In this document: positions 1 through 64,000 of the stretch, piece by piece
How positions within the stretch are numbered: the first letter of the stretch is position 1
How the letters are laid out: every line of letters starts with the position of its first letter
Virus record (IMG/VR): IMGVR_UViG_3300045988_156245
Strand: one strand, 5' to 3'
DNA from: a virus
Length of the DNA: 64,000 nucleotides
Position numbers and translations under genes: made by a program
The notes under the pieces: model-generated
The model's input: only the letters and a program-made list of their open reading frames with translations
Databases searched by the model: none
What the model was told of the DNA's origin: nothing

Positions 1-21
1 ATTTTTTTTGTTTAAAAAGGC

Positions 22-50
22 TTGACATCTAAAAATTTTTATGTTATAAT
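22..50 (+). promoter_or_regulatory. sigma-A-type promoter for resolvase gene
   Basis: ttgaca 22-27, 17-nt spacer, tataat 45-50 preceded by tgt; aggagg RBS 63-68. Confidence 0.6.
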
Positions 51-75
51 CTAGGTATAGATAGGAGGATTTTAG

Positions 76-567
76 ATGAAAAGACTAGCATTAGATTTAT
101 CTACTAAATCAAGCGGTTGGGCTGTTTTCGACGATGAAGAATTAGTAGATTATGGATGCATTACTGCATCTTCAAATGATTTAATCAAAAGAATACAAAA
201 AATTATATACGGTTTGGATGACGTATTAGAAAAATATAAAGTAGATAAAATTGTAGTAGAAGAAGTAAGACCTGAAACGGGCGTACAAAATATAAAAACA
301 CATAGAGCATTAATGTGGTTGCAGGGAGCTGTAGCAATCTTTGTACATGAAAAATGCGGGAAACTCGATATAGAATATTTATATCCAAGTCAATGGAGAA
401 AAATATGTGGAATAAAAACTGGTAGTGGCGTTCGCCGCACCTCTTTAAAACCAAAAGATATTGAGTTTGTAAAAAATAAATATAATATTACAGTTAATGA
501 TGATATAGCAGATGCTATTGGTATTGGATATGCTTCCGCAATGATTGATAAATTTAATTGGGAATAA
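76..567 (+). CDS. RuvC-like Holliday junction resolvase
   Basis: 163 aa; LALDLSTKSSGWAV (N-terminal catalytic Asp), VVEEV and DDIADAIGIG motifs typical of RuvC-fold resolvases; own promoter and RBS. Confidence 0.75.
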   Translation: MKRLALDLSTKSSGWAVFDDEELVDYGCITASSNDLIKRIQKIIYGLDDVLEKYKVDKIVVEEVRPETGVQNIKTHRALMWLQGAVAIFVHEKCGKLDIEYLYPSQWRKICGIKTGSGVRRTSLKPKDIEFVKNKYNITVNDDIADAIGIGYASAMIDKFNWE

Positions 568-571
568 AAAA

Positions 572-600
572 AAGAGAGATAGAACTTATCTATCTCTCTT
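572..600. terminator. bidirectional hairpin between convergent genes
   Basis: 11-bp stem aagagagatag/ctatctctctt (572-582/590-600), A-run before and T-run after. Confidence 0.6.
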
Positions 601-904
601 TTAAACTTTTAAAAAGGGCATTAGTAATATCTATGATTTCTTCTCCATATGTAGCAATTAAATCGGCAAATAATTCTTCTTGTTCTATTGATAAATCAAT
701 ACCATAAGAAAACATCGCTGCATGAGTAAGTTCATGGCATATTACTCTCTTTAAAAGAAAACCGTTAATATCATTATCTATATAAATAGTATGTGTATTA
801 TTATCGCAAACTCCGACTGTTTTTGTTTTATTGCTCCGTATTAATGCTTCATAATTAGAAGGCACAAATTTCAATTGCCATTCTATACCATTTATATTAA
901 ACAT
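590..904 (-). CDS. putative zinc metallopeptidase (HExxH; SprT/ImmA-like)
   Basis: 104 aa; VICHELTHAAM motif; last gene of the minus-strand operon. Confidence 0.55.
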   Translation of the reverse strand: MFNINGIEWQLKFVPSNYEALIRSNKTKTVGVCDNNTHTIYIDNDINGFLLKRVICHELTHAAMFSYGIDLSIEQEELFADLIATYGEEIIDITNALFKSLKER

Positions 905-1461
905 TAGGCTATCTTATTAGTTAGTTGAGCTAACTTTTGTTTTAATATTGTTTTTTCTTCAGTAGTTGCACCGCTTATCATTTCAGTAATATCTTCACTT
1001 AATTCTTTTAAGTATCTCTCTAATTCTTCTATCTGTTTTTCTTTTCCATGATGCATCTCTTTTGATTCCATATAATATTTTCTCATTACTGGACTTTTAC
1101 CTTCTCTTACGTCTCTCATTTCTGTAGGATAAGAAGTTGATGGAGTTGTATATCTACCATCATTATGTATCATATTACCATCGTGATAATACATTTTTCC
1201 ATAATCTCTATCCATATCTCTATATCTAGTATAATCTGGATAATGTACATAAGGTGTATAATATTTTCTACTGTATTTTTCTTCTTCTTCTCTTTCTTCC
1301 ATTGCTTTTGAAACATTGCAATAGTAAATAGCTTCAGACATATCTTTAATCATATCTATTGCTTCACCTAATTCTTTTGTATTTACTTCTTGCATGTTGC
1401 CATTAATTTGACTTTCAACGCAATTAACTAAATTCTCTTTTATTCTTTTTAATCTTTCCAT
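904..1461 (-). CDS. hypothetical protein, Tyr/Arg/Asp/Met-rich core flanked by coiled-coil-like ends
   Basis: 185 aa ORF, start overlaps the next gene's region; central YYTPYVHYPDYTRYRDMDRDYGKMYYHDG low-complexity segment. Confidence 0.55.
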   Translation of the reverse strand: MERLKRIKENLVNCVESQINGNMQEVNTKELGEAIDMIKDMSEAIYYCNVSKAMEEREEEEKYSRKYYTPYVHYPDYTRYRDMDRDYGKMYYHDGNMIHNDGRYTTPSTSYPTEMRDVREGKSPVMRKYYMESKEMHHGKEKQIEELERYLKELSEDITEMISGATTEEKTILKQKLAQLTNKIA

Positions 1462-1475
1462 TTCCTTATACCTCC

Positions 1476-1898
1476 TTAAGCAACCCTATCTACAATTAGA
1501 TTTGCATTTTGTACTAAAATTGCTTGAGTGCTTGTGTTTTCTACACTTATCTGGGCACAGCAGCATTTAGGCACATCAATATAAACACTACTTGCAACAT
1601 TGTTATATTGTTCTACTGCTGCAGGAGTTTCAATCATTGTAGTAGTAGCAATTGGCTCTCCATTTATAGCAATAGCTAATGAGATTGCTTCTGCTGTTCC
1701 TCCTGTCGGAACCGCAATATTTCCACCAAAAGTAACTTTAAACCTTGCGCGGCACTGTTGAGTAATGCCACGCAAAGTAACTAATCCACTACCTTCCCTA
1801 TGGATTATGGAGTTACTTCCTTTTACTGGCGTTGATGTTAATAAGACATTGTTATTTGCGTTTACAGTTTGAGCTGTATTTGCTGTATATTCTGCCAT
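1476..1898 (-). CDS. hypothetical small beta-rich protein (possibly TNF/C1q-like jelly roll as in BclA C-terminal domains)
   Basis: 140 aa; KCCCAQ triplet-Cys, C-terminal NANLIVDRVA; the fold assignment is only an impression from sequence style. Confidence 0.4.
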   Translation of the reverse strand: MAEYTANTAQTVNANNNVLLTSTPVKGSNSIIHREGSGLVTLRGITQQCRARFKVTFGGNIAVPTGGTAEAISLAIAINGEPIATTTMIETPAAVEQYNNVASSVYIDVPKCCCAQISVENTSTQAILVQNANLIVDRVA

Positions 1899-1936
1899 TT
1901 TTTATATCCTCCAATATAGTTTCTAGTTATTTTTTA

Positions 1937-2809
1937 TTAAGCTAATGTTCCGCAGCAATTACCATAGCTATATGCATTACCACAGTTGCAATATGGATTA
2001 GCTGTAATATATGCTGGGACTGGTGATGGTCTTAACTCATTTACTAAGTAAGCATTTTGTGCTGCCTGACTAGCTGCAAGATTAGCTGAAGTTAACTGAG
2101 CTGTAAGTTCAGTAATTTTATCCTGCATTGCATCTACCTTATTTTGCTGTATTGCTTCTAAAATTGCTCTTGTGTTTGAATTTTGAGAATCAATAATATC
2201 TCTTGTATTATTAGAAGCGTTAGTGTTAATAGCACATGTATCAGTTGCCATATCGTATCTAACCTGAGCAATAGCAGCTCTATTTTCACAGCAGCAATCT
2301 GCTAATTGAGATTGAAGTGCGTTAGTATTTTGCATATTTGCAACAGTGTTAGCATTAATATCCTGCTGAATAGCATTTGTATTCTGCATTGCCCCTACAT
2401 TAACACTATTTATTCCAGCTTGTGTTTGATAACCAAGAGAGCAAATAGCATTATCTACTCCTGAAAATCCTGTTGTTAATGTGTTTTGAACCCCTGCAAA
2501 TCCATTTAACATTCCTGTGTTCATTGCATAAAATCCATCACATAAGCCACTCTGAATACCTCTTACTCCATTTTCAAGCTGACCAAAATTCATATCCTGA
2601 CATAAATCAGCTCTAGTAATAGCACCTTCTACAGCACCTGCACCATTGCGGCCATATCCGAAGCCATTTCCGCCCCATCCACAAAATGCGAATAAGAATA
2701 AAATGATAATCCACCAAGCACCATTTCCGCCAAAGTTATCATCATTTCTGTCTCCAGTTGCAGCTGCAATATCTGATAAGCTGTATCCTGTTGTTCCATT
2801 ATTAAACAT
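1937..2809 (-). CDS. membrane-anchored Gly/Asn/Cys-rich repeat protein
   Basis: 290 aa; one TM segment AWWIIILFLFAFCGW flanked by GGNG runs, MQNTNA(I/L)Q repeats, DCCCEN, C-terminal NPYCNCGNAYSYGNCCGTLA. Confidence 0.6.
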   Translation of the reverse strand: MFNNGTTGYSLSDIAAATGDRNDDNFGGNGAWWIIILFLFAFCGWGGNGFGYGRNGAGAVEGAITRADLCQDMNFGQLENGVRGIQSGLCDGFYAMNTGMLNGFAGVQNTLTTGFSGVDNAICSLGYQTQAGINSVNVGAMQNTNAIQQDINANTVANMQNTNALQSQLADCCCENRAAIAQVRYDMATDTCAINTNASNNTRDIIDSQNSNTRAILEAIQQNKVDAMQDKITELTAQLTSANLAASQAAQNAYLVNELRPSPVPAYITANPYCNCGNAYSYGNCCGTLA

Positions 2810-2841
2810 TTCTGTTTCCTCCTTATAAAATTATTTATTAT

Positions 2842-3081
2842 TTACAATCCAAGAGTTTTCTTGAAATTGTTAAATTCAGTATCAAAATCTATTCCTTTTT
2901 CTTTTGCTAAATTACGAGCAATCTGTTCAATTTCGCCACTTTTATTTCCTTTTGCAAGCTGTAATAAATTTGCGGCAAATGGATTATTTTCTGTTTGTTG
3001 TTCCAACATACTTAATACCATTTGCTGAGGATTCCCGCCATTTTTCATCAAAGAAATAATTTGCATCATATTAGTAGGCAT
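2842..3081 (-). CDS. hypothetical protein (79 aa)
   Basis: start moved to the ATG at 3081, 9 nt after aaggagg; the ORF-track start is a GTG 6 nt upstream. Confidence 0.55.
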   Translation of the reverse strand: MPTNMMQIISLMKNGGNPQQMVLSMLEQQTENNPFAANLLQLAKGNKSGEIEQIARNLAKEKGIDFDTEFNNFKKTLGL

Positions 3082-3499
3082 TTGCACTTACCTCCTTTTT
3101 AGGTTGTTCAACTATTGGTGTTACTTCTTGTGGTGTTGTTTCTGGAATTTTAATAACATTATCTATTTTACTTTCTAGCTGATTTATACGCTCAAGAATA
3201 ACGTCAATAGGATTTTGCTCTGCCATAGGTTGGCTAGTATCTGGCTTAAAAGTTATGATATTTGTAGTCCCATTATTATTCCAAGATTTGATATAGATTT
3301 CACTTAAATCTGCTTTTGGAAAAATCCCATAACTTCCTATAGGTACATCAGTAACTTTTACAATATCCTTACTATCAACAATTTTACCATTTAATGCTTG
3401 TGTTTGAGTTTGCTGTGGTTGCATATTTTGATTATAAGGTATATTATAAGAATAACTTGGATTATAATAGTTGGGATTATAATTTGGATAATAATTCAT
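3071..3499 (-). CDS. hypothetical protein with Tyr/Asn/Pro-rich N-terminus
   Basis: 142 aa; MNYYPNYNPNYYNPSYSYNIPYNQN low-complexity head; first gene after the fibre terminator. Confidence 0.55.
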   Translation of the reverse strand: MNYYPNYNPNYYNPSYSYNIPYNQNMQPQQTQTQALNGKIVDSKDIVKVTDVPIGSYGIFPKADLSEIYIKSWNNNGTTNIITFKPDTSQPMAEQNPIDVILERINQLESKIDNVIKIPETTPQEVTPIVEQPKKEVSANAY

Positions 3500-3730
3500 A
3501 CTTTTTTGCTCCTTTCTTTTAAAAATTTATTTATATCCTTCGTTGTCATTAGTATATAAGTTTTTGCTAAAGATGAATTTATTAAAATGTCCTAAATTTT
3601 AATTAAAATTTATTAAAATCTTAAAATTTGGCATATAATGTAAAAAATAAAAAAGAGATAAGGATTTTATCATATTCGATAAGATTTTAGATGTTTTAAA
3701 ATATAAGAAAAGAAAATTTGCATAAAAAAA

Positions 3731-3755
3731 TAGAGAAGTCTTATAGACTTCTCTA
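3731..3755 (-). terminator. rho-independent terminator after tail fibre gene
   Basis: 10-bp stem tagagaagtc/gacttctcta; A7 at 3724-3730 gives a U-run on the minus strand. Confidence 0.7.
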
Positions 3756-3759
3756 TTAA

Positions 3760-6700
3760 TTATTTAAACAATATTTTAATAGTATTATCACTCACTCTTT
3801 CAAGTACAACCCAAGTATTTAAACCTTGTTGTTCTGCATAAGTTGCAATACCATTATTTGCACATTTACATAATTGACCTGGTAAGCAAGTTCCATCATC
3901 ACGAACGTACATCTGTCCTATTAAACCAACAGCAGACCATTCAGGTCTATCAGTTCTAGGTATATATGATTCAGCTTGCCCTATATCATATTCTTCTGAT
4001 ATTATATCATTCCCATTGTTATTTTTTAATCTTCTTCCTAAAGAATCTGTTTTATATTTTTTATGCCAGTCATTTAATGCATCTGGAGAACCTAAAATTC
4101 CATATGTTTCTGATGTTATACCTATTATATTATCATTAGGATTTGCTTTTTTTATTTTTTGATTATTTACAGTTACAAAATATCCTGTTCTATCTTCTTT
4201 ATTTAAATTATTATCATCCCAAGGGTAAATAAATTCAGCATAATCTGTTCCTTTAATAGACGTTTTTTTAGCAGATATTTGTCCTTGATAACCATCTACT
4301 AAAAAAGTCGTTTCTAATGAAGCTGTTCCCGATGTATTCAGAATTTGAAATTTTATAGTATCCTTATTTGGTGCGGAGTCACCAGAGCCCCAAGTTCCAG
4401 TTAAAGAACCATTTATGATTGCTAATCCAGAACCTAAAACTGTAGCAGAAACTTTATTAAAATTAGCATCCATATTTCCAGCTTTTAACTTATTTGTTCC
4501 AGATGTCATATTGTTCGGACCTAACTGAATATCTCCATTATAATCAACAACAAAAGCGTTATTTAATTTATTAGAGCTAGTCCCATTTCCTACAATAAAT
4601 AATGCATTAGCTGATGTTTTATTAAATTGTCCCACTACAGTTTGACAATTTCTATTAGTATTTAAACTTAGTCCATGTGCAAAACTATATCTATCATTTG
4701 CCAGTGTATTTAGTCCCCCTGCATGAGAAGCATCTCCATTTGCTAGTGTACAGTCTCCCTCTGCGTGAGAGTATTTTCCAATTGCTTGTGTGCCTCCTCC
4801 TTCTGCATGAGCGCCTTCTCCGCTTGCAATAGTTTGGCACTTATTTGCGTGATACTGTGATGTAGAACCCTCTGCATGAGCTCCTCTTCCAGATGCAATA
4901 GTAGCTACACCCTCAGCATGAGCGCCTATGCCACTTGCAGTAGTTGCAGCAGTATTACTAAAATAGTTTCCATGTTCGTCGTATCCAAAAATAATTCCTG
5001 TACAACCTTCAGTGTGAGAATAATCTCCAGATGCAATAGTAGCTTGCCCTTCAGCATGAGAAGCTTTACCCTCTGCTTTTAATGGATTAGCAATTGCAGT
5101 TTTTGTTGTATTTAATATTGATTCTCCCTCTACATGAGAATGAGTACCATAAGCCACTGTCCAATATCCCTCAGCATGAGAACCTTCTGCATCAGCAACA
5201 GTATGAATACCTTCTGCATGAGATGCAATCCCATTTGTTACAGTCTTCGTTCCTTCAACATGGGAATAATCATTCATCGCAGAGTTATCATATCCTTCAG
5301 CATGGGCTGCAACTGCCCATGCTTTAGTTGCCCAACCTTCTGCATGAGCATACTTAGCATCTTCAATGGTGCTAGTGCCTTGACCTTCTACATGTGAACT
5401 TTCTGCCTTTGCATAAGTCCCATTACCAAAAGATGAACTATTTAATCCTTCGGCATGTGCGGCATCTCCTACTGCAATTGAATTACTGCCAGAAGCCAGT
5501 GATTCTGTTCCTATTGAAGCACTATAAACCCCATGTTGCTTAGAACTGCTGCCTCCAAGGTCAATTTTATCATCTTGATACAAACTTCTTTCTGCTTTAT
5601 CTTCTAAAACAACTTGTACATTTTCATGTGTTCCATCATTATATTCTACAATTACATCTTCTGCATTTACGCTAATAGGATACTCAGGAGTTGTAGTCAT
5701 TTCATTAATTTTAATTTTAGCTTTTTTAATAGCATCTTTTTCAACTTCTATTTCTTTATAAGTATAAGTAAAAGAACTTACAGGCTGAGAGCCCACTCCA
5801 TTAACTAAAGAGTCAACTGCAATAACATATCTTCCACCATCTTTAAAATAATTATTATAATCAAAAGTATAGCTTGTATTTGTTAAATTATCTGCTATTA
5901 ATGTATTATTAATATATAATCTATATATAATTGTATATGAATACTGTATTTGTGGATTCCAAGAAAATGTAATTTGTTTACTTGTTCTATCTAAATTAGA
6001 AACTCGAATTCCAGTAATAGGTATTGGTCTATTAATATAAACACAAGGTGCTGAAGTAGCTACTCCCGCATCATTATTAGCAGTTACAGTAATATTAACC
6101 TGTCCTATATAATCTTTTAATGCCGTTTGCTTTAAATCATAAAAATTCTTTTCTGTACTGTAATTATTTCCTAAAATACTTACCACATATGAACTTGCAT
6201 TCTCAATAGCTCCCCAATGCAACACTTTATTTGTATCTATATACAAACCTGTTGGGGCTGCTGGTGCACGCCATTCGCTTAAAAAGAAAGTAGTCTGATT
6301 ACTTGTAGCAGTTTCAGTAATACCAGGGTCTGTGATAGTTCTTGAAGTCTCAACTATTGCTGTATAAGTATTATTTCCATCTAAATTATATTGTCCATCA
6401 TGGGGGAAAAAACTATCTGTATTAGATTTTAATACTTTAGTAAATTTTAATACTGACCCCTTATAAACCTTTAAGAGTTTATTAAAACTATTACTAGAAA
6501 CTTCATTATCATATACTAGTTTTATATTACATTGTTGTCGATATGTTTCATTTACTGTAATAGAAAAAGATTGAGGCTTTAAAGAAGGCCTAGTATCTGC
6601 CTCATATGTAGATGTAATAGATTGCTTAGCTGAATCATATATGTTAGCTCCAACTCTAATTCTATAGAAAAATTCAAACTTATATTCTCCCGCAGTAATT

Positions 6701-7251
6701 GCTCCATTAAAAATATTATATAAACTATAAAAAGCACCATTTTGAATATCTATAGTTTTTATCTCTTTTGTAGTTTTATTTTGAATTGTCATTTTGTATT
6801 CTAGATGATTTTCTAATAAAAAAACATTTTGAATAAGAGCAAAACCTACATTAAATAAAAAATTATTTCTATAACTTTGTTCTTTAGTGTTCGAAGGTGA
6901 ATCATAAAGATTAAACACAGTTCCTTGCACCTGCCCAATATCGGCGGGAGTTGTAAAAGAAATTTCATCACTTGTGCTATCAGCAACTTCTTCATTATCT
7001 TTCATTCCTGTTAATTTTAATTTATATTTTGTATTAGGTTTTATTCCATCTTGAAGTAAATATAAAGGAAGATTTGAAATTGAACTAGTTATTGCTTTTG
7101 TTACAGTGTTGACATAAATTCCACTGCTAGTCATAATTTTACATTGAATATGAGAATAATCTTTGGTACTTTCACCATTCCAAGAAACAGCCATATAATT
7201 TAACTCTTTTGCCTGCTCGGGATTTACTACAACGCCTATAATTTTTGACAT
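3760..7251 (-). CDS. tail fibre/appendage with Ig/FN3-like repeats, SHAEG-type beta-helix repeats and Peptidase_G2-like C-terminal chaperone domain
   Basis: 1163 aa; about 20 repeats of xxAxGxxSHAEG (aa ~560-800); C-terminal GTDYAEFIYPWDDNN...RTGYFVT...IIGITS matches the style of phi29 gp12-type IMC domains. Confidence 0.7.
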   Translation of the reverse strand: MSKIIGVVVNPEQAKELNYMAVSWNGESTKDYSHIQCKIMTSSGIYVNTVTKAITSSISNLPLYLLQDGIKPNTKYKLKLTGMKDNEEVADSTSDEISFTTPADIGQVQGTVFNLYDSPSNTKEQSYRNNFLFNVGFALIQNVFLLENHLEYKMTIQNKTTKEIKTIDIQNGAFYSLYNIFNGAITAGEYKFEFFYRIRVGANIYDSAKQSITSTYEADTRPSLKPQSFSITVNETYRQQCNIKLVYDNEVSSNSFNKLLKVYKGSVLKFTKVLKSNTDSFFPHDGQYNLDGNNTYTAIVETSRTITDPGITETATSNQTTFFLSEWRAPAAPTGLYIDTNKVLHWGAIENASSYVVSILGNNYSTEKNFYDLKQTALKDYIGQVNITVTANNDAGVATSAPCVYINRPIPITGIRVSNLDRTSKQITFSWNPQIQYSYTIIYRLYINNTLIADNLTNTSYTFDYNNYFKDGGRYVIAVDSLVNGVGSQPVSSFTYTYKEIEVEKDAIKKAKIKINEMTTTPEYPISVNAEDVIVEYNDGTHENVQVVLEDKAERSLYQDDKIDLGGSSSKQHGVYSASIGTESLASGSNSIAVGDAAHAEGLNSSSFGNGTYAKAESSHVEGQGTSTIEDAKYAHAEGWATKAWAVAAHAEGYDNSAMNDYSHVEGTKTVTNGIASHAEGIHTVADAEGSHAEGYWTVAYGTHSHVEGESILNTTKTAIANPLKAEGKASHAEGQATIASGDYSHTEGCTGIIFGYDEHGNYFSNTAATTASGIGAHAEGVATIASGRGAHAEGSTSQYHANKCQTIASGEGAHAEGGGTQAIGKYSHAEGDCTLANGDASHAGGLNTLANDRYSFAHGLSLNTNRNCQTVVGQFNKTSANALFIVGNGTSSNKLNNAFVVDYNGDIQLGPNNMTSGTNKLKAGNMDANFNKVSATVLGSGLAIINGSLTGTWGSGDSAPNKDTIKFQILNTSGTASLETTFLVDGYQGQISAKKTSIKGTDYAEFIYPWDDNNLNKEDRTGYFVTVNNQKIKKANPNDNIIGITSETYGILGSPDALNDWHKKYKTDSLGRRLKNNNGNDIISEEYDIGQAESYIPRTDRPEWSAVGLIGQMYVRDDGTCLPGQLCKCANNGIATYAEQQGLNTWVVLERVSDNTIKILFK

Positions 7252-7272
7252 TTATTTTCTCCTTTCTCTCTT

Positions 7273-7560
7273 TTAATTTAATAATATATCAACCAAAGTA
7301 TTATCTGATTGATTATAATTAAATTTTATATAATTTATTTTTATATTATCAAACTCTAAAACTCCAGTAGAACCAGTCTTAAAAACAACTTCATTACTTT
7401 CATTTTTATTTAAAGGTAATGCTATATATACAATTTGGTCTGCTAAAGTTTGTATTCTAAAATGTTTGATATTATAATTTTCTAAATCCGTAAAAATGAT
7501 ATCACCCGCTTTAAAAGGTCCTTGAACCTGAATGAAACCATTATTATCACCGTGTAACAT
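7273..7560 (-). CDS. hypothetical tail-module protein (95 aa)
   Basis: ORF tightly packed between baseplate-region genes, with RBS. Confidence 0.5.
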   Translation of the reverse strand: MLHGDNNGFIQVQGPFKAGDIIFTDLENYNIKHFRIQTLADQIVYIALPLNKNESNEVVFKTGSTGVLEFDNIKINYIKFNYNQSDNTLVDILLN

Positions 7561-7573
7561 TTTTTATACCTCC

Positions 7574-8263
7574 TTAATATTTATAATTCATAATAAAAGA
7601 GGTTTTTGTATTTTGTTGATTAAAAACAAAACCTATAAAACTAATATTGTAATCATCATAAATTTTATAATAATTACTAGGACCAATTTTAATATCTTCA
7701 TTATTTAAAACAAAAAAGATATTTTCATCTCCTTCAATAGTAAGCTCTCTAATTGAAGTCATTGTACTATCTCCAAGTACACTTCCTATTAAATTATTTA
7801 CTATTCTTATCTCTAAATTATCAATAGATAAAACATGAGAAACATAATTATTAGATGTTTCAACTTGAAAGATAACTTGATTACATGCTTTTTCTGGAGA
7901 AAAAATAATTTCATATTTTTTCACATTGTTAGTTTTATCTTGAATCCCACTTTCTAAATTTAATTTTCTAAAGATAATATCATTATCAGCTAATTCTCCT
8001 TCAGAATTATAACTTAATAATATATTTTTATCTGTATCAGATGGTACTAATTCAAAATAAAGATAATAACATTTACCAACTTCGAATTGCTTACCATTTT
8101 CTAGTTGAATAACTGTATAATATCCATTACTGTCTCTTGTGGTATTAATAATTTTATAATCTTCTAAAGCAATAGGCTTAGAATAATAATTATCTATATC
8201 TACTAAAGTATCATTATTAGTGCCTTGATATAAATGTTGTCCTATTTTATATGTTTTAGCCAC
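7574..8263 (-). CDS. hypothetical tail-module protein (229 aa)
   Basis: ORF in tail module; no recognisable motif. Confidence 0.5.
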   Translation of the reverse strand: MAKTYKIGQHLYQGTNNDTLVDIDNYYSKPIALEDYKIINTTRDSNGYYTVIQLENGKQFEVGKCYYLYFELVPSDTDKNILLSYNSEGELADNDIIFRKLNLESGIQDKTNNVKKYEIIFSPEKACNQVIFQVETSNNYVSHVLSIDNLEIRIVNNLIGSVLGDSTMTSIRELTIEGDENIFFVLNNEDIKIGPSNYYKIYDDYNISFIGFVFNQQNTKTSFIMNYKY

Positions 8264-8278
8264 TCCTTTTACTCCTTT

Positions 8279-10456
8279 CTAAATAGTATCCAATGCTCTA
8301 GTGCAAGATATAGACATTGTGCCTTCCGCTTCTAGAGGGATTGAATAAGATTCTATTATATAATCTCCATATATTTCACTCTTTTTATCTAAAACAGATA
8401 TACGAATATTTGGCTCAAGATAATAAATTGGAATACTTTCTATTTCAATACTCTCATTTAAACTTACGCATTGATATAATAAATCTCTAGCTGCATAAAA
8501 AGCACTATTCCAAATAGCACTTGTTTTAGATAAATTTTTATAAATAGATGAAGGAACCAATATATATCTTTGCCCAGTTAATAAGTAATCATCAATTTCT
8601 TTTTGAGTATCTTCTCCCACTGTATAATCTTCATTACATTCAATTAAAACATAATCAGGAATATCAGGTTCAAAAATACAATTAACTTTACTATCAGAAT
8701 ATGATTTAGTTCTTTTTCCAATATTATCTATACTATATTTAGCAACTTCTGTATTGCTATCTATAATATCTAAATAATATTTAACATTATACATATTAAT
8801 ATCTGTTTTTGCTATATATTTATTGTTTTCTATAGAATAAAATGCAGGCCACGCCTCTTCTAGTTCTATAAAATAATTATTAGTATCTCCGCCGGAACGA
8901 GTACCCTCAATCCCGCTTAAATATAAATCATCTCTCCAATTAGGTGGTGTTATAGTGTCTACTATTGTAGCATCTTTTAATATAACATAATCTTTAATTT
9001 TAGGATTCCATTGATAAAAAATATTAGTTGAAATATCTCTATAAACTAATTCATTCACTCCTATTTTAGGAAAATTATCATAATTAGAATAATCAATACT
9101 AACCAATAATCTATTATTTGTTTTATCATAAACAAAATTATTATATTTATGGTTACTCCAATTTGCGGGAATTGTATCAATAGCTAAATGATAACGTATT
9201 TGAGTAGCAGTTCCATCTATACCTTTCGCTTCGCCCCATACTATAAAATCATTCTTTATATTTTCCCATTTCGGAGAATTAGAATAAGAAATAAATAAAT
9301 CTGGATTATTAAATACATATGTAGCATTGCTTTTGCCTATTTCAGATAAATAAGCATCTTTTTCTAAATTTAATAATTTGTTTAAATCTCCCGTTGCTTT
9401 TGAAGTATTTAAGTAATTTTGAATTTCTCTAAATACAAAATTTCCATCTATATCATAAAAATATTCAAAATTGCCAAGTGTATCTTTTATTTTATCTAAG
9501 ATTGAAGTGATAGAATCTCCTGCATTTGCTTGTAATCCATTTGCATCATCTTCTGCGGGGTATACTAAATCTTCATAAAGACCACCAATATAATCTCCTT
9601 CAGAAAAGTATAAATTACCTAAACCATTAGTAGAGAAACTATATCCTGCAGCAGGTGGCGTTGGTACATCTTCTATTTTTTCAACAGTATCACCTAAATA
9701 ATAAATACCATTGTGGCTATCATTTTGAGCAAAATAAATTCCTTGTTTTTTCTCTTGTGTATTATTATTATTATTATCTTCACTTGTCGTAGTAGTTGTC
9801 ACTTTTTTCTTTTTCCACATCATTCCCATAATTGCGGTTTTAGGAACTCCATCAATAATAATTTTACTTAATTGCTCTCCACCCCAATGATTTACTAATT
9901 CAGTAATTAATTGATATATTGTTATTTGCTCTGTTACAATTGCTCCAGTAGCTTTATCAAGAGTATCAAAAGTATCTAAATATACAGAAGCGGGGAATGT
10001 GCCTCCACAATCGCCATTTAATAAACACATTTTATCTTGTAAATTCATTGATATTATTAAACCAGCTTCACTATTAGAAAAAGATGGAGACTGCATTACA
10101 TAAATACCTTGTGGAAACCATATATAATCATAATCAGCATATTGCGGATATTCTTTCTTTAAAGTATTTTTAATACCTATTTGTAAAGAAACCTTTCTAT
10201 TGATAACAAATAATTGCTTTAAATCCATGCTATCATAGTCTACAGTATCCGCAATAAATTCTAAACTAGCTGTTCTTCTCACGGTAGAGCTACCATCAAT
10301 ACTAATGCTACCGGAAGTAACCCTACCAGTTACTTCCGCAATAGCTCTTTCTTCTTTTGTTAAAACTATAACTTTTATAATCTTTGTTTTTATTTTTTCT
10401 AAATCCAACTGATGTAAAAACAAAGAATCAGATAAGTAAGAAAAATTATTTATCAT
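8279..10456 (-). CDS. large distal-tail/baseplate protein (Tal-like position)
   Basis: 725 aa from the ATG at 10456 (10 nt after ggagag); second large gene after the tape measure; poly-Asn/Thr linker. Confidence 0.45.
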   Translation of the reverse strand: MINNFSYLSDSLFLHQLDLEKIKTKIIKVIVLTKEERAIAEVTGRVTSGSISIDGSSTVRRTASLEFIADTVDYDSMDLKQLFVINRKVSLQIGIKNTLKKEYPQYADYDYIWFPQGIYVMQSPSFSNSEAGLIISMNLQDKMCLLNGDCGGTFPASVYLDTFDTLDKATGAIVTEQITIYQLITELVNHWGGEQLSKIIIDGVPKTAIMGMMWKKKKVTTTTTSEDNNNNNTQEKKQGIYFAQNDSHNGIYYLGDTVEKIEDVPTPPAAGYSFSTNGLGNLYFSEGDYIGGLYEDLVYPAEDDANGLQANAGDSITSILDKIKDTLGNFEYFYDIDGNFVFREIQNYLNTSKATGDLNKLLNLEKDAYLSEIGKSNATYVFNNPDLFISYSNSPKWENIKNDFIVWGEAKGIDGTATQIRYHLAIDTIPANWSNHKYNNFVYDKTNNRLLVSIDYSNYDNFPKIGVNELVYRDISTNIFYQWNPKIKDYVILKDATIVDTITPPNWRDDLYLSGIEGTRSGGDTNNYFIELEEAWPAFYSIENNKYIAKTDINMYNVKYYLDIIDSNTEVAKYSIDNIGKRTKSYSDSKVNCIFEPDIPDYVLIECNEDYTVGEDTQKEIDDYLLTGQRYILVPSSIYKNLSKTSAIWNSAFYAARDLLYQCVSLNESIEIESIPIYYLEPNIRISVLDKKSEIYGDYIIESYSIPLEAEGTMSISCTRALDTI

Positions 10457-13337
10457 TTTTTGCATACTCTCCTTTCTCTGTTTCATAAGTATAATTAATA
10501 TAAGCATTAATAGGTACTTTTGCAATTTGACTTTCTTTATCATAAGAATAAAATTTATCGTTCAAATATATATAATTTTCATATTCTGTATCTGTTGTCA
10601 TAATAAAATCTTGATAGTCTGTTCCTTTTTCAAGACCTTTTTTATCTAATAATGCTAAATTTTCTTTAGAAATACTATTTTTTATATCTTCTATGCTATC
10701 AAAATTACTTCCTATTAAATATTTAGTTGAAATTCTATAAATGCCATATTCAACAGGTTGAGATATTTCTGATAAAAAATTATAAATATTTTCATCTTCA
10801 TGGACTTTATTACTTGGAAGATATAATCCTCCAAAATAAGCATCTAAAATAACATACTGGTCATCATAAAAATCAAGTTTATTATTATTCCAAACAATGT
10901 GCTTATAATAATTATTATTGTCTGCGGAGTCTTTGACATATAAAACTGTACCAGCTTCCGCCTCTATTCCTAATCTATCAATAGATAATAACTTAATATA
11001 AAATCTTTTTGAACTAACTTGATATTTATTTCTTAAAATAGGTAATATATGCTCGTTATATCTAAATGTTCTTCTTTCTTGTCCTATACCTTTATAAGCA
11101 AAAATATTATTAATGATTTGATTATTTTTAATATTCTTCTCCATTGTAACAATATAATCAATTACAACTTTTGGTGTTTCATCATATAATTGATTAATTT
11201 TAGGAAAATATAATGAAGTAACTGGAGTATTAAAATCCGCTATTTCATAATAAGGAATATCTTTTGATACAAAAATATCTTTATTATTAATGTTAATAAT
11301 ATATCCTTTACCTACTTCTTTTGCATTAGCAAAATCTGTGCTTATAGAAGATAATTGTCCATCTTCTGAAGTATAAATAGTTTGAGCATCTGTTTCATTC
11401 ACAAATCTAATTTTTAGCCAATTAAAATTTTTAAAAGTATTAATTATATCTGATGCTCCTTCATAAGCATGCTTATTATTTACTTCTTCTATTATTTCAG
11501 TTGTTCCTGTAAAAGTTCCCATAATTTGTCCTACAAAATCTTCTGTAATAATATTTTGTGTGGTGTCTCCTATGTATTGTATTCCATATTTATCAATATT
11601 AGCAAGAGAATAATCAGAAACTTCTGTTACAGTGGCAGATAGATTATATACTAATCTACCTAATTGTTCTTCTGGAGTAATAGAAATTTCAGTAAATTTA
11701 ACTAACATATTTCCTTCAGGAGTTGAACGAAATAATTTTATATTATCTTCATGTAAAAAATCTAATACTTTTTCTCTAAAATCTCTTTCATAAATATAAT
11801 TATTTTGAGAAGTTATATGTTTAATATTATTAAAATTATCATACTCTTTTACTATATCAGAAGAAAAATACATATTATCTTTTGTTGTAAATAAATTTTC
11901 ATTTGTAAAAGTATTATGACCCTCTTCATCTATAGTTACCAGTTCATATTCATCACTAAAAAAAGATATTAAACTATTTAAAGTAAAACTTTTATAATTT
12001 ACAACTCCATTCTTTGTAATGAAAGGATACTTTGAACCAAGAGTAGAGGTAACTGACTCCATTACATTTCTTGTAAGAGAATCAATAGAAGAATTATATT
12101 TTAAACATAACATCTTCCCATCTCTAACTATATAAATATCATCTAAATAATTAATTGCGGAAATAGGGTTATCATTTTTATCTAACTCTTTTAATAAAAC
12201 TCCCCTTCTACCTAAATTATCAAATCTTTGAACTCCATATCTATAAAAAACTCCGCTCTTCGTTGTATAATCATACCAAGTATAATCTAAAGGAACTCCG
12301 TCTGATATATATACTCTATGTACATCTTCCCATACTGTATAATTACTTTCACTAGAAGTTCTTCTAAAATTTATAACGCCAATAAATCCCGATATATTAT
12401 CTTCTTTATGTCTTACATTAATTTTTATACGTCCTAAATCATTCTGAGCTTCCGTGGAAAGAATTGCGTTAAGCGAATTCCCGCCGCTTGTAATTATCTT
12501 TATATAAAAATCTTTTGACTCTTTATATTTAGTTATAGTAGTATAATCAAACCTAATTCTATAATTCATATCTTCACTAAATTGATAATTAAATGTATAT
12601 TTAAAAACATTAGGAGTATATTCATTAGCATAAAGAATACCAGAATCACTGATTAAAGTTTCTTCTTTATCATCAATATAAGCTCTTATACGGTAAGACT
12701 CTAATTTCTCTTGTTCTTGGCTATCTCTAAAAAGCAATTGACCATTTAAGTCAGTTAAATTTGAAACATAAAAAATGCTTGATAAAGCACCAGTTAAAGA
12801 TTCTTGATTTAATTCTGATATATAAATACTAGGTTGTGAAATAGGTCTTAATAAACAAACAGTTGACCATTCCGAAAAATTATTTATTTGTTCATTAAAC
12901 CAATCAATAGTTCCAATATTTTTTGCATTTGTCGCTTCGCCTTTTTTAGTGAAACGAATTTGAGCTTTCATATATTGATTTATTGTAAATTTTTTTTCAT
13001 TTTTATTATCAAGACTAATAAAGTCTTCTTCAGTTAATGTAATATAATATTTATTATTACCACTAACAGTTTCATCAATCCCAAATTTATCTTTATCTTT
13101 GCTAGTAAATACTTTTATGCCATTAGTTGCTTTTAATAAAGATTGATTAGTATATTGATTTCTAACTGTAACTTGAATACAATCTGAAATTTGTTCATAA
13201 CTATTATAGGCAGAAATGCCAAAATATATTCTAATAGTTGCTCTTTGTTTCTCTTCATTAAATTTATCATTTATAATAGGGAAAGCAGGCATATAAGTAT
13301 CTACTATTGGCGGATAAATATCTATTTTAAAAGCCAT
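10446..13337 (-). CDS. large distal-tail/baseplate protein (Dit-like position)
   Basis: 963 aa; first large structural gene downstream of the tape measure block. Confidence 0.4.
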   Translation of the reverse strand: MAFKIDIYPPIVDTYMPAFPIINDKFNEEKQRATIRIYFGISAYNSYEQISDCIQVTVRNQYTNQSLLKATNGIKVFTSKDKDKFGIDETVSGNNKYYITLTEEDFISLDNKNEKKFTINQYMKAQIRFTKKGEATNAKNIGTIDWFNEQINNFSEWSTVCLLRPISQPSIYISELNQESLTGALSSIFYVSNLTDLNGQLLFRDSQEQEKLESYRIRAYIDDKEETLISDSGILYANEYTPNVFKYTFNYQFSEDMNYRIRFDYTTITKYKESKDFYIKIITSGGNSLNAILSTEAQNDLGRIKINVRHKEDNISGFIGVINFRRTSSESNYTVWEDVHRVYISDGVPLDYTWYDYTTKSGVFYRYGVQRFDNLGRRGVLLKELDKNDNPISAINYLDDIYIVRDGKMLCLKYNSSIDSLTRNVMESVTSTLGSKYPFITKNGVVNYKSFTLNSLISFFSDEYELVTIDEEGHNTFTNENLFTTKDNMYFSSDIVKEYDNFNNIKHITSQNNYIYERDFREKVLDFLHEDNIKLFRSTPEGNMLVKFTEISITPEEQLGRLVYNLSATVTEVSDYSLANIDKYGIQYIGDTTQNIITEDFVGQIMGTFTGTTEIIEEVNNKHAYEGASDIINTFKNFNWLKIRFVNETDAQTIYTSEDGQLSSISTDFANAKEVGKGYIININNKDIFVSKDIPYYEIADFNTPVTSLYFPKINQLYDETPKVVIDYIVTMEKNIKNNQIINNIFAYKGIGQERRTFRYNEHILPILRNKYQVSSKRFYIKLLSIDRLGIEAEAGTVLYVKDSADNNNYYKHIVWNNNKLDFYDDQYVILDAYFGGLYLPSNKVHEDENIYNFLSEISQPVEYGIYRISTKYLIGSNFDSIEDIKNSISKENLALLDKKGLEKGTDYQDFIMTTDTEYENYIYLNDKFYSYDKESQIAKVPINAYINYTYETEKGEYAKNDK

Positions 13338-13368
13338 ATTATTTTCTCCTTTTTCTCTTTTATTTTTA

Positions 13369-13842
13369 TTATTCCGTTGGAGGGGTATTAGGCAATGCTC
13401 TTAAATCCTGCATTAATTTACCAATATAAGAATTACCATGTTCATCTCGATAATTTTTATATCTTCTCTCTATTCCTTCCAAACTGTAATCATCAATCCA
13501 TTTTTTTTCATAGCAAAAATAATGATGTTTTTCTGTTATCCACGTTTTTATATCATTTTTATCTGAATCAATTAACAAATCTACTTTATTAGCAATAATT
13601 GTTAAATACTCACAAATATGTTTTTGCTCTGCTGCTAAATCTTCTATTTTTTTATCTTCTTTTCTAATTTTTGCATATACATTTTCTCTTTCTTTATCTT
13701 CATTAAAACCTTTCTTAAAAAGTTGTCTTAATTTTGTCACAGCCCATTCTATAAAAGTAACAACCTCTTTAATGGCAATAGCTAACATAACAACAAACAT
13801 AAGTATTTCTGCTATAGAATATGTTGTTAATAGTTCTAACAT
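13369..13842 (-). CDS. membrane protein with one N-terminal TM segment
   Basis: 157 aa; ILMFVVMLAIAI TM then a charged coiled-coil-like region. Confidence 0.5.
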   Translation of the reverse strand: MLELLTTYSIAEILMFVVMLAIAIKEVVTFIEWAVTKLRQLFKKGFNEDKERENVYAKIRKEDKKIEDLAAEQKHICEYLTIIANKVDLLIDSDKNDIKTWITEKHHYFCYEKKWIDDYSLEGIERRYKNYRDEHGNSYIGKLMQDLRALPNTPPTE

Positions 13843-13958
13843 AATATCCTCCTTCGACTTTTCGCTATTTTATATAAAACTCTATTAGTTAAAATAAAAC
13901 AATTTAGTCCAAGCAATAAAAAAATAGGGATAGTTTAAAACTATCCCTATTATATTTA

Positions 13959-14318
13959 TTATTTTTGCTTACCAATAATTCCTTCAATAGTAGTAATAAC
14001 AAACTTTTCTATATCACCATAGTTATTTTGAATTGCGGAAGTTACTTTATCATTCATTAGATTTAAGGCTTGATTTTTAGCTTTTTCTAATGCTTTCTTT
14101 TGAGCCTCTAAAGTAAAGTCGCCATTCTTTTTTAGGTCATCAACATATGTCTGTTGAACTGAATTAACTGCTGTAGCAATAATATCTGCTGCTTTCTTTA
14201 ATTGCTCATTATCAACTTTTTCATCTACATATTTTTTTGCAAAATATGTTAATACTGAAATAGCAACAGGTATAACAATAGATATAATTGTTTGTAAAAT
14301 CATTAAAAATACTTCCAT
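13959..14318 (-). CDS. holin-like protein (LL-H family style)
   Basis: 119 aa from the ATG at 14318 (aaggagg + 5 nt); N-terminal TM ILQTIISIVIPVAISVLTYFA followed by a helical charged tail, as in Holin_LLH proteins. Confidence 0.45.
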   Translation of the reverse strand: MEVFLMILQTIISIVIPVAISVLTYFAKKYVDEKVDNEQLKKAADIIATAVNSVQQTYVDDLKKNGDFTLEAQKKALEKAKNQALNLMNDKVTSAIQNNYGDIEKFVITTIEGIIGKQK

Positions 14319-14328
14319 ATTTACCTCC

Positions 14329-14619
14329 TTAATCAAGAAAACAATTAGGTTCTGTAGAACCTAAAATAAATTTAGTTTCATTTATATCTCCATTTGTGAT
14401 TAAAACATAAACACCAACACCAGGTTTATATTTTTTATCTGTACTACTATAAGCAACAATAGAAGAATCTTGATAGGTAACTTTATATTGATTACCTTCA
14501 ATGTTTTCTTCTATTATTCCATATATAGTTGTGTTAAAATTACTTGTTTCTAATCTTCTATTAATTAAAATATCAATAGCATTTAGAATTGCATTATTAA
14601 TTTCTTTTTCTCTCTTCAT
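14329..14619 (-). CDS. hypothetical protein (96 aa)
   Basis: ORF immediately downstream of the tape measure. Confidence 0.5.
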   Translation of the reverse strand: MKREKEINNAILNAIDILINRRLETSNFNTTIYGIIEENIEGNQYKVTYQDSSIVAYSSTDKKYKPGVGVYVLITNGDINETKFILGSTEPNCFLD

Positions 14620-14713
14620 AACATATTCTCCTTTTTTCTCTATGATTAAAATAAAAATTAATATAATAATATTAATTTATTTTAACCAGCGGAAGCGGGG
14701 TTGCCGCCATCCG

Positions 14714-17700
14714 CTATCTTCTTTTAGTAGAATATGCTTTTTGAGTTGCCATATTTTCTAACGAATTAAATGCTTTTTCAATTTCTTTTGCATTTGATAC
14801 TCCAGGGAAGTCCGCATTTATAGTAACATTTTGGTCTATAGTTAATTCATCATTTGAAACGCCTTGCTTCATAGATAATTGACTTTGAAGAACAAAATCT
14901 TTTTTGATATTTTGCATATTACTATATAAAGTATCTATAATTTGTTGAGCAATTAAAGAAGATAAATCTAAACTTTGAGTATTTATTTCTCTAACGCTAT
15001 CAACAATTTTCAGCATATTTGCAGTATCTTCTTTATTAAGAACTAATTCTTTTTCATGCAACATAGCAATTTTACCTTCTGAAGAGTTCCAATCTCCAGT
15101 ATATCCACCAGTATCAAAACCTGAGAATCTATTATAAAAAGTTTTTGCTGAAATCCAACCTGAATACTCAAATGGTTGAACATTACCTGACCCATGAGTA
15201 TCACCAGCAAAAGGTAACACAGAAAATTGAATTTTTACTGCTCCATTTTTTTCATCATATTTTAATACTTTTACTTTACTATGTAAAACGTTTTCTGTAT
15301 AGCCTTCATTTGCTTTATGTACCTTTACAATACTTTTTGCATTTTTACTTCTATCGCCTATTGCTTCTTTTTTTGTATTCCATAAATCAAATTCCACATG
15401 TTTTTTCCCATCACTATGGATTCCATTATTAGTCCATGAAACTTTATCCCCTTTTTCTATCTGATTGTTAACTGAAGCTTTTGCTTTTGGAAGATGATTT
15501 TTAGTTTTCTTTATTTTTGTTGGAGAAGCTTTACCAGGGTTATTACCACCCCCACCGCCACCACTAGGGTTTCCTGATGTAACATATCTAGTTGTAACTG
15601 TAATAGTTTTACCCTTTAAAGCATCGATAGCATTCTTTAAATTTCCTGCTTTTTCAGTAGCAGTATCTAAAGAATTATATAAATTTATGATTGGTTGTTT
15701 TACTGCATTTAAACTTTTTTCTAATGCTGATATACGTTTGTCATCATTAACCGCTTTTTCATATGCTTCATAATTTTCTAAAACTTTTTCCCACTGTTTC
15801 TTAACTCCTTCTACTTTATCTTTGTGAGTATTAATAATTGTATTAACAGCTGGAATTTGAACGTTAGCTTCATTTTTTAATGTTTCAAATCCATTTTTAT
15901 ACGCTACCATTGCATTGTTACAATTTCTCCAGACTTCTGTAACTGCTTCTTCCATATGTTGAGAATCTTGAGTAACACCAGTATAATATTCTTTAAAAGC
16001 ACTGCCTAATTTAGGTAAAGTATCTTTTATCCAACGTTGTTTTTCATCATCAGATAATTGTTGCCAAACTTTATCAGTTTTTCCTGACTGAACCATTGCA
16101 ATTGTATATGCGGCTTCCGCATAATCATTCTGAGCTTGCAAATAATCATTATAAGCAGCATCATATTCTGTCTTCCAATTAGTATAATAATCTCCTACAT
16201 GGTTTTGCATCCATGTTTCTATTTCTTGTTGAGATAAGGTATCTATATTTTCAAGACCTTCAGATTCAGCTTTAGCTTTTAAATCTGTTACTAATGAACT
16301 AATTAAACTTGCAGACTTTTCATATGTTGACATACGTTGGTCTTTTGTAATTTTATACCATTCATTATTAGCATCATTAAGTTCACTTCTTGCTTTATTT
16401 ATATCATTATTATTAGCAGTGTATTGATAAGTATAATTACCTTGAGAGTTTCTTCTTAATCTTAAAGATGTTTTCTTATCTTGAGCCTCTTGTAAGGCAA
16501 TTTGTTTCTTTAAAACATTATACTTTGCTTTTGCTAATTTAAAATCATATTCACTTAAATATGCTTGATTTTTTAATTGTTTTTCTTGTTCGTCTCTAAA
16601 TTGTGCTAATTTTTCTTTTATTGCATCAGAAGATGCTTCATCAATATCCATATCAATAGATAAAGTAAAATCTTTTAAATTAAGGTCTTTTTCAATATTA
16701 TCATACCAATTATTAATATAATCTTTATCTAAAGACCAAAGTTTATTAGCCCAATCAAAACCTTTTCCATCAGTCATTTCGTTTTCAAAATCTTGAAAAG
16801 CTGCTTCAATAGAATACTTAAAAGCGTCTTGGTATGCTTTTAACGAATTTAATGAAGCCTGTTGAGCATTGTTTTGTGCTATTTCAGAATTTTTAATTGC
16901 TTCATCTCTTAAATTTTCTAACTCTTCAATACTATTTTTAGTTGTCTGTAATTCTTGTTTTGCTTGTTTTTTGGCTTTTTTAGTTTTAGCATTTTTAACT
17001 TTATCTTCTAATTTATCTCTTTCTTTTTGTTTTTTATTAATTCTCTTTTGATAATTATCTTCTATTTTATCCCATTTATCCTGTTCTTTATAATAGTATT
17101 TAGTTTGCTCAGCATACTCATTCCCTTGTTGAGTAGATAGTTGTGCTTGTTCAGCTTTATTACTACCATGAATTAAATTTAATAAATCTGCATAATATTT
17201 AGTTTCATCTGTAATATTCTTTAATTTATTTTGTACGTCATCAAAATCTGATTTAAGTGAAGACATCCATTCTTTCATAGTGCTATAATAATTTTTTATA
17301 GCTTCTTGTATAGATTTTGCTGATTCAGCAGCTTTATCAGTATAATTTTTATAAGCATCCATTGCTGCTTGAGAATCAGTACCATATGTTTTATCTTTTC
17401 CACCTTTAACAATCTTATTATAAGCTTTTTTTGCTTTTTCAGCATTTTTTATATAAGTTTGCATCTCTTTTGATTGAGTATAACTTAATCCTTTTGCAAT
17501 ATTAGTTTGCAATTTAGTAAAATAATCTGAATCAGATGCCATTGATTCTTTAAACTCTTGAAGATTTCTAATAGCCTCTCCAGTATCTACCCTAACAGTA
17601 ACCTCAGCCTCAATAGCTTTAATATTATTTTCAACTTTTTGATATATTAATTCTTGCTGCTTAGCTAAATTATCTCCGGCTTCCTGTAATGCTTCATTAT

Positions 17701-20700
17701 ATTTACCATAAGCATCTTCATAATCTTCAAATTCTTGCTTAGCTTTTTCATAAGTTTTCTCTTTTCCTGATGCTGCGGCCTTATTAACTTTAGCCTTTAA
17801 TTTTTCCCACACTTGCTGATGGTTTGATACTGTTCCATCTTCTCCAAAATTAGCTCCATAATGAATTAATTTACTACCTTGTCTATTAATATCTTTTTGA
17901 ATTAGCTTATCTTTTTGTTTATATAATTTTAATTGAGCATCAAGTATTTTATTTTCTTCTTTAATTCCTTGTATTTTAGTTAAACCATATGTATGCTCTA
18001 TTAAAGTGTTTATTCTATCATAATGATTTTCTTGAATTTCTAATTGGTTATTAATATTTTCTAATAAGTCAAATTCATCAGTTATTGGCTCTAAATCAGT
18101 GCTATCTTTATCTTTGTCCTTATCTCCACTAGCACCTTTCCCCTTTTTAACATTACTAGCGGCAACATTAGATGCATTTAATTTAGCTCTTATACCTTGA
18201 GCTTCGCTAAAGGCTGTATTTGCAGCTTGTTGTTCACTTTCAGCTTTTGCCTTATATTCTTGAGCTAAATCACCTAAATCTTCTTTAGTTGCTTTTTCTA
18301 TATCAGGAATTTCTGAAACAGTAGTTGTACTTCCTTCCGCTCCTTCATAATGAGGTACAATATTCTTTGTTTCAATTTTTCCATCTCCAGTTGCAGCTTC
18401 ATTATTGGCTTTTGCAACGGCAGCAAACTCTGCAGAATTTAAAGCAGCTGATTGATAAGCTTCAGCCCAGTTTGAAGCTAAAATACCACCATTTTCTTGT
18501 GAAGAATCTGCTAATTTCTTTTGATTAGTAATTTCTGTTTCTTTTAACATTTTATTATTGTTAGCCTGAACATCTATTGCTTTTGCTAACAATTTATTTT
18601 TAGCATCTTCTATACCAATTTCGTTATTAGCTGCTTGTTGAGCTATTTCCGCCATACTTCCATATAAAGTTGCTTGAGCTGAATGATATTCTGCCTCTGT
18701 CTCTAATTTTGTGGCAGTTTCTTCTACTTTAGTTTTGATAGATTGTCTAGCTGCATCAATAGAAGATTGAATTGCTTCTTTATTTAATTTTACAGTTCCA
18801 TCAGACATATACTGCATTTGCTGTAGAACACCAGGAATTGCCTCACCAATAGCTGTAACATCATCAGCAGCAACAATATAATCTTCACCAATTTTTTCAA
18901 CTGCTTCATCTATATTATCTAACTGACCTGTTAAACTAGTAAAATCTTGATGCCCTTCAGCTCTAATTTTTACAGATACGCTATAAGAATCATTTAATAA
19001 ATCATCCATTTTATCAGTAAATTCTTGAGTATTAGCATCTATATTTACTGAAAAATCTTCTTGTCTATATTTTAAAAGAACTTCCTCTAAATTATCATAA
19101 GCTGTTGTATTAGCCTGAGAAATTTGAATATTCTCCATTTTATCTTGAACTTCATCAAGAGCATCATACCATGCTTGAGTACCAATAAGAGCAGTATTAT
19201 TAACAATATTGATTTCATTTTCTAATTTTGGATAAATTTCACTTGCTGATTCTAATTGTTTCTGATATGATTTAAATTCATCTGAAATATTATCAGGAGT
19301 TAAATCCCCAGATAAGGCTTGACTCATTGCATCTTTCCCACCCGATACAACATCATCAATACCTTTTTCAAAAGTTTTTCTAATTGTATCCATGCTAGAA
19401 TCAATAATATATTCTGCTGCTTTATTTGCACTATCTGCATTATATATCTTTTCCCAATCTTCTTGATTGAAAACACTTAAATCAACATAAGACATTAAAT
19501 TAGTATCATCTAATGCATTAACAATATCTTTGTTTGTATTTTTTCTATGTTTAATTAATTTTTGAAAATCTTCATCCTGTTTTTGGGCTTCATTCCATCC
19601 ATAGTCTTCGACACCATAAGTTTTCTTAACGGCATTTCCCATAGCCATTCTTTGAGATTCTCTATTTTGCTCTGCTTCATATTGAGCTTGAATATCAGTA
19701 GAACCATAAGCATAAATATCACTTTTGAATCTATCTTCATAATAAGCTTTTGCATCTCCTGATGCCTCTGCTGCTTTTTTAATATAATCATTATCCTTAT
19801 AGGCATTAATCATATTAGTTTTATATGCTTCATAATCTTTACGATTATTCATTTCATCATCTGCATCAGTTGTATTTGTAGCGAAAACACCAGCAGAATA
19901 ATACTCACTTAAAGTTTCTAATTGTTCTCTATAAGCTTGAGTAGCTTCATCTAATTGTTGATATTGAGCACTTAAACTAGAATAAGTTTCAGTTGTTTGT
20001 TTACCGTCTTTTTCTAAGTCTTTTAAAGCTTTTTCTAACGCTTGCATTGCAACTACAGACTCTTCAGCATTTAAGTTTTCAAAATTCATTACAAAATCAG
20101 AAGCTCTATCATGGTCTACAATTTGCGCCCATTTATCCCAGTTAGTTTGTATTGCACTACCATAATCAGATAAAGTATCTTCTATTATACTAACAGCGTC
20201 AGATTCTTCTTGACTAGTAAAAGTCATTCCATAAGTATGTTCCCCTTCAGCACTAGCTGCATGATATGCGTCTCCAGTAATTAAAGTAGCTAAATCTTCT
20301 AATCCGGTAAAACCAAGAGTACTAACAAAACCAGCTAATTCAGCACCGGTTTGGCTCCAAAAACCTGCTTTATCTTCACTTGCATCTTCTTGGTTTTGCA
20401 ATGATACATTTCTTCCAGCTGCTTCATAACTTTTAATTAAATTAGTTGCATCTGTATTTTTTATTTGTAATCTTGTAGCTAATACTTCTTTTAATTTATC
20501 ATTAAATAAAGAATAGTTATCTATTACACTTAATAAAGCAGTTCCTTCATCTCCTAATTTATCAATTAAATTTTGAGAAGCTGTAACTAATTCACTTTTT
20601 CCCTCGCCAGTTTCTTTATATTTATTATAAGCTTCATTATATGCTTTTGCATTTTCAGAAATAGCATCTTTTTCATCTTTTAAAGCTTGATTTCCTTCTA

Positions 20701-23401
20701 TAATTTTATTATTAGTCTCAATTTTTGCTTGTCTTGCTTCTGAAGCTCTTCTTGTTAAAATAGAATAAGCAGTAACTAAAGTTAAAATTGCTGTAACAAC
20801 AGCCACTATAACATTTGTATTCATTGCTGTATTTAAAGCTGTTTGTGCAATGGCAGCTCCTTTGGCAGATGGAATAAATTTTAAAATCGCTGCATTTAAA
20901 AATTCTTGCGCAGCTGCTCCAATAGTCGTTTGACTAATACTAATCGCTTGTATAGCATTTAATGATGTATAAGCACTATATAACATTGGTAAAATAAAGG
21001 CTAATTGAGTAAAAATTTGTAATATTTTTTCTCCACCCGATATATCTTTATTAAAAACAGTATCTAAAATACTATTTACACCACCAAGAGTCATTGCAAG
21101 AGAAGATGCAGCTCCTATCATTCCTTGAATATTTTGTGTTTTTTCCTGGTCTTCTTTTCTATTATTTACATTTTGTTTTACTCTATTTTCAGTATTAGCT
21201 TGTTGCTCTTTCCATTCTGCTTCTTGTTTGTCTTGTTTTACAATTTCTTTTGCTAATTCCAATCTTTCTTTATTTCGATTAACTATAACTTCCGCAGTGG
21301 CTTTACTGTCTTTACTATATCCAGCTTCTACTTTTAATTTTTGAATTTGTTTTTCTGTTAATTTATTACCTTCGTTTTTTAATCTATTTGCTGCTTCTAA
21401 TCTTTCTTTTTGTTTTTTTAAAAATGTATCGCCTGCTAATTCTACATTTGCACCAGGTGTATTTTTTGCATTTTGGTATTCTTGATAAGCATCACCCTGC
21501 TGAAAAGCAAATAAAGTATTACTTTCTTTTTTAGAAATAGCTTGTTGTTCTTTTAAAATTGCTAACTTCTTTTCTAAAATTCCAACTTCTTGTTGTTGGG
21601 CTACTAATGAATTATATTCTTCTTCTGTTAAACTTTTTCTAATTGAATCTATTTCTTTAGCAATTGCAGCTTCTTTTTCAAAAGCACTAATATTGCCAGC
21701 TTGATTTGCTGTTAATTGTTGTGTATTCCCATTGGTATCTGTTGCTTGCCATTTTCCATTTGAAAATTCAGGGGTTCCATTTATATTTTTTAAATTTTGT
21801 CCTGCTAAATAAGTTTCTTTTTTCCCTTGAATAACAGCTTGATTATAATCATCTAACCTTTTATTTTCAAAATGTTTTAATAACCCTTTTCCAATTTGAT
21901 TTTTAAATAAATTAGCTATAATAGTCATATAGCCAATCATAGATTTAAAACCACCACCCATTCCATTTGTAAATTGAGTTACAACAGTCATTAATTCTGT
22001 TAATCCATCTACTAGGTTATTAACTTCTTGGCCATCACCAATTAAAGCGCTATAAAAAGCTTCAGTTTGAGTTGAAAGTCGTTGCTGTTTAGCAGCCATA
22101 CTTTCCATATAAGTATTTTGTTGCTGTTGTAATGTGCCTAAAGAATCTTTAGAAACTTCTAATTCTTTATTATATTGATTCCAATTTTCAAAAAGAGCAA
22201 ATAAGTTATTGTACTGTCTCTTACCAGCCATAGCAATTGCGGCAGCCTGTTTCTGTTCTCTAGTCCATCCTTGCCATTTTTGACCAACCTCTTCAATTAC
22301 GTCTCCCATGTCACGCATTGAGCCAGTTTCATCTAAAATACTAACACCCATTGATTGCATTTGAGAAGTAATATCCCCAAGAGACACTCCAAATTCATCT
22401 GTACCATCTGCCTCTAAATCACCCATACGAGCATAAATTGTTTTTAAAGCAGTACCAACCGTTTCTGGTGCTTGTCTTGTAGTAGAAATAATAGTTGAAA
22501 TTTGTGCGTTCAAACTATCTACATCTACACCCATTGCATTAGCTGAAGATGCTACTTTAGACATAGCAGTTGATAATTCTTCCAAGTCTGAAGCTGAATC
22601 TGCAGCCACTGCTGCCAATTTATCTACATATTTTTCAGTATCTTGTGCTTGTACTTTATAACCATTCCATACAGCAGTTAATTCTTCTGATGTAGTAGAG
22701 GTAGATTGACCCGTAACATTTGCAGTTTTTAAAGTTGTTTCAGTTCTAGCTTTAACTTCATCATCCTTCAAGCCCTGCTGATAATAAATTAAAGATGCTT
22801 CAGTATAATCTCTTGTACTTTTACCTAAGCTTTTTGCTGCTTTATTTGCCTCTACTGAAAAATCTTTCATACTATCAGCTGATTTATTAGTTACAATACG
22901 AATATCATTTAATGATTTATCTAATTTTTCAACATAAGCATAAGCTTCTCTTACAGATTGAGTTATTGTATTAAAAACTCCAGATGCGATACCCCATTTT
23001 ACAGTATTTGCCATAGTCGTAGCCATCTGGTCTAATAAAGTATTACTCTCTTTTATTTGAATTTTAGTATTTAGAATGCTACTGCCCAATGTTGCAAAAG
23101 TATTTTGACCTACTGAACCAGCAGAATAAAATCCAGTTCTTAATTGTTGCATAGAAATGCCTGCTTGATTTAATCCTTGAGTAAATTTACCAATATTAAT
23201 TTGTCCAAAATCATAATTAAAAGATTCTCTTAATATTGTCCCTACTTGTTGAGCCATAGCGCCAGCTTCTTTTAATTGCTTAGTAGCTCCAGGCATTTGA
23301 CTTAACGCAGTAACTTTATTAAAATTTTCATTTAATTGAGTAAAACCAGTTTTATCTATATTAAAACCGATAGTAAAGTCAATTCTATTACTACCTGCCA
23401 T
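14714..23401 (-). CDS. tail tape measure protein (2895 aa)
   Basis: N-terminal TP901-type core (KSLGKSTRDYTEASLIYYQQG...TANVTGQSTSTTSEELTAVWNGYK), internal TM cluster (aa ~790-890), very long coiled coil, C-terminal GFDTGGYTGDW...MLHEKELVLN motif. Confidence 0.9.
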   Translation of the reverse strand: MAGSNRIDFTIGFNIDKTGFTQLNENFNKVTALSQMPGATKQLKEAGAMAQQVGTILRESFNYDFGQINIGKFTQGLNQAGISMQQLRTGFYSAGSVGQNTFATLGSSILNTKIQIKESNTLLDQMATTMANTVKWGIASGVFNTITQSVREAYAYVEKLDKSLNDIRIVTNKSADSMKDFSVEANKAAKSLGKSTRDYTEASLIYYQQGLKDDEVKARTETTLKTANVTGQSTSTTSEELTAVWNGYKVQAQDTEKYVDKLAAVAADSASDLEELSTAMSKVASSANAMGVDVDSLNAQISTIISTTRQAPETVGTALKTIYARMGDLEADGTDEFGVSLGDITSQMQSMGVSILDETGSMRDMGDVIEEVGQKWQGWTREQKQAAAIAMAGKRQYNNLFALFENWNQYNKELEVSKDSLGTLQQQQNTYMESMAAKQQRLSTQTEAFYSALIGDGQEVNNLVDGLTELMTVVTQFTNGMGGGFKSMIGYMTIIANLFKNQIGKGLLKHFENKRLDDYNQAVIQGKKETYLAGQNLKNINGTPEFSNGKWQATDTNGNTQQLTANQAGNISAFEKEAAIAKEIDSIRKSLTEEEYNSLVAQQQEVGILEKKLAILKEQQAISKKESNTLFAFQQGDAYQEYQNAKNTPGANVELAGDTFLKKQKERLEAANRLKNEGNKLTEKQIQKLKVEAGYSKDSKATAEVIVNRNKERLELAKEIVKQDKQEAEWKEQQANTENRVKQNVNNRKEDQEKTQNIQGMIGAASSLAMTLGGVNSILDTVFNKDISGGEKILQIFTQLAFILPMLYSAYTSLNAIQAISISQTTIGAAAQEFLNAAILKFIPSAKGAAIAQTALNTAMNTNVIVAVVTAILTLVTAYSILTRRASEARQAKIETNNKIIEGNQALKDEKDAISENAKAYNEAYNKYKETGEGKSELVTASQNLIDKLGDEGTALLSVIDNYSLFNDKLKEVLATRLQIKNTDATNLIKSYEAAGRNVSLQNQEDASEDKAGFWSQTGAELAGFVSTLGFTGLEDLATLITGDAYHAASAEGEHTYGMTFTSQEESDAVSIIEDTLSDYGSAIQTNWDKWAQIVDHDRASDFVMNFENLNAEESVVAMQALEKALKDLEKDGKQTTETYSSLSAQYQQLDEATQAYREQLETLSEYYSAGVFATNTTDADDEMNNRKDYEAYKTNMINAYKDNDYIKKAAEASGDAKAYYEDRFKSDIYAYGSTDIQAQYEAEQNRESQRMAMGNAVKKTYGVEDYGWNEAQKQDEDFQKLIKHRKNTNKDIVNALDDTNLMSYVDLSVFNQEDWEKIYNADSANKAAEYIIDSSMDTIRKTFEKGIDDVVSGGKDAMSQALSGDLTPDNISDEFKSYQKQLESASEIYPKLENEINIVNNTALIGTQAWYDALDEVQDKMENIQISQANTTAYDNLEEVLLKYRQEDFSVNIDANTQEFTDKMDDLLNDSYSVSVKIRAEGHQDFTSLTGQLDNIDEAVEKIGEDYIVAADDVTAIGEAIPGVLQQMQYMSDGTVKLNKEAIQSSIDAARQSIKTKVEETATKLETEAEYHSAQATLYGSMAEIAQQAANNEIGIEDAKNKLLAKAIDVQANNNKMLKETEITNQKKLADSSQENGGILASNWAEAYQSAALNSAEFAAVAKANNEAATGDGKIETKNIVPHYEGAEGSTTTVSEIPDIEKATKEDLGDLAQEYKAKAESEQQAANTAFSEAQGIRAKLNASNVAASNVKKGKGASGDKDKDKDSTDLEPITDEFDLLENINNQLEIQENHYDRINTLIEHTYGLTKIQGIKEENKILDAQLKLYKQKDKLIQKDINRQGSKLIHYGANFGEDGTVSNHQQVWEKLKAKVNKAAASGKEKTYEKAKQEFEDYEDAYGKYNEALQEAGDNLAKQQELIYQKVENNIKAIEAEVTVRVDTGEAIRNLQEFKESMASDSDYFTKLQTNIAKGLSYTQSKEMQTYIKNAEKAKKAYNKIVKGGKDKTYGTDSQAAMDAYKNYTDKAAESAKSIQEAIKNYYSTMKEWMSSLKSDFDDVQNKLKNITDETKYYADLLNLIHGSNKAEQAQLSTQQGNEYAEQTKYYYKEQDKWDKIEDNYQKRINKKQKERDKLEDKVKNAKTKKAKKQAKQELQTTKNSIEELENLRDEAIKNSEIAQNNAQQASLNSLKAYQDAFKYSIEAAFQDFENEMTDGKGFDWANKLWSLDKDYINNWYDNIEKDLNLKDFTLSIDMDIDEASSDAIKEKLAQFRDEQEKQLKNQAYLSEYDFKLAKAKYNVLKKQIALQEAQDKKTSLRLRRNSQGNYTYQYTANNNDINKARSELNDANNEWYKITKDQRMSTYEKSASLISSLVTDLKAKAESEGLENIDTLSQQEIETWMQNHVGDYYTNWKTEYDAAYNDYLQAQNDYAEAAYTIAMVQSGKTDKVWQQLSDDEKQRWIKDTLPKLGSAFKEYYTGVTQDSQHMEEAVTEVWRNCNNAMVAYKNGFETLKNEANVQIPAVNTIINTHKDKVEGVKKQWEKVLENYEAYEKAVNDDKRISALEKSLNAVKQPIINLYNSLDTATEKAGNLKNAIDALKGKTITVTTRYVTSGNPSGGGGGGNNPGKASPTKIKKTKNHLPKAKASVNNQIEKGDKVSWTNNGIHSDGKKHVEFDLWNTKKEAIGDRSKNAKSIVKVHKANEGYTENVLHSKVKVLKYDEKNGAVKIQFSVLPFAGDTHGSGNVQPFEYSGWISAKTFYNRFSGFDTGGYTGDWNSSEGKIAMLHEKELVLNKEDTANMLKIVDSVREINTQSLDLSSLIAQQIIDTLYSNMQNIKKDFVLQSQLSMKQGVSNDELTIDQNVTINADFPGVSNAKEIEKAFNSLENMATQKAYSTKRR

Positions 23402-23447
23402 AATCCTTTTCCTCCTTATTTTCCGTTCATATTTATATGTAAAAAAA

Positions 23448-23486
23448 TATAACCCTTACTATCATTGTATGATAATAAGGGTTATA
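23448..23486 (-). terminator. hairpin plus U-run between chaperone-position gene and tape measure
   Basis: 11-bp stem tataaccctta/taagggttata with an inner 5-bp stem; A7 at 23441-23447 gives a U-run on the minus strand. Confidence 0.5.
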
Positions 23487-23508
23487 ATATTAATTTATTT
23501 TGTCCGTT

Positions 23509-24084
23509 CTATTCTGTAATATCTCTTCCACCATTTGCCGCTTTAGCAAATTCAACTACATTACTATAATCTTCTGGGTTAAAATCTTTTAAAGATTGTA
23601 ATAAATTTTGCATTTCTTCTTGCTTAGGTAATTTTTTACTTATCTGTTCAATAGCATTTGCAATACCATAAGATACACTCTTTCTTTCACTTACGTATTC
23701 TTCTTTATTAGATACTAATGAAGAATATAATGTTGCATATTCATCATCAGGAATCACATCAATAATCATGTCTAACAAACCGCTAGTTTTGAATTTATCA
23801 TATAAATCTGATAATTCCATATCTTGTTCTTCTTCTGAAAAAACAATATTAGTATATGCAATAGCCAAATTAATATTAAAGAACATATCTAATTTATATT
23901 CATTAATAATAACAGTATCATCTATACTTTGTAATAAAGTTGTATTTAATAAGTTATATTTTTCAATAGATGGAAGATATTTTAATACTTTTATTTCTTT
24001 ATCTTTAAAAGTAATAACTGTATATTTATCAGTATCTTCCTGTTTAAAATCTAAATCTGAATAATTTATAAATGTTTCTGACAT
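23509..24084 (-). CDS. tail assembly chaperone-position protein
   Basis: 191 aa acidic protein directly upstream of the tape measure; no slippery site identified. Confidence 0.4.
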   Translation of the reverse strand: MSETFINYSDLDFKQEDTDKYTVITFKDKEIKVLKYLPSIEKYNLLNTTLLQSIDDTVIINEYKLDMFFNINLAIAYTNIVFSEEEQDMELSDLYDKFKTSGLLDMIIDVIPDDEYATLYSSLVSNKEEYVSERKSVSYGIANAIEQISKKLPKQEEMQNLLQSLKDFNPEDYSNVVEFAKAANGGRDITE

Positions 24085-24141
24085 TCCTTTTATCTCCTTT
24101 TATATTTCTTAATTCTAGTATATCATAAAATTTTTTAATTG

Positions 24142-25347
24142 TCAAGAAAGTTCCCAATCTGCAAGAATCTTTTTGAGGTTTTCATCTAAAGCCTCTCTAA
24201 CTGTATCTTCTAAATCTTCTCTTATATGATTTCTTAATCCTCTATTTTGTTCAGCAAAATTACCAGTTGTCATTCTTTCTCTTACAATCAATTCTAACAT
24301 TTGTTTTCCATTCATACTTTTTCCTTCTGTTAACACTTTATCTATTAATTTTTTGACTTGCGGAAGACCAAATAAATCAGCCTTGTTTGATTTTGCAGAA
24401 TAGGCTAATCCATTATTTAATTCTATATCACTACCATATAAACCTGAAGTTTGGTCAACTGTTCCAACGCCTTTTTGCATAAATTGTCTAACTCTATCTT
24501 CTTCTGCTATTGCAGTTAAAGCTGCTCTTTTAAAATAGAAAACTTGATAACCTTCTGCAATATCTCCTGAATTACTTACTGACATATAATTATATTTCTG
24601 ATTTTCTTTCCAAAATACAAGATAAGGAGCATTATCTTTTAAGTTCTTTGACTTATTAAAACGATATATAACTTCTTTATATGTTTCATTTAATTTAGTT
24701 AATTCTGCTTCTTCTAAATTACTATTTAATATTTTTAAAGAATTATTTTGAGAAACAGCCTTCAATGTCATTTTTAATGCATTTTGTCCAGAATTATAAG
24801 CTAATGAAACCCATTTATTAATTTTTTGACTTGTATTCAAGTCTAATTGATAAATAACTGGTTTATTATTCTTTTCAAATAAATAAGTTATTTTTTCTGA
24901 CCAGCCTTGCATTTCTAGTACTGCTTGTTGAAATCTTAAAACTTTTGCTCTTAAATCATATAAAACTTCTCTTTGACTCTCTGCCTTAATTTTATTAACT
25001 ATAGTATCTTTTTGTTCTTGTAATGACGAAATAATGTTATCAACCTTAATTTCATCGTCTGTATAAGATAATTCTTTTAAAGCCTCTTTTCTTGCTTTAA
25101 TTTGGCTGTTAATACCTGTTTTTGTTCCAATTTGCCCACGCATCTTTTCTATACCTTTGTAAACATAGCCACTCATAATTGAATTTACATCTTCCGCAGT
25201 CTTTATAACTTTTTGTCTTAACTGCTCTAAATCTGAACCATTTTTCTTTAATATTTCTAAACTTCGTTCTATAGTCTCTTGTGTCTGTTCTTCTATAGTT
25301 TTTTCACTAACTTTAACTTCTCCAACTTGAACATTAGCTTTTGCCAT
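24142..25347 (-). CDS. hypothetical protein (401 aa) between tail tube and chaperone
   Basis: start moved to the ATG at 25347 (ggaggaattaaat ATG); coiled-coil-rich N-terminal half. Confidence 0.55.
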   Translation of the reverse strand: MAKANVQVGEVKVSEKTIEEQTQETIERSLEILKKNGSDLEQLRQKVIKTAEDVNSIMSGYVYKGIEKMRGQIGTKTGINSQIKARKEALKELSYTDDEIKVDNIISSLQEQKDTIVNKIKAESQREVLYDLRAKVLRFQQAVLEMQGWSEKITYLFEKNNKPVIYQLDLNTSQKINKWVSLAYNSGQNALKMTLKAVSQNNSLKILNSNLEEAELTKLNETYKEVIYRFNKSKNLKDNAPYLVFWKENQKYNYMSVSNSGDIAEGYQVFYFKRAALTAIAEEDRVRQFMQKGVGTVDQTSGLYGSDIELNNGLAYSAKSNKADLFGLPQVKKLIDKVLTEGKSMNGKQMLELIVRERMTTGNFAEQNRGLRNHIREDLEDTVREALDENLKKILADWELS

Positions 25348-25523
25348 ATTTAATTCCTCCTTTCCCCAAAAATAAAAAAAATGAGGAGAGTTACCTCTCC
25401 TCATTAAATTACTTTATTAAAATTGATTTTTCATCAATATTAATATCATCTAATCCATCATTAACAGTATCAGATTTTAATGAATCAGTTTTTGCTTCAT
25501 TTTTTATGTCTGTACTGTCTGTG

Positions 25524-26465
25524 CTAGGGTGTCACACTGTCTTCAAATTCAGCTTTTTCGTCATCAACAACTTTTTCACCTTCGGCATGGCTCATTACCT
25601 GTTGTCTGCTTGTTGAAGCAGCATTTCTATCAATAATCTGCATTACACATAATACCTTTTTCTTTCTATTGAAATAAGTATAACCTGGCATAGCATCCAT
25701 TGTGAATGTAAATGTTGATGGGTCTCCAGTTGGAGCCATTGTAAATGTAAAGTTAGACTGGATTTTAACATTAGGGAATGTTAATTCAGCTGGCATATCT
25801 TTACCGTTCTTTTGCTTTCTAAATAATGTACTAGCTTCTACATAGTAGTATCCTGCAAAGTTTTCTGCATCAATTACTAATTCTGAAACTGTTTCACCTT
25901 TCTGTAATATATAATAATCTACAATTACAGTAGTTCCTTCAGCAGGAATAGTATCCCCAGTGATTGTAACACTATTCTTTGTAGCTGTTGCTGTATAAGA
26001 TTTACCTGTAACTTCTCCACCTTCTTCTTCTAATACGAAAATAGGAGCAGTTGTACAAACTTCATCACCAGCTTCTAATGCATCTGCTAAATTAATAAGA
26101 CCACTTGCACCAACTGTTGTTTCAGTTGAAGTATGAACATGAACCTTTTCAGCACCGTCTCCTGCAGTACCGCCAAATAAACCAGCACCTGATAACATTG
26201 CAAAACTTATTGGAGATAAAAGAGCATCTTCAACAGTAAATGTTAAAGTTTTTTCACCTTCCCAAGCAATTAAGTTTGTATTACCTTTACCACCCTGAGC
26301 ATATACTGTTGTAGCAGCTTCTTCCATTGTAGAAGTTTTAGCTGAATCAATATATAATACAGGTTGTCCTGGCTTAAAAACGTACTTAGAATTAGCATCA
26401 CCTAATCTAATAGTTGATTTAGCTTTAAATACAACATCACATATTTCTCTTACACCAAATCTCAT
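25524..26465 (-). CDS. major tail (tube) protein
   Basis: 313 aa; position and MRFGVREICDVVFKAK...YAQGGKGNTNLIAWEGEKTLTFTVEDA pattern resemble siphovirus major tail proteins. Confidence 0.55.
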   Translation of the reverse strand: MRFGVREICDVVFKAKSTIRLGDANSKYVFKPGQPVLYIDSAKTSTMEEAATTVYAQGGKGNTNLIAWEGEKTLTFTVEDALLSPISFAMLSGAGLFGGTAGDGAEKVHVHTSTETTVGASGLINLADALEAGDEVCTTAPIFVLEEEGGEVTGKSYTATATKNSVTITGDTIPAEGTTVIVDYYILQKGETVSELVIDAENFAGYYYVEASTLFRKQKNGKDMPAELTFPNVKIQSNFTFTMAPTGDPSTFTFTMDAMPGYTYFNRKKKVLCVMQIIDRNAASTSRQQVMSHAEGEKVVDDEKAEFEDSVTP

Positions 26466-26500
26466 GTATAGTTTCCTCCTTAATTTTTTGTCTTATCTTT

Positions 26501-27259
26501 TTATATATCATCATGAATATCATCCATCCAATACTTACCATCTTGTAAATCTTTTGCTCCTGCTAATCGAGCTTTAAAAGTATAATCAAAATTTTGTTTC
26601 AATAAAAATCTTTCATATTCATCTCTAATTTGATAAATAGTATACTCTAATAAAGTATTTATATCCTTATGCTCTCCAACAGCTAAAATAGAAACATATT
26701 TACTTAAAATGTTTACTTTAACCCGTTCTCCTTTTGCTTCAGCCGCCCTTTGACGACCTTTTTTAAGTTTTTCCGCAATTCTTCGAGCTTGCTCATTTGC
26801 AGGATTAAATTCTTGACCTTCTTCTTGTTGAAAGGTTAAACAAAATATTATATTTAATATTTCTTTAAAATCTTCAAAATTATCTTCATTAATAGAACCT
26901 ACTAATTGTTCTTCTTGAAAAAAGTCAATTGAGTTTGTTTGAATAGTATATTCATATCTTGGAAACAATAGCATAAAAATCATATTAATACTCTCTTTAC
27001 CTACCTGTATTTCATGGTTTTTATCATCGCTATCATTTTCATTCATTATTGACATTATTATTTCAAAATTTGTTTTATTTCCTAAAAGAATTTTGTCCTG
27101 CTCTAACAAAATATCTTTAGAAAATTTTAATAATTCACACCCCATATAGAAGTTTTCTTCTCCTATAAAAGCAATTTCTTTTAAAGAAGGCTGATGAATA
27201 ACTATACCGGCTTGAATAAAAGGAATATCATTTCCAGATATTAATAATAATTCATCCAT
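26501..27259 (-). CDS. hypothetical head-tail region protein (252 aa)
   Basis: ORF in the morphogenesis operon. Confidence 0.5.
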   Translation of the reverse strand: MDELLLISGNDIPFIQAGIVIHQPSLKEIAFIGEENFYMGCELLKFSKDILLEQDKILLGNKTNFEIIMSIMNENDSDDKNHEIQVGKESINMIFMLLFPRYEYTIQTNSIDFFQEEQLVGSINEDNFEDFKEILNIIFCLTFQQEEGQEFNPANEQARRIAEKLKKGRQRAAEAKGERVKVNILSKYVSILAVGEHKDINTLLEYTIYQIRDEYERFLLKQNFDYTFKARLAGAKDLQDGKYWMDDIHDDI

Positions 27260-27261
27260 AA

Positions 27262-27843
27262 CTATTCATCATTTTCTATTTTATCATCAGTACCATGAAT
27301 AGCTTCATATACTAATGTATAGCCGGATAATTGTTCATTTAATATAAGCTCATTTGCAGTTAAAAATTGTAATGTTCCTATACCTGATAATTTAGAATTA
27401 TTTAAAATTCCATCTATATATCCTGCTATTTTTAAAGGCCTTAATCTATAATCACCTAAATCCCAATAGTCAGTATGACATATAATATCAAAATGAACAA
27501 AACAATCTCTAAATTGCGGATTGTTTGCATTTGGTGTAAAATTATCAAATGAAATAATAATATATGCTTTTACTTCTTCATTCTCTGGAAATTTAATTTT
27601 TGGAACATTTCTGATATATCCTTCTTTTATTAATTTTCCAATAGACATTTCTTGAATTTTTTTCTTATAAACTTCATTGTCAAGATTATCTAAACAATCT
27701 TTAGCGTTTATAACTAATAATCTTTTCAATTCATCACAATAAGGTTTGCTTTCTATAAAAAGTTTACGCAAAATTTTTTCTGTATCATTTTCACATGAAA
27801 GAAAAGATGATTGAAAATCTTTCATTATTAAATCTTTTCTCAT
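27262..27843 (-). CDS. hypothetical head-tail region protein (193 aa)
   Basis: ORF in the morphogenesis operon. Confidence 0.5.
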   Translation of the reverse strand: MRKDLIMKDFQSSFLSCENDTEKILRKLFIESKPYCDELKRLLVINAKDCLDNLDNEVYKKKIQEMSIGKLIKEGYIRNVPKIKFPENEEVKAYIIISFDNFTPNANNPQFRDCFVHFDIICHTDYWDLGDYRLRPLKIAGYIDGILNNSKLSGIGTLQFLTANELILNEQLSGYTLVYEAIHGTDDKIENDE

Positions 27844-27859
27844 ATTCCTTTTATCTCCT

Positions 27860-28813
27860 TTATAAAGAAGTTATCGTAATTGGTAATACTATATCTTCTT
27901 CATTATCTTTTTTATACAATAAATTAAAAGAACCGCTTTTCCCAGTTGTAACTTCAAGAGTAACAATATTATCTTCAAGTTCTATAATTTTTACTTTATG
28001 ACTATCAACGCTCCATACTCCACCTGTGGTTCCAGCAATAGAATAACTAACAATATCATAAGGCTGGATAGTTGCGGGACCGTCGATATAAATTGCGCCA
28101 TGTTCAGGTTTATCCGGATTAATCGGCTCCTCCGCATTTTCCATACTATTTTGATAATATTCTTTTGCTGTAATCATTATAATACCTTTGCCATAATATG
28201 GATTCGCCGCTTGAACTTGCCAAATTTTTCCATCAAACTCTAATTTAGCAAAACGTTTTAAATATTCTAAAGTATATTCATTTTTAGGTATATACATAAC
28301 TAAAGTATAATTAGGGGTATTCCAAACTATATTATTCTTTTGATTCCAAGGAATTGTAGTTTCAATGGGCCCTCTAACATACCCTTTATACTTTTTACCT
28401 TGTAAATTTATTTCTGCAGTTTGACAAGCTCTACATTCAGCTCTAAAATAGGCTTTTTCTTCTGGATAAGGAAGATAAACTATCCAATATGTATTATCAT
28501 CCACCCATTTAAAAATATCACCTGAGTTAATTCCTATCTCTTCTTCTCCTGCACTAGTTTTACCAAATCTTTTTTTATTTAAACATATGTCTTTAAAAGG
28601 TATTGATAAAATTTTATTATCATAATCTGGTTTTAATTTATCTGGGTTAATCAACGCTCTAAACTGTCTACCATCCGCTAATTCAATAGTAGCAGATTGA
28701 TATGAGTATAATAAAGCTTTTTTTAAACTTCTTAACTTATCTAGATTCATTCGACCTTGTTGATTTCCACCTTGATAACTTAATCTTAATTTTAAATTAT
28801 CTAATCCTGACAT
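27860..28813 (-). CDS. structural protein with C-terminal Ig-like (Big_2-style) domain
   Basis: 317 aa; C-terminal IDGPATIQPYDIVSYSIAGTTGGVWSVDSHKVKIIELEDNIVTLEV resembles bacterial Ig-like domains. Confidence 0.45.
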   Translation of the reverse strand: MSGLDNLKLRLSYQGGNQQGRMNLDKLRSLKKALLYSYQSATIELADGRQFRALINPDKLKPDYDNKILSIPFKDICLNKKRFGKTSAGEEEIGINSGDIFKWVDDNTYWIVYLPYPEEKAYFRAECRACQTAEINLQGKKYKGYVRGPIETTIPWNQKNNIVWNTPNYTLVMYIPKNEYTLEYLKRFAKLEFDGKIWQVQAANPYYGKGIIMITAKEYYQNSMENAEEPINPDKPEHGAIYIDGPATIQPYDIVSYSIAGTTGGVWSVDSHKVKIIELEDNIVTLEVTTGKSGSFNLLYKKDNEEDIVLPITITSL

Positions 28814-29130
28814 TGTTCTCTTAAATTACTTACTAAATTTAAACTTTCAAAAATTGTTCTTCTAAATAATTGAAAATCTTCATCTAAAATAAGTAATCCT
28901 TCCAATTTACATAATAAAGAAAATAAAATAGTATGTTGGTCGATTAACAAACTATCCATTCCTGATAATTCTTCTATAAGAGTAATAAGTGGTTTTTTCC
29001 ATTCGCCGCCTTCTTCTCTTACAGGAAGTAATCTATATATTTGGTTTGTAATTCTCTTCAAATTATCATCAATAGCGGAATTATTTATAATAGCATTATA
29101 TTTTAAATACACGCTGCTTTTTGTATCCAT
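28801..29130 (-). CDS. hypothetical protein (109 aa)
   Basis: start set to the ATG at 29130 (ggaaag + 8 nt); the longer ORF-track start would overlap the upstream gene by 140 nt. Confidence 0.4.
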   Translation of the reverse strand: MDTKSSVYLKYNAIINNSAIDDNLKRITNQIYRLLPVREEGGEWKKPLITLIEELSGMDSLLIDQHTILFSLLCKLEGLLILDEDFQLFRRTIFESLNLVSNLREQCQD

Positions 29131-29662
29131 CTGTAGAACTTTCCATAATTTCACCAAAAGTAGAAACAATGTTTCCTTTTTTATCCACTTTTCTTCTTTT
29201 GTATAGTCTCTGCAAATGGAAGCCCTCTCTTTCATAATCTTTTTTCAAAGTTTGTATTTTTGCCATATGATTAGCTTGAGAAGTAAATTTAAAATCAGTT
29301 CCGCTATATTTCATTCTTGTGTTTTCAACACTTGCTAATTGTTGACCAAACCATTCAACAATCATATAAGTAGAAAGAATATTAATTTCTTCTTCTGTCA
29401 AATCTTCGTCAAAAGCTCCACCCATATATAAAAATGCGGGAACCTCTACATTATCACTTTCTACTCCTTTATAACTATCTACATCTTCATAACTTAATTC
29501 ATAATTACTTAAATTAATTCTTGGAAATTCAAATTTCTGAATTGCCGCCTTTAAAAAATCTTCTAATAATCTAAAAGTGTCTAATTCAGTCATTTCCATA
29601 TACATATCATCTGTTACTTTTGATAGAAAACTATCATATATTTTTGTAAAAGAAGTACCCAT
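29096..29662 (-). CDS. head-tail connector-position protein (188 aa)
   Basis: position after the capsid genes. Confidence 0.4.
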   Translation of the reverse strand: MGTSFTKIYDSFLSKVTDDMYMEMTELDTFRLLEDFLKAAIQKFEFPRINLSNYELSYEDVDSYKGVESDNVEVPAFLYMGGAFDEDLTEEEINILSTYMIVEWFGQQLASVENTRMKYSGTDFKFTSQANHMAKIQTLKKDYEREGFHLQRLYKRRKVDKKGNIVSTFGEIMESSTDGYKKQRVFKI

Positions 29663-29677
29663 GTTTACTCCTTTCTA

Positions 29678-30256
29678 TTATTTACTTACTGATGTTACTT
29701 TATAATTAGGAACACGTCTTTGAGGTTGTTGTTCCTTTTTTTCTTCTAATGTAATTGGAGAAGTACGTCTATTTATTTTTTCAGATGCTTCTTCTACATC
29801 AGTTTCTTCATTTATTTCAATAGCTTTTGATACATTAAAACCAGTTTTTGCTAATATAGCATCTCTTTTACTAACATCATTTAATTTAATTTTTACTGCA
29901 ACATCTTTAATAATGTCAATAACTCCTTCTGGAGCAAAATCTAAACAATCCAATAATTGGTCTAATGTACCAGTTTCTAATAATGTTCTAACTTCAACTT
30001 CTGTATAATAATATTCTGGCTCTGGTCTAGTAGAAAATAACTCTTTTACAGCTTCTTCATTTTTAATTACTAACAAATTAGTAAAAATATATTCTCCACC
30101 TACTTGATATAATAATTTTCTTATCTCTTCAAAAGGAATTTTTTTCTTTTCTCTTTTTTGAAAAGTTCTAATTAAACCATTAGAATCTGGAATTTCATAA
30201 CCAACTCCACCAGAACTTCTATTTATAACCTCTATTAAATCTGTATCTTTTAGCAT
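29678..30256 (-). CDS. hypothetical protein (192 aa)
   Basis: ORF after the capsid gene. Confidence 0.5.
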   Translation of the reverse strand: MLKDTDLIEVINRSSGGVGYEIPDSNGLIRTFQKREKKKIPFEEIRKLLYQVGGEYIFTNLLVIKNEEAVKELFSTRPEPEYYYTEVEVRTLLETGTLDQLLDCLDFAPEGVIDIIKDVAVKIKLNDVSKRDAILAKTGFNVSKAIEINEETDVEEASEKINRRTSPITLEEKKEQQPQRRVPNYKVTSVSK

Positions 30257-30295
30257 ATTTTTATTCTCCTTTTATCTCTATATTTACAAATAATC

Positions 30296-30319
30296 GGGGA
30301 GTTTAATAAAAAACTCCCC
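30296..30319 (-). terminator. hairpin after capsid gene (possible attenuator)
   Basis: 8-bp stem ggggagtt/aactcccc; weak U-run on the minus strand. Confidence 0.35.
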
Positions 30320-30330
30320 ATTTATTTTTA

Positions 30331-31380
30331 CTAACCTTCAGGGTTAATTTTATGTTCAATCTTTAAATCTGAGTTTTCATAAATACAAATATTATTTGTA
30401 ATTAATGTTGCTACACCAAATTTCTTATAAACTTGAACTTCTTTTGACATATCAGCATTATCAATGTCTCTAACAATTGTTTGACCTTCAAAAGCAACCT
30501 TTACAGGCTTATTTGCTCCTGTTGGAATAATATAAGCATAAGCTGGGTCAATAACTTTAGTTGTATTTGTTTCATCTTCAAAAGACTGTGGTAAAATAAT
30601 TACCTTATGACCTTTATAATTTCCAAGATAACCAGTATTCCATCTCTGGTCTTTCATTGCATCTGAAATCCATCCTTCATTAGGAATCATAGTTGATGCA
30701 AATTCAAAAGTACAATAAATTGTAGACTGACCATATGAATCTGCTGTTGCTAATAATCTATCCATAACATCTTCATTGAAACCTTTAAAGCTGTATTTAT
30801 TAGCTGTTTGTAAACTTGTATAAGCTTTCTTTAAAGCTTTTGCAATTTCTCTATAAACTGATTCATCAAGACCTTCCATAATAATATCTAATACATCAGC
30901 CATATTAACTCTACCATCTAAGAATTCTTCAAATCCAATTTGAGCTGCGCCACCAAAAGCTTCAGTAGGAACTTCTAATGTCTTTCCATCTAATTTGAAT
31001 ACTTCATAGATACCAGCTAAACCAACTTTTGTTACAAACTGTTTTCCACGTCTCTTTGCTGCAGAAGTAATTCTCTGTACAAATACTGGCTTATCACCTT
31101 GTTTAAAAGTCTTAACTTCAGCAAACTGTCCGTATGCTTCTAAAACCTTTTTAGGTAACACATCATCAATAATTTCTTCCATTAATGAGAAGATAGTATT
31201 TTTATTTTCTCTAAATAAAGCATATGTGCTTGAAATTTCTAATAATTCATCTCTGAATGTATCATTAAGCTGTTCATAGCTAAAGTTTTCTCCGTTGTAG
31301 GCAAATGCTGTTGCTACAGAAGGATTAGCAGAAGCTACTTTTTTACCTAATGCAATTAAATCTTTTTTACTTAATGCCAT
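30331..31380 (-). CDS. major capsid protein (by position and size)
   Basis: 349 aa, follows the scaffold-like gene and a 176-aa gene, followed by a hairpin; no motif-level proof. Confidence 0.55.
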   Translation of the reverse strand: MALSKKDLIALGKKVASANPSVATAFAYNGENFSYEQLNDTFRDELLEISSTYALFRENKNTIFSLMEEIIDDVLPKKVLEAYGQFAEVKTFKQGDKPVFVQRITSAAKRRGKQFVTKVGLAGIYEVFKLDGKTLEVPTEAFGGAAQIGFEEFLDGRVNMADVLDIIMEGLDESVYREIAKALKKAYTSLQTANKYSFKGFNEDVMDRLLATADSYGQSTIYCTFEFASTMIPNEGWISDAMKDQRWNTGYLGNYKGHKVIILPQSFEDETNTTKVIDPAYAYIIPTGANKPVKVAFEGQTIVRDIDNADMSKEVQVYKKFGVATLITNNICIYENSDLKIEHKINPEG

Positions 31381-31393
31381 TTTTAAATCCTCC

Positions 31394-31924
31394 TTATTTA
31401 ATTCTCTGAAGCTTTACAGCTGGCTGTCCATCTGCCATAGTGTAAACTTTTACTACTTGCCATAGTAGACCTTCATCAGTTTCTTCGCCTTTTACAAGGT
31501 AACCTGTTGTATCTACCTTTAAAATATCTGTTTCTTGTAATTCAATACCTGCATATGTTGCCTTACCTGAAGTATTTGGACCACCTACGCAATTAGTTGT
31601 GTAAATATCTCCAACATTAGTCTTTATAACTCTTGGAACCATTTCTCCATCAACATAGTTTTCTTTAACCATTGCGAAATCTTTATATGATTCTCTCCAA
31701 TCATCATATAATTTAATTTCATTGAAAACCATCATCCATTCACCTTTGCCAGTAAAATCAACTTTTCCTGCAGCATAATCATATTTTACAAACTGACCAT
31801 TTTCAAGAATATTGATTGAACCATCAGCTGGTAACTGAGCATAAATCTGAGATGTTCTCTGAGCTGAAAGATGATTTGGTTCAACTTGACCAAAACCAAC
31901 TCTACTGATTGTTGTTGTTGCCAT
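31394..31924 (-). CDS. hypothetical head protein (decoration/auxiliary position)
   Basis: 176 aa between the scaffold-like and capsid genes. Confidence 0.4.
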   Translation of the reverse strand: MATTTISRVGFGQVEPNHLSAQRTSQIYAQLPADGSINILENGQFVKYDYAAGKVDFTGKGEWMMVFNEIKLYDDWRESYKDFAMVKENYVDGEMVPRVIKTNVGDIYTTNCVGGPNTSGKATYAGIELQETDILKVDTTGYLVKGEETDEGLLWQVVKVYTMADGQPAVKLQRIK

Positions 31925-31950
31925 CTGTCTATTTCCTCCTTGATTTTTTC

Positions 31951-33291
31951 TTATTTATGATTTTGTATAGCTTTTATCCAAGCTGGAACAGAATCTCCTG
32001 CATTTTCTAAATTAAATGTTGTAACAGGATTTTCTTCTTCTGTTTTATTTTCATTTTTAGATGTATCGTCTAAATCAAAATTAACCTTTTTTCTTACACA
32101 AATTACTGATAATTTTGCTTCAATATCATCTAAAGAATATTCATCAATGTGAGCAACCACATCTTTTTTATCTTCATCTGAAAGCATATAGAATCCACCA
32201 ATTAATTCTTCTTTTTGCTGCTTTTCAACATTCTTTTTGAAAGCAACCAAATCTTCATACTTTGCAGATAAATCATTATACTTAGTTTCTAATTCTGAAT
32301 ACATTAAAGCATAATCTTTTTTATCTTTATCTTCTTTTTCCTCTTTCTTCTCTTCTGCTGGAGTCTTTGTTTCTTCCTTCTTTTCTTCAGGTTTCTTATC
32401 TTCCGCAGAAGTTGGATTATCTTCTTTTTCTTCTTTCTTATCTTCTTCCTTTGTATAGTTCTTTTTCTTATCTTCTTCTTCTTTATTATCCTTTTTTGTT
32501 TCAGTATCTTTAACTTCTTCTGTAGTTTTATCAGTTTTATTTTCTACAGTTTCATTAGTTTTGTCCTTTTTTTCTTCATCTACTTTTGCCATGTTTCCTC
32601 CTTCTAATGCAAATTTTAAATCTTGCATCATACTAAATAATGTTTGCTTAAAGTTATCATCTACTTTACTGAAATTAGTACTTACATTAGGAGCTGTTAC
32701 ACTTGAACCTTCAAAACAAGGTTCTACATCATCACCTAAAATACATAATTTAGAAAAAATTGCATCATTAACAATAAACAATTCCATTTTTGTATTAACA
32801 TTTTCTGACCAATAACCATCTAAGGTATCTTTATCTAATTCCATAGAATGAGGACGTCCTTGTTCAGTAGCTAACTTAGCCTCTTCAAATTGTCCTGTCC
32901 ATAGAAAACCTGTAGTCATTAAATATTCTCTAACTATTTTGTTTCCAAAATCATCTGTATCTTCAAATTTTTGAAACCAAACTTTAGCATCTGGAGAAAC
33001 AAAACCATATGGCTTAGTAAGACATTTAAATTGAATCCCTTTTTCATCAATAATAATCTGGTCGCCATGGTCTCTAAAATCTTGATTTTCTTCTTTATAA
33101 TATCCAACAATAGGAGCGCCACGCAATGTCTTAGACATTTCTGTGGCAACATCTTTTGTTATGAAAGAATGATTTCTATTCTCTCCAATATACAAAACTT
33201 TAATTTCACATTTAGACATCAAAGGATTAATATCTAAAGGTTGAAGATTTATAAATTCCGGAGAATCAATAGTTGCAACTGATTGATGCAT
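31951..33291 (-). CDS. scaffolding / prohead protease-like protein
   Basis: 446 aa; follows the portal; long Lys/Glu/Asp-rich low-complexity centre (KKDKTNETVENKTDKTTEEVKD...EEKKEEKEDKDKK). Confidence 0.5.
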   Translation of the reverse strand: MHQSVATIDSPEFINLQPLDINPLMSKCEIKVLYIGENRNHSFITKDVATEMSKTLRGAPIVGYYKEENQDFRDHGDQIIIDEKGIQFKCLTKPYGFVSPDAKVWFQKFEDTDDFGNKIVREYLMTTGFLWTGQFEEAKLATEQGRPHSMELDKDTLDGYWSENVNTKMELFIVNDAIFSKLCILGDDVEPCFEGSSVTAPNVSTNFSKVDDNFKQTLFSMMQDLKFALEGGNMAKVDEEKKDKTNETVENKTDKTTEEVKDTETKKDNKEEEDKKKNYTKEEDKKEEKEDNPTSAEDKKPEEKKEETKTPAEEKKEEKEDKDKKDYALMYSELETKYNDLSAKYEDLVAFKKNVEKQQKEELIGGFYMLSDEDKKDVVAHIDEYSLDDIEAKLSVICVRKKVNFDLDDTSKNENKTEEENPVTTFNLENAGDSVPAWIKAIQNHK

Positions 33292-33364
33292 AATTGTTTT
33301 TCTCCTTTCTAATTTTGACTATTATATTATAAAAAACTTCTTTATGAAATTAATTACGTTTGTC

Positions 33365-34957
33365 CTAATTCATACTTTCACGATTAGCTATGGTTTTTTC
33401 TGATTTTTCATCATCAGCTAATTCCTTGCGGCCTGCGCCCTCTTTCTCGCTACCATTACTCTGGTTTGCCGCATTTTGATTTGTCTTTAAAGCATCAGCG
33501 TTCATCGTAGAACTCATTAACGGTGGAATAAATACATTAAATAATTCTAATACATCATTTTCAAAATAAGCTGTAGCTAAAATAGAACTTTGTGATTGAC
33601 CAAGAGCAATCTGAGGTAGCATTTTGGAATATCCTAATTGAGTTTGTTCTTTGTATAATTTTGCCATGTCTTTATAATTATAAATAGTCGTTGTCAAAAT
33701 TTGAACTTTATATTTTAATTTTTTAGGATTTTTATTAAAAGGTTCTATTATCATATTTAGAAATGATTCAAATTGTAAAATTAAATTATATAAAGAAGCC
33801 TCATCATTTAAAATAGACTTCTCTAATGCAATATTACCGTCTGTATTAAATAAATTTTGAGCTGTACCAGATTCGTTAAATACTGTTCTTTCAACTTTTT
33901 CTAATTCGTCTATTGTAGTGGAACTATTCTTATCAGCCAAATCCGCCACATCTACATCAGCAAAAGTTGTCAATACATCTACGCCAATCGCTTTACCTAA
34001 CATTTGAACAGCGTTATTATGTAATTCTTTTGCTTCATCAACATCAAATATTAAATCACCATTCTTATCTAAAGGCATTTTTTGAATGATAATTTTTAAT
34101 AACTGCTGTTGCATCTTTTTTCTATCTAATCCTTGAGCTTCATTTAAGTCTATGATTGCAGGGATTACTGAAATGAAAACAGGAAAATCGTCTCCATTAA
34201 TATTAAATTTAATTGTATTTTTAATATCTAGTAAGTACCATCCTGAAGTATCTCCTAAAAAGTCTGGTTGTAATTTTCCTTCTTTATATAAAATATAGCC
34301 CTTTTTAAATTCAGAAGGAAATAAATTTAATATTTTCATTTTTTGAGTAGTATCTCTAAAAGTATCATCAAAAAACTTCATATTAAATTCTACAGCCGGA
34401 CGCCCATTAACACTAAATCTTGAACGACAATAATTAGGCGGAAGCTCTTGAATACACATTCTATCTTTTTGAGGAATTAAATATCCATAATAACAACCAT
34501 ACTTTAGAACTTTTAAGGCTGTGTCACCAAAAAATTTTTTTATTTCAAAATTATCTAAATAGGTTAAAACATTATTAAAACCGCTTAATATTTTATCACT
34601 TTTAACGCTTTCTGAATTAATATAAGGTGTTACTAACCAATCATATCTATATAAATTAGCCATATATCTACATAATCTAGAATAAATACCGCTAGTTTTA
34701 TAGAAAAATTCTGATATATCTCTCATCGTTTCTTCATCATTTTCATGTATTGCTCTTAATACTTCTTTTTTATCAGCTAGTCTATCATCTATTTGTTTGT
34801 AATCACCTACATTAACAATAGCATCATCTAATGTTTTTAATCCAACTTTAATTTTTGAAAAGTTTGGGTCCATAGAAGGACTATACTTCTCTCTGGTGTC
34901 TCGCATAGGACTCATTCGAAAACCTTTTTCTCTAATTTGTTCTTGTCTATTAATCAA
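33365..34957 (-). CDS. portal protein
   Basis: 530 aa, downstream of the terminase (separated by a small nuclease gene), acidic C-terminus. Confidence 0.6.
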   Translation of the reverse strand: MINRQEQIREKGFRMSPMRDTREKYSPSMDPNFSKIKVGLKTLDDAIVNVGDYKQIDDRLADKKEVLRAIHENDEETMRDISEFFYKTSGIYSRLCRYMANLYRYDWLVTPYINSESVKSDKILSGFNNVLTYLDNFEIKKFFGDTALKVLKYGCYYGYLIPQKDRMCIQELPPNYCRSRFSVNGRPAVEFNMKFFDDTFRDTTQKMKILNLFPSEFKKGYILYKEGKLQPDFLGDTSGWYLLDIKNTIKFNINGDDFPVFISVIPAIIDLNEAQGLDRKKMQQQLLKIIIQKMPLDKNGDLIFDVDEAKELHNNAVQMLGKAIGVDVLTTFADVDVADLADKNSSTTIDELEKVERTVFNESGTAQNLFNTDGNIALEKSILNDEASLYNLILQFESFLNMIIEPFNKNPKKLKYKVQILTTTIYNYKDMAKLYKEQTQLGYSKMLPQIALGQSQSSILATAYFENDVLELFNVFIPPLMSSTMNADALKTNQNAANQSNGSEKEGAGRKELADDEKSEKTIANRESMN

Positions 34958-34983
34958 AGTGACACCTCTTTCTTTCTTTTATT

Positions 34984-35340
34984 TTAATAGCCCGCCGCCT
35001 TCATAATATAATCATAATTTACACGACCTTCATCCCAATAGGGAATAGCAATAAGAGTAATTCCATGCTTTGCACAGAACTCTCTTTTTTTCATATCATT
35101 ATATTGCTGTTTCCTTAAGCCACTCAAACCACCAAATTTACTTTTTGGTTCATAATGTTGAACGCCTTGGTATTCTATTAAAAAATCTAAATCATTATTA
35201 TCATCAAAGACAGCAAAATCAAATCTTAGAGGTCTACCATTTGTACTAACTAATTCTGGAAAAATATATTCTTCTTTAAAATTTAAACCAGCTTCTTTTA
35301 AAATTTCTTCTATTTTTATCTCTCCTCGACTTGCTCGCAT
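34984..35340 (-). CDS. PD-(D/E)XK-like nuclease fold protein
   Basis: 118 aa; RPLRFDFAVF...DFLIEYQGVQH arrangement (D...ExQ/K plus QH) as in Vsr/DUF559-type endonucleases; inserted between terminase and portal. Confidence 0.4.
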   Translation of the reverse strand: MRASRGEIKIEEILKEAGLNFKEEYIFPELVSTNGRPLRFDFAVFDDNNDLDFLIEYQGVQHYEPKSKFGGLSGLRKQQYNDMKKREFCAKHGITLIAIPYWDEGRVNYDYIMKAAGY

Positions 35341-35411
35341 ATTTTGCCTCCTTTTTTACACAATATATTTCAAAAAAACTTTTATTCTAATAATTAAAAA
35401 TACCCAATCTT

Positions 35412-37154
35412 TTAATTCATAAACATAAAATCACTAATATGTCTTTTTCTTCTTTTTCTTTTATTATCTTCTTCTTGCTTTATATAATATAAACCATAAA
35501 TAAAAGCAGAAAACTTATCTTTCTTAATACTCTTAGAAGACTGTTCTAATATAATATTGACACCTGAATTTTTTTCAACCAAATTTAACATTTGTTCTCT
35601 CAATATAGAAGTTAAAGTAAAAGGCTTTAAAAATTCATTTCTCTTATCACTATCCATATTTTGTCCAACTTTTGTAGACATTAATTTAGTTTTAGCCATT
35701 GATTCATCTATTAAGAATTTAATTTTTCCACTAGATAATTGAGTTTGAGCATAAGAATATGCTTCTGTGTTAATTGGTGCATTAGCTTTAATTAAATAAA
35801 GTGCATTTTCTTCTACATCCGCACCTTTTATTTTTTTATAAGGCTCAACAGCATCTTCTGAGGTTCCGCCTTCAACACCAAAAGGAGGTAAAGAATCTCC
35901 ACTTTCTGGATCTACTTGAGATTTTACCATAAAATCAACTAAACCAATACCTAAACCATTAGCATCAATAGAAATAACTCTTGCTTTATATTTATAATAC
36001 AATTTTTTAATATGAATAGCTTGGTCTTCAAAATGTTCTGCTTCATATGTATAAATATGAACTAAACTTTTCAATGATGTTCCTTGCGGTTGCGGCGTCA
36101 CCTTAAATACACAAACTTCAGTTGTACATCCGATACGACCGACGTCCACGCCAAGAACATAATAAGCATTTTTAGAACTTCTGCCGCTATATTCATATTC
36201 TGGTTGTAATAACACTCTATGTTTATCAAATTTTTCTGAAGAATAAAATGCATTTTCTGCATCTCCGCTCCATAAACTTCTATATTCTCTATCAAAAGAC
36301 TCTTCTTTAAATGTGCCTTGAAGTTTCAGCTGGTCTACAAAGTCTTCATCCAAAAGTCCTTCTGTAACAGGTGTTTCATAAGTTCCACCCATAATCATAA
36401 CTCTATCAGGTTCAATTACTGATTGTATCAAAAGCTCTATCAGTTTATCATATGCAAAAGAATTTTTCCATCCAGCAGTTGTAATATATATTTGACTTTT
36501 ATTAATTACTTCTTCTTTATGTCTTGTTCCGTCTGGTAATAATCTATCTACGTTTGTTGTAGGAATAATAACTTCATTAAGAATATCTCCATCAATTAAT
36601 ACACATTCTTCCATTAAGCCTCCGGTTCTACGTTGTCCTCTTGATGACTGCTTTGCCGCTAAAATATCAATAGAAGAACTATTCTTGAAAATATATTTTA
36701 CATCATCTTTAGATTTTTTTGATGCCCCTCTGGTCCAATCAATCTCATTATTCAATGAAGGAATTAGTTTACAAATTTCTTCTATTTTCGCAATCGTAAT
36801 ACTTGCCGCTTGCTCTTTACCACCAGTAGTTACAAACAAATGTGAGTTAGGATAAAGAATACATCTTATCATTAAAACCATCATAGATAAAAATGATTTA
36901 GAATAAGCACGCGGGAATGTAGCATATACATATCTGTGTCGCATAACTATTCTTAAAAATACTCTTTGATAAAAATAGAAATTAAAGGTACTATCTGGAC
37001 CTTTCATAAAATCTATCAAATAGTCAGGATATTCTCTATAAAAAGAAACTAAATTTCTTAAATGAGGCAATTGAGCTTTTAATCTTTCTTCTGATAAGCC
37101 CTGCTTTTTTAAACCTCTTGAATCGGATAAATCTAATAAACTTTGTAAACTCAT
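35412..37154 (-). CDS. terminase large subunit
   Basis: 580 aa from the ATG at 37154 (gaggagga + 8 nt); deviant Walker A FPRAYSKSF, GGLMEE Walker B-like, nuclease-half motifs VLGVDVGR and ISIDANGLG. Confidence 0.75.
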   Translation of the reverse strand: MSLQSLLDLSDSRGLKKQGLSEERLKAQLPHLRNLVSFYREYPDYLIDFMKGPDSTFNFYFYQRVFLRIVMRHRYVYATFPRAYSKSFLSMMVLMIRCILYPNSHLFVTTGGKEQAASITIAKIEEICKLIPSLNNEIDWTRGASKKSKDDVKYIFKNSSSIDILAAKQSSRGQRRTGGLMEECVLIDGDILNEVIIPTTNVDRLLPDGTRHKEEVINKSQIYITTAGWKNSFAYDKLIELLIQSVIEPDRVMIMGGTYETPVTEGLLDEDFVDQLKLQGTFKEESFDREYRSLWSGDAENAFYSSEKFDKHRVLLQPEYEYSGRSSKNAYYVLGVDVGRIGCTTEVCVFKVTPQPQGTSLKSLVHIYTYEAEHFEDQAIHIKKLYYKYKARVISIDANGLGIGLVDFMVKSQVDPESGDSLPPFGVEGGTSEDAVEPYKKIKGADVEENALYLIKANAPINTEAYSYAQTQLSSGKIKFLIDESMAKTKLMSTKVGQNMDSDKRNEFLKPFTLTSILREQMLNLVEKNSGVNIILEQSSKSIKKDKFSAFIYGLYYIKQEEDNKRKRRKRHISDFMFMN

Positions 37155-37155
37155 A

Positions 37156-38373
37156 TTAGTTATCCTCCTCTGTGTAGACCTTCGCATCAGCCTCTTTTTG
37201 TTCTGCTATATCATCATAATACTCTTTATAGTGTTCGTCTTGTAATTCTACTTCTGATAACCCCTGTTTCTTTGCTTCTTCTCTATCTTTCTTCATGCTT
37301 TCCGCATTTTCTCTGTTCTTAATATAGTTTTCTATCTGTTGAGCTAACGCTTTATCTTCATAAATTAAAGACCTATTATACTCTTTTAAATCAGCAATAA
37401 CTTTATCAACTATATCATTTGGAACTTTAATTTCATATCTAGGAATTTCTCCGCCATTTTTTTCGCAATAGGCAACCATCTCGCCAATACAATCAACAAA
37501 GTCATTCTTTTGTTCCTTATTTTGAGCGGCTGTAAATTTTGCGGATTTTCTTAAAGTATCATAAACCCTAGATAATTTCTGGAAACCATCAACATCTCCG
37601 CAATCAAGAGCCTGATTCATTTTTAAATACGTTTTACAAGTTAAAATTAAAGTACCAATAGTATCGGAATCTTGAATATCAAATGAGTTCATCATCTCAT
37701 TATATTTTGTTTCTAATTCTACCCATTCACCAGGTTGATAAGTTCTACCCCATTTCATTGCTAAATAAATTTTATCTTCTTTTGTTAATTCTGAAGCAGG
37801 GTCATTTAATTCTTCTTCTGGAATAAAATTATTTTCCATAAAAGGGTTAGAACCTGGTGCATAATTATTAGCACCATCTGTCCCACTAACATAGGCGGGT
37901 GGTAGCTGATTATTCAATTCAGTTGTACTCATAAAAGTATTATATTGAGCTTCAGAAATATCTCCTCTACGAAATTGCATCTGTAATTGAGCTTCTCTTG
38001 CCGCAAGTTCAGGATGGTCTTCTAAATATAATTCTCGTTTCTTGTCATCTTCCGCCTTTAATTTTTCTGTATCTGACCAATGGTAATCTTTCCATTGTCT
38101 TAATTTCATTTTAGATAAATATTTACCAAAAACTGACATACCATTCATTTTTCTAGGGTCTTTAGCAAATGCTTTATCTCTTAAGCTATTCCATTCTGAA
38201 GGGACGTAAGGTACATCCATTTTTTCCAATAGCCAAACATAAGTGTCTGGATTAAAATTATCTATATGCATAGTTAAGCATTTCTTACATAATTCAACTT
38301 TACTTCCATCTCTATATGTGTAAAATTGACTTTCATCCATGCTCTTCCCGCATTTTTCACAATAACAATTCAA
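37156..38373 (-). CDS. zinc-ribbon protein upstream of TerL (possible small terminase/DNA-recognition role)
   Basis: 405 aa; N-terminal CEKCGK...CKKC; function inferred from position only. Confidence 0.35.
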   Translation of the reverse strand: MNCYCEKCGKSMDESQFYTYRDGSKVELCKKCLTMHIDNFNPDTYVWLLEKMDVPYVPSEWNSLRDKAFAKDPRKMNGMSVFGKYLSKMKLRQWKDYHWSDTEKLKAEDDKKRELYLEDHPELAAREAQLQMQFRRGDISEAQYNTFMSTTELNNQLPPAYVSGTDGANNYAPGSNPFMENNFIPEEELNDPASELTKEDKIYLAMKWGRTYQPGEWVELETKYNEMMNSFDIQDSDTIGTLILTCKTYLKMNQALDCGDVDGFQKLSRVYDTLRKSAKFTAAQNKEQKNDFVDCIGEMVAYCEKNGGEIPRYEIKVPNDIVDKVIADLKEYNRSLIYEDKALAQQIENYIKNRENAESMKKDREEAKKQGLSEVELQDEHYKEYYDDIAEQKEADAKVYTEEDN

Positions 38374-38523
38374 ACATTTTCACCTTCCTTTTATTCTATT
38401 GTAAATATAAAGCAAAAATAAATCATCAAACTTAATTATTTTTGACCAGGTTTCTTTAAAAAATCCGGCGTCATTTTTATATTTGAAGTCCATCCATATT
38501 TTTATTTAACCTTTGGTCAGAAA

Positions 38524-39636
38524 TTAAGATTTTTTAGCTGGCTTTTTGTTACGGCATACCTTGCATATACTATAAAAGCCGTCACGACTCGTTTTATTTT
38601 TAGAAAAGAATTTATTATGAGCTAATTTAATTTCTCCACATCTTGAACATTTTTTCCATTGACCTTTTTCTTCTTCTGTATAATGCCAGATTAAATAATC
38701 TTCTACCGCCTTCTCCGCAATTAATTTTGGAATTTTATTTCTCCATAAAGATGATAAATATTCAACAGTATAAGTCATATTGTATTTTTCTTGTAACAAT
38801 TGTTGTATTTCTATATTCTGTTTACCATCTATTTTATATATCATTAAATCATAATATAGGGGATAATCAAATTTTAGAGTTCTGTCAACTAAATCTTCTA
38901 AGTCTTTCATTAAATAATAAGAATCACTGCTAAATTTATCAAAACAATCTTCTTTTAATTTACCATAATTGCACAATAATGCAGAAATATGTTTTGGATT
39001 AAAAAATGAAATTAATCCATCATTATGAGGTATACCATTCTCATCTATTGAAAATTTATCACTAAAATCTATTTTACTAAAACTTTTAATAGCATTAACA
39101 CTATACATTGGTGGTTTATATGCATTTTTTATTACGTATTGGTCTTTACGCATTTCTATAATTTGCTTTTTTAATAAATATTTTTTCTTACCTCTTGCAT
39201 TTTTAGCTTTTTCTTCTACTTTTTCTATTGCATCTCTAAGGTCTTTTAAAGCGGGGATTTCCGCCACATCTTTCTCTGTAATTTCAAATTTTGGTTTAAA
39301 AATAATATTTTTATCATTTGCAATAATATTATAGATACCATCTTCGCCATTTTCAAATTTACCTACAAGTCCTTCAAAAGACATCTCTCTTTCATTTACT
39401 GTTACCATTCTATTGTCAGTTAATATCTTTTTCTTTTTTCTTTCTTCTTTATCCATTGCAAATACTATATAATCTGTTAATATACTTATATATCTTTTTG
39501 AAAGTTTTTCAGGAGGCGTTTCAGCTATAATCTTTTTTACTAATTCATTGCGGGCTTCCGGTGTTTCAAGCGTATAATCTAGCTTTAATCTGCCATCATC
39601 GGCCACCGCCGCATTTTCATACATTGTCTCTGTCAT
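38524..39636 (-). CDS. hypothetical protein with C-terminal zinc ribbon; first gene of late operon
   Basis: 370 aa; C-terminal CSRCGEIK...DGFYSICKVC motif common in phage DNA-binding/HNH-associated zinc ribbons. Confidence 0.5.
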   Translation of the reverse strand: MTETMYENAAVADDGRLKLDYTLETPEARNELVKKIIAETPPEKLSKRYISILTDYIVFAMDKEERKKKKILTDNRMVTVNEREMSFEGLVGKFENGEDGIYNIIANDKNIIFKPKFEITEKDVAEIPALKDLRDAIEKVEEKAKNARGKKKYLLKKQIIEMRKDQYVIKNAYKPPMYSVNAIKSFSKIDFSDKFSIDENGIPHNDGLISFFNPKHISALLCNYGKLKEDCFDKFSSDSYYLMKDLEDLVDRTLKFDYPLYYDLMIYKIDGKQNIEIQQLLQEKYNMTYTVEYLSSLWRNKIPKLIAEKAVEDYLIWHYTEEEKGQWKKCSRCGEIKLAHNKFFSKNKTSRDGFYSICKVCRNKKPAKKS

Positions 39637-39704
39637 TAAGCTCTCCTCTATCTTTTTATATTCAATAGACTACTAAATGTAATCTATTTTTCTCATCTAT
39701 AATA

Positions 39705-39733
39705 ATTATAACACAAAATTTTTTCTTTGTCAA
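39705..39733 (-). promoter_or_regulatory. consensus promoter of the minus-strand structural operon
   Basis: reverse complement reads TTGACA-aagaaaaaattttgtgt-TATAAT (N17, TGn). Confidence 0.6.
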
Positions 39734-39828
39734 ACTCGTTTAATATTCTTTAATTTGATTTTATAAAAAATTTATTATATTATATTTATATAAAGAAAAT
39801 AATAAAATTAAAAATAAAGGAGATATTT

Positions 39829-40258
39829 ATGGTTTTATTTATTATAGTATGTATAATAGCTTGGGGGTGTTTGTCGTTTTAAAAAAGTAGATTTTTTAAG
39901 TACTCTTTTTATAGGTTTTCTAATTGGAATTGCATCTATATTTATTTCTGGATTTATAGGTCTTTGTGCTGCTTCATTAACACAAACGAAAGTAAAAACA
40001 GAAACTTATAAAAATGTAAATTATTATATTTCACATGGAAAATTATTCGCCTATAGTAAAGAAAATGTTTATATTACCGCGGCGACTGAAGATGATAGTT
40101 ATACTGATTTTTCTATTGTCAAGAAACAAGATATGGCGGAAGGAGAAAATATTTTAGTTAAAGAAACTTATCAAGGGGCTTTAAAAAATTATAGCTGTCT
40201 TTTTCTTGGTGCTGATTGGAAAACAACTAAATATATTATTTATGAGAAAGGAGAATAA
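39829..40258 (+). pseudogene. two-TM membrane protein gene interrupted at a G5 run (paralog of next gene)
   Basis: the ATG 39829 frame stops at 39880; removing one G of ggggg (39863-39867) gives a 142-aa ORF ending at 40258 with the same TM-TM-soluble layout as 40261-40659. Confidence 0.5.
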
Positions 40259-40260
40259 TT

Positions 40261-40659
40261 ATGCTAGTAATGCTTATATGTATGATAGTAGGAGCTATGT
40301 TTTTTAGATGGCTACAAGATGAAGATTATATGAAGAATTTTGGTGCAATGATAGGTTCGTTTACAGGATTTATCATTGGATTACTCCTTTCTATTGCTAT
40401 TGGATTGGCGGTAGTGCCTACAACAACAACTAAAATTGAAGAATATAATATAACTAAATATTATATTGATGATAATAAATTATATTATGTAGGCGAAGAT
40501 GGAACTATGGGAAGAATTGATATAGATAATGGAAATATTAAAACGGGTAATAAAACTTATATTGAGAAAAGATATTATAAAGTAAATAAAAGAATGAATT
40601 TTGTTGTATTTTGTGCGAATGGAATGGAAGAAACACTTTATTTGAAAGGAGCGGACTAA
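40261..40659 (+). CDS. membrane protein (2 TM)
   Basis: 132 aa; MLICMIVGAMFF and FTGFIIGLLLSIAIGLAVV segments. Confidence 0.6.
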   Translation: MLVMLICMIVGAMFFRWLQDEDYMKNFGAMIGSFTGFIIGLLLSIAIGLAVVPTTTTKIEEYNITKYYIDDNKLYYVGEDGTMGRIDIDNGNIKTGNKTYIEKRYYKVNKRMNFVVFCANGMEETLYLKGAD

Positions 40660-41057
40660 TGGTTTTAAGTGGAGCAAATGCCGCAATTTTTGTAGCAGAA
40701 CTAGAGAATCCTTATCCAACACCCCCAAGAATTACTGTTTCTTGGGAAAAAGCCACTGATGTACAAAAAGAAAAGCTAAATTGGTTTACGGTAAATGGGA
40801 AGAAGATGGCATTTGAAGCAATAAGTGAAACATATAGACAAGAAATAGAAAAAGAACATTTAGAAAAAGTTTATAATTTTTTATTAGAGTGTGATAGTGG
40901 AATATATGCTCTTGAATATTATAATAGAAATAAAGACAACTTTGAAAAATATGGGGCGGAAGTAAACTTGAATATTCCTATATGTAAATATGAAGAAGAC
41001 CATCAATGCAGATTTGACTGTCCTATTTTTGGGGTATGTGAAAAAAATCCGTGTTAA
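40659..41057 (+). CDS. hypothetical protein (132 aa)
   Basis: start set to the ATG overlapping the previous stop (taATGg) with gaaaggag RBS. Confidence 0.5.
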   Translation: MVLSGANAAIFVAELENPYPTPPRITVSWEKATDVQKEKLNWFTVNGKKMAFEAISETYRQEIEKEHLEKVYNFLLECDSGIYALEYYNRNKDNFEKYGAEVNLNIPICKYEEDHQCRFDCPIFGVCEKNPC

Positions 41058-41105
41058 GAATTTAAAAATACTTTTGAGCGTTTTCTGAATTTAAAAATAC
41101 TTTTG
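41058..41105. repeat. 19-bp direct repeat x2 upstream of promoter
   Basis: gaatttaaaaatacttttg at 41058-41076 and 41087-41105. Confidence 0.7.
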
Positions 41106-41114
41106 GAGAAAGTT

Positions 41115-41143
41115 TTGACGAGGCAATATCATTTTTCTAAAAT
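41115..41143 (+). promoter_or_regulatory. promoter without downstream ORF
   Basis: TTGACG-N17-TAAAAT. Confidence 0.45.
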
Positions 41144-41149
41144 CAAATA

Positions 41150-41312
41150 TTTTTTCTCCCGAAATACACCCCCCATCAATAGTTAAACAAGAGATAAAAG
41201 AATAAGATAAAATTTTTCTTTCAGTTTTCAAATGAGAAAAATATTTTTAGTACGTCTGCGTAGTCACAAAGATTTGCAGCGGTCGAGGTTGGATGGTCAT
41301 CCCCGCTCTTTT
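41150..41312 (+). ncRNA. candidate structured non-coding RNA
   Basis: about 160 nt downstream of the promoter, no RBS-led ORF; long-range pairing caagagataaaagaata (41188-41204) with tattctttatctcttg (41315-41330); GC-rich hairpin plus ctttttat at 41278-41314. Confidence 0.3.
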
Positions 41313-41462
41313 TATATTCTTTATCTCTTGATAGGTAAGATGATACCATAGAGACAGATAGTATAAGTGTTTGTAATTATATATAAATAATATGATATGA
41401 TAATAATGTTATCTATATACTGTTCAGAATAAAAGAACAAATGCTATATATAGCTATTGCGT

Positions 41463-41502
41463 CGGGCCGTGGACATTGTTCCTTGTTCCTGTCCACGGGC
41501 CG
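41463..41502 (+). other. conserved GTGGACA hairpin, copy 1
   Basis: stem ccgtggaca/tgtccacgg plus basal cgg/ccg, 14-nt loop ttgttccttgttcc. Confidence 0.7.
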
Positions 41503-41520
41503 TCTTTACCATAGGTAAAA

Positions 41521-41753
41521 TTGCACAAAAATTTTTGAATTGAAACGTTTTTATTTGTGCAATATGCACAATTCCCACAAAGAACATACGTTTGTCAATA
41601 GGCAAATTGCACAAAAATGTGGGGATAAAAACGTTTCAATCCTGTGCAATTTGTACAAATTGCACAAAACAGTTTTAGTGCAATTTTACCAACTTCCGGC
41701 ACTTTGCACAAAAAGTATCAAAAGCTTTAGAGTTATTTTTGTGCAATTTGCAC
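41521..41753. repeat. cluster of at least 8 TTGCACAAA / TTTGTGCAA boxes
   Basis: forward copies at 41521, 41607, 41659, 41704; reverse at 41554, 41644, 41738; variant ttgtacaaa at 41650. Confidence 0.75.
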
Positions 41754-41827
41754 TCTTGACAAAGCCAAAGGTTTGGTTCTAAGGCTAAGATTAAGCACTC
41801 AAGAGCAGAGCAATACACTACATCACA

Positions 41828-41856
41828 TTGACAAGAACCACAAGAAGTATTATAAT
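41828..41856 (+). promoter_or_regulatory. perfect consensus promoter
   Basis: TTGACA-N17-TATAAT. Confidence 0.65.
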
Positions 41857-41889
41857 AAAAGAAAAGGAATAGAGAGGAGTGACAACATT

Positions 41890-42114
41890 ATGATAACTTT
41901 ACAATTTACACTATTCAGTACAACAGGTAAATACAAACCAGTAACTACTTTAATAAAGGTTGATAGTGTGCAACAGTACAATGAGAATAAACATAAATAT
42001 CAACAAAGAGCAATCACTAAAATGTGTGCAGAAAAACATACTACTTGGTGGGCATTAAAGAGCAACGGTTTTACAAAATTAAAAGTAAGGGTTTATCCTA
42101 AAAATAATAGTTGA
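41890..42114 (+). CDS. hypothetical protein (74 aa)
   Basis: ATG after gagaggag RBS, downstream of the promoter at 41828. Confidence 0.55.
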   Translation: MITLQFTLFSTTGKYKPVTTLIKVDSVQQYNENKHKYQQRAITKMCAEKHTTWWALKSNGFTKLKVRVYPKNNS

Positions 42115-42139
42115 CAGTTTTAAAAATGTATGATAAAAT
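42111..42139 (+). promoter_or_regulatory. promoter
   Basis: TTGACA-N17-TAAAAT with TGn. Confidence 0.55.
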
Positions 42140-42176
42140 AAGGTATACTCAAAAAGGAAAGAGAGGTAATAAGGTT

Positions 42177-42491
42177 ATGAGTAGAACAAGACAGAATAGA
42201 AGAAGTAAGAGAGAAGAGTGTGTGATTAATGGGTGCATTTGTTTATTAATTGCTATTATATTGTATGGTTCAATGGGTGCTATTGATTACATTGAAACAC
42301 ATTACAACAGATTAGCAATAGTGACAGAATGTAAAGATGACAATATTATCACTAAAGACAAGCAAGGTAATCTATTCGCTTTTGAGGGCGATGGCTTTAA
42401 GGTAGGCGATGAAGTAGTGCTTGAAATGTATACTAATCATACAGACAATACAATCAAAGATGATGAAATTTTAAATGTAAAATTAAAATAG
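42177..42491 (+). CDS. membrane-anchored small protein (104 aa)
   Basis: basic N-terminus then TM CICLLIAIILYGSMGAI. Confidence 0.55.
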   Translation: MSRTRQNRRSKREECVINGCICLLIAIILYGSMGAIDYIETHYNRLAIVTECKDDNIITKDKQGNLFAFEGDGFKVGDEVVLEMYTNHTDNTIKDDEILNVKLK

Positions 42492-42494
42492 TAA

Positions 42495-42573
42495 AAAGTA
42501 AATGGCTACCTTTGTAGGGTACTACAAAGGTAGCACAATATTAAGAGAACAGACCAGAACGTCCGTTCGGGTC
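42495..42573 (-). ncRNA. candidate antisense small RNA a
   Basis: starts about 7 nt after the minus-strand promoter 42580-42609; GC-rich cggacccgaacggacguuc head; ends at the 13-bp hairpin 42505-42534 followed by uuuuu on the minus strand. Confidence 0.35.
42505..42534. terminator. 13-bp hairpin shared by the plus gene end and antisense RNA a
   Basis: gctacctttgtag/ctacaaaggtagc; the U-run is only on the minus strand. Confidence 0.55.
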
Positions 42574-42579
42574 CGAAAT

Positions 42580-42609
42580 ATTATACCACAAAGTATGTGG
42601 TGTTGTCAA
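42580..42609 (-). promoter_or_regulatory. antisense consensus promoter a
   Basis: reverse complement TTGACA-acaccacatactttgtgg-TATAAT (N18, TGn). Confidence 0.6.
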
Positions 42610-42707
42610 GACTTTTTTTAAAATTTTTTTAAAAAATTTTAAAAATCCTGAAATAAAACTGGTTAAAAAACATCAAGGATTTTAATAAAAGAGGTTAAAA
42701 AACATCA

Positions 42708-42735
42708 TTGAATTGTTCTGTTATTTTGATATAAT
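42708..42735 (+). promoter_or_regulatory. promoter with conserved ATAAGATAAAG leader
   Basis: TTGAAT-N16-TGaTATAAT; leader acataagataaaggaaagg then hairpin 42760-42776. Confidence 0.55.
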
Positions 42736-42790
42736 GTATACATAAGATAAAGGAAAGGACAACATCAAAGATGTTGAAAGGTAAAGTAAA

Positions 42791-43006
42791 ATGAGATTTT
42801 TTGTACAAGACACAGAGGAATTTGAAAATAATGGAATTGAATACAAGAGTTTAGATAAAGCAATTGAAGCTTGTTTAGAAGCAAAAAATAAAGCTTATCT
42901 TATTCATATAGGTTATTGGAATTTAGATTATTATAAAAAAGGTGACACATTCGAAAGTCTAAAGGCTAGATGTGAAAACATCATAAAAGAAAATAATCTC
43001 AAGTAA
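42791..43006 (+). CDS. hypothetical protein (71 aa)
   Basis: ORF behind the conserved leader. Confidence 0.6.
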   Translation: MRFFVQDTEEFENNGIEYKSLDKAIEACLEAKNKAYLIHIGYWNLDYYKKGDTFESLKARCENIIKENNLK

Positions 43007-43057
43007 TTGAGATTATTTTCAAAAAAGACTTGATAAACTGTATAATTACTAAAATAA

Positions 43058-43147
43058 AGAAAAAAGGGGGGCAACCCCTTTTTATTATTTTAAAAGAAGG
43101 CGAACACCGTTCGAACAGGTGTTCACCCCGAATTCGCAAGGGCACCC
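43058..43147 (-). ncRNA. candidate antisense small RNA b
   Basis: minus-strand promoter 43154-43182; RNA contains the gaacacc/ggtgttc hairpin and ends at the aaaaagggg...ccccttttt hairpin with a U-run. Confidence 0.35.
43061..43086. terminator. bidirectional G/C hairpin with flanking A/T runs
   Basis: aaaaagggggg caa cccctttttatt. Confidence 0.6.
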
Positions 43148-43153
43148 CATTCA

Positions 43154-43182
43154 AGTATATCATATTTCAAAAAGTTTGTCAA
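43154..43182 (-). promoter_or_regulatory. antisense consensus promoter b
   Basis: reverse complement TTGACA-aactttttgaaatatga-TATACT (N17, TGn). Confidence 0.6.
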
Positions 43183-43352
43183 GACTTTTTTTGAAAAAAT
43201 CCTGAGAAAAATTGCACAAAAAAGATACTGAATTTTTGTTACTATTTGCTATTGATTTTAAAAGTCAATAGTAAATATTAACAAAAATTTTGCTGTAAAC
43301 TTTATCTGTTTTTGTGCAAATTGCTAAAGTTAAAAAACTTTTGTAAAAACTA

Positions 43353-43381
43353 TAGACAAAACCAAAAAAAAGCTGTATAAT
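43353..43381 (+). promoter_or_regulatory. promoter with conserved leader
   Basis: TAGACA-N17-TATAAT; leader acataagataaagaaaggg plus hairpin 43405-43422. Confidence 0.5.
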
Positions 43382-43437
43382 GTTTACATAAGATAAAGAA
43401 AGGGAGCGACCAAGGGGTCGCTGATAGGTAAAACAAA

Positions 43438-43713
43438 ATGATGAATCTTACAGAAAGAATTAAAAAAGTTGAAGAAATTAGCAGACAGTTACAAATAGCA
43501 TACCCACAATATAGTAATAAAGATATTGAATCATTTAATTTGAATTGTATAAAATCAATTGGAGATTTTGCTTTTATTGCTATTTTTGCTAATGTAGACT
43601 GTTATACAATAACTTTATATAACTCAATAGGGTTTAAAAAAATAGAAATAGAAAAAAATGATATTGATTTTCAATACCTTTATAAAATAATAGAAATATT
43701 TATGGAAAGATAA
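43438..43713 (+). CDS. hypothetical protein (91 aa)
   Basis: ORF behind the conserved leader. Confidence 0.6.
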   Translation: MMNLTERIKKVEEISRQLQIAYPQYSNKDIESFNLNCIKSIGDFAFIAIFANVDCYTITLYNSIGFKKIEIEKNDIDFQYLYKIIEIFMER

Positions 43714-43723
43714 AAAGAGGTAA

Positions 43724-43736
43724 GGGGGGGGGGGGG
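43724..43736 (+). repeat. G13 homopolymer tract
   Basis: 13 consecutive G immediately 5' of the ATG at 43737. Confidence 0.9.
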
Positions 43737-43774
43737 ATGAAAAGCCCCCACACAATAAAAAAGAGGTGTTTAAA

Positions 43775-43912
43775 ATGAAACAAAAATATTTTGAAATAGG
43801 TAACCGACTAACAACTGGCTTAGGACTTGAAAATAAAACAGTGATTAAATACTGGAAAGCATACGAAAAAAATAATTTTTTTGTCTGCTGGCTAATATCT
43901 AAAGTGGCATAA
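43775..43912 (+). CDS. small ORF (45 aa) coupled to a 13-codon leader ORF
   Basis: leader ORF 43737-43778 (MKSPHTIKKRCLK) ends in ATGA overlapping the ATG at 43775; aagaggtg RBS; terminator follows. Confidence 0.4.
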   Translation: MKQKYFEIGNRLTTGLGLENKTVIKYWKAYEKNNFFVCWLISKVA

Positions 43913-43964
43913 ATGCCACTTTTTATTTTTGTGCGTTCGGTCTACCCGAACGTACGTTCGGAGC
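43900..43964 (-). ncRNA. candidate antisense small RNA c
   Basis: minus-strand promoter 43971-43999; RNA begins ggcuccgaacguacguucggguagaccgaacgc with mutually exclusive CCGAAC/GUUCGG pairings. Confidence 0.3.
43903..43930 (+). terminator. rho-independent terminator
   Basis: agtggcat/atgccact stem followed by tttttattttt. Confidence 0.6.
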
Positions 43965-43970
43965 CGAAAA

Positions 43971-43999
43971 ATTATATCATATATGTGTCAAGTTGTCAA
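43971..43999 (-). promoter_or_regulatory. antisense consensus promoter c
   Basis: reverse complement TTGACA-acttgacacatatatga-TATAAT (N17, TGn). Confidence 0.6.
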
Positions 44000-44056
44000 G
44001 AGAAAAAAATGAAATTTTTTCAATTAAATAATTTTATCCCAAAATTAAAAAGGTGC

Positions 44057-44085
44057 TTGACTATTCGGTTATTATACTGTATAAT
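44057..44085 (+). promoter_or_regulatory. promoter
   Basis: TTGACT-N17-TATAAT. Confidence 0.6.
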
Positions 44086-44121
44086 TGTATACAGATAGAG
44101 AGATATAGGAGGCTTAATAAT

Positions 44122-44430
44122 ATGATTAATATTAGAACAATTAAAAAGTTACAAAATAATGACGGATTAACATTAAAAGGTGGTAAGTGTATCACTTATA
44201 AATCAGGTTATCAGGTAGCAACAGAGGGAATCGAAACAACAAACCCTCAAGAGGCTATACAAGCCGTTAGGGCATACGGCGGGAATTGCGGTGTATGGTT
44301 TGAAAATGGTATCTATTATATAGATAAAAGCCACAGAGTAACCACAAAAAAAGACGCTTTACAGTTAGGGAGAGAAAAAAATCAAATAAGCATTTTACAA
44401 TGGCGAACAATGAAATTAATATATTGTTAA
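44122..44430 (+). CDS. hypothetical protein (102 aa)
   Basis: ATG after the aggagg RBS. Confidence 0.6.
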   Translation: MINIRTIKKLQNNDGLTLKGGKCITYKSGYQVATEGIETTNPQEAIQAVRAYGGNCGVWFENGIYYIDKSHRVTTKKDALQLGREKNQISILQWRTMKLIYC

Positions 44431-44448
44431 AAAGGGGAAACCCTTTTT
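44429..44448 (+). terminator. short terminator hairpin
   Basis: aaaaagggg aaa cccttttt. Confidence 0.45.
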
Positions 44449-44460
44449 AACTTTTTGTTG

Positions 44461-44740
44461 TGACTAACAGAAGTTAGTCTTGACTAACTGTTATTAGTAT
44501 TATCTAACTATAGTTAGTTTAGTCTAATTTTAATTAGTGATGTCTAACTATGGTTAGTCTAGACTAACTGAAGTTAGAAGTGTCAAACTTTAGTTACTAT
44601 AGGCTAACTTTGATTGGTTGTTTGAAACTCAGGTTAGTATAGGCTAACCGCAGTTAAGTGTTTGAAACTCTTGTTAGGTGTAACTAACCAGAGTTAGTAT
44701 AGGCTAACTCAAATTAGTTATTTGAAACTCTTGTTTTATT
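44461..44740. repeat. array 1: 14 phased 20-bp units with CTAAC-N4-GTTAG palindromes
   Basis: exact 20-bp register from 44461; arms conserved, centres and spacers variable; 40-bp super-period in the right half. Confidence 0.9.
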
Positions 44741-44743
44741 AAG

Positions 44744-44783
44744 CGGACCGTGGACATTGGACCTTATTTTTGTCCACGGTCCG
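44744..44783 (+). other. conserved GTGGACA hairpin, copy 2
   Basis: 13-bp stem cggaccgtggaca/tgtccacggtccg, 14-nt loop ttggaccttatttt. Confidence 0.75.
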
Positions 44784-44793
44784 TCTGGTCCAG

Positions 44794-44814
44794 CCGAACA
44801 TACGTTCGGGTTTT
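44794..44814 (+). terminator. CCGAAC-atac-GTTCGG terminator
   Basis: 6-bp GC-rich stem plus tttt; identical copy at 49289-49309. Confidence 0.6.
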
Positions 44815-44998
44815 AAACTGATTAAAAAACATCAAGTTGATTGATGTTTTTTATCCCATAAAATAAATCAAGTTAGTTGATGTTTTTTAATCAGTAAAAT
44901 ATATCAAATTCCTTGATATATTTTAATTTGAAATATTTTTATTTATTTTTGTGCAAATTGTACAAAAATTCAATGTAAATTTTGTGCAATATTCCCCC

Positions 44999-45027
44999 TT
45001 GCAATTATACACCGTAGGGTGTATAAT
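44999..45027 (+). promoter_or_regulatory. promoter with conserved leader
   Basis: TTGCAA-N17-TATAAT; leader acataagataaagaaagg plus hairpin 45052-45068. Confidence 0.55.
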
Positions 45028-45083
45028 GTATACATAAGATAAAGAAAGGAACACCCCACAAGGGGGTGGAAAGGTAAAACATT

Positions 45084-45368
45084 ATGAACAAAAATTATTC
45101 AATTGAAAAAGACAATCCATATTACAGGGAGATAGTCTGCCTTGAGATAATAGGCGAGCATATCGACGAATCCGACAAGTGTTTCTTATGTTATCAGAGA
45201 AAAGTATGGGAAGAAGTTGAGGATGGAGAAATAGAACATATGGGATTTGAACCTATTTGTTCATTAGATGAACCAATACCTAACAAAAATATTCCAACCC
45301 TCACTGTTAGTAGTAGTGAAATTGAGGATATTGAAGAAAATGATAAATATGTATGGGTAGCAAAATAA
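45084..45368 (+). CDS. hypothetical acidic protein (94 aa)
   Basis: ORF behind the conserved leader. Confidence 0.6.
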   Translation: MNKNYSIEKDNPYYREIVCLEIIGEHIDESDKCFLCYQRKVWEEVEDGEIEHMGFEPICSLDEPIPNKNIPTLTVSSSEIEDIEENDKYVWVAK

Positions 45369-45419
45369 TAAAATAAAGATAAAATCCTAGCCCTATATGG
45401 GCTAGGTAGGAGGTTTAAT

Positions 45420-45674
45420 ATGAGAACAATTACAGTTGAAAAAATAGAAGTAATAAGTTGTGTAATCGCAGTCAGTGCAAATGATAATATATATGAAGCT
45501 TGGCTTGAAGTGTTTGGTATGATTAAAGATTTTGAAACAATAGTCAATAATACAGATATATGCGAAAAACTTATAGAGATTATTAATAAGGGACTTGCAA
45601 CTGATGACTTTTTCAAAGAAGAATTATTTGAAACTTTGAGAAAAATGGGCGAAAATATTGAAAATTGGTTATAA
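45420..45674 (+). CDS. hypothetical protein (84 aa)
   Basis: aggagg RBS; preceded by the intercistronic hairpin 45386-45406. Confidence 0.6.
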   Translation: MRTITVEKIEVISCVIAVSANDNIYEAWLEVFGMIKDFETIVNNTDICEKLIEIINKGLATDDFFKEELFETLRKMGENIENWL

Positions 45675-45724
45675 AATAAAATCCTGCCCCTTGAAAAAGG
45701 GGTGGGTAGAAAAGAGGTTTTAAT

Positions 45725-46183
45725 ATGAAAGTTATAGTTTTTGATATGGACGGTACAATAGCAGACTTATATGGCTATCCAAATTGGCTAAAAGCATTAA
45801 GAAATGAGGATGAAACACCATATTCAGGTTGTAAGCCTTTGGTTGATATGCGTGAGTTATATAAAGTTTTAATGGCTTTAAAAAAAGTTGGCTATAGGAT
45901 AGTTGTAACAAGTTGGCTATCAAAAGATAGTTCAAAAGAATATAAAAGTAAAGTCAGAAAAGCAAAAAAAGATTGGCTAATAACAAGAGGTTTTCCTTAT
46001 GATGAAGTTCATTTAGTACAATATGGTACAACAAAAGCCGATTGCACTAGAAAATTAGGTGGGTTTCAGATTTTAGTTGATGATGATGAAAAGGTCTTAA
46101 AAGGTTGGCATTTAGGTGCGACTATCAACGCAAAAAGTGATATTATAAAAGCACTTTATAGGCTTTTAGAATCTGAATATTAG
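45725..46183 (+). CDS. HAD-superfamily hydrolase, 5'(3')-deoxyribonucleotidase-like
   Basis: 152 aa; motif I VFDMDGTIAD (DxDxT), VVTSW motif II-like, ILVDDD motif IV-like. Confidence 0.6.
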   Translation: MKVIVFDMDGTIADLYGYPNWLKALRNEDETPYSGCKPLVDMRELYKVLMALKKVGYRIVVTSWLSKDSSKEYKSKVRKAKKDWLITRGFPYDEVHLVQYGTTKADCTRKLGGFQILVDDDEKVLKGWHLGATINAKSDIIKALYRLLESEY

Positions 46184-46240
46184 AATGATAAATACCCCTA
46201 TACGGCATTGAAAAATAAGTAAATGAAATGCTGTATAGGG

Positions 46241-46270
46241 TTGACAAAATAAAAAAAATTATTATATAAT
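46241..46270 (+). promoter_or_regulatory. promoter with conserved leader
   Basis: TTGACA-N18-TATAAT, then gtataagataaagaaagagg. Confidence 0.55.
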
Positions 46271-46302
46271 ATATGTATAAGATAAAGAAAGAGGTATTAG
46301 AT

Positions 46303-46566
46303 ATGAATAAAATGAATTATTTACAATATAGCACAGCAATAGACGTAGTAGCAAATATGACAAATGTTGACAATGAAGTTGCAATTAAGACAGTTGGTGC
46401 ATTATGCCAAATTTTTGATTTGCAACCAGAAGAAAATCTTGATGATATTACTAAAGCATTAGTTGACTCATTAGAAAAAGCTGGTATTTTTACAGAAGAA
46501 GAAATTGAAATGGTTAAGAATGGCGAAACTAATGAAGAAATCATAGATAAAATAATGAATATGTAA
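46303..46566 (+). CDS. hypothetical acidic protein (87 aa)
   Basis: ATG 46303 after the agagg RBS. Confidence 0.55.
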   Translation: MNKMNYLQYSTAIDVVANMTNVDNEVAIKTVGALCQIFDLQPEENLDDITKALVDSLEKAGIFTEEEIEMVKNGETNEEIIDKIMNM

Positions 46567-46631
46567 TTTTATTATATATATCAAGAGTATGAAAAACTAA
46601 AGACAATAAAATATATGAAAGGAGTAAACCA

Positions 46632-46799
46632 ATGTCACAAAATCTTAATGAAATTGCGGCGATGGCACTCATTGGCGAATTTGTTTCCGTCAAAGAATTA
46701 CTCACCGCCGCAATGAAAGGTTTTGCAGAAGATGAAGATATTAAATCACAAGAAAATGCTGATTTATGTTTTAAGGCTTTGCAAACATTCCTAAAGTAA
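46632..46799 (+). CDS. small ORF (55 aa)
   Basis: aaaggag RBS 8 nt upstream; below the ORF-track length cutoff. Confidence 0.45.
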   Translation: MSQNLNEIAAMALIGEFVSVKELLTAAMKGFAEDEDIKSQENADLCFKALQTFLK

Positions 46800-46919
46800 T
46801 TAGGGAGCTACCGAAAATGGTCGTTGGTGGCTCGGTTCACTCCATAGCACCCATAAAGCAAGGTTTTTTAAATGAAAATTCAGAAATAAAGAAAAAATAA
46901 AGTTTCCTAAAATAAACAG

Positions 46920-46948
46920 TTGACACAGCCCCTTTTATATGATATAAT
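46920..46948 (+). promoter_or_regulatory. promoter
   Basis: TTGACA-N17-TGaTATAAT. Confidence 0.6.
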
Positions 46949-46979
46949 ATATGTATCAACAGAAAGAGAGGATATATAA

Positions 46980-47126
46980 ATGAAAAAAAGATTTACTTTA
47001 GTTATAAGAAATAAAAAATATAATATGATAGACCTTGATACACACGATTTATATATAGGACTTTGGCAGATATTCAAAGCCTTATGGAAAAATAGAAAAA
47101 ATTACACACTATATATAAATAAATAA
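46980..47126 (+). CDS. small basic ORF (48 aa)
   Basis: agagagg RBS; terminator 47141-47192 follows. Confidence 0.45.
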   Translation: MKKRFTLVIRNKKYNMIDLDTHDLYIGLWQIFKALWKNRKNYTLYINK

Positions 47127-47140
47127 AATAGACAAATCCC

Positions 47141-47192
47141 GATAGCAGAAACACCCTTTCCTTTTTTACCTTAAGTTTCTGCTATCTTTTTT
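47141..47192 (+). terminator. rho-independent terminator
   Basis: 12-bp stem gatagcagaaac/gtttctgctatc then tttttt. Confidence 0.65.
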
Positions 47193-47204
47193 ATAAAAAA
47201 ACTA

Positions 47205-47233
47205 TTGACAATCATTTAGTTTTGATGTATAAT
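47205..47233 (+). promoter_or_regulatory. promoter with conserved leader
   Basis: TTGACA-N17-TATAAT then atatacataagataaaggaaagg. Confidence 0.6.
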
Positions 47234-47267
47234 ATATACATAAGATAAAGGAAAGGAAGTAAATGAT

Positions 47268-47705
47268 ATGAGAAAAGTACTTGACAGACAAACTTATGTA
47301 AGAGCAATAGGAGAGAAAGAGTGGCACAGAACTTCAATTTTTAAACATTTATCCTATCAAGAGGAAAAAGAAATTACAATTAAAATAATACAGTATGATA
47401 ATTTTAAAGACACATTAAGATACGTAGAAACAGATGAAATTTATAATGCAGAAATTGATTATACTTTATTTAGAAATAAGCCTTATATTAATATTTATCA
47501 CGCACCTAAATATTCATTAATGGAACGCTCTTACTTCAAAATTACAGAAAAGAATTTTGTTCCTATAGAATTTAAAATTGAATATGAAGAGTGTGAAGAT
47601 ATAAGCCTAGATGCTCTTAAGAGATTACTTACTGCCAAAGAATATTGTGATTTTATAAATGATAATTTAGATACAAAAGTAAAAAATATGTTGTTGAGGG
47701 GTTGA
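47268..47705 (+). CDS. hypothetical protein (145 aa)
   Basis: ORF behind the conserved leader. Confidence 0.6.
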   Translation: MRKVLDRQTYVRAIGEKEWHRTSIFKHLSYQEEKEITIKIIQYDNFKDTLRYVETDEIYNAEIDYTLFRNKPYINIYHAPKYSLMERSYFKITEKNFVPIEFKIEYEECEDISLDALKRLLTAKEYCDFINDNLDTKVKNMLLRG

Positions 47706-47731
47706 CAAAAACCCCTCCCCTATGTTATAAT
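47702..47731 (+). promoter_or_regulatory. promoter of candidate small RNA
   Basis: TTGACA-N18-TGtTATAAT overlapping the stop codon of the 145-aa gene. Confidence 0.55.
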
Positions 47732-47737
47732 TAATAA

Positions 47738-47858
47738 TGGGAATGGAATTTGAATGTAGCAAAGAACAATCTGTTTTTAATTGGTCGGCTCGTGGACATT
47801 GCACCTTATTTCTGTCCACGAGCCGAATTGTGCGTCAGAGTGACGCTTGAAACGTTTT
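47738..47858 (+). ncRNA. candidate small RNA ending in GTGGACA hairpin copy 3
   Basis: no RBS; 14-bp stem tcggctcgtggaca/tgtccacgagccga (47785-47826, loop ttgcaccttatttc), second hairpin gcgtca-gag-tgacgc (47832-47846), U-run 47855-47858. Confidence 0.4.
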
Positions 47859-47953
47859 ATCTTAAAATAAATCAATTTGCTTGACCTTTTTTAATCCCGA
47901 AAAAGTGGTTAAAAATAATCAAGGATTTTGGTAAAAAAGGATAAAAAATATCA

Positions 47954-47981
47954 TTGTATTATTTTGTTATTTTGATATAAT
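47954..47981 (+). promoter_or_regulatory. promoter with conserved leader
   Basis: TTGTAT-N16-TGaTATAAT then agacacataagataaaggaaagagg. Confidence 0.5.
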
Positions 47982-48014
47982 AGACACATAAGATAAAGGA
48001 AAGAGGTAATTAAT

Positions 48015-48266
48015 ATGAGAGAAAAAAGATTAGCAGTAATGCACAATGTAGTAGTAGGATATGCAGATGATTATGCTTTAAATAATTGGTTGTCTGTAAT
48101 ACCAGATGGTGAAACTCCAGAATGTTTTGCAGAAATCGCCGCAGATGATGAACTATATCACGAGGCTTGGCAAGTGTTTAGTGAAATAATCAAGAGAGAT
48201 AGAACTGTAGCATTACAGTATATCGCAGAAATTGATAAAATGATTGAAGAAGATTATCAAATCTAA
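48015..48266 (+). CDS. hypothetical acidic protein (83 aa)
   Basis: ORF behind the conserved leader. Confidence 0.6.
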   Translation: MREKRLAVMHNVVVGYADDYALNNWLSVIPDGETPECFAEIAADDELYHEAWQVFSEIIKRDRTVALQYIAEIDKMIEEDYQI

Positions 48267-48325
48267 ATAAAAATAAAGGGTGCTATAAGCACCCTTTGAA
48301 ATCAAAAGAAAGAGAGGTAAATAAT

Positions 48326-48571
48326 ATGGAAGTAAATTGTAAGAATATACTAGAAAATAATGAAGATTTAACAATCCACGGAGAGGGACTAAATGACGGA
48401 GATACTTTTGCTTTTAAAGATGAGCCAACAACAATTTATATGATTGCAGATGGATTGTCTCAAATTTTTAATATTGAGACGGGCGAAACTTTTACATTAC
48501 AAAGAAAAGATTATGAAAAACCAATTAATATAGTATATGGTAAATTTCAAATTATATCAATACAAAGATAA
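48326..48571 (+). CDS. hypothetical protein (81 aa)
   Basis: ATG 48326 after the agagagg RBS. Confidence 0.55.
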   Translation: MEVNCKNILENNEDLTIHGEGLNDGDTFAFKDEPTTIYMIADGLSQIFNIETGETFTLQRKDYEKPINIVYGKFQIISIQR

Positions 48572-48583
48572 GGGGGCGATAAT

Positions 48584-48886
48584 ATGCTAAAAAAAGGTAC
48601 AAGAGTAAAAATAGCAGATAAACATTTAAAAAGTAATGGCAGATTAGGTACATTTGTAGGATTAAATTCACAAGATTATTATAAAATTTATCTTGATGAA
48701 CCCATTGGTAAAAATGTATATTTAGTTACATTAAGAGATATGGAATCATTTGAGATTGCGTGGGAAGAAATGGAGCCTGATGTAGTAAAAGCAGAATGTT
48801 TTGAATGGGTTAAAAATAGAGTATCAAGTTTAACCTCTCAACTAGACGCAGTAACTAAAGTTATAAAAAGGTGGAGTGATGAATAA
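48584..48886 (+). CDS. hypothetical protein (100 aa)
   Basis: gggggcg RBS-like sequence; KOW/SH3-like KKGTRVKI start. Confidence 0.55.
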   Translation: MLKKGTRVKIADKHLKSNGRLGTFVGLNSQDYYKIYLDEPIGKNVYLVTLRDMESFEIAWEEMEPDVVKAECFEWVKNRVSSLTSQLDAVTKVIKRWSDE

Positions 48887-48914
48887 TTAAATAATCAAAA
48901 GAAAGGATTTAAAA

Positions 48915-49122
48915 ATGAAAACAGTAGATTTATACAAAGAGATTCAGAATATAGCAGATAGACTTGAAGATATTAGGATGTTACTTTATAATAGTGCAGA
49001 ACATAGGGGGTAACTTTGAAGAAGATTTTCAAAATTTTGATGATGATATGTTTCGTTTGCAAAGTGAGTTAAGAAATTTAGTTTCTGATGAATTAGAACT
49101 TTATGATAATGAAGAAGATTAA
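48915..49122 (+). pseudogene. small acidic ORF interrupted at a G5 run
   Basis: the ATG 48915 frame stops at 49011-49013 right after ggggg (49006-49010); removing one G gives a continuous 68-codon ORF ending at 49122. Confidence 0.45.
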
Positions 49123-49136
49123 TAAAAAATCAATAG

Positions 49137-49167
49137 GCAAGTTGCACAAAATGTGACTTGCTTTTTT
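49137..49167 (+). terminator. terminator
   Basis: gcaagt/acttgc stem (loop carries a TTGCACAAA box) then tttttt. Confidence 0.5.
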
Positions 49168-49182
49168 GTGCAAAATTACTAC

Positions 49183-49211
49183 TTGACAAAGTGCGGCGGA
49201 TGTGCTATAAT
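49183..49211 (+). promoter_or_regulatory. promoter of candidate small RNA
   Basis: TTGACA-N17-TATAAT; the -10 context atgtgcTATAAT is identical to the promoter at 53770. Confidence 0.55.
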
Positions 49212-49217
49212 AAAATG

Positions 49218-49309
49218 GGACTCTATAGACTCATATATTTCAGATGTTTGTCGGCTCGTCGATGGTTGAGACGAGCCGAGTTGTCAAGCCGAACATACGT
49301 TCGGGTTTT
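49218..49309 (+). ncRNA. candidate small RNA with hairpin variant copy 4 and CCGAAC terminator
   Basis: 10-bp stem tcggctcgtc/gacgagccga (49251-49279), then ccgaac-atac-gttcgg plus tttt (49289-49309); no RBS. Confidence 0.4.
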
Positions 49310-49385
49310 AAATTGATTAAAATACATCAAGAACCTTGACTTATTTTATCCCATAAAAAACATCAAGTTGATTGATGTATTTTAA

Positions 49386-49640
49386 TCTAACAAAAGTTAG
49401 ACACAACTAATTCTAGTTAGGCTTGACTAACCCCAGTTAGCCTAAACTAACTAAAGTTAGTTACTATTAATTTAAGTTAGCTGTAACTAACTTTTGTTAG
49501 CCACCTCTCATTAAAGTTTTGTTAAACTAATTTTAGTTAGATTGCCCCTAATTCAAGTTAGTTATAACTAACGCAAGTTAGACTTCACAAATAAAAGTTA
49601 GTTAAAACTAACAGCAGTTAGATTAAACTATCGTCATTTT
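49386..49640. repeat. array 2: 13 phased 20-bp units with CTAAC-N4-GTTAG palindromes
   Basis: left arms at 49387, 49407, 49427, 49447, 49467, 49487, 49507, 49527, 49548, 49568, 49588, 49608, 49628; GTTAG arm nearly invariant; alternate units read aACTAAY. Confidence 0.9.
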
Positions 49641-49747
49641 GCACAAAATTTTCAATTGAAAAATTTTGTATGATTGCACAAAAAATAATATCCCCAACCC
49701 CGCATTTTTGTGCAATCTGCTAAAGTTAATTAAAATGATAACAAAGT

Positions 49748-49775
49748 ATTGTTTTTTGTAACGCATTTGATATAA
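49748..49775 (+). promoter_or_regulatory. promoter (weak -35, extended -10)
   Basis: TTGTTT-N16-TGaTATAAT; 75-nt leader with hairpin gtgctt/aagcac 49781-49800. Confidence 0.45.
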
Positions 49776-49849
49776 TAGACTTGTGCTTGATAAATAAAGC
49801 ACTTGAACATTTACAATTTAATATTTTAAGAGAAAGGTGGTAATATTTT

Positions 49850-50332
49850 ATGATTATCGAATTTGCAACTATTATCTTTTTTATTTGTAGTTTAATCAAT
49901 GTAATGTTATCTACATTAAAAACCATTTTAACAGTTAAAGCGTCAAAAGGTGTGGCAACCATTATTAATGCAATAACTTATGGCTTTTATGCTATTGTAG
50001 TAAAACAGTTAGCAAGTTTAGACTTAATAACTACTGTTACAGTTACTATTGTAACTAATATAATAGGGGTGTATGTTTCAATGTGGTTATTAGAAAAAAC
50101 AAAAAAAGATTGTTTATGGAAAATATCCGTTACTACTAAAGATAATACTTTAGTAGAAAAATTAGAAAAGTTTAGTATTTCTTATGTAATGAACCCAGTT
50201 CAGTATAAAAAACAAACTTATTATAATATTGATGTTTTTAGTGAAAATCAAAAGGATAGTTCTATTATTGAAAACATACTAAAAGAATATAAAGTAAAAT
50301 ACAATATTACAGAAATTAATAAAAAATTTTAA
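49850..50332 (+). CDS. UPF0316 (YebE-like, DUF5698/DUF2179) membrane protein
   Basis: 160 aa; 3 TM N-terminal half with LSTLKTILTVKASKGVATIINAITYGFYAIVV resembling B. subtilis YebE, small soluble C-terminal domain. Confidence 0.55.
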   Translation: MIIEFATIIFFICSLINVMLSTLKTILTVKASKGVATIINAITYGFYAIVVKQLASLDLITTVTVTIVTNIIGVYVSMWLLEKTKKDCLWKISVTTKDNTLVEKLEKFSISYVMNPVQYKKQTYYNIDVFSENQKDSSIIENILKEYKVKYNITEINKKF

Positions 50333-50349
50333 AAAAATTAAAAAAGTGC

Positions 50350-50378
50350 TTGCAATTCCTCGCAAGATATGATAATAT
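50350..50378 (+). promoter_or_regulatory. promoter (TTGCAATTCC class)
   Basis: TTGCAA-N17-TGaTAATAT; paralogous to 51466-51493, both followed by gtcaagRg...ttgcaacYcca. Confidence 0.5.
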
Positions 50379-50459
50379 TAATATTGTCAAGAGGCACAAG
50401 GGATTGCAACTCCACTTTTGACAATGTACATTTATAAATTAATAAAGAGAGGTAACAAA

Positions 50460-51437
50460 ATGAACAAGAAATTTTATTTAACAGTAGACACCGAAACGGC
50501 AACAATTCCATTTGCAAATCAGATTTGCAAAAATGCTAATCAAAAACAGAAAATTGCGATTGCTAAACCTTTAGTATATGATATTGGTTGGAGCATTACC
50601 GACAGACAAGGTAATATCGTAAAAACAGAAAACTTTTTAGTTCAGGAAACGTTCTTTGTTCCTAACGTTTTCAATACTGCTTATTACAGAGATAAAAGAC
50701 CTATTTATATGGAATTGTTAGAAAAAGGCGAGATTAAAGTTGATTGCTGGAATAACATTATGAAGTTATTCATCGCAGACCTTGAAAAAGTTGATATTTC
50801 AACTGCCTACAATGCGTGTTTTGATTTTAAAAAGGCAATACCATTTACTGAACGTTATATCAAGGCTTTATATTCAAGTGACTATCAAAAATGGGAAGAT
50901 AGACAAAAAAAGAGTTGTGAGGACATTCTTAATAATCGCAGTAATGCTAAAAATGAAGAATATCTAAATCCATATTTTGAATTAAGGGGCGTACAGTACC
51001 CTATAGCCGACTTATGGTGTATTGCTTGTGAACGTTTAATAAACATCAATAAATACAGAAACTTTTGTCTTGATAGAGGTTATGTAACAAACAGTGTAGT
51101 ATTTTTCAAATCATCAGCCGAAACATCATTTCAATATTTAATGAACAACTATGATTTTATCGAGGACCACACCGCATTATCGGACGCACTAATTGAAAGC
51201 CAGATTTTAACAAAAGCCTTGAAAAAGGGCAAAATTGAGCCTACATTATATGCGTTTCCGTTTAGGGATTTAGGTTCAACTATAGATTATGCAATAGACA
51301 CAAACCATAAATATATTGAGCCATTATACGAATTGTTATTAAAATATATTGAAAATAATGATGGTTTTGACAAAGGTGGGGCATATTGGAAGAAGATTAT
51401 GAAAGAACTTGAAAAACTTGAAAATGCAAACTTTTAA
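50460..51437 (+). CDS. DEDDh (DnaQ-like) 3'-5' exonuclease
   Basis: 325 aa from the ATG at 50460; ExoI LTVDTETA, ExoII YNACFDF, ExoIII HTALSDA. Confidence 0.7.
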   Translation: MNKKFYLTVDTETATIPFANQICKNANQKQKIAIAKPLVYDIGWSITDRQGNIVKTENFLVQETFFVPNVFNTAYYRDKRPIYMELLEKGEIKVDCWNNIMKLFIADLEKVDISTAYNACFDFKKAIPFTERYIKALYSSDYQKWEDRQKKSCEDILNNRSNAKNEEYLNPYFELRGVQYPIADLWCIACERLININKYRNFCLDRGYVTNSVVFFKSSAETSFQYLMNNYDFIEDHTALSDALIESQILTKALKKGKIEPTLYAFPFRDLGSTIDYAIDTNHKYIEPLYELLLKYIENNDGFDKGGAYWKKIMKELEKLENANF

Positions 51438-51465
51438 AAAAAATAAAAAAATTTAATAAAAAGGG

Positions 51466-51493
51466 TTGCAATTCCATTTCAAAGTGCTATAAT
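51466..51493 (+). promoter_or_regulatory. promoter (TTGCAATTCC class)
   Basis: TTGCAA-N16-TGcTATAAT. Confidence 0.5.
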
Positions 51494-51559
51494 AGATAGT
51501 GTCAAGGGAATGGAGTTGCAACCCACCAAATAAAAAATTAAGAAAAGAGGTAATGTATT

Positions 51560-51931
51560 ATGACAAACAAAAAAATGACAAAGAGAGATTATTTTAACGG
51601 ACTTTTAGGAGTGATTGAAAATCACAAAGATAGCATTGAGAATTATGAAGATTTTAAGGCTTTCATTGAAAGAGAGATTGAATTACTTAATAAGAAACGT
51701 AGCAATTCAAAACCAACAAAGACACAGATTGAAAATGAAAAAATCAAAGAAAAAATTCTTGAGGTTTTAACAGATGTAAATGAAGTTATGACAATTTCTG
51801 AATTAATGACTGCTGACGGTTTAGAAAATTATTCAAATCAGAAACTTTCAGTTTTATGTCATCAGTTAGTAAATGAGCATAAGGTAGTCAATACCAAAGT
51901 AAAAAAAGTTTCATATTTCAAAATTGCCTAA
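51560..51931 (+). CDS. hypothetical winged-helix-like protein, paralog A
   Basis: 123 aa; shares EIELLNKKRS..KPTKTQIENEKI...MTI.E(L/M)M....L..YSNQKLS.LC with 53238-53633. Confidence 0.6.
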   Translation: MTNKKMTKRDYFNGLLGVIENHKDSIENYEDFKAFIEREIELLNKKRSNSKPTKTQIENEKIKEKILEVLTDVNEVMTISELMTADGLENYSNQKLSVLCHQLVNEHKVVNTKVKKVSYFKIA

Positions 51932-51993
51932 AGGCTATGGGGATAGCCACAAAGGTTATCCCCTTAAAATCTTAAAAAAGGAGTTGATAAAAA

Positions 51994-52362
51994 ATGACTA
52001 AGGCAGAAGAAAAAGCCAAAGAAATTAAAGGTTTAATGGAACGTCATTCTTTAACATTGGAAGAAGCCACCCAACTATGGGAAGAAGATAATTCAGACTA
52101 CTGTAATGAAGAAATGGCAGAAATGGAGAATAAGGCTAAAGCCTTAAAACGCAGGTATGAGAAAGATTTAACAAAAAAACGCAAGCCTACCGAAAGGGAA
52201 CGCAAAGTTGATACAGAAAAACTTGAAATTTTAAATTTAATAGTTCCAACATTACAAACAATTAGTGACAATGTGGAACGCAAGAATGAAGTTGAGTTAC
52301 ATTTTACAAAAGGTGGTAATGATTACACGATTAAATTAATCAAACATCGTAAAAAGAAGTAA
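51994..52362 (+). CDS. hypothetical charged protein (122 aa)
   Basis: aaggag RBS; strong terminator follows. Confidence 0.6.
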   Translation: MTKAEEKAKEIKGLMERHSLTLEEATQLWEEDNSDYCNEEMAEMENKAKALKRRYEKDLTKKRKPTERERKVDTEKLEILNLIVPTLQTISDNVERKNEVELHFTKGGNDYTIKLIKHRKKK

Positions 52363-52372
52363 TGACAACGAG

Positions 52373-52413
52373 TGCAAGTAGTATTCAATACTACTTGCAT
52401 TTTTTATTTTTTT
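52373..52413 (+). terminator. strong rho-independent terminator
   Basis: tgcaagtagta/tactacttgca stem then tttttattttttt. Confidence 0.75.
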
Positions 52414-52580
52414 CAATGTTACATATTGTATGAGTGCGGGGGAGCCGGTATTAGTGACTTTTACCTAAATACAATATGTGATATGTCACGTACTATGTTA
52501 CATATTATAATATGTGATATATCACACGCAAGGTCACATATTACAATATGTGATATGTTACATACAATATGTGACCTTAA
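52405..52580. repeat. cluster of ATATGTGAT / ATCACAT direct and inverted repeats with 7-bp phasing
   Basis: acaatatgtgatatgt(c/t)ac at 52471, 52543, partial 52564; tgtgatatatcaca palindrome 52513-52526; tcacatatt-ac-aatatgtga palindrome 52534-52553. Confidence 0.8.
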
Positions 52581-52590
52581 CAGGACTCAT

Positions 52591-52617
52591 CGCAGCGTTT
52601 CCGGTTGAAACGCTGCG
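52591..52617. other. GC-rich 10-bp hairpin
   Basis: cgcagcgttt/aaacgctgcg, loop ccggttg; lies at the 5' end of the transcript predicted from the antisense promoter 52635-52663. Confidence 0.6.
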
Positions 52618-52634
52618 TGTTTGGGTAATATTTT

Positions 52635-52663
52635 ATTATACCACTTTTTCACTCCGATGTCAA
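52635..52663 (-). promoter_or_regulatory. antisense consensus promoter d
   Basis: reverse complement TTGACA-tcggagtgaaaaagtgg-TATAAT (N17, TGn). Confidence 0.6.
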
Positions 52664-52712
52664 TAGTAATTTTGCACAAAAATTTTTTCCCAAAATTGTG
52701 AAATTTTACTAA

Positions 52713-52741
52713 TTGTAATTATTAAAATATTATGCTATACT
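52713..52741 (+). promoter_or_regulatory. promoter
   Basis: TTGTAA-N17-TGcTATACT; leader atacatagataagagatagag plus hairpin 52767-52805. Confidence 0.5.
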
Positions 52742-52834
52742 ATATACATAGATAAGAGATAGAGTTCTTTACAAGGGCTTAACAAAGGGTTAGGTTCTTG
52801 TAAAGGTCTATCGCCAAAGAAAGGAGATATTAAT

Positions 52835-52936
52835 ATGTGGAATAAAGAAAAACATTGGAAGCACGACGTATTAAAATTGCATAGAAAATATGAAAAAGAA
52901 AGAAAAAAAGTGCTTGACAAAAAAGTAAATAAGTAG
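52835..52936 (+). CDS. small basic ORF (33 aa)
   Basis: aaaggag RBS; the next promoter is embedded in its 3' end. Confidence 0.35.
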   Translation: MWNKEKHWKHDVLKLHRKYEKERKKVLDKKVNK

Positions 52937-52942
52937 TATAAT
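52914..52942 (+). promoter_or_regulatory. promoter
   Basis: TTGACA-N17-TATAAT. Confidence 0.6.
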
Positions 52943-52976
52943 GATTATATCAAAAGAAAGAGAGGAGGATAAAAAA

Positions 52977-53114
52977 ATGTATTTTGAAGTAAAAGAAAAT
53001 GAGAATGAACCTGTATATTTAACAAAAGTAAGTCTATACCATGGGGTGATAATGCTATTATGTAACTATGATTTTTATAAATTTGTCCCATGGTGGCGTG
53101 TTAAAAAAGTATAA
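52977..53114 (+). CDS. small ORF (45 aa)
   Basis: agaggagg RBS 7 nt upstream. Confidence 0.45.
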   Translation: MYFEVKENENEPVYLTKVSLYHGVIMLLCNYDFYKFVPWWRVKKV

Positions 53115-53174
53115 TAAATAAGAAAGTAGGTGTTATTATGAGAAGTCCACCAAAATAAAAAAATAAAAAAACTA

Positions 53175-53203
53175 TTGACAAAATAAAATAAAAATGATAT
53201 ACT
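53175..53203 (+). promoter_or_regulatory. promoter
   Basis: TTGACA-N17-TGaTATACT. Confidence 0.6.
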
Positions 53204-53237
53204 AAAAAAGTAATAAATAAGAAAGAGGTGTTTTAAT

Positions 53238-53633
53238 ATGGAAAAGATGATAAAGAGAACTAAAAGAGCAATGTATGAAGAAATTATGAAAATGGTAGAG
53301 GGCAAAGAAAGAGTTGCAACCGAAGAAGAAATTATTGCTTTCTGCGAACACGAAATTGAACTCTTAAACAATAAGAGAAGTGGCTCAGGTAAACCAACAA
53401 AGACACAGATTGAAAATGAGAAAATTATGGAAACTATCTATTCAGTTCTTGAAAATGCGGGTGTCGGAATGACAATTACAGAAATGATGAAAACTGATGA
53501 ATTAAATGCTTATTCAAATCAGAAATTATCTGCTCTTTGCAAGAAAATGTATGAAAATGAGAAAATTCAGAAGAAAATCATCAAGAAAAAGTCATTTTTC
53601 GCTGTAAAAGGTGTAGAAATCACTGAAAAGTAG
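53238..53633 (+). CDS. hypothetical winged-helix-like protein, paralog B
   Basis: 131 aa; paralog of 51560-51931. Confidence 0.6.
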   Translation: MEKMIKRTKRAMYEEIMKMVEGKERVATEEEIIAFCEHEIELLNNKRSGSGKPTKTQIENEKIMETIYSVLENAGVGMTITEMMKTDELNAYSNQKLSALCKKMYENEKIQKKIIKKKSFFAVKGVEITEK

Positions 53634-53769
53634 TATAAAAGGGCGAAAAGGGGGCAACATCCTCCCCTTTTTGCCCAAATTGTTTAAAAAATATAAAAAA
53701 ATTAGTAGAAATGCACAAAAATTGTTAAAAAAATACAGTTTTTGTGTATTTTTTTGTGAAAATTTACTA

Positions 53770-53798
53770 TTGACAAATAGTAACAAATGTGCTATAAT
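53770..53798 (+). promoter_or_regulatory. promoter of candidate GC-rich RNA
   Basis: TTGACA-N17-TATAAT (atgtgcTATAAT). Confidence 0.6.
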
Positions 53799-53803
53799 TG
53801 TCG

Positions 53804-53968
53804 GAGCCTGAGCGAGCGACAGGCTCCGAGTCCCAGTCCCATACTCTATATGGCGAATTTTTCTGAGTGTTTGAACTTGCATATTTTTTTCTACCGCGTC
53901 CCGAAATCCTTTACCGGCATCTCCGCATATGGCCGCCAATTCTGAGTGTTTTGAGTCCCCTATTTTTT
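53804..53968 (+). ncRNA. candidate structured non-coding RNA (GC-rich island)
   Basis: about 165 nt, visibly GC-rich against the AT-rich background; 5' hairpin cggagcctg/caggctccg (53802-53828); internal duplication atatggc(c)g..aatt(t)tctgagtgttt(t)ga at 53848 and 53927; ends in tattttttaa; no plausible ORF on the plus strand. Confidence 0.4.
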
Positions 53969-54060
53969 AATTTGATTTTTATAAAAAAATATGATATAAT
54001 AATAAAAAAAGACTAAAATATTCCCGCTGCCTTTCTCCGCCTTATTATAATATTTCTAAT

Positions 54061-54292
54061 GTCTTTTCCATAAAACTATATTTCTAACATTTCCTGCCCG
54101 TTTATCAATAGAATAATATAGCAAAAACTTTTTCTCTCACTTCATTTTTCAGTGTTTATTTTTTCAAGAGTGCAACTTAACAATTTAAGCCTAAAAAATT
54201 TTAGCATTTTTGCTTACTCTAAGTCTTATTCATAAAACTTATATTCTAACATTTTCCGCCAAATCAATAGCACAATAATATAACAAAATTCA
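54061..54292. repeat. pair of ~68-bp imperfect direct repeats in a 350-bp ORF-free gap
   Basis: gtcttttccataaaactatatttctaacatttcctgcccgtttatcaatag... (54061-54128) versus gtcttattcataaaacttatattctaacattttccgccaaatcaatag... (54223-54292). Confidence 0.75.
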
Positions 54293-54310
54293 GTCCACTC
54301 TTCCCAATTG

Positions 54311-54336
54311 AATTTTATAAAAATTTTTAGTATAAT
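54311..54336 (+). promoter_or_regulatory. AT-rich class B promoter with conserved leader
   Basis: ttttataaaaatttttagTATAAT then atatatataagataaagaaag. Confidence 0.5.
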
Positions 54337-54375
54337 ATATATATAAGATAAAGAAAGAAATAAGAGGTAATAAAA

Positions 54376-54777
54376 ATGGTAAAAGATATTTCAACTATGA
54401 TAGCAGAAGGTGCAACAAGAGCAGAAATTATGGCAGTTATTGATGAACAGATTGCCGCACGTGATAGTAAGAGTAAGCGTGCAGAGAATAAGAAAGACAT
54501 TTGTGATATGATGACATCTCTTGAAAACATTTTAGTAAGAGAAGGTATTATTACTGAGGCGGAAAGAACTGACTTTGCGAATGACCCTATAATGGACACC
54601 ATGACTAATGCTTTTATTGAAGCTATGAGAGAAGAAAGAGCATCAGGAAGCTTTATTCCAAAGGTTGGATTTGCTTCTGCTGAAAAACCAAGAGTAAGAG
54701 TAAAAAGAAGTGAAAATAATGAACCTGAAGATATTGATGCGGCAATCAATGACTTCTTAAAGCACTTAAATGATTAA
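54376..54777 (+). CDS. hypothetical acidic protein (133 aa)
   Basis: ORF behind the conserved leader; terminator follows. Confidence 0.6.
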   Translation: MVKDISTMIAEGATRAEIMAVIDEQIAARDSKSKRAENKKDICDMMTSLENILVREGIITEAERTDFANDPIMDTMTNAFIEAMREERASGSFIPKVGFASAEKPRVRVKRSENNEPEDIDAAINDFLKHLND

Positions 54778-54826
54778 ATAGATAGCCTGCATTTTGCAGA
54801 CTATCATATCAAGAGCTAAAGAATTT

Positions 54827-54856
54827 AAGAACTCTAGAAATAGAGTTCTTTTTTTA
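54827..54856 (+). terminator. rho-independent terminator
   Basis: aagaactcta/tagagttctt stem then ttttttt. Confidence 0.7.
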
Positions 54857-54935
54857 TGTTTATATGTGCGGATAACGATGAGGGTAGCGGTAACAAGAGA
54901 AGATGAAAGTGATATAGGTCGGGTCCCGTGCCACC

Positions 54936-55140
54936 CACTCTACTTAATTTCACTTAATTTTATATAATTCTACTCAATTTTACTCAGTTTTATTTATTTT
55001 CTGCTCAAATTTTATTTAATCTTTACTTAATCTTACTTATTTTCCACTCAATTTTTTATTTACCTTCACTTAATTTTATCTTATCTACTCTACTTAATTT
55101 AACTTACTTTAATTTTATCTTATCTTTATCCCACTTTCCC
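54936..55140. repeat. degenerate array of about 11 (C/T)ACT(T/C)AATTTTA-like direct repeats
   Basis: ctctacttaattt, cacttaatttta, tactcaatttta, actcagtttta, gctcaaatttta, tacttaat, cttacttatttt, cactcaatttttt, cacttaatttta, tacttaattta, cttactttaatttta at 10-22 bp intervals. Confidence 0.7.
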
Positions 55141-55161
55141 TTATCATTTTATAATTATTTT

Positions 55162-55383
55162 TTATTCCTGACATCTGCTATCTTCATAAACTTCCATCGC
55201 CCTTCTCAGCCCTCTCACTCTTTTATTCTTCCTTTTTTCCCAAATGGTTCTACTATTTTCTCTTATAAATATCTCTCTTACCAATACTCCATTAACAAAA
55301 ACTATACCTTTATCACATTTCCATTTAAAAACTGGCTGTTCCATTTGGTCCAAATCAGTTTTCTGTAGTTTCCTTTTCATCAC
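55162..55383 (-). CDS. hypothetical basic protein (73 aa)
   Basis: ORF; start overlaps the end of the 58-aa ORF. Confidence 0.5.
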   Translation of the reverse strand: MMKRKLQKTDLDQMEQPVFKWKCDKGIVFVNGVLVREIFIRENSRTIWEKRKNKRVRGLRRAMEVYEDSRCQE

Positions 55384-55531
55384 TACCTCCCGTTACTTTA
55401 TCTAAATCTTCCAAAATTTTTTCCAATTTCATTTGCAATTCTTTTTTCTGTCTCCTAGCTTCTTGCTCTGCGGCAGTTGCTTCCATTTGATTTTTTCGCA
55501 AATTTTTAACCAAACTTTCTTTTTTATTCAT
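55355..55531 (-). CDS. small coiled-coil ORF (58 aa)
   Basis: MNKKESLVKNLRKNQMEATAAEQEARRQKKELQMKLEKILEDL...; ggaagga RBS; below the ORF-track cutoff. Confidence 0.4.
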   Translation of the reverse strand: MNKKESLVKNLRKNQMEATAAEQEARRQKKELQMKLEKILEDLDKVTGGSDEKETTEN

Positions 55532-55573
55532 AATCTCATCTTCCTTCCGCCATTAAGCCCAAAATTCTCATAA

Positions 55574-55624
55574 GGTTAATTTCAAATCAGCTGAGCGAAG
55601 CGAAGCTAAGATTTGAAATTAACC
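55574..55624. other. perfect 15-bp-stem hairpin
   Basis: ggttaatttcaaatc/gatttgaaattaacc with a 21-nt GC-rich loop. Confidence 0.7.
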
Positions 55625-55681
55625 GTTCATACTATTTTTTAATAGCCTCTATTTTTCAAAAAATCTATTACTATTATTAAG

Positions 55682-55799
55682 GGTAACACTTCATTAACAT
55701 TTTTAATTAAACTTGGTACACTTTATTAACAATCATTTAAGCAAAGTTGGTACACTTTTTTAACATTTATTTAAAATTTTTTGGTACACTTTATTAACA
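55682..55799. repeat. four 17-18-bp iteron-like direct repeats, 33-34 bp phasing
   Basis: ggtaacacttcattaaca 55682, ggtacactttattaaca 55715, ggtacacttttttaaca 55749, ggtacactttattaaca 55783. Confidence 0.85.
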
Positions 55800-55805
55800 T
55801 TTTTC

Positions 55806-56432
55806 TTAAATAATTTTTGTTTTAACTTCTTCTTCATTAAAATTTAAAGTATTATTAACACTGTCTAAATAATATTTAGTTTTATTGCCTTCCATTTGAG
55901 CATGGTATTCAATTAAATCTAATTTTTTTAAAACAAAAAGTATATCTAATATAGTTTGATTACTAGCCCCTTTATTTTTAGTACTTAAACCTAAAATAGC
56001 TTTAATATAGCTTAAAGAAAAAGGTCCAGATTTTTCTTCGTTTTTATACCATATCTTAATTAAAATTGCTAATACAGATAAACTTCTTTCTTTTAATGTA
56101 TTAACTAAAACCCTAACAGTATTAATAGGCAATAGAGTAGCAATATTACTATCTAATACAACTAATTCATACATCTTTACTTCTTCATTATAAATAATAA
56201 GACCACTATCTAATAAATTATGAAAATTTTTTGATGCAGTTTGTCTTGTTATTCCTAATCCTTCTGCAAGATTAACAAATTTACAATCTTCCTTTTTTAC
56301 AAATCTAGCTTCCATATCTGGAAAAGTTACAGAAATAGATTGCAAATAACCATACATTCTGTCTGAATAGGTTCTACTAGATAAATAATGCTTATCACTA
56401 GGCATTTGTCTTGAATTTTTTTCTATTTTCAT
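55806..56432 (-). CDS. double winged-helix DNA-binding protein (RepA-like initiator or repressor candidate)
   Basis: 208 aa; two wHTH-like segments NLAEGLGITRQTASKNFHNLLDSGLIIY and YIKAILGLSTKNKGASNQTILDILFVLKKLDLIEY; flanked by inverted iteron arrays. Confidence 0.45.
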   Translation of the reverse strand: MKIEKNSRQMPSDKHYLSSRTYSDRMYGYLQSISVTFPDMEARFVKKEDCKFVNLAEGLGITRQTASKNFHNLLDSGLIIYNEEVKMYELVVLDSNIATLLPINTVRVLVNTLKERSLSVLAILIKIWYKNEEKSGPFSLSYIKAILGLSTKNKGASNQTILDILFVLKKLDLIEYHAQMEGNKTKYYLDSVNNTLNFNEEEVKTKII

Positions 56433-56534
56433 ATAAATAATCTCCTTTCACCTTTATATAAAAATAGTCCAAATACTGTTTTTAACTTTTGTCCTATGTT
56501 TATTAACGCTTTTATTATCTTTAAATATTTTATT

Positions 56535-56621
56535 AAAAATGTTAGCAAAAAATGTTAATAAAGTGCACCACTTAACAGTTTATCCAAAAATGTTAATAAA
56601 AAATGTTAATAAACTGCACCA
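56535..56621. repeat. iteron copies in opposite orientation upstream of the wHTH gene
   Basis: tgttaataaagtgcacc 56553-56569 and tgttaataaactgcacc 56604-56620, each preceded by an aaaaatgtta half repeat (56540, 56591). Confidence 0.8.
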
Positions 56622-56814
56622 TTCTTATTAAAAATGCGGGAAGGCTGCCTTTATGTTGCCATTAATCAAGAACATCCGCATTATTATACGATTCTTAGCA
56701 TTTTTATTAAAACTCGTAACGATTTTGCTTGATTTCTTATCAAGAGCCAAAAATCATCCAAATTTTCACTATTCTAATAAAGTGCTTTCTACACTACCTA
56801 GTTTATATATTGCG

Positions 56815-57117
56815 TCAGGACCCCTCCCTATCTTCACTAGTAGGACTCCCCGCCTTTTCAGACTCTCTTGGAGTCTCTTGAAGTGTTTCCTCACATAATT
56901 CTCGCTCACATTCAACTTCATCGCCACTTCCGCACTCGTCATAATCTACCTCCACTATAGTTGGCTTTTGTTTTAATCTATCATCAACAGGCATCATATA
57001 TCCACGCACTACCTGATTAAAAAATATACATTGTCCATTTCTAATTGGCACTAAAGGTTTACTACAATCTGTATTAATATTCCATGGACAATTCATCATA
57101 TCACATTTAACTATCAT
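56815..57117 (-). CDS. Cys-rich small protein with acidic tail (100 aa)
   Basis: own consensus promoter 57148-57176 and a ggaaagg leader similar to the plus-strand leaders. Confidence 0.55.
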   Translation of the reverse strand: MIVKCDMMNCPWNINTDCSKPLVPIRNGQCIFFNQVVRGYMMPVDDRLKQKPTIVEVDYDECGSGDEVECERELCEETLQETPRESEKAGSPTSEDREGS

Positions 57118-57147
57118 AATATTTATCCTTTCCTTATTTATATAAAT

Positions 57148-57176
57148 ATTATATCAAAATTTTAGAGAATTATCAA
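57148..57176 (-). promoter_or_regulatory. promoter of the minus-strand regulatory cluster
   Basis: reverse complement TTGATA-attctctaaaattttga-TATAAT (N17, TGn). Confidence 0.6.
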
Positions 57177-57214
57177 GTGTAAATACATCATCGCCGCCTT
57201 TAAAAACTACTTCA

Positions 57215-57243
57215 TTTATTTTTTATAAAATTTATTATATAAT
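57215..57243 (+). promoter_or_regulatory. AT-rich class B promoter
   Basis: ttttttataaaatttattaTATAAT then atttatataagatatgaaaagg. Confidence 0.5.
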
Positions 57244-57276
57244 ATTTATATAAGATATGAAAAGGAGTGAATAAAT

Positions 57277-58386
57277 ATGACAACTATTATACAAACTGGA
57301 ACTAAATATGATTTATATGATTCAAGTATACAGACACATCAGTCTTTACCTGCGGGAATCTATAAGGTAACTTTTAACCCTCAGTCAGGACATCAATTAT
57401 TATATGTTGCGGATAAGAATGATATTAAAGAAAAAATTTATGGCGTTCATACAAAGAAAGTTGAAAAAGTATTAAATACATTTCGTAACTTCAATAGAAG
57501 CGAAGGAGTGTTATTAAGCGGCGATAAAGGTATTGGTAAATCTTTATTCACTAAATTATTAACAAATGCGGTAATTGATATGGGATTACCAGTTATTTAT
57601 GTTAATGAAGCTAGTCCAAATTTAGGGGATTATATTGATAGTATTCCTACTGAATGTATGATTTTATTTGATGAATTTGATAAAACTTTTAGTTCTCCTT
57701 ATGAACAAAATGATTTATTATCACTTTTTGACGGAACTTCTCGTAATAAAAAGTTATTTGTAATTACTTGTAATAATTTAGATAGCCTTAGTTCATTTTT
57801 GGTAAATAGACCAGGAAGATTTCATTATCATATCTGCTTTAAATATCCTACATCAGAAGATATTGTAAAATATTTAAAAGATAAGTTAGATGAAAAATAT
57901 TGGGGCGAGATACCAAAAGTAGTAAAGCGAGCAACCGCAATTAAAACAAACTATGATACTTTAAGAGCAATAGCTTATGAACTTCAGCAAGGTTGGTCTT
58001 TTGAAGAAGCAATAGAAGATTTAAACATTGATAAAGGTAATAAAACAATTTATTTTAATATATGCTATACGCAAAAAAATAAAGAACGTCATAGTCTTAA
58101 AGTACCATTTGTTCCTTCTAAAGTAGAAGCGGAAAAGGTAAAATTATCACTTACAGATAAATTGGGAAATTTTATTGGTGAAGCAATATTTTCTACTGAT
58201 GATTTTTACTTTGATATAAATGATAATGATTTTAAACTTAATATAGAAAAAGCAACTTATCAGTTTAGCACAATTAAACGTGGTATATATATGTCACAGG
58301 ATGGAGAAGAAATTGTAACTGACAAAGACAAAGAAAATGCAGTTATCACTGAAATTGTTATTACCAATATATCAGAAGATTTTTGA
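57277..58386 (+). CDS. classic-clade AAA ATPase
   Basis: 369 aa; Walker A LLSGDKGIGKS, Walker B MILFDEFD, sensor-1 VITCNN, SRH NRPGRFHY; about 130-aa C-terminal domain of unknown type. Confidence 0.75.
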   Translation: MTTIIQTGTKYDLYDSSIQTHQSLPAGIYKVTFNPQSGHQLLYVADKNDIKEKIYGVHTKKVEKVLNTFRNFNRSEGVLLSGDKGIGKSLFTKLLTNAVIDMGLPVIYVNEASPNLGDYIDSIPTECMILFDEFDKTFSSPYEQNDLLSLFDGTSRNKKLFVITCNNLDSLSSFLVNRPGRFHYHICFKYPTSEDIVKYLKDKLDEKYWGEIPKVVKRATAIKTNYDTLRAIAYELQQGWSFEEAIEDLNIDKGNKTIYFNICYTQKNKERHSLKVPFVPSKVEAEKVKLSLTDKLGNFIGEAIFSTDDFYFDINDNDFKLNIEKATYQFSTIKRGIYMSQDGEEIVTDKDKENAVITEIVITNISEDF

Positions 58387-58405
58387 TAATCATAAAAAAA
58401 TATTA

Positions 58406-58462
58406 TATAATATATATAGAAAGTAAAAAAGAAAAGCAGTTTTACCAAAAAGGTAAAACTGC
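58406..58462 (+). promoter_or_regulatory. class B promoter plus 5'-UTR hairpin
   Basis: tattaTATAAT (58406-58411); 11-bp stem gcagttttacc/ggtaaaactgc 58436-58462 ahead of the RBS. Confidence 0.5.
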
Positions 58463-58490
58463 TAATAAAAATTAGAGAGAGGTGTTTTAT

Positions 58491-58796
58491 ATGATTATGA
58501 ATAAGAAATTATATGAAGAAGTTTTCAAGACAGTTGTTGATGCTTTTGAATTTGAGCAAATTCTTATGGACAATGCAACAATAGATAGAAGAATAACAGA
58601 CTGGTATAATCATACAGATTACACTGATGTAGAAACTTTGGCGGCGTTAGTTATGGGAAGTGAATATAGAGCATCTATAACTTGTGATGAAGTTGAAGAA
58701 ATGAAAGAGTTTTTCTTTCCATCTCACCCTCATTTTGAGTTATCTATTGCTGAAATAGAAATGGCTTTGCATGATTATGATTTTTTATTTGAGTAG
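58491..58796 (+). CDS. hypothetical acidic protein (101 aa)
   Basis: ATG 58491 after the agagagagg RBS. Confidence 0.55.
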   Translation: MIMNKKLYEEVFKTVVDAFEFEQILMDNATIDRRITDWYNHTDYTDVETLAALVMGSEYRASITCDEVEEMKEFFFPSHPHFELSIAEIEMALHDYDFLFE

Positions 58797-58809
58797 GGAG
58801 GAATAAGTT

Positions 58810-58959
58810 ATGTTTGAATATATAAAATTAGCAATGTTACCTTTATCATCTAGTACAGCTTATACTTTAATCAATAGACTAAGTAATAAAGGTAAGGCGG
58901 CGGTTGCCTGTCTTTATGCAGCATGTAGTTTGGGTATAGTGTTTTTAGGGGGTGTATAA
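58810..58959 (+). CDS. small ORF (49 aa), hydrophobic C-terminus
   Basis: gggagga RBS; below the ORF-track cutoff. Confidence 0.4.
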   Translation: MFEYIKLAMLPLSSSTAYTLINRLSNKGKAAVACLYAACSLGIVFLGGV

Positions 58960-58960
58960 A

Positions 58961-59167
58961 ATGCACCCTTTTAAGAAGATTTTAATTTACTTACTTTTAA
59001 CAATAATAACAATTTTAGTTACTATATTAGGTGGTCTTATGTTTGCCGCTTTATTTAGTATACCATTTTTTATAGGTGTTTTAATTTTTATAGCTGTGAT
59101 ATTAATTTGTGAATTTATTATAGTAAAAATAGAAATAAGTATTTATGAGAAAAAAGATGAAGAATAA
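58961..59167 (+). CDS. small membrane protein (68 aa, 2 TM)
   Basis: ILIYLLLTIITILVTILGGLMFAALFSIPFFIGVLIFIAVILI. Confidence 0.55.
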   Translation: MHPFKKILIYLLLTIITILVTILGGLMFAALFSIPFFIGVLIFIAVILICEFIIVKIEISIYEKKDEE

Positions 59168-59256
59168 CTCTTCATCTTTTATTTTATATAAAAATTATTA
59201 TATAATATATTTATAAAGATATAAAAAGAGTAAGTATTAAAAGGAGTTGATACAAT

Positions 59257-59820
59257 ATGACTAAAGCAGAATGGTTAGAAAAACATGGGTTTAATACAGA
59301 CGGAGTAACTTATTGTATATATGGAGAAGATACATACGCTATTAAAGACTGGTTAAAAGAACAAGGAGCTAAATATAATCCAATATTAAAGTGGCATATT
59401 CCAAATAAAATTGAATTATCTGAAGATTTTACATTAATTCCGATTACTTTTGATGAAATTTATGGTTGGGATGAAGAATGTGAAGAAGCTTGTTTCTTTG
59501 AAAAATCAAAACAGATTATTGATAAGAAATTTGCGGAAGCTGCAGGTCCATCTTTATCTGAGTATGTAGGAGAAATAGGTGAGCGTCTCCGCAATTTAAC
59601 AGTAGTATATCATTCAACTCGTGGTTTTAATGGTAATTATGGTTATACCTATATCCATACTTTTTATCATGGCGAAGATTGCTTGGTATGGTTTACTCAG
59701 AAAGAATTATTTTTAGATAAAGGCTCTGTTGTTGATTTAACTGGAACGGTGAAAAAATTTGAAGAATTTAGAGGAGTAAAGACAACTCAGCTTTCAAGAT
59801 GTATTATAAAGGAGATTTAA
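59257..59820 (+). CDS. hypothetical protein with OB-fold-like C-terminal half
   Basis: 187 aa; GERLRNLTVVYHSTRGFNG.YGYTYIHTF...VWFT...GSVVDLTGTVKKFEEFRGVKTTQLSR pattern resembles nucleic-acid-binding OB folds. Confidence 0.4.
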   Translation: MTKAEWLEKHGFNTDGVTYCIYGEDTYAIKDWLKEQGAKYNPILKWHIPNKIELSEDFTLIPITFDEIYGWDEECEEACFFEKSKQIIDKKFAEAAGPSLSEYVGEIGERLRNLTVVYHSTRGFNGNYGYTYIHTFYHGEDCLVWFTQKELFLDKGSVVDLTGTVKKFEEFRGVKTTQLSRCIIKEI

Positions 59821-59822
59821 TT

Positions 59823-60083
59823 ATGGAGGGATATATTATTCCAGCAAAAGAAGCAAAAGAAATTACAGCTGCAGCAAAAGATAGAGCTAGAGAATTAAAA
59901 AAAGTTATGACTGAAATCAATATTGGAATAGGTGAAAGAGCTAAGCAAGGTTATAGTAGCTATCAACCTCAAATACCAATATTTTTTACAAAAGAAATTC
60001 AAGAAATATTACAAAAATTAGGCTATGAAATAACATATTCAATTTCTAATGAAGAAGAAATTGTTTGTATCTATTGGAAATAA
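59823..60083 (+). CDS. small protein, tandem paralog 1 of 3
   Basis: 86 aa; ends ...LQKLGYEITY...IYWK. Confidence 0.55.
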   Translation: MEGYIIPAKEAKEITAAAKDRARELKKVMTEINIGIGERAKQGYSSYQPQIPIFFTKEIQEILQKLGYEITYSISNEEEIVCIYWK

Positions 60084-60101
60084 AAAAGGAGTGAAATATA
60101 A

Positions 60102-60374
60102 ATGAAATATAATATGCCTAAAACACCAAAAGAAAAATTAATGCAGCCGGAAGAATTAAAAGCTTTAACTAAAGAATCTTATGAAGAAGGATATAAAGAA
60201 TTAGTTCGATTATTAAATCTTGAATTTAAAAAGGCGGCGACCTCAGGAAAATTTATGATAACTATTACAACACCTCCTCTTTTTAAAAAAGATATAATAC
60301 CACAGCTAGAAGAAATGGGATATAAAGTAGAAGAGAGTCCTTGTTTTAGTCTGTTTGAAATTTCTTGGAAATAA
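60102..60374 (+). CDS. small protein, tandem paralog 2 of 3
   Basis: 90 aa; ends ...LEEMGYKVEE...ISWK. Confidence 0.55.
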   Translation: MKYNMPKTPKEKLMQPEELKALTKESYEEGYKELVRLLNLEFKKAATSGKFMITITTPPLFKKDIIPQLEEMGYKVEESPCFSLFEISWK

Positions 60375-60394
60375 GATAAAAAGGAGAAGTAAGA

Positions 60395-60682
60395 ATGAGC
60401 ATTATATCTACATTAGAACAAGAAGAACCAATTTTAGTTACCGCAAAAGAACTAAGAAAAATAGTTACTATTGAAAATGATAAAGATTATTATCATTTTT
60501 TAAGAAATGCTAATGAAGCTTTAAAAAACTCTGCTAAACATGGGCGTTTAGCAGGTGAATTTAGCATGCCACCTCAATTTATTGATAGGTTTGCAAAAGA
60601 ATTAAGAAATAATGGTTTTAAAGTTACTATAATGGGTCAAGAGCAGATACGTATTGATTGGAGGAGTGAAGATAATGATTAA
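60395..60682 (+). CDS. small protein, tandem paralog 3 of 3
   Basis: 95 aa; ends ...LRNNGFKVTI...IDWR. Confidence 0.55.
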   Translation: MSIISTLEQEEPILVTAKELRKIVTIENDKDYYHFLRNANEALKNSAKHGRLAGEFSMPPQFIDRFAKELRNNGFKVTIMGQEQIRIDWRSEDND

Positions 60683-60845
60683 AAGATTTTGTGATAGATG
60701 CGAAACTGAGCTTTCAAAAGGCGATTATATTCACCTTAGTATGAATGGGTACGGTCTAAATAAATATAATAATAAATATAATAGTAAAGACGCACAACTT
60801 TGTCATAAATGTGCAAAACTTATATTAAAAATTTTAGAAAGATAG
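60675..60845 (+). CDS. zinc-ribbon mini-protein (56 aa)
   Basis: CDRC...CHKC; ATG after ggagg. Confidence 0.5.
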   Translation: MIKRFCDRCETELSKGDYIHLSMNGYGLNKYNNKYNSKDAQLCHKCAKLILKILER

Positions 60846-60919
60846 TATTTTATTGAATTTTAATAAAAAATATTATATAATATAATTATAAAAGATATAA
60901 AGAAAAGAGGTATTAGATA

Positions 60920-61546
60920 ATGAAGAATATTTTTAAAAATTTTGATTTTGGAGCAATTAAAGACGGACATTTAAGTCATTTAGGTATCGCTATTAAAAAT
61001 AAAATGGGCGAAATGGTATCATATGATACTGATAAAGATGAAATCGTAAATGTAGATTTAATTGATATAGATGCTAAGGGTATGATTTTTAAAATGCCTT
61101 GTGCTATTAAAGATATTAAAAAGGGTGATATTATTATGCATAATGGGGTACCAGTATTCGTAACATCAACAGAAAATGGTATTCAGGTAACTGATGTTGC
61201 GGCAGGTGAAAAGAAAACAATCCTTCCTACAAAATCTATGTTCGGATTTGATTTTGTAACAAAAGTAGTATCAATGATTGACTTTACAGGAATAACTGCA
61301 TCTGAAGATAATCCATTTGGTAATCTTATGCCTCTTATGTTAATGTGCGGCGATGGCGGTTTAAAGGAGAATCTTATTCCGATGATGTTTTTAATGAATC
61401 AGACTAATGGAGAAGATAAGGGAGTTTCCGCATTTGATATGAGCAACCCTTTACTTTTGATGGCTTTAATGCAGGATAAAGGAGGAAGCGAAAGCAATGA
61501 TTTTTTTACAATGATGATTCTTGGTCAGATGATGAAGTCGAAATAG
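60920..61546 (+). CDS. hypothetical protein (208 aa), Met-rich C-terminus; zero-frame product of a possible frameshift gene
   Basis: class B promoter (-10 at 60876-60881); T7 slippery run 61501-61507 lies 13 codons before its stop. Confidence 0.55.
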   Translation: MKNIFKNFDFGAIKDGHLSHLGIAIKNKMGEMVSYDTDKDEIVNVDLIDIDAKGMIFKMPCAIKDIKKGDIIMHNGVPVFVTSTENGIQVTDVAAGEKKTILPTKSMFGFDFVTKVVSMIDFTGITASEDNPFGNLMPLMLMCGDGGLKENLIPMMFLMNQTNGEDKGVSAFDMSNPLLLMALMQDKGGSESNDFFTMMILGQMMKSK

Positions 61547-61935
61547 AACTAAAAAAATCAGATAAATTTGACCCGCATATACTAGACCCTTCTGCAGCTT
61601 GCAAAGAGGGTTATGATATTGAGCCTAGTCATTCAGTAAATTTACGCACTCAAAATTTTATAAATTATTATGATGAAAATGGTTATTTTCCTGATATGAT
61701 TATTGCTGATAGAGTAAGACTTAGCGAAAGACCTAAATATCATCAGATGAAAAGATATAAGGATTATATTATTTTTGACCCTCAAAATAAACAGTTTGAT
61801 TGTTCGATTGAGTTTATTGTTCCGTCTGAAGATACTAAATCATATTATGCTTATGTAAAAATTCGTATAAATACTGCTACTACAATAGAATATTTGTACG
61901 GGTATATTAGTCTTAATTCAGATGCTATTTTATAA
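61501..61935 (+). CDS. -1 frame extension open from 61501 (no start codon before 61696)
   Basis: 144 sense codons FFYNDDSWSDDEVEIELKK... in the -1 frame relative to 60920-61546; the ORF track lists only 61696-61935. Confidence 0.4.
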   Translation, partial: FFYNDDSWSDDEVEIELKKSDKFDPHILDPSAACKEGYDIEPSHSVNLRTQNFINYYDENGYFPDMIIADRVRLSERPKYHQMKRYKDYIIFDPQNKQFDCSIEFIVPSEDTKSYYAYVKIRINTATTIEYLYGYISLNSDAIL

Positions 61936-62044
61936 TATTTTAATTTTATAATTAAAGAAGTAGAACATTTTCTACTTCTTTAATTTTTTATAAAAATTTG
62001 TTATAATATTATTATAAAATAAAAAAAGAAAGGCGTTTTTATTT

Positions 62045-62743
62045 ATGACTAATAATGATTTCTTAAAGATTTTTCAAGATTGTGATTTTACAGATATAGG
62101 ACTTGATGAACAAGGTGAAATGTGTTATATAAATGAAAAAATATTTGAAAAACTGAACATTCCTAAAGGAGTAGATTATGAACATTATTGTGGAGCTAGT
62201 AAATTAGTATTTATATTCTGGGATTCAAAAGAGAAGAACACAACGGTTATTAAAATCCCATTTCAAGGAGAATATCATTATATTTATGATACTGAATCAG
62301 AAAATTATGATAAATTAATATTTGAACGTTTTAGTGGAAGTGATACTGATAATGGATGGGACTATTGTGAAAAAGAAGTTGAAAATTATAAAATTGCTGA
62401 AAAAGAAGGTTTATCTTTTCTTTTTGCTAAAACTGAATTTATTGGAACAGTAAATAAATATCCTATTTATAAACAAGAATATGTAGAATATACAAATGCA
62501 GATGATGAAACTTATGATTCTAAAGAGATTAATAAAAAAACTGGTACTATTTGTGAAAAAAAGAACTTTTTCAATATAGCAGAAAACTGGTTAAGAGGCG
62601 TTTGCCTTTATTATGGCGGTGATATATTAGAAAAATTAATTGATTTTATTACAGATAATTGTATTTATGATTTACATGAAGCAAATATAGGATATAATAA
62701 CGGAGCACCTATTATTTTTGATTACAGCGACTTCAACTCTTAA
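62045..62743 (+). CDS. atypical protein-kinase-like fold protein (candidate)
   Basis: 232 aa; GASKLVFIF...TVIKIP (Gly-rich loop plus Lys), CEKEVENY (helix-C Glu), YDLHEANIGY (D-x-H-x-x-N catalytic loop), IIFDYSDF (DFG-like Asp). Confidence 0.4.
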   Translation: MTNNDFLKIFQDCDFTDIGLDEQGEMCYINEKIFEKLNIPKGVDYEHYCGASKLVFIFWDSKEKNTTVIKIPFQGEYHYIYDTESENYDKLIFERFSGSDTDNGWDYCEKEVENYKIAEKEGLSFLFAKTEFIGTVNKYPIYKQEYVEYTNADDETYDSKEINKKTGTICEKKNFFNIAENWLRGVCLYYGGDILEKLIDFITDNCIYDLHEANIGYNNGAPIIFDYSDFNS

Positions 62744-62760
62744 AGAAAGGGGAGATAATT

Positions 62761-62958
62761 ATGGCAAAAGATAGAGAAATTACTTGTATACACTACAAAT
62801 ATGAAGGATGTTGTGACTTAGGTCACGAAGGAACTTTTCGTAAAGCGTGTCAAAAATGTAAACAATACAAGGCATTAAAAGGCGGGAAGCCAGCACGCCG
62901 CAATTTAAAAAGAGAAAAGAAAGAAAAATTTGAAAAAGATAGGAGGAATTGGATATAA
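62761..62958 (+). CDS. Cys-rich zinc-binding mini-protein with basic tail
   Basis: 65 aa; CIHYKYEGCC...HEG...CQKC then KPARRNLKREKKEKFEKDRR. Confidence 0.5.
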   Translation: MAKDREITCIHYKYEGCCDLGHEGTFRKACQKCKQYKALKGGKPARRNLKREKKEKFEKDRRNWI

Positions 62959-63395
62959 TGATTACATCTTTTGAAGGAAAATATAGTTTTTTATCAAATT
63001 TTTATGCATGTCAGACAGAGTATCATAATGTAAAATATCCTACTTCTGAACATGCATATCAGGCTGCAAAAACAAGTAACCCAATACAGAAAGAAGCAAT
63101 TAAAAATGCAGATACTCCAGATGATGCAAAACGAATGGGAAGAAGAGTAGAGATAAAAAGCAATTGGGATGAAATAAAAGATGAAGTGATGTATGAAATT
63201 GTTTCAAATAAGTTTAAAAACAAAAGGATGCAGGCTAAATTATTAGCAACAGAGAATGAACAGTTAGTAGAAGGTAACTATTGGCATGATAATCATTTTG
63301 GTTCTTGTTATTGTAAAAAATGTTTACAATTACCAAAAGAAAATGTTTTAGGTAAGATTTTAATGAGAGTTAGAGAAGAATTAAAAGAAGCATAA
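62958..63395 (+). CDS. NADAR (YbiA/DUF1768) family protein
   Basis: 145 aa from the ATG at 62958 (TAATG overlap, aggagga RBS); FLSNFY, YPTSEHAYQAAK, AKRMGRR, NWDEIKDEVMYEIVSNKF, LLAT...LVEGN.WHDN.FG match E. coli YbiA motif for motif. Confidence 0.8.
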   Translation: MITSFEGKYSFLSNFYACQTEYHNVKYPTSEHAYQAAKTSNPIQKEAIKNADTPDDAKRMGRRVEIKSNWDEIKDEVMYEIVSNKFKNKRMQAKLLATENEQLVEGNYWHDNHFGSCYCKKCLQLPKENVLGKILMRVREELKEA

Positions 63396-63435
63396 TATAC
63401 AGGACTTTTATGGCATCATAAAAGTCCTTGTTGTT

Positions 63436-63459
63436 TTTTTAGAAAAAATATTATATAAT
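63436..63459 (+). promoter_or_regulatory. class B promoter with conserved leader
   Basis: tttttagaaaaaatattaTATAAT then atttatataagataaagaaaggg. Confidence 0.5.
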
Positions 63460-63492
63460 ATTTATATAAGATAAAGAAAGGGAGTGTTGTTT

Positions 63493-63903
63493 ATGATATA
63501 TAAATACAAAAAGAAACTCCAAAGAAAAATGAATCGAGATATTAAAAGAGCAAACCAGATTATTAGAGAAGATGATTTATGGAGAGGTAGATTTGAAATC
63601 CGCCAAATAAAAGATAGTTACTGTTCTTTTAAAGATGGAAGTGGCGGTATCTTAGCAGTAAAAATTAGAATGATAGATAAAAAGTCTAGAAAGTGGGCGG
63701 ATTGTACTCTTACTTACTCACATCATTTTAATCTTAGTCATCTTTTAGATGCTTTAAATTATTTTATTGTAGAATATATTGATGTTTGGACTAATGAAAC
63801 AAGAGATTCAATCTATAGCAGAGAAGATTTTTGTAATGTAGAAGGAGATTATCATTTAGATAGACCTACTGATTGGGAACATTTTATTAAATTAAGATAT
63901 TAA
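63493..63903 (+). CDS. hypothetical protein (136 aa)
   Basis: ATG 63493 after the aagggag RBS. Confidence 0.55.
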   Translation: MIYKYKKKLQRKMNRDIKRANQIIREDDLWRGRFEIRQIKDSYCSFKDGSGGILAVKIRMIDKKSRKWADCTLTYSHHFNLSHLLDALNYFIVEYIDVWTNETRDSIYSREDFCNVEGDYHLDRPTDWEHFIKLRY

Positions 63904-63920
63904 GATAAGGAGATAAAAAT

Positions 63921-64000
63921 ATGTTTGGAATGGGAATGGGATTTGATTTATATGCAATGGATAAAGAAGGAGTTTTTGATTCAGAAAGAGAAAAGGCTAT
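63921..64000 (+). CDS. partial ORF running off the window
   Basis: aaggag RBS; MFGMGMGFDLYAMDKEGVFDSEREKA... Confidence 0.4.
   Translation, partial: MFGMGMGFDLYAMDKEGVFDSEREKA

What the first reader, a model, noticed from the sequence alone, without database searches (positions are those of the whole stretch)
44461..44740. Array 1: fourteen exactly phased 20-bp units built on the palindrome CTAAC-N4-GTTAG
Read directly: 44461-44740 is 14 x 20 bp in perfect register. Each unit carries (g/a)CTAAC-nnnn-GTTAG, for example gactaac-agaa-gttagtc at 44462, ctaac-tata-gttag at 44504, ctaac-tatg-gttag at 44544, ctaac-tgaa-gttag at 44564 and actaac-caga-gttagt at 44683. Other units have degenerate arms such as gaaac/gttag or ctaac/attag. 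The 5-bp arms are kept while the 4-nt centre and the 6-nt spacer differ in every unit. That pattern indicates selection on a dyad-symmetric protein site or an RNA stem, not a recent tandem duplication. The right half has a 40-bp super-period (tataggctaac... alternating with gtttgaaactc..gttag, 3 copies). The array is ORF-free. It sits between the terminator of the 102-aa gene (44429-44448) and the conserved GTGGACA hairpin plus terminator (44744-44814). Phased 20-bp sites are known from type II partition centromeres (pSK41 parC bound by ParR), lambda-type origin iterons and the repeat-rich T5 injection-stop region. No par or replication gene is adjacent here, so the cognate binder would have to be one of the many uncharacterised small early proteins. 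An alternative is that the array is transcribed as a string of 5-7 bp hairpins acting as an RNA or DNA decoy for a host factor.
Basis: partly seen in the sequence, partly recalled or inferred. Interest (0 to 1): 0.85.

Follow-up and report, generated by a model that had tools for sequence, protein, structure and literature searches.

The report
Phased palindromic protein-binding arrays in phage
Two non-coding stretches of an abundant, uncultured gut phage are long, exactly spaced rows of a short palindromic DNA word that look like docking sites for a still unidentified DNA-binding protein. They are conserved across a clade of related phages, yet some close relatives do without them.

Summary
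Positions 44461-44740 hold 14 units of exactly 20 bp built on CTAAC-N4-GTTAG. A twin array of about 13 units lies at 49384-49643. The window has 11 exact sites against 0.03 expected, and all 11 are in the two arrays.

- **Anatomy.** The extended site is A-CTAAC-T-nn-A-GTTAG-T. Half-site centres alternate 9 and 11 bp apart, about one per helical turn.
- **Selection.** Among five close relatives the arms vary less than the centres and spacers (9% versus 23-27% of columns, p=0.001). Indels are whole units.
- **Spread.** The same phased motif, up to 29 units, occurs in about 30 IMG/VR loci of an SPbeta-like gut and rumen phage clade.
- **DNA, not RNA.** The two arms vary independently, with no covariation in 324 units. 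This fits a double-stranded DNA site for a dimeric protein and argues against an RNA or DNA hairpin.
- **Dispensable.** One 91-96% identical relative has lost the array-1 cassette, and two relatives have shrunk array 2 to 1.5 sites. An essential origin, packaging site or centromere is therefore unlikely.
- **Cellular use.** The motif also serves as a cellular operator, in front of XRE genes, in feoAB promoters and, as GTTAG-N6-CTAAC, upstream of DtxR-like genes.

The binder is unidentified; four candidate phage gene families failed co-occurrence tests. My best reading is a cooperative operator or titration array in the early region. I class it as a new variant of a known kind.

The parts
44461..44740 (.). 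Array 1: 14 x 20 bp units (13 credible plus 1 vestigial) of A-CTAAC-T-nn-A-GTTAG-T. The right half has a 40-bp super-period.
49384..49643 (.). Array 2: about 13 units of the same motif, with 6 perfect sites and a single +1 slip in the spacer at 49544.
44426..44451 (+). Intrinsic terminator of the 102-aa gene, 10 bp before array 1.
44122..44430 (+). 102-aa gene (family F7) immediately upstream of array 1. It is next to an array in all 8 array-bearing loci tested but is also present in 7 of 33 loci without arrays. Function unknown.
44744..44783 (+). Hairpin with a 13-bp stem (CGGACCGTGGACA / TGTCCACGGTCCG), invariant among close relatives.
44794..44814 (+). CCGAACATACGTTCGG + GTTTT: a weak terminator-like hairpin. 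It is also a perfect CGAAC-N4-GTTCG palindrome, the architecture of the Firmicutes LexA box. A second copy is at 49289-49308 and a third box at 43947.
44823..44927 (.). Three 36-bp AT-rich repeats, each with an ATCAA-N5-TTGAT palindrome. The same element precedes array 2 (49325-49378).
44999..45027 (+). Promoter TTGCAA-17-TATAAT of the next early gene (ATG at 45084), preceded by TTGTGCAA motifs.
49183..49211 (+). Perfect TTGACA-17-TATAAT promoter. It has no credible ORF before array 2 and lies 176 bp upstream of it.
43403..45020 (.). Cassette of small genes, array 1 and hairpins that is absent from relative L055. It is bounded by repeated promoter-leader sequences at 43341-43440 and 44987-45086.
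51560..51931 (+). Family F2: a 123-aa protein with an N-terminal helical hairpin and a C-terminal winged helix (AlphaFold2 pLDDT 85). Paralogue at 53238-53633. Candidate binder only; co-occurrence with arrays is not specific.

Best explanation
The array, together with its twin at 49.4-49.6 kb, is a lattice of recognition sites on double-stranded DNA. Inverted AGTTAGT half-sites have centres alternating 9 and 11 bp apart, so there is about one per helical turn, all on roughly one face of the helix.

A dimeric sequence-specific DNA-binding protein of the helix-turn-helix or winged-helix type would fill this lattice cooperatively. Perfect sites would help degenerate neighbours, and the result would be a long nucleoprotein filament. 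The filament would sit in the non-coding junctions between early transcription units that are driven by consensus host-type promoters.

I think its role is regulatory and accessory. It would act as a boundary or roadblock and as a high-capacity sink that sets the free concentration, and so the timing, of its binder. I do not think it is an essential cis element such as an origin, packaging site or centromere.

Shown:
- the lattice geometry;
- purifying selection on the arms and on the phase;
- independence of the two arms;
- conservation across a phage clade;
- loss or shrinkage in close relatives;
- use of the same phased motif as an operator by cellular repressors.

Inferred:
- that a protein binds at all;
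- cooperativity and filament formation;
- the regulatory or titration role.

Unknown: the identity of the binder, and whether the phage or the host encodes it.
For: **Real and non-random.** There are 11 exact sites against 0.03 expected, all in the two arrays.

**Geometry.**
- The extended 16-bp dyad comes from 249 sites.
- In non-redundant phage loci, CTAAC-N4-GTTAG occurs 148 times, against 1 at N3 and 0 at N5.
- GTTAG-N6-CTAAC occurs 168 times, against 1 at N5 and 1 at N7.

**Selection.**
- Arms are variable in 9% of columns, against 27% for centres and 23% for spacers, among five close relatives (p=0.0012).
- Indels are exact unit multiples: -20 bp in MT835855 and -40 bp in L057.

**Spread.** The doubled motif hit 30 IMG/VR loci, most with 20-bp-phased arrays of up to 29 units in a single phased run. 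They share early and SPbeta-like structural genes with the window.

**DNA site rather than a hairpin.**
- Watson-Crick pair counts equal the expectation for independent columns at all 7 candidate pairs.
- Single-arm changes number 12-50 per pair, and double changes occur at chance frequency.

**Strong and weak sites alternate.** Mismatch strings such as 3030300 and 0203031 fit cooperative filling.

**Placement.**
- The arrays lie in terminator-to-promoter junctions of a region with 13 perfect sigma-A-type promoters.
- In L014, runs of 3 or more sites (3-4 at most promoters) sit 33-78 bp upstream of the -35 element of six consensus promoters.

**Accessory.**
- L055 lacks the array-1 cassette.
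- L055 and L056 have 1.5 sites in place of array 2, with 91-96% identical flanks.

**The same phased motif is a bona fide operator elsewhere.**
- It forms doublets directly upstream of 74-aa HTH_3 genes.
- It overlaps the -35 and -10 elements of feoAB promoters.

**Lineage-specific motif sets.** Related phages carry other palindrome families in the same intergenic positions, as expected for lineage-specific regulator and operator sets.
Against: - No binder was identified. Four phage gene families that sit near arrays also occur in related phages without any site: the F2 winged helix, the F7 102-aa gene, the F11 74-aa gene, and a roughly 150-aa family next to arrays in L002, L014, L019 and L022.
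- No recognisable HTH or ribbon-helix-helix domain was found in the other small early ORFs.
- Arrays of 13-29 sites are far more than a promoter needs.
- Most sites do not overlap core promoters.
- There is no consistent orientation of arrays relative to promoters, so the regulatory logic is not evident.
- Both arrays sit beside AT-rich repeats, which would also suit an origin.
- Only about 84 kb of a roughly 130-kb genome was seen, so a par, rep or repressor gene could lie elsewhere.
Confidence: 0.5

Rival explanations
1. Host-factor array. The sites are copies of a host repressor's operator, most plausibly that of a DtxR-family metalloregulator. The phage would use them either to tie early transcription to the host's metal status or, multiplied by genome copy number, to titrate the repressor. 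Titration would de-repress host genes such as feoAB during infection.
For: - The phased doublet overlaps the -35 and -10 elements of feoA-feoB promoters in two Lachnospiraceae MAGs (metagenome-assembled genomes) and one Spirochaetales MAG. The Spirochaetales one is divergent from a gene with Fe_dep_repress and Fe_dep_repr_C domains.
- The doublet precedes a TonB-receptor operon in Succinivibrio.
- In 35 distinct metagenome loci with homologues of that DtxR-like gene, GTTAG-N6-CTAAC (up to 1 mismatch) occurs 13 times, against 0 at N5 and 0 at N7. Four of these lie 64-83 bp upstream of the gene.
- GTTAG-N6-CTAAC is exactly the inter-unit junction of the phage arrays (10 exact in the window).
- The motif is invariant in phages of GC 0.29-0.45, while no phage gene family tracks it.
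- The F2 recognition helix is not strongly conserved.
- The phage encodes iron-sulfur-dependent anaerobic NrdD and NrdG.
- From established knowledge, DtxR and IdeR boxes are built from TTAGG/CCTAA-type pentamers, and the corynephage tox gene is controlled by host DtxR.
Against: - The evidence is motif resemblance only.
- CTAAC-N4-GTTAG itself is almost absent near the DtxR-like homologues (1 of 36).
- Unrelated regulators also use the motif: an XRE in candidate-phyla-radiation (CPR) bacteria, and something upstream of a GH32 gene in Tessaracoccus.
- The host of this phage is unknown.
- Relatives use other palindrome families, which fits co-evolving phage regulators at least as well.
- Close relatives thrive with 1.5 sites.
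Confidence: 0.15
2. Partition centromere or episome tether. A centromere-binding protein coats the repeats and links phage DNA to a segregation motor or to the nucleoid, as with parC/ParR, tubC/TubR, the N15 sopC sites or the EBV family of repeats.
For: - Tandem 20-bp phased repeats bound cooperatively are the hallmark of the pSK41 parC centromere (established knowledge).
- Repeat number is labile, as it is in centromeres.
- A winged-helix protein is encoded 1.9 kb downstream of array 2. Its fold matches include the AspA centromere-binding protein, at weak E-values.
Against: - No ParA, ParM or TubZ-like gene was found in about 84 kb examined.
- The 339-aa neighbour carries DEDD exonuclease motifs.
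- Some relatives carry sites at nearly every early promoter (L014), unlike a centromere.
- The gene content looks virulent, with its own Pol III alpha, NrdDG and dUTPase and no integrase or plasmid-replication gene seen.
- Arrays are lost in close relatives.
Confidence: 0.08
3. Replication-origin iterons. An initiator binds the phased dyad-symmetric repeats and melts the adjacent AT-rich 36-bp repeats, as with the lambda O protein at ori-lambda or SPP1 G38P at oriL and oriR.
For: - The repeats are phased and dyad-symmetric at about 20 bp.
- Both arrays abut AT-rich repeat blocks (44823-44927 and 49325-49378).
- Strong promoters nearby could give transcriptional activation.
- Two origins in one phage is known for SPP1 (established knowledge).
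Against: - No initiator gene contains or adjoins the arrays.
- A more typical origin-like module lies at 54.9-58.4 kb. It has 10-bp and 34-bp repeats flanking a winged-helix ScpB-like gene, followed by an AAA+ ATPase with DnaC-like or clamp-loader-like matches.
- L014 has about 10 separate clusters in 14 kb.
- L055 has lost one array and nearly all of the other.
Confidence: 0.07
4. Transcribed repeat RNA. The array is expressed as a non-coding RNA whose repeated stems sequester an RNA-binding host factor or a toxin, in the manner of CsrB or ToxI.
For: - In several loci a perfect promoter with no ORF points into an array 30-180 bp away: window P49183, L005, L007, L013 (a convergent pair), L017 and L022.
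- The RNA fold has a z-score of -5.3.
Against: - There is no covariation at any arm pair, and about a quarter of units carry single-arm changes that would break a 5-bp stem.
- The minimum-free-energy structure is long-range pairing, not unit hairpins.
- Promoters point away as often as in (24 versus 17), and many arrays have no promoter within 250 bp.
- Array 1 lies just after a terminator.
- There is no Rfam match.
- The units are far more divergent than type III antitoxin repeats, and no toxin gene follows them.
Confidence: 0.04
5. A functionless minisatellite that expands and contracts by slippage or unequal recombination.
For: Copy number differs among close relatives, and indels are unit multiples.
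Against: - The arms are conserved while centres and spacers have diverged to near randomness within an array.
- Arms evolve about three times more slowly than the rest.
- The same 10 arm bases and both spacings are kept in phages of very different base composition.
Confidence: 0.03

Closest known systems
pSK41 parC / ParR (type II partition centromere)
   Same: Both have head-to-tail 20-bp repeats in exact phase that would let a small dimeric DNA-binding protein coat the DNA cooperatively. In both, the repeat number is variable.
   Different: - Here each unit is a dyad-symmetric 5-N4-5 palindrome.
- There are 13-29 units rather than a handful.
- There are two or more arrays per genome.
- No parM or parR genes are adjacent or seen in about 84 kb.
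- Close relatives lack the arrays.
Lambda-type origin iterons (O protein at ori-lambda; SPP1 oriL and oriR)
   Same: Both have phased, dyad-symmetric repeats of about 19-20 bp next to an AT-rich block.
   Different: - The arrays are not inside or beside an initiator gene.
- They have many more copies.
- They can be lost naturally.
- A separate origin-like module exists at 54.9-58.4 kb.
Dispersed phage operator sets: SPbeta SPBRE bound by MrpR (PMC10516654), mycobacteriophage L5 stoperators, 434-type 14-bp operators
   Same: - All involve a short motif repeated in early intergenic DNA of a phage.
- In the SPbeta case the phage belongs to the same broad lineage, with YonD, YonF and YonG-like structural genes.
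- Relatives of this phage carry single copies of other palindromes at many early promoters.
- The layout of a 14-bp site plus a 6-bp spacer resembles adjacent Cro/CI-type operators.
   Different: - SPBRE and stoperators are single sites, not tandem arrays.
- Most sites here do not overlap core promoters.
- No cognate repressor was found; in particular, no tyrosine-recombinase-fold MrpR homologue was seen in the window.
DtxR/IdeR-family metalloregulator operators
   Same: - Both use inverted GTTAG/CTAAC-type pentamers read by a dimer.
- GTTAG-N6-CTAAC lies upstream of DtxR-like genes.
- Phased CTAAC-N4-GTTAG doublets lie in feoAB promoters.
   Different: - Cellular operators have 1-4 sites, against 13 per array here and up to 29 in a single phased run in relatives.
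- The classical 19-bp DtxR box has a different spacing.
- Nothing shows that such a protein binds the phage DNA.
Epstein-Barr virus oriP family of repeats (EBNA1) and the E. coli datA locus (DnaA titration)
   Same: Both are tandem or clustered high-affinity sites for one dimeric or oligomeric DNA-binding protein, acting as a tether or as a titration sink rather than as a promoter operator.
   Different: These are unrelated organisms and proteins, and the EBV repeat has a 30-bp period. The comparison is conceptual only.

Membership tests
Type II partition centromere (parC) | Array of short phased direct repeats | tested here: met
   There are 14 and about 13 units of 20 bp.
Type II partition centromere (parC) | Lies directly upstream of, and contains the promoter of, a parM (actin-like ATPase) - parR operon | tested here: not met
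   No actin-like, tubulin-like or ParA gene was found in the window or in 10 kb upstream. The 339-aa gene after array 2 has DEDD exonuclease motifs.
Type II partition centromere (parC) | Confers segregational stability together with its binder and motor | not testable with these tools
   This needs a plasmid-stability assay.
Iteron-type replication origin | Phased initiator-binding repeats next to an AT-rich unwinding element | tested here: inconclusive
   Repeats and adjacent AT-rich 36-bp repeats are present, but nothing shows unwinding or initiator binding.
Iteron-type replication origin | Located within or beside the cognate initiator gene, and indispensable in cis | tested here: not met
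   There is no initiator nearby. L055 and L056 have lost or collapsed the arrays. An alternative origin-like module lies at 54.9-58.4 kb.
Phage repressor operator set (SPBRE/MrpR, stoperators, Cro/CI operators) | Conserved short motif recurring in early intergenic regions | tested here: met
Phage repressor operator set (SPBRE/MrpR, stoperators, Cro/CI operators) | Cognate repressor gene whose presence tracks the motif | tested here: not met
   Families F2, F7, F11 and the 150-aa family all occur in related phages without sites. There were no Pfam HTH_3, ribbon-helix-helix or integrase-fold hits among the early ORFs.
Phage repressor operator set (SPBRE/MrpR, stoperators, Cro/CI operators) | Sites overlap or directly block promoters | tested here: inconclusive
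   Sites lie 33-78 bp upstream of the -35 element in L014 and 30-180 bp downstream of promoters elsewhere. Many arrays have no promoter within 250 bp.
DtxR-family operator | Inverted GTTAG/CTAAC-type pentamers at the spacing used by a DtxR-like dimer | tested here: met
   GTTAG-N6-CTAAC occurs 13 times near DtxR-like genes, against 0 at N5 and N7. The same junction occurs 10 times in the window and 168 times in the phage loci.
DtxR-family operator | Bound by a DtxR-family protein present in the infected cell | not testable with these tools
   The host is unknown. No DtxR homologue was found in the window, the phage loci or IMG/VR.
Structured repeat RNA (CsrB-like sponge, type III antitoxin) | Base pairing maintained by covariation | tested here: not met
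   Observed Watson-Crick counts equal the independent expectation at all pairs, and double changes occur at chance frequency.
Structured repeat RNA (CsrB-like sponge, type III antitoxin) | Dedicated promoter and terminator; for type III systems, a toxin gene immediately downstream | tested here: not met
   Promoter orientation is unbiased, 17 in and 24 out. Array 1 follows a terminator. No Rfam family matches. The downstream genes are a 94-aa protein and a 160-aa hydrophobic protein, both of unknown function.
T5 injection-stop region | Repeat-rich block at a fixed distance from the first-entering genome end | not testable with these tools
   The genome ends of this phage are unknown.

The most novel reading that the evidence does not exclude
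The arrays are phage-borne decoy operators. Each consists of a dozen or more phased copies of the operator of a host repressor, most plausibly a DtxR-family iron or manganese regulator. Multiplied by phage genome copy number, they would titrate that repressor and switch on host metal uptake such as feoAB. Alternatively they would make early phage transcription sense the host's metal status. Either way this would be a natural transcription-factor sponge made of DNA.
Probability: 0.12. Interest if true: 0.85.

Novelty: new variant of a known kind. Interest (0 to 1): 0.6.

Why it matters
- **Abundance.** The phage is very common in human gut metagenomes. One of its proteins is found with an identical sequence on 188 contigs, and the longest contigs are about 130 kb. 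Its clade is uncultured.
- **An experimental handle.** The arrays are a sharply defined, selectable cis element with an unknown partner. A simple DNA pull-down could identify a new regulator, or a host factor the phage exploits. That would open up the logic of an early region packed with consensus host promoters.
- **If the binder is phage-encoded.** The arrays would be an unusually large cooperative operator or sink, a possible timing device.
- **If the binder is the host's.** They would be the first natural DNA sponge for a bacterial transcription factor in a phage.
- **Natural controls.** Relatives with and without arrays already exist for comparison.

Tried and rejected
1. **RNA or single-stranded DNA hairpin reading.** Rejected on the covariation test, the predicted fold, Rfam and promoter orientation.

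2. **ParM or TubZ next to array 2.** The 339-aa gene has DTET and H-x4-D exonuclease motifs on my reading of the translation, and Pfam finds nothing.

3. **F2 winged-helix paralogues as the binder.**
   - The fold is a generic MarR/ArsR/Z-alpha/AspA-like winged helix.
   - 14 loci with distant F2 homologues have no palindrome arrays.
   - L055 keeps F2 although its arrays are gone.
   - Verdict: unproven.

4. **F11 (41890-42111).** It is enriched in array-bearing loci (7 of 8 against 1 of 33). However, six loci from three look-ups of further F11 homologues have no site. Rejected as a specific partner.

5. **F7 (44122-44430) and a roughly 150-aa family that always lies beside sites in L002, L014, L019 and L022.** Both also occur in phages without sites.

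6. **XRE regulator.** The 74-aa HTH_3 protein that sits behind the doublet in candidate-phyla-radiation (CPR) genomes has no homologue in the window or in the clade's array-bearing phage loci; its only match, L009, is the CPR-type XRE element itself.

7. **DtxR homologue encoded by the phage.** None was found.

8. **Cultured relatives.** A BLAST search of an array against 50,697 GenBank phage records found only the unannotated MT835855. A tBLASTn search with F2 likewise found only that record.

9. **Literature search for the motif.** Nothing useful turned up. The sequence of SPBRE is not given in the text of PMC10516654.

10. **Two homologous-protein searches on F2.** They returned almost only sequences 97% or more identical (one at 72%), so they gave no depth for structure prediction.

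11. **Cluster look-up.** It gave no host or accession information.
Full report

Yes. Positions 44461-44740 read as 14 consecutive 20-bp units in exact register. Counted on the ten arm bases, units 1-13 have 0-2 mismatches to CTAAC/GTTAG, and unit 14 is a vestige.

Exact CTAACNNNNGTTAG occurs 11 times in the window against 0.03 expected from dinucleotide shuffles. With one mismatch allowed the count is 18 against 1.5 expected. All exact sites fall in this array or in a second one at 49384-49643. The second array has about 13 units, 6 perfect sites and a single +1 slip in a spacer.

Tandem Repeats Finder confirms periods of 20, 40 and 80. No ORF of 40 aa or more overlaps the array.

**2. Context**

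The window comes from a phage of about 130 kb with 29% GC that is very common in human gut metagenomes.

- Positions 1-39.6 kb hold minus-strand structural genes. The large terminase is 44-47% identical to those of Enterococcus phage H1, Geobacillus E3 and phAss-1, and more distantly to SPbeta YonF-type terminases. Relatives carry YonD and YonG domains.
- Positions 40-54 kb form a plus-strand early region of small genes of unknown function. The 39.7-54 kb stretch has 12 perfect TTGACA-16..18-TATAAT promoters, and a 13th lies at window position 22.
- Upstream of the window lie Pol III alpha, NrdD/NrdG, dUTPase and RuvC.
- Both arrays sit in long intergenic junctions (44431-45083 and 49123-49849). 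These junctions share other modules:
  - a CCGAACATACGTTCGG-GTTTT hairpin;
  - 36-bp AT-rich repeats with ATCAA-N5-TTGAT;
  - TTGTGCAA/TTGCACAA motifs;
  - a promoter for the next gene.

**3. Anatomy**

A logo from 249 non-redundant sites extends the motif to the 16-bp dyad A-CTAAC-T-nn-A-GTTAG-T. Half-site centres are 9 bp apart within a unit and 11 bp apart between units. That gives one half-site per helical turn, alternating in orientation.

Both spacings are rigid. In non-redundant phage loci CTAAC-Ng-GTTAG occurs 148 times at g=4, once at g=3 and never at g=5. GTTAG-Ng-CTAAC occurs 168 times at g=6 and once each at g=5 and g=7.

Many arrays alternate good and poor units, with mismatch strings such as 3030300 and 0203031. 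This produces the 40-bp super-period.

**4. Selection**

Among the window and four relatives of 90-94% identity, 9% of arm columns vary, against 27% of centre columns and 23% of spacer columns (Fisher p=0.0012). Indels are whole units: -20 bp in MT835855 and -40 bp in L057.

A scan of IMG/VR for two adjacent perfect sites returned 30 loci. Most have 20-bp-phased arrays; the longest single phased run has 29 units. Their GC content ranges from 0.29 to 0.49. Nearly all share early or structural genes with the window, so this is a clade feature. Only the unannotated MT835855 matches among 50,697 GenBank phage records.

**5. Duplex DNA or hairpin?**

Over 324 non-redundant units the number of Watson-Crick pairs at each of seven candidate pairs equals the expectation for independent columns. 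For example, pair 4/9 has 219 observed against 219.8 expected. Single-arm changes are frequent, 12-50 per pair, and double changes occur at chance frequency.

The caveat is that units were defined by 3 or fewer arm mismatches, which slightly disfavours double changes. The expectation was computed on the same set.

As RNA, the array folds into long-range inter-unit helices rather than unit hairpins. Rfam finds nothing. Consensus promoters within 250 bp of arrays point in 17 times and out 24 times, and many arrays have none nearby.

The arms therefore behave as two independent half-sites of a dimer site on duplex DNA.

**6. Dispensability**

L055 is 91-96% identical to the window across the region. 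It lacks window positions 43403-45020, which hold four small ORFs, array 1 and the hairpins. The deletion joins two copies of a repeated promoter-leader cassette.

In L055 and L056, array 2 is replaced by a segment containing one full site and one half site. An essential origin, packaging site or sole centromere is therefore unlikely.

**7. Position relative to promoters**

- In L014, runs of 3 or more sites (3-4 at most promoters) lie 33-78 bp upstream of the -35 element of six perfect promoters, beyond an A-tract.
- In the window (P49183) and in L005, L007, L008, L013, L017 and L022, a perfect promoter with no ORF points into an array.
- In L013 and L055 convergent promoters flank the sites.
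- Other arrays have no promoter nearby.

I could not extract a single rule. The common denominator is placement in terminator-to-promoter junctions.

**8. Origin or centromere?**

A more conventional origin-like module lies at 54.9-58.4 kb. It has a 10-bp-period repeat and 34-bp repeats flanking a ScpB-like winged-helix gene, followed by an AAA+ ATPase.

No partition ATPase was seen in about 84 kb. The 339-aa gene after array 2 carries DEDD exonuclease motifs.

**9. Search for the binder**

- **F2 (51560-51931; paralogue at 53238-53633).** It models confidently as a helical hairpin plus a winged helix, with pLDDT 85. The fold matches are generic MarR/ArsR/Z-alpha/AspA types. It lies within 0.04-5 kb of arrays in nine loci. 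However, loci with distant homologues have no arrays, and its recognition helix is only moderately conserved.
- **Association test.** I compared early-region gene families between 8 array-bearing and 33 array-free relatives. This singled out F11 (7 of 8 against 1 of 33) and F7 (8 of 8 against 7 of 33). Further F11-bearing phages have no sites, and F7 and a 150-aa family also occur without sites.
- **Other small ORFs.** No Pfam DNA-binding domain was found.

The binder remains unknown.

**10. The motif in cellular genomes**

The same doublet occurs in 22 stretches of GTDB genomes.

- In Saccharimonadales and Limnocylindria it lies directly upstream of a 74-aa HTH_3 (XRE) gene. The same element appears as viral locus L009.
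- In two Lachnospiraceae and one Spirochaetales genome it overlaps the -35 and -10 elements of feoA-feoB promoters. The Spirochaetales one is next to a DtxR-family gene.
- In Succinivibrio it precedes a radical-SAM and TonB-receptor operon.
- Among 35 distinct metagenome loci with homologues of that DtxR-like gene, CTAAC-N4-GTTAG is nearly absent. GTTAG-N6-CTAAC, with up to 1 mismatch, occurs 13 times, against none at N5 or N7. Four occurrences lie 64-83 bp upstream of the gene. That is the inter-unit junction of the phage arrays.

This shows that cellular dimeric repressors read this motif and this phase. It also makes a host binder conceivable. No DtxR homologue was found in phage DNA.

**11. 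Relatives without CTAAC arrays**

Among 80 loci fetched through the sigma-like gene, only the W-like group plus L168, L170, L177 and L178 carry the arrays. Others carry different palindrome families in early intergenic DNA:

- CTTTA-N6-TAAAG;
- TGTTAA...TTAACA;
- GTTAGTGCTAACTAAC.

These are mostly single sites per junction. This resembles lineage-specific operator sets such as SPBRE/MrpR in SPbeta. It argues for co-evolving regulators, although different host factors are not excluded.

**12. Conclusion**

The finding is real and selected. It is best read as a cooperative protein-binding lattice on duplex DNA, with an accessory regulatory or titration role in the early region (confidence about 0.5).

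The rivals, in order of likelihood, are:

1. a host-repressor array, either co-opted or acting as a decoy;
2. a centromere;
3. origin iterons;
4. a repeat RNA;
5. a neutral minisatellite.

It is a new variant of a known kind, namely operator, iteron or centromere-type repeat arrays. It is notable for its size, its strict geometry, its spread in an abundant uncultured gut phage clade, and its overlap with cellular operators.

Noticed in passing
window 43947-43960, 44795-44808, 49290-49303; also L013 219-248 and L057, L161, L162: Perfect CGAAC-N4-GTTCG palindromes occur 3 times in the window against 0 expected. This is the architecture of the Firmicutes LexA (Cheo) box. Two are the terminator-like hairpins beside the arrays. 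One lies just downstream of the -10 element of the antisense promoter at 43999-43971. Relatives keep them next to their arrays. They may mark SOS-linked control of the early region.
   Followed up: partly
window 39.7-54 kb; L013, L014, L022: Perfect TTGACA-16..18-TATAAT promoters are extremely dense: 13 in the window, and one every 300-500 bp in L014. Several are antisense or lead into non-coding DNA. In L013 back-to-back and convergent pairs flank the arrays.
   Followed up: partly
window 44823-44927 and 49325-49378: 36-bp AT-rich repeats carry the palindrome ATCAA-N5-TTGAT (CATCAAGTTGATTGATG) and a TTATCCCAT word. They always lie beside the CGAAC hairpin. This looks like a second operator-like family.
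   Followed up: no
window 41.5-52.7 kb: TTGTGCAA/TTGCACAA occurs 18 times in the window, 16 of them in the early region. It usually lies just upstream of a -35 element, and the same holds in L007 and L017. This looks like a third regulator-site family.
   Followed up: no
window 54941-55083, 55686-55819, 55806-56432 (-), 57277-58386 (+): A 10-bp-period repeat (13.6 copies) and 34-bp repeats flank a ScpB-like winged-helix gene and an AAA+ ATPase with DnaC-like or clamp-loader-like matches. This is a likely replication-origin module.
   Followed up: partly
window 52470-52567: A 36-bp repeat (2.7 copies) contains the palindrome TGTGATATGTCACA, just after the F2-F5 gene pair.
   Followed up: no
window 43341-43440 and 44987-45086: A promoter-plus-leader cassette is repeated: TGTATAATGTwTACATAAGATAAAGAAAGG, a hairpin, then GGTAAAAC and ATG. 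Recombination between the two copies accounts for the loss of the array-1 cassette in L055. This resembles the promoter and stem-loop shuffling cassettes of T4-type phages.
   Followed up: partly
L202, L216, L230/L231, L189, L199, L173: Relatives without CTAAC arrays carry other palindrome families in early intergenic DNA: CTTTA-N6-TAAAG (up to 9 per 20 kb, and a dense 33-42-bp-period cluster in L230 at 8700-9300), TGTTAATTTTTTAACA, and GTTAGTGCTAACTAAC.
   Followed up: partly
L032, L046, L050, L053 (GTDB MAGs) and L009 (IMG/VR): Two CTAAC-N4-GTTAG sites 20 bp apart lie directly upstream of a 74-aa HTH_3 gene. The neighbourhood includes what read, by eye, as RadC-like and PLD-nuclease-like genes, in Saccharimonadales and Limnocylindria genomes. 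This appears to be an autoregulated mobile or defence-island cassette.
   Followed up: partly
L039, L044, L047, L036; L142, L146, L150, L152: Phased CTAAC/GTTAG sites overlap feoAB promoters in gut anaerobes. A single GTTAG-N6-CTAAC lies 64-83 bp upstream of the gene start of DtxR-like genes. This looks like an undescribed operator for a two-domain DtxR subfamily.
   Followed up: partly
window 50460-51437: The 339-aa early gene begins MNKKFYLTVDTET and contains DHTALSDA. Read by eye these are DEDDh 3'-5' exonuclease motifs, although Pfam gives no hit.
   Followed up: no
window 38524-39636 (-): A sigma-factor-like protein (phrog_5767) has a C-terminal zinc-ribbon-like tail. It is divergently transcribed from the early region and conserved at 53-100% identity in at least 138 IMG/VR stretches.
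   Followed up: no

What the first reader, a model, noticed from the sequence alone, without database searches (positions are those of the whole stretch)
47702..47858. Conserved GTGGACA hairpin with fixed 14-nt loop and covarying base, embedded in ORF-less promoter-to-terminator units
Three copies share the apical stem GTGGACA/TGTCCAC and a 14-nt loop TTGnnCCTT(a/g)TTyy. They are 41463-41502 (loop ttgttccttgttcc), 44744-44783 (ttggaccttatttt) and 47785-47826 (ttgcaccttatttc). The basal stems differ but stay paired: cggGCC.../...GGCccg with one mismatch, cggACC/GGTccg and tcggCTC/GAGccga. A fourth hairpin at 49251-49279 keeps only the tcggctcg base. Copy 3 and the 49.25 kb variant each sit 50-60 nt downstream of a consensus promoter (47702-47731, 49183-49211). 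Each is followed by a second small GC hairpin and a U-run, giving transcripts of about 90-120 nt with no ribosome-binding site. A conserved loop together with a covarying stem is the classical signature of a functional RNA element, such as a protein or RNA recognition hairpin. Possible roles include an antiterminator or processing site, or a small-RNA scaffold.
Basis: seen in the sequence. Interest (0 to 1): 0.75.

Follow-up and report, generated by a model that had tools for sequence, protein, structure and literature searches.

The report
Conserved GC hairpin in phage early-gene hubs
The hairpins are real and belong to a previously undescribed family of GC-rich stem-loops that a whole group of large human-gut phages keeps between their early genes, often squeezed between converging promoters; the stem is under selection but the supposedly conserved loop is not, and the function is still inferred.

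Summary
The three GTGGACA hairpins (41463, 44744, 47786) and the 49252 variant exist as described and are far beyond chance. Across a clade of 100-190 kb gut Firmicutes siphophages, including published phAss-1, the early region carries 3-10 GC-rich hairpins. They have a C(G/C)G...C(G/C)G base, a modal length of exactly 27 nt, abundant compensatory changes and the flanks TT-N-GG / A-R-TTTT. A covariance model gives 106 of 107 hits on the early-gene strand, all on the early side. The 'degenerate' 49252 copy is the canonical form. Two more window copies exist (52591, 53802). The 40-nt GTGGACA form is species-specific. The loop is not conserved: a diverged strain keeps 26/26 stem bases of copy 2 but changes 5/14 loop bases, and it lacks the promoter upstream of copy 3. 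Hairpins sit in ORF-less hubs: upstream terminator, hairpin, operator-like boxes, next promoter. Consensus sigma-70 promoters abut the hairpin at fixed spacings on either side, 70-80 times more often than at random positions. Best reading (about 0.4): a structural RNA hairpin capping the ends of early transcripts, as 5' stabiliser and backup terminator/insulator. sRNA, antitermination and DNA-level roles remain open. It is not in Rfam.

The parts
41463..41502 (+). Hairpin c1, 40-nt species-specific form: CGGGCCGTGGACA / ttgttccttgttcc / TGTCCACGGGCCG, one G.G mismatch. No nearby promoter.
   Evidence: The mismatch is replaced by perfect pairing or by G.U in other strains. Weak model hit, 8.2 bits.
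44744..44783 (+). Hairpin c2, 40-nt form: CGGACCGTGGACA / ttggaccttatttt / TGTCCACGGTCCG. It directly follows iteron array A.
   Evidence: The L149 orthologue keeps 26/26 stem bases and changes 5/14 loop bases. Model hit 14.1 bits on + against 11.1 on -.
47786..47825 (+). Hairpin c3, 40-nt form: CGGCTCGTGGACA / ttgcaccttatttc / TGTCCACGAGCCG. A flanking T-A pair extends it to 47785-47826.
   Evidence: It is identical in L149, where ~130 nt downstream is also conserved. Model hit 20.7 bits on + against 13.1 on -.
49252..49278 (+). Hairpin v4, canonical 27-nt family form: CGGCTCGTC / gatggttga / GACGAGCCG, followed by AGTTGT.
   Evidence: Best model hit in the window, 39.7 bits. Identical in L149.
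52591..52617 (+). Hairpin v6, newly found 27-nt member: CGCAGCGTTT / ccggttg / AAACGCTGCG. It sits in a fully canonical hub.
   Evidence: Model hit 22.7 bits, E 6e-4. Context read.
53802..53828 (+). Hairpin v5, newly found 27-nt member: CGGAGCCTG / agcgagcga / CAGGCTCCG. A consensus promoter ends 3 nt upstream.
   Evidence: 31.8 bits.
47702..47731 (+). Consensus sigma-70 promoter (TTGACA-18-TATAAT, TG-extended) 54 nt upstream of c3. Its -35 lies in the loop of the upstream gene's terminator hairpin.
   Evidence: Present in the IMG/VR strains. Absent in L149.
49183..49211 (+). Consensus sigma-70 promoter (TTGACA-17-TATAAT, TG-extended) 40 nt upstream of v4.
   Evidence: Conserved in L149.
53770..53798 (+). 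Consensus promoter P(+) abutting v5, with the -10 ending 3 nt before the hairpin. This is the family-typical spacing.
52635..52663 (-). Consensus extended -10 promoter P(-) pointing at v6 (TTGACA-17-TATAAT, 17 nt from the hairpin), followed by a TTTTGCACAAAAA box at 52672.
44794..44815 (+). Terminator-like hairpin CCGAACATACGTTCGG + GTTTT, 10 nt after c2.
   Evidence: Same sequence as the 49289 site that the terminator scan flagged.
49289..49309 (+). Terminator-like hairpin CCGAACATACGTTCGG + GTTTT, 10 nt after v4. It closes the ~95-nt ORF-less unit.
   Evidence: In L149 the stem is kept and only the loop changes.
47832..47846 (+). Small hairpin GCGTCAGAGTGACGC after c3. The U-run is not adjacent, so it is a weak terminator at best.
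   Evidence: In L149 only loop bases change.
44464..44723 (.). Iteron array A: 13 units of the palindrome CTAAC-N4-GTTAG at a 20-nt period, running into c2.
   Evidence: The same iteron flanks family hairpins in L024, L026, L033 and L034.
49387..49621 (.). Iteron array B: about 12 units of the same 20-nt periodic palindrome, downstream of the v4 unit.
44823..44935 (.). Three tandem 36-nt units (palindrome ATCAA-N5-TTGAT flanked by A and T runs). One more lies at 47863-47903 and two at 49318-49394.
41521..41760 (.). Cluster of TTGCACAAA / TTTGTGCAA operator-like boxes downstream of c1, including the clade-wide composite TTTGTCAATAGGCAAATTGCACAAAA at ~41590. Similar clusters lie at 44948-44990, 49142-49175, 49639-49715 and 53671-53760.
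43895..43999 (-). Minus-strand ORF-less unit: a 12/12 promoter (43999-43971), then 4 nt, then the CGGCTC[CCGAACGTACGTTCGG]..ACCG hairpin, then a bidirectional terminator (43922-43901). Sister units start at 42609 and 43182.

Best explanation
The hairpin is one copy of a clade-wide, structure-selected element in the ORF-less hubs between the early operons of these phages. The early operons are read by host RNA polymerase. A hub runs: conventional terminator of the upstream operon, optional rightward consensus promoter, hairpin, optional leftward consensus promoter, operator-like boxes (iteron arrays in some lineages), then the promoter of the next operon. I propose that the hairpin works as RNA, as a very stable GC-clamped stem-loop at the ends of early transcripts. 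For RNAs started at an abutting promoter, the predicted start lies at the hairpin edge or a few bases inside it. The stem-loop is then flush with the 5' end, the arrangement known in Firmicutes to block 5'-end-dependent decay. For polymerases that read through the upstream terminator, the hairpin plus its short T-tract is a second stop and a 3' cap, insulating the next promoter region. In the window's species the apical part was replaced by a 24-nt module and the T-tract was lost, and a separate terminator follows 10 nt later. Shown here: the structure is selected, the orientation, location and spacings are fixed, and the loop is free to vary. Inferred: that RNA rather than DNA is the acting form, and the stabiliser/terminator effects.
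For: Structure under selection. Pairs 1-8 are 97% Watson-Crick in 128 distinct model hits. Pairs 4/24, 5/23 and 8/20 covary. Orthologous hairpins differ by three double-sided changes between identical flanks (L052 against L056). The c1 mismatch is repaired in other strains. Stems are invariant where flanks are 83-87% identical. An unbiased census makes (CGG, 27 nt) the most frequent hairpin class, against 0-1 CGG-based hairpins in shuffles. Link to early transcription. 106 of 107 model hits are on the early-gene strand, all on the early side of the sigma-like gene, with none in the structural region. All window hits lie at 41-54 kb on the + strand. End-of-transcript position. A conventional terminator ends within 60 nt upstream in 52/77 members. 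The -10 of a rightward promoter ends 2-4 nt before the hairpin in 20/77, and that of a leftward promoter ends 7-8 nt after it in 21 (22 within 6-12 nt), against 0.3-0.4% at random positions. With a start ~7 nt after the -10 (general knowledge), the stem-loop is at the very 5' end. A terminator-grade T-tail is present in 40/77, and T occupies +4 in 65/77. Loop-independent function fits the loop drift. The hairpin is kept even where the dedicated promoter is lost.
Against: No transcript data exist, so every RNA end is predicted. 22 of 77 members have neither an abutting promoter nor a T-tail, and this group includes window c1 and c2. The T-tail is no more frequent where the upstream terminator is missing (odds ratio 1.0), so termination is not the universal role. 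Rightward promoters at 3-nt spacing would start inside the stem and drop the invariant CGG from the RNA. In c3 and v4 the hairpin is ~47 and ~33 nt from the predicted start, so it is not 5'-terminal. A mere stabiliser or terminator does not explain the sharp 27-nt length mode, the semi-conserved CGRYCG loop motif, or why three window copies share one apical module. G.U against A.C counts do not identify the acting strand.
Confidence: 0.4

Rival explanations
1. Stand-alone small RNAs. Each hub encodes a short, highly structured, untranslated RNA (promoter, hairpin, terminator) that acts in trans. It could titrate a host or phage protein, or act as a cis-antisense RNA against the 3' end of the converging early operon.
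For: In v4 the promoter, hairpin and terminator stem are all conserved in the diverged strain while the leader drifts. The predicted 95-nt and 125-nt RNAs fold better than shuffles (z -2.5 and -3.6). Leftward-promoter members would give 73-115-nt RNAs in 10 of 23 cases. The window has three further minus-strand promoter-hairpin-terminator units. The small ORFs through the hairpins are not conserved.
Against: c3's promoter is absent in L149 although the hairpin and downstream block are invariant. 43 of 77 members have no abutting promoter. Rightward-promoter members have no later terminator within 290 nt. Loops are not conserved. No complementary targets were found in the window beyond shuffles. 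The hairpin's orientation follows the genome, not the side on which the promoter lies.
Confidence: 0.2
2. Antitermination or another protein- or polymerase-recognition hairpin, in the manner of lambda nut boxB or HK022 put. The hairpin in the nascent early RNA would load a factor, or act directly, so that polymerase reads through the terminators that follow.
For: In c2, c3 and v4 the hairpin lies just before terminator-like hairpins and the next operon. Three copies in one genome share an identical apical stem and near-identical loop on different bases. Other lineages have different apices. This resembles nutL/nutR within a phage and their divergence between phages (comparison from general knowledge). 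Two tandem promoters per operon, one with the hairpin and one without, would give two classes of transcript.
Against: Within single related genomes the copies have unrelated stems and loops (L085, L056). That argues against one sequence-specific binder. The c2 loop changes 5/14 bases between strains. In most relatives no terminator lies between the hairpin and the next gene. No N-, Q- or LoaP-like protein was detected among 20 of the larger early ORFs, which are nearly all orphans. Many hairpins are themselves terminator-like.
Confidence: 0.12
3. DNA-level element. The palindrome would extrude as a hairpin or cruciform, or act as a phased spacer between two converging promoters. It could form a promoter-interference switch, a priming or recombination site, or part of an iteron-bound nucleoprotein complex.
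For: The palindromes are near-perfect, and G.U is as rare as A.C in the core stem. Consensus promoters converge on the element at fixed spacings, so the two polymerases would exclude each other. Length modes of 27, 37-38 and 48 nt, with nothing in between, suggest steps of about one DNA helical turn. Operator-like boxes sit at fixed offsets, and iteron arrays are adjacent in five lineages.
Against: The element is confined to the early region and co-oriented with transcription, rather than spread along the genome as replication signals would be. GC skew has no inflection at the hubs. The sequence varies freely as long as it pairs, which argues against a sequence-specific double-strand binder. 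Neighbouring ordinary terminators are equally poor in G.U, so that criterion is not informative. The length classes come from few independent lineages.
Confidence: 0.15
4. RNA mimic of a host element used as counter-defence, such as a solitary CRISPR-repeat mimic (Racr-like) or an antitoxin-RNA mimic.
For: ORF-less, promoter-driven, hairpin-containing units in a phage early region. 36-nt tandem repeats lie nearby, and that size recalls type III antitoxin repeats (comparison from memory only).
Against: The exact apical module occurs in 185,579 bacterial and archaeal genomes only on one contig, and that contig is this phage. No arrays were found. Rfam, which includes CRISPR direct-repeat and antitoxin RNA families, gives nothing even at permissive thresholds. 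Stems differ between copies and lineages, which a mimic of one host repeat would not tolerate.
Confidence: 0.03

Closest known systems
Intrinsic (Rho-independent) terminators, including tandem terminators in phage early regions
   Same: GC-rich stem of 8-13 bp with a GC clamp at the base. A T-tract follows within 2 nt in about half the members. The element is co-oriented with transcription and sits at operon ends right after another terminator.
   Different: The T-tract is short (T4 at +3..+6) and absent in half the members, including all six window copies. Its presence does not depend on whether a conventional terminator precedes. Length, base triplet and loop motif are conserved across a clade, which terminators do not need. 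Promoters abut the hairpin on both sides.
5'-terminal stem-loop mRNA stabilisers of Firmicutes (ermC/aprE-type leaders, phage SP82 stabiliser; from general knowledge)
   Same: For 34 of 77 members the predicted start lies at or just inside the hairpin, so the RNA would begin with a flush, very stable stem-loop.
   Different: The known stabilisers are single, unrelated leaders, not a multi-copy conserved family. Here 43 of 77 members have no abutting promoter, and c3 and v4 are 33-47 nt from the predicted start.
Lambda nut boxB / HK022 put antitermination RNA sites
   Same: Hairpins in early transcripts ahead of terminators, in several copies per genome. The apex is identical within the window's species but different in other lineages.
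   Different: No boxA-like partner, N-like protein or put-like double stem-loop was found. Copies within related genomes have unrelated apices. The loop drifts between strains. Many members look like terminators themselves.
REP/BIME-type repetitive extragenic palindromes of bacteria
   Same: Short GC-rich imperfect palindromes with a conserved base and a variable, compensating stem. Many copies, intergenic at the 3' ends of operons, in a fixed orientation relative to genes.
   Different: REP elements are chromosomal, number in the hundreds, and are spread by RAYT transposases that recognise a GTAG motif. Here there are 3-10 copies in a phage early region, and no HUH/RAYT-like hit appeared among the 20 early ORFs screened. 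No evidence of mobility was found.
SPBRE, the 15-bp operator of the SPbeta master repressor MrpR (PMC10516654)
   Same: A repeated element in many intergenic early promoter regions of a large Firmicute siphophage with a related (YonF-type) terminase.
   Different: SPBRE is a conserved double-strand sequence motif bound by a protein. The hairpin conserves pairing rather than sequence. SPBRE is the better analogue of the TTGCACAAA / TTGTCAATAGGCAAA boxes that accompany the hairpin.
Converging (face-to-face) promoter switches such as coliphage 186 pR/pL (from general knowledge)
   Same: In 11 of 77 members two consensus promoters face each other across the hairpin, with predicted starts ~23 nt apart. 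Their polymerases must exclude each other.
   Different: The known switches are single loci controlling lysis and lysogeny, and have no conserved palindrome between the promoters. Here the arrangement is repeated before several early operons and is present in only a minority of copies.

Membership tests
Intrinsic terminator | Stable GC-rich stem-loop | tested here: met
   Stems of 8-13 bp, mostly G-C. The hairpin dominates the predicted folds.
Intrinsic terminator | U-rich tract immediately 3' of the stem | tested here: inconclusive
   40 of 77 family members pass a rule of at least 5 T in 8 nt. None of the six window copies does: their tails are TCTTTACC, TCTGGTCC, AATTGTGC, AGTTGTCA, TGTTTGGG and AGTCCCAG.
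Intrinsic terminator | Ends transcripts in vivo or in vitro | not testable with these tools
   No transcript data are available. As an indirect test, the T-tail is not enriched where the upstream terminator is missing.
Lambda-type nut site | Same hairpin apex (boxB) in all copies of one genome, recognised by one N protein | tested here: inconclusive
   Met in the window's species, where three copies share one apex. Not met in relatives such as L085 and L056, where every copy differs. The apex also drifts between strains.
Lambda-type nut site | Conserved linear partner element (boxA) and a cognate antiterminator protein | tested here: not met
   The only conserved flanks are TT-N-GG and A-R-TTTT. 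No early ORF matches an antiterminator family in Pfam. Orphan proteins cannot be excluded.
N4-type hairpin promoter | Giant virion RNA polymerase, and a hairpin upstream of the start in place of -35/-10 elements | tested here: not met
   The 2,895-aa protein is a tape measure protein. The hairpins are flanked by ordinary sigma-70 consensus promoters and lie downstream of the -10.
CRISPR-repeat mimic (Racr / solitary repeat unit) | Sequence matches the repeat of a CRISPR array in host genomes | tested here: not met
   The exact apical module occurs in the genome collection only on a contig of this phage. No Rfam CRISPR-DR hit was found. The 27-nt forms were not scanned against genomes.
RNase III processing site (T7 / SP82 type) | About two helical turns (roughly 20 bp) of duplex RNA | tested here: not met
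   Stems are 8-13 bp. The length requirement is taken from general knowledge.
REP/BIME element | Multi-copy intergenic GC-rich palindrome with a conserved base and compensating stem | tested here: met
REP/BIME element | Associated RAYT (HUH) transposase and a conserved GTAG-type recognition motif | tested here: not met
   The base is C(G/C)G, not GTAG. No HUH/RAYT-like Pfam hit appeared among the 20 window early ORFs screened. The rest of each genome was not examined.
Any Rfam family | Score at or near a family's gathering threshold | tested here: not met
   0 matches at gathering thresholds over 64 kb. No match overlaps a hairpin at E up to 5.

The most novel reading that the evidence does not exclude
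The hairpin is the core of a repeated regulatory device that has not been described. In it, a structure-selected 27-nt palindrome sits between two converging consensus host promoters next to operator-like boxes, before several early operons. It would act as a toggle, through promoter interference, a hairpin-dependent block, or extrusion of the palindrome. The toggle would time early gene expression or capture host RNA polymerase across a large clade of abundant human-gut phages.
Probability: 0.15. Interest if true: 0.7.

Novelty: new variant of a known kind. Interest (0 to 1): 0.5.

Why it matters
These phages are large, uncultured, common in the human gut and probably infect Oscillospiraceae, and almost nothing is known about how they run their early programme. 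Most of their early genes are orphans that are not even shared between relatives. The hairpin and its hub layout, by contrast, persist across phages whose terminases are only ~45% identical. That makes the hub one of the few conserved handles on early gene control in this clade. The covariance model is also a practical marker: it locates and orients the early region in metagenomic contigs. If the converging-promoter arrangement proves to be a switch, it would be a new, modular way for a phage to gate host-polymerase transcription. If the hairpins are only transcript end-caps, the finding is a tidy but ordinary example of phage RNA housekeeping.

Tried and rejected
(1) Anti-Shine-Dalgarno or antisense pairing by the CCUU loop: the best duplexes in window transcripts are no better than in shuffled sequence. 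(2) Leaderless small ORFs through the hairpins (ATG at 47737 and 49215, both in frame with the hairpin): the ATG is lost in L149 and the reading is not conserved. (3) Replication origin at the hubs: GC skew only follows gene strand, with no inflection. (4) N4-like hairpin promoters: the giant ORF is a tape measure protein. (5) CRISPR-repeat or host-element mimic: there is no bacterial match apart from this phage. (6) G.U against A.C asymmetry to call the acting strand: 5 against 6 cells in the core stem. Neighbouring ordinary terminators are equally G.U-poor, so the test cannot discriminate. (7) Complementarity between the upstream terminator and the hairpin's own T-tail: none. (8) A protein that co-occurs with the iteron arrays: none within the +/-10 kb held. 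(9) Cultured relatives: Enterococcus phage H1 shares the synteny but has no such hairpins. (10) Literature: the SPbeta SPBRE is a protein operator, not a hairpin. The phAss-1 paper does not mention hairpins, promoters or terminators. A keyword search found nothing relevant. (11) My first covariation count was partly circular, because members had been selected for pairing. I replaced it with an unbiased hairpin census, orthologue comparisons and a model-based search.
Full report
OBSERVATION. The window is part of a large tailed phage. Terminase, portal, tape measure and a sigma-like gene lie on the minus strand up to 39.6 kb. A block of small plus-strand early genes with many perfect sigma-70 promoters runs from 40 to 54 kb. 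The terminase is YonF-type. The nearest cultured relatives are Enterococcus phages H1/EF1, Geobacillus E3 and the gut phage phAss-1.

The core GTGGACATTGNNCCTTNTTNNTGTCCAC occurs three times, against none in 100 shuffles. The promoters at 47702-47731 and 49183-49211 match the consensus 12/12. Rfam and tRNA scans find nothing, even at permissive thresholds.

THE WIDER FAMILY. Exact-pattern hits in IMG/VR are only near-identical strains. Anchoring on the sigma-like gene gave 80 loci from 100-190 kb phages whose protein is 53-66% identical. None carries the GTGGACA apex or its loop. They do carry many GC-rich hairpins with a CGG...CCG base.

Of 78 distinct hairpins, 36 are exactly 27 nt long. Minor length modes lie at 37-38, 40 (this species only) and 48 nt. 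In the 27-nt class, pairs 1-8 are almost always Watson-Crick. Pairs 4/24, 5/23 and 8/20 covary. The loop has a loose C-G-R-Y-C-G motif in one orientation. The flanks read TT-N-GG and A-R-TTTT.

My members had been picked for pairing, so the formal count (93% paired, 71 double-sided changes against 23 in shuffles) is partly circular. I therefore added an unbiased census of all perfect hairpins. In it, (CGG, 27 nt) is the commonest class, and shuffles give 0-1 CGG-based hairpins. A (CCG, 27 nt) class proved to be the same element.

A covariance model built on 36 members finds 107 hits at E<=0.01 in 1.26 Mb. Of these, 106 are on the early-gene strand. All lie on the early side of the sigma-like gene, and none is in Enterococcus phage H1.

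In the window the model recovers all five known copies on the plus strand and adds a sixth at 52591-52617. It finds nothing outside 41-54 kb. The 49252 'variant' is therefore the canonical form, and the 40-nt GTGGACA hairpins are a lineage-specific version. Copy c3 looks like a v4-type hairpin whose apical 11 nt were replaced by the 24-nt module GGACA-loop-TGTCC. phAss-1 has the same hubs, and its paper does not mention them.

STEM AGAINST LOOP. A contig binned with an Oscillospiraceae genome (L149) is the same phage at 83-91% identity. Its c2 keeps 26/26 stem bases but changes 5/14 loop bases, and CCTT becomes CCGC. Its c3 hairpin and ~130 nt downstream are nearly unchanged. The promoter upstream of c3, however, is gone, and an ordinary terminator abuts the hairpin instead. 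Its v4 keeps the promoter, the hairpin and the terminator stem. It loses the ATG of the small ORF that I had considered.

A stem-only metagenome scan shows further variation. The G.G mismatch of c1 is replaced by perfect pairing or by G.U in other strains. Single loop positions also vary. So the structure is selected and the loop sequence is not.

CONTEXT. The hairpins lie in ORF-less hubs. A conventional terminator ends within 60 nt upstream in 52 of 77 members. A TTGCACAAA-type box lies within 130 nt downstream in 47 of 77, against 8% for random windows. TTGTCAA(T/G)A sits at only two offsets from the hairpin.

Consensus promoters abut the hairpin. The -10 of a rightward promoter ends 2-4 nt before it in 20 of 77 members. 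The -10 of a leftward promoter ends 7-8 nt after it in 21 (22 within 6-12 nt). Eleven members have both. Such promoters occur at these offsets from random positions only 0.3-0.4% of the time.

The hairpin keeps its genomic orientation whichever side the promoter is on. Leftward units would give 73-115-nt RNAs in 10 of 23 cases. Rightward ones run on into the next operon. The window also has three minus-strand promoter-hairpin-terminator units. Iteron arrays (CTAAC-N4-GTTAG at a 20-nt period) adjoin hairpins in the window and in four other loci (L024, L026, L033, L034).

MECHANISM. The simplest account that fits the fixed co-orientation with early transcription, the restriction to the early region, the loop-independence and the position at predicted RNA ends is structural. 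The hairpin would be an RNA stem-loop that caps early transcripts. It would be flush with the 5' end of hub-initiated RNAs, and it would act as a backup terminator or 3' cap for read-through.

I give this about 0.4. Several results count against it. 22 of 77 members have neither a promoter nor a T-tail. The T-tail is unrelated to the presence of an upstream terminator. Neither the 27-nt length nor the shared apical module is explained.

The rivals are stand-alone small RNAs (0.2), a DNA-level element or promoter-interference device (0.15), a nut/put-like recognition hairpin (0.12) and a host-RNA mimic (0.03).

The following tests gave no support: loop-target pairing, GC skew, G.U/A.C asymmetry, protein co-occurrence with the iteron arrays, and an N4-type polymerase.

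COMPARISON AND NOVELTY. The element resembles intrinsic terminators, Firmicute 5' stabilisers, REP palindromes and nut sites. It fails at least one defining feature of each (see the membership tests). SPBRE of SPbeta is a protein operator, and it is the analogue of the accompanying boxes rather than of the hairpin.

The family is absent from Rfam, and I found no description of it in the papers I searched. I class it as a new variant of a known kind, namely intergenic structured hairpins at transcript boundaries. A minority possibility is that the converging-promoter hub is a new regulatory device.

VERDICT. Interest is moderate at 0.5.

Noticed in passing
44464-44723 and 49387-49621: Two arrays of 13 and about 12 units of the palindrome CTAAC-N4-GTTAG at a strict 20-nt period, found nowhere else in the window. 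The same iteron occurs next to family hairpins in L024, L026, L033 and L034. They are probably cooperative binding sites for a dimeric DNA-binding protein (regulator, initiator or partition-like). No co-occurring protein was found.
   Followed up: partly
44823-44935, 47863-47903, 49318-49394: 36-nt tandem units TAAAAnACATCAAGTTGATTGATGTTTTTTA. Each is an AT-rich hairpin or palindrome (ATCAA-N5-TTGAT) between A and T runs. They are specific to this phage species. They could be weak bidirectional terminators or protein sites. The unit size recalls type III antitoxin repeats, but nothing supports that.
   Followed up: partly
40-54.5 kb, clusters at 41521-41760, 44948-44990, 49142-49175, 49639-49715, 52672, 53671-53760: 28 TTGCACAAA / TTTGTGCAA boxes (at most 1 mismatch), often as inverted pairs. 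The composite TTTGTCAATAGGCAAATTGCACAAAA is conserved across the clade at fixed offsets from the hairpin. They are likely operators of an early regulator, analogous to SPBRE/MrpR of SPbeta.
   Followed up: partly
42609-42495, 43182-43055 and 43999-43895, minus strand: Three ORF-less units on the strand opposite the early genes. Each has an 11-12/12 TG-extended promoter, a 5'-proximal hairpin a few nt after the -10, and a terminator shared with the converging operon. Their products would be about 70-90-nt RNAs.
   Followed up: partly
43946-43961, 44794-44809, 49289-49304; variants near 42557 and 43101: A second recurrent hairpin, CCGAAC-N4-GTTCGG. It is used as a terminator stem after c2 and v4, and it is nested inside a CGG...CCG hairpin in a minus-strand unit.
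   Followed up: partly
42706-42755, 43352-43401, 44998-45047, 47204-47253, 47952-48001; and 54300-63500: Early gene promoters share a conserved leader, ACATAAGATAAAGGAA, right after the -10. A different promoter class (TTATATAATAT...TATAAGATAAAGAAAGGAG, with no -35) dominates 54-64 kb. It may depend on the phage sigma-like protein (38524-39636).
   Followed up: no
52480-52580: A run of palindromic ATATGTGATAT-type repeats just upstream of hairpin v6. The mechanical ORF 52372-52608 that covers them is probably not a gene.
   Followed up: no
53829-53960: A GC-richer ORF-less stretch after hairpin v5 with a repeated TTCTGAGTGTTTnGA motif. It lies where the plus-strand early block meets a minus-strand gene block. 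Its predicted fold is no better than shuffles.
   Followed up: partly
40261-53633: 15 of 26 early ORFs have no detectable homologue in the early regions of 71 related phages, and nearly all lack Pfam or PHROG matches. The early gene content turns over far faster than the non-coding hub architecture.
   Followed up: partly
L149 (CAVHMC010000029.1): A 12.9-kb contig binned with an Oscillospiraceae metagenome-assembled genome is this phage at 83-91% identity. This is a host hint or a binning artefact. The phAss-1 paper also points to Clostridia/Oscillospiraceae.
   Followed up: partly
L150-L204 (about 20 metagenome loci): An unrelated, very abundant gut element, AATAAACCGTGGACAGCGGCATATGCCGCTGTCCACGGTTTTTCAT, shares the CCGTGGACA stem by chance. 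It looks like a bidirectional terminator in contigs of 46-58% GC.
   Followed up: no
10312-10338: A 27-nt hairpin, CGGAAGTAAC-cctacca-GTTACTTCCG, in the structural-gene region. The family model does not match it, so it is probably an ordinary terminator.
   Followed up: partly

Follow-up and report, generated by a model that had tools for sequence, protein, structure and literature searches.

Two runs of a short palindrome, each approximately 260 bp long, lie in the genome of an approximately 130-kb human-gut phage, and they raise the question of which protein, if any, reads them and what a phage would do with so many copies. We analysed a 64-kb stretch of this genome (the window), which makes up half of the genome and has a G+C content of 29%. 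The terminase, portal and sigma-like genes are on the minus strand of the window, and dozens of small genes are on the plus strand from 40.6 kb onwards; this early region, in which both runs are found, is rich in terminators and has ten perfect TTGACA/TATAAT promoters. The phage turns up very often in human-gut metagenomes (one of its early proteins, the winged-helix protein c1, was found on 188 contigs), and its portal shows distant kinship to phAss-1 and large Firmicute phages. The explanation that we favour, to which we would give an even chance, is that the second run (array 2) and its companion (array 1) form an operator platform for a host metal-responsive repressor and act as a high-capacity sink for it.

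Anatomy and register of the arrays

A sequence-only reading had described array 2 as thirteen CTAAC-N4-GTTAG units spaced by 20 bp with a single 21-bp step, and this description is borne out (Table 1). The step lies between 49527 and 49548 and is kept in all 13 strain variants. The GTTAG arm is nearly invariant, as had been noted, being exact in 11 of the 13 units, and some left arms are weaker; two or three units are badly degenerate (49507, 49628 and partly 49588). A 40-bp super-repeat that had also been proposed is present but weak, with an identity outside the arms of 0.43 at lag 2 compared with 0.36 at lag 1. With up to one mismatch allowed, CTAAC-N4-GTTAG matched the window 18 times against 1.5 expected, a number that none of 100 shuffled sequences reached, and 17 of these matches fall inside the two arrays (44464-44717 and 49387-49621). 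Tandem Repeats Finder (TRF) reported period-20 repeats at both sites. Identity between the units of array 2 is 0.83 at arm positions and 0.39 elsewhere, where random sequence gives 0.29.

Table 1 Features of the two arrays and their flanks in the 64-kb window
Feature	Position	Strand	Remarks
Array 2	49387..49640	.	Thirteen 20-bp units, CTAAC-N4-GTTAG register
Array 2, GTTAG-N6-CTAAC register	Unit starts 49396, 49416, 49436, 49456, 49476, 49496, 49516, 49536 (N7), 49557, 49577, 49597, 49617		
AGCCGAACATACGTTCGGGTTTT	49287..49309	+	Exact CGAAC-N4-GTTCG palindrome, then T-run; 3' hairpin of ~90-nt transcript
Perfect sigma-A-type promoter (TTGACA-17-TATAAT with TG)	49183..49211	+	Drives short structured transcript 49218-49309
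Intrinsic terminator of upstream gene	49135..49163	+	Overlaps TTGCACAAA box pair (49142-49150, 49165-49173)
Inverted-repeat module (…AAAAAACATCAAGTTGATTGATGTATTTTAAT)	49310..49386	.	Direct sequence reading
Three TTGCACAAA boxes (49639, 49674, 49707)	49639..49715	.	Separate operator-like family upstream of early promoters
Extended -10 promoter (TTGTTT-16-TGaTATAAT)	about 49749-49776	+	Operon 49850-52362
Intrinsic terminator directly left of array 1	44426..44451	+	Further terminators follow array 1
Array 1	44464..44737	.	~14 units; GTTAG-N6-CTAAC register: 13 units, 44473 to 44728

The identity of the basic dyad did not survive comparison with isolated copies, most of which read GTTAG-N6-CTAAC: among exact solo copies elsewhere, we counted 40 GTTAG-N6-CTAAC and 2 CTAAC-N4-GTTAG. 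The CTAAC-N4-GTTAG dyad is therefore the junction between true units. A logo built from 411 distinct units gives the consensus aGTTAGy-N4-rCTAACt, that is, one 16-18-bp palindrome per 20-bp unit, and across loci successive matches are spaced by exactly 20 bp in 166 cases and by 40 bp in 49. When array 2 is read in the true register, five of its 12 units are perfect, two have one mismatch, three have two mismatches and two are broken, one of the latter because of the 21-bp step. In its geometry, the core of the unit (TTAG-N6-CTAA) corresponds to the site of a single DtxR/IdeR dimer. LexA had been considered as the array binder on the basis of a shared 5-N4-5 shape and was dropped after the true register was found.

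That the two arrays diverged independently, as the sequence-only reading held, agrees with a between-array identity of 0.32 outside the arms, so they are not recent copies of each other. Their flanks are more alike. The 23-mer AGCCGAACATACGTTCGGGTTTT is identical at 44792-44814 and 49287-49309, which confirms that near-identical terminator modules accompany both arrays. This module holds an exact Firmicute LexA/Cheo-box consensus (at 44795-44808 and 49290-49303), and a third such box is at 43947-43960. Array 2 lies between terminators (49135-49163, 49289-49304 and the leftward repeat at 49310-49386) and the promoter at approximately 49749-49776, with its end approximately 110 bp ahead of the -35 element of that promoter; the TTGCACAAA boxes that intervene had been recognized earlier as a box pair. 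On the minus strand, the module at 49310-49386 reads as a hairpin followed by a T-run, a predicted leftward terminator that would shield array 2, and a paralogous bidirectional module is present to the right of array 1 (44815-44925; 44823-44927 by TRF). Array 1 is approximately 270 bp from its next promoter, a distance that contains terminators. In the 64-kb window, we saw no strong promoter reading into array 1 or array 2 and no promoter overlapping either. Since the promoters lie outside both arrays, a titration or filament role is indeed more natural than that of a simple operator.

The operon downstream of array 2 (49850-52362) encodes a weakly UPF0316-like membrane protein, a protein with DEDD-exonuclease-like motifs that were recognized by eye (a family search gave no match), c1 and a further protein, c2. 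The UPF0316-like label of the first gene holds only loosely: it matches PRK04164 (NCBIfam), which we take to be the UPF0316 family, at an E value of 2.8e-4, far below the curated cut-off. The TTGCACAAA boxes look like a separate family of operators, judging from their placement. The window has 17 exact copies where 1.06 would be expected; of these, 16 belong to the early region, where they form clusters ahead of early promoters (41521-41746, 43212, 43311, 44948, 44981, 49142-49173, 49639-49715 and 52672), and they are present too in the distant relatives L095, L065 and L037.

Other features were recorded alongside the arrays. Perfect consensus promoters whose apparent products are only tiny transcripts (approximately 40-90 nt) occur at 42609-42547(-), 43182-43095(-), 43999-43901(-) and 49183-49309(+); each transcript runs into a CGAAC…GTTCG-type hairpin and a terminator, and three of them run leftward, against the early genes. 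Near-identical promoter-plus-5'UTR cassettes (TATAATGTaTACATAAGATAAAGaAAGG) at 42735, 43371 and 45020 resemble PeSL-type modular shuffling, and strain mosaic breakpoints lie on consensus early promoters at 46241-46270, 46920-46948, 47205-47233, 47702-47731, 52914-52942 and 53175-53203. Approximately 14 direct copies of ACTTAATTT with a 10-11 bp period occupy 54941-55115, a convergent intergenic region at which the strand skew flips, and could be a curved-DNA or origin-like element. The palindrome ATATGTGATATGTCACATA has four copies with a 36-bp period at 52470-52567, and a 34-bp repeat (TTGGTACACTTTATTAACA…) has three copies at 55686-55819, just downstream of a ScpB/MarR-like winged-helix gene (55806-56432(-)). 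A run of approximately 13 G residues at about 43725-43737, between two small early genes, could be slippage-prone. On the minus strand at about 8279-8281, a single in-frame TAG separates an open frame of approximately 740 codons from a 229-aa ORF (7574-8263(-)); TAA and TGA are absent from the split frame, and read-through would give approximately 995 codons. Relatives of this phage group have been reported to recode TAG (PMC10607447).

Distribution and conservation among gut phages

When viral contigs were scanned for pairs of adjacent units, 30 loci with G+C contents of 29-49% were recovered. The element belongs to the early regions of a clade of uncultured gut phages, in which it occurs singly or in arrays of up to approximately 28 units; many of the loci have long arrays (as many as 20-28 units), and a 14-kb stretch of one lineage contains seven arrays. 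No such arrays were found in cultured or annotated phages (INPHARED collection). L065 and L068, two relatives whose aligned segments are approximately 92-96% identical to the window, have one or two units plus a leftward promoter in place of array 2. In L068 array 1 is missing too, because recombination between two near-identical promoter/5'-UTR cassettes removed 43403-45020. Among strains, array 1 differs in length by the gain and loss of whole units. By these alignments, arrays and solo units are positional alleles. The existence of natural relatives without one or both arrays implies that the arrays are dispensable, and it is possible that their benefit is weak, conditional or nil. The sequence-only reading had envisaged a special pair of arrays that might be bridged by looping, which does not fit an element with 1 to approximately 28 units per site across the clade and array-less relatives: because array 2 is replaced in L065 and L068 and array 1 is absent from L068, an obligatory array-to-array loop is unlikely.

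Dispensability also argues against a role as an origin, centromere or packaging site. The arrays do resemble the iteron and centromere arrays of plasmids and phages (P1 incA/incC, R1 and pSK41 parC, F sopC), which are phased tandem protein sites, sometimes in two blocks, that are used for titration, handcuffing or filament building (PMC5016525). In addition, one relative, L023, has a tetrad of DnaA boxes next to its array, and the window has a weakly DnaC/DnaI-like AAA+ gene (57277-58386) whose matches are far below cut-off. Such arrays, however, are read by a cognate Rep or Par protein encoded by the element and are needed for its maintenance, whereas the phage arrays have no such genes nearby; we found no ParA, ParM or TubZ-like motor gene in 40-64 kb and no Rep gene near the arrays. 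Natural relatives lack or replace the arrays, and other lineages carry up to seven of them per 14 kb. Near-complete contigs (128-132 kb) have no fixed starting point, and the arrays therefore show no link with assembled ends. We consider it extremely unlikely that the arrays are an essential DNA-transaction site, be it an iteron origin, a partition centromere or a packaging or injection-stop signal. A terminal-repeat or genome-end location was rejected because contig starts are arbitrary, and a link to origins or DnaA was rejected because DnaA boxes adjoin an array only in L023.

The sequence-only reading had raised the comparison of related genomes, and in it the arms prove to be conserved while the centres drift. 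In an alignment of array 2 from 13 distinct strain variants, variation affects 16 of 130 columns in the arms and 40 of 131 outside them (Fisher p=4.6e-4). Nucleotide diversity is 0.029 in the arms and 0.065-0.089 elsewhere; the arms are approximately threefold less variable than centres and spacers. These comparisons support the view that the arrays are selected, protein-site-like repeats with functional arms.

This pattern bears on whether the arrays arose by slippage or recombination from a promoter-terminator-palindrome cassette and have no function beyond providing homology for module shuffling. Several observations fit such an origin: strain mosaic breakpoints coincide with consensus early promoters, the deletion in L068 ran between two promoter/5'-UTR cassettes, the unit number of array 1 varies, the arrays are dispensable, and other lineages have other signature palindromes. 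There is also a precedent in the PeSLs of T4-type phages, conserved regulatory cassettes that likewise bound small early ORFs and carry strain breakpoints (PMC2839356, PMC4122927). The promoter cassettes and the context of the solo units fit that precedent, but a PeSL is a single promoter with its hairpin, does not form tandem phased arrays and does not match a host operator, and the precedent leaves the conserved arms of the tandem arrays unexplained. A functionless minisatellite would be expected to show whole-unit homogenization or even decay; instead, the arms are kept while centres and spacers have diverged to near-random identity (0.39 compared with 0.29 for random sequence and 0.83 for the arms), and motif and phase alike are retained in phages whose GC contents span 29-49%. 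We therefore regard expansion without function as quite unlikely.

As an observation in its own right, lineages without the unit have other palindromes in like positions, such as TTAGACTT-N3-AAGTCTAA, which occurs 24 times in L103, and GGGGTTGA-N6-TCAACCCC, the signature palindrome of L088, with eight copies.

Another possibility is that the units act in RNA, as transcript hairpins that serve as a protein sponge, processing site or terminator. The units are palindromic, some lineages have a promoter whose very short RNA includes a solo unit, and the neighbouring CGAAC palindrome closes an approximately 90-nt structured RNA. The arrays themselves, however, are bracketed by terminators with no strong promoter reading in, and what is conserved is the sequence rather than pairing: over 22 arrays, mismatches show no strand-consistent G·U bias, and approximately half are disruptive. 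The consensus extends to an 18-bp palindrome that leaves only a 2-nt loop in the CTAAC-N4-GTTAG register, and an Rfam search returned no family above noise. An RNA-level role is very unlikely.

A candidate DtxR-family operator at feoAB loci

If the arms are protein sites, the occurrence of the unit in bacterial chromosomes may indicate the protein. All double units found in a scan of bacterial genomes are intergenic. Three independent ones are upstream of feoA-feoB (L039, L047 and L044; two Lachnospiraceae and one Spirochaetales), where they form 20-bp-phased runs of 2-4 units at approximately 235-340 bp from the feoA start, which is far for a simple repressor site. In the spirochaete (L044), a repressor gene with the domains PF01325 and PF02742 is divergent from feoAB, with the units in between. 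Three further chromosomal double-unit matches flank radical-SAM genes.

As an independent test, we fetched repressor homologues by protein similarity and searched ten of their genomic contexts, 64 kb in total, for the unit. All four contexts in which a dtxR-like gene is divergent from feoA-feoA-feoB have exact or one-mismatch units in the intergenic region, whereas the six contexts without feoAB have none, bar a single one-mismatch match; overall, the protein-selected contexts gave 12 unit matches against 2.05 expected. The distance from unit to repressor start in these loci is 78-244 bp. Units are thus found at feoAB in L039, L044, L047, L106, L112, L113 and L117, and lie between feoA(A)B and a divergent PF01325+PF02742 gene in L044, L106, L112, L113 and L117. 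The feoAB-linked DtxR-family regulators are short, two-domain proteins of approximately 125 aa from gut anaerobes, and the unit appears to be the predicted operator at feoAB loci that are paired with a gene for a DtxR/IdeR-family repressor in these bacteria.

Double and triple 20-bp-phased units are also found between genes in unrelated phyla, with neighbours that have no obvious metal link. These include Tessaracoccus (L034 1106-1139 and L040 1413-1446, where the neighbour is a glycoside hydrolase by reading alone), Saccharimonadales-type sequences (Saccharibacteria; L032, L046, L050 and L053) and Mariniblastus (L048 7423-7480); other neighbours are GDSL lipase, PLD (both in Saccharibacteria) and FabD genes. 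In these phyla the motif may be a site for related regulators, or its likeness to the unit may be due to chance.

On this evidence, we think it likely that the unit is a DtxR-family operator and, with similar confidence, that array 2 is a tandem, phased operator platform for a metal-dependent repressor of this family encoded by the host. Sites for TnrA/GlnR, FapR, CIRCE, KorB, Crp/Fnr and LytTR were considered and presumably all have the wrong spacing for the unit, and a text search for the motif brought up nothing of relevance. Neither the window (64 of approximately 130 kb of the genome) nor the phage loci yielded a DtxR-like ORF, and in an annotated phage collection DtxR-like genes occur only on short, unverified virome scaffolds.

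The resemblance to known sites of the family is close but not complete. IdeR uses one winged-helix monomer per CCTAA pentamer, and TTAGG-N4-CCTAA is the site of a single dimer (PMC8464063); the iron box of DtxR and IdeR, like the phage unit, has inverted TTAG…CTAA elements 6 bp apart (PMC8464063), and it shares with the chromosomal units the presence of iron-uptake genes beside a gene for a DtxR-family repressor. The canonical iron box, however, is a 19-bp element in which two dimer sites, offset by 5 bp, interleave on opposite faces of the DNA, whereas the phage units do not overlap or interleave, have a 20-bp phase and are repeated 12-28 times. The fifth base of the pentamer also differs (TTAGy in the unit, TTAGG in the actinobacterial iron box), and the conserved extra base of the unit is outer (G-TTAG / CTAA-C), whereas that of the iron box is inner. 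A closer parallel in arrangement is MntR of B. subtilis, four dimers of which bind four adjacent 18-bp sites cooperatively with a 19-bp period at mneP, through dimer-dimer contacts between DtxR-family dimers on adjacent palindromes; streptococcal MntR homologues also bind multiple adjacent sites (PMC11882963). The mneP array and the operators of ScaR, SloR and MtsR are like the phage arrays in having adjacent palindromes with a period of approximately 19 bp, but the four mneP sites abut a chromosomal promoter and serve activation, whereas the phage has 12-13 sites in a promoter-less spacer.

Could a phage protein be the reader instead? In such a case, a dimeric DNA-binding protein encoded by the phage would coat the arrays and build a repressive or architectural filament, and one candidate would be c1 (51560-51931 and 53238-53633), whose genes are beside arrays in L018, L009, L015 and L038. 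A confident structure prediction for c1 (pLDDT 85.5) suggests a helical hairpin and a winged helix, and since the window covers 64 of approximately 130 kb, another binder may be encoded in the rest of the genome. Against this, approximately half of the c1-bearing loci have no units, the recognition helix of c1 (SNQK-L-SAL) is identical whether or not a locus has units, an enrichment test found no ORF family near c1 that co-occurs with the unit, and the unit is present at feoAB in bacterial chromosomes, where no phage protein is involved. Searches of PDB sequences and folds with c1 returned only a generic winged helix, and two large protein searches returned only near-identical variants. We rejected c1 as the specific binder on the grounds of its distribution and invariant recognition helix, and consider a phage-encoded binder in general to be unlikely.

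The c1 proteins form a multi-copy early family (at the two positions in the window and in L064-L103) with up to 5-6 paralogues per 20 kb; an invariant KPTKxQxENE linker accompanies the winged helix, and the partner gene c2, whose product ends in KHRKKK, usually follows c1.

Possible roles of the proposed host-repressor platform in the phage

For a platform of host-repressor operators, we envisage that the metal-loaded repressor would bind as one dimer per unit and that the 20-bp phase would set approximately 10-12 dimers side by side on array 2 and approximately 10-13 on array 1, presumably with cooperativity. Both arrays lie in terminator-flanked spacers of the early region, with no strong promoter reading in. 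Replication of the phage DNA would titrate the host repressor away from its operators on the chromosome, with derepression of feoAB and the remainder of the regulon as the outcome. Because no promoter overlaps the arrays, the number of sites ranges from 1 to approximately 28 and the arrays are dispensable, a sink is the most natural role. The loci also look like decoys in that they hold many high-quality sites uncoupled from a promoter, with both arrays bracketed by terminators. Our confidence that the arrays act mainly as a sink or decoy nonetheless falls somewhat short of even.

The main alternative is metal sensing, in which the host repressor, bound to the units, would switch phage promoters according to the metal status of the host; in that case, the arrays would control neighbouring early operons, such as that at 49850-52362, cooperatively or at long range. 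Solo units lend this some credit. They are found 14-30 nt past stop codons or terminators, ahead of the next early promoter, and 11 of 33 have a consensus promoter ahead of them whose -10 element is 8-38 bp away, compared with 11% of random positions; exact LexA boxes behave likewise (9 of 28). By its sequence context, this placement is the classic position of a putative operator, and as such it also supports the favoured explanation. In relatives, strong promoters have solo units at about +1 to +30, and the solo unit found in place of array 2 in L065 lies in the path of a leftward consensus promoter. When bound to upstream tandem sites, IdeR and MntR can also act as activators of transcription (PMC4598388; PMC11882963). 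In the window, however, promoters lie outside the arrays, the next one at approximately 110 bp from array 2 and, with terminators in between, approximately 270 bp from array 1, and 12 to 28 sites far exceed the needs of any known operator. Metal sensing is rather unlikely, both as a switch and in its long-range form, and the remaining rivals are less likely still.

The proposed sink has counterparts elsewhere. Corynephage carries the diphtheria toxin gene. The tox operator of this gene is read by the DtxR of the host (PMC13001254), so that it, like the array as a candidate site for a host DtxR-family repressor, is a phage-carried operator; unlike the promoter-less array, it is a single site that overlaps one promoter, in a temperate phage and at a toxin gene. 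The datA locus of E. coli is a sink for DnaA. In synthetic yeast arrays, tandem decoy sites sequester a regulator and reshape the response of its target genes (PMC3322331). A sink in a phage would differ from these decoys in that it would grow with phage replication. To our knowledge, tandem decoy sites have not been known as a phage strategy.

The units share their spacers with what look like sites for other host regulators. Sites for LexA, parS, CtsR, Rex, CIRCE and DnaA were counted by consensus motif, with the Rex box taken as TTGTGAA-N4-TTCACAA with up to one mismatch. Exact LexA boxes (CGAAC-N4-GTTCG) number 91 in 33 phage loci and 0 in shuffled sequence. A perfect host-type parS site (TGTTTCACGTGAAACA) is present in four phage loci (L090 9123-9235, L016 10386, L022 12618 and L089 8955); in L090 it is 19 bp from a solo unit and is followed by two Rex-box matches interleaved with units. 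The 22-unit array of L023 is flanked by CtsR heptad-repeat operators and four tandem perfect DnaA boxes (4165-4290 and 4865-4909), and L012 has a CIRCE (HrcA) element at 7742, between its two arrays. Since exact host-regulator sites occur in the same spacers, the commonest palindrome there is plausibly a host-regulator site too. It is possible, though doubtful, that the promoter-less operator arrays of 12-28 sites, their number raised by genome replication, together with clustered LexA, Rex, CtsR/HrcA, ParB and DnaA sites, titrate host regulators; on the same speculative footing, the iron-uptake, SOS, redox, chaperone and replication regulons would be reprogrammed without an encoded anti-repressor. 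Separately, we noted LexA boxes in L014 (192-248), that such boxes are often 10-13 bp after the -10 element of a strong promoter and that L103 has a tandem run of at least five LexA boxes with a 16-bp period at 5230-5370.

DtxR-family operators, cooperative multi-site binding, a phage-borne operator for a host DtxR (tox) and decoy arrays are each already known; in our literature search we found no phage described as carrying 12-28 sites for a host metalloregulator in an array devoid of promoters. A true decoy function would make the arrays a new phage strategy and add a DNA-decoy route to host takeover. If the arrays bind the iron or metal repressor of the host, a very common gut phage would manipulate or monitor the iron homeostasis of its host through DNA sites alone, and the unit would define the operator of a DtxR-family repressor that accompanies feoAB and is widespread among gut Clostridia and spirochaetes. 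Phage infection would then be linked to the iron economy of the gut.
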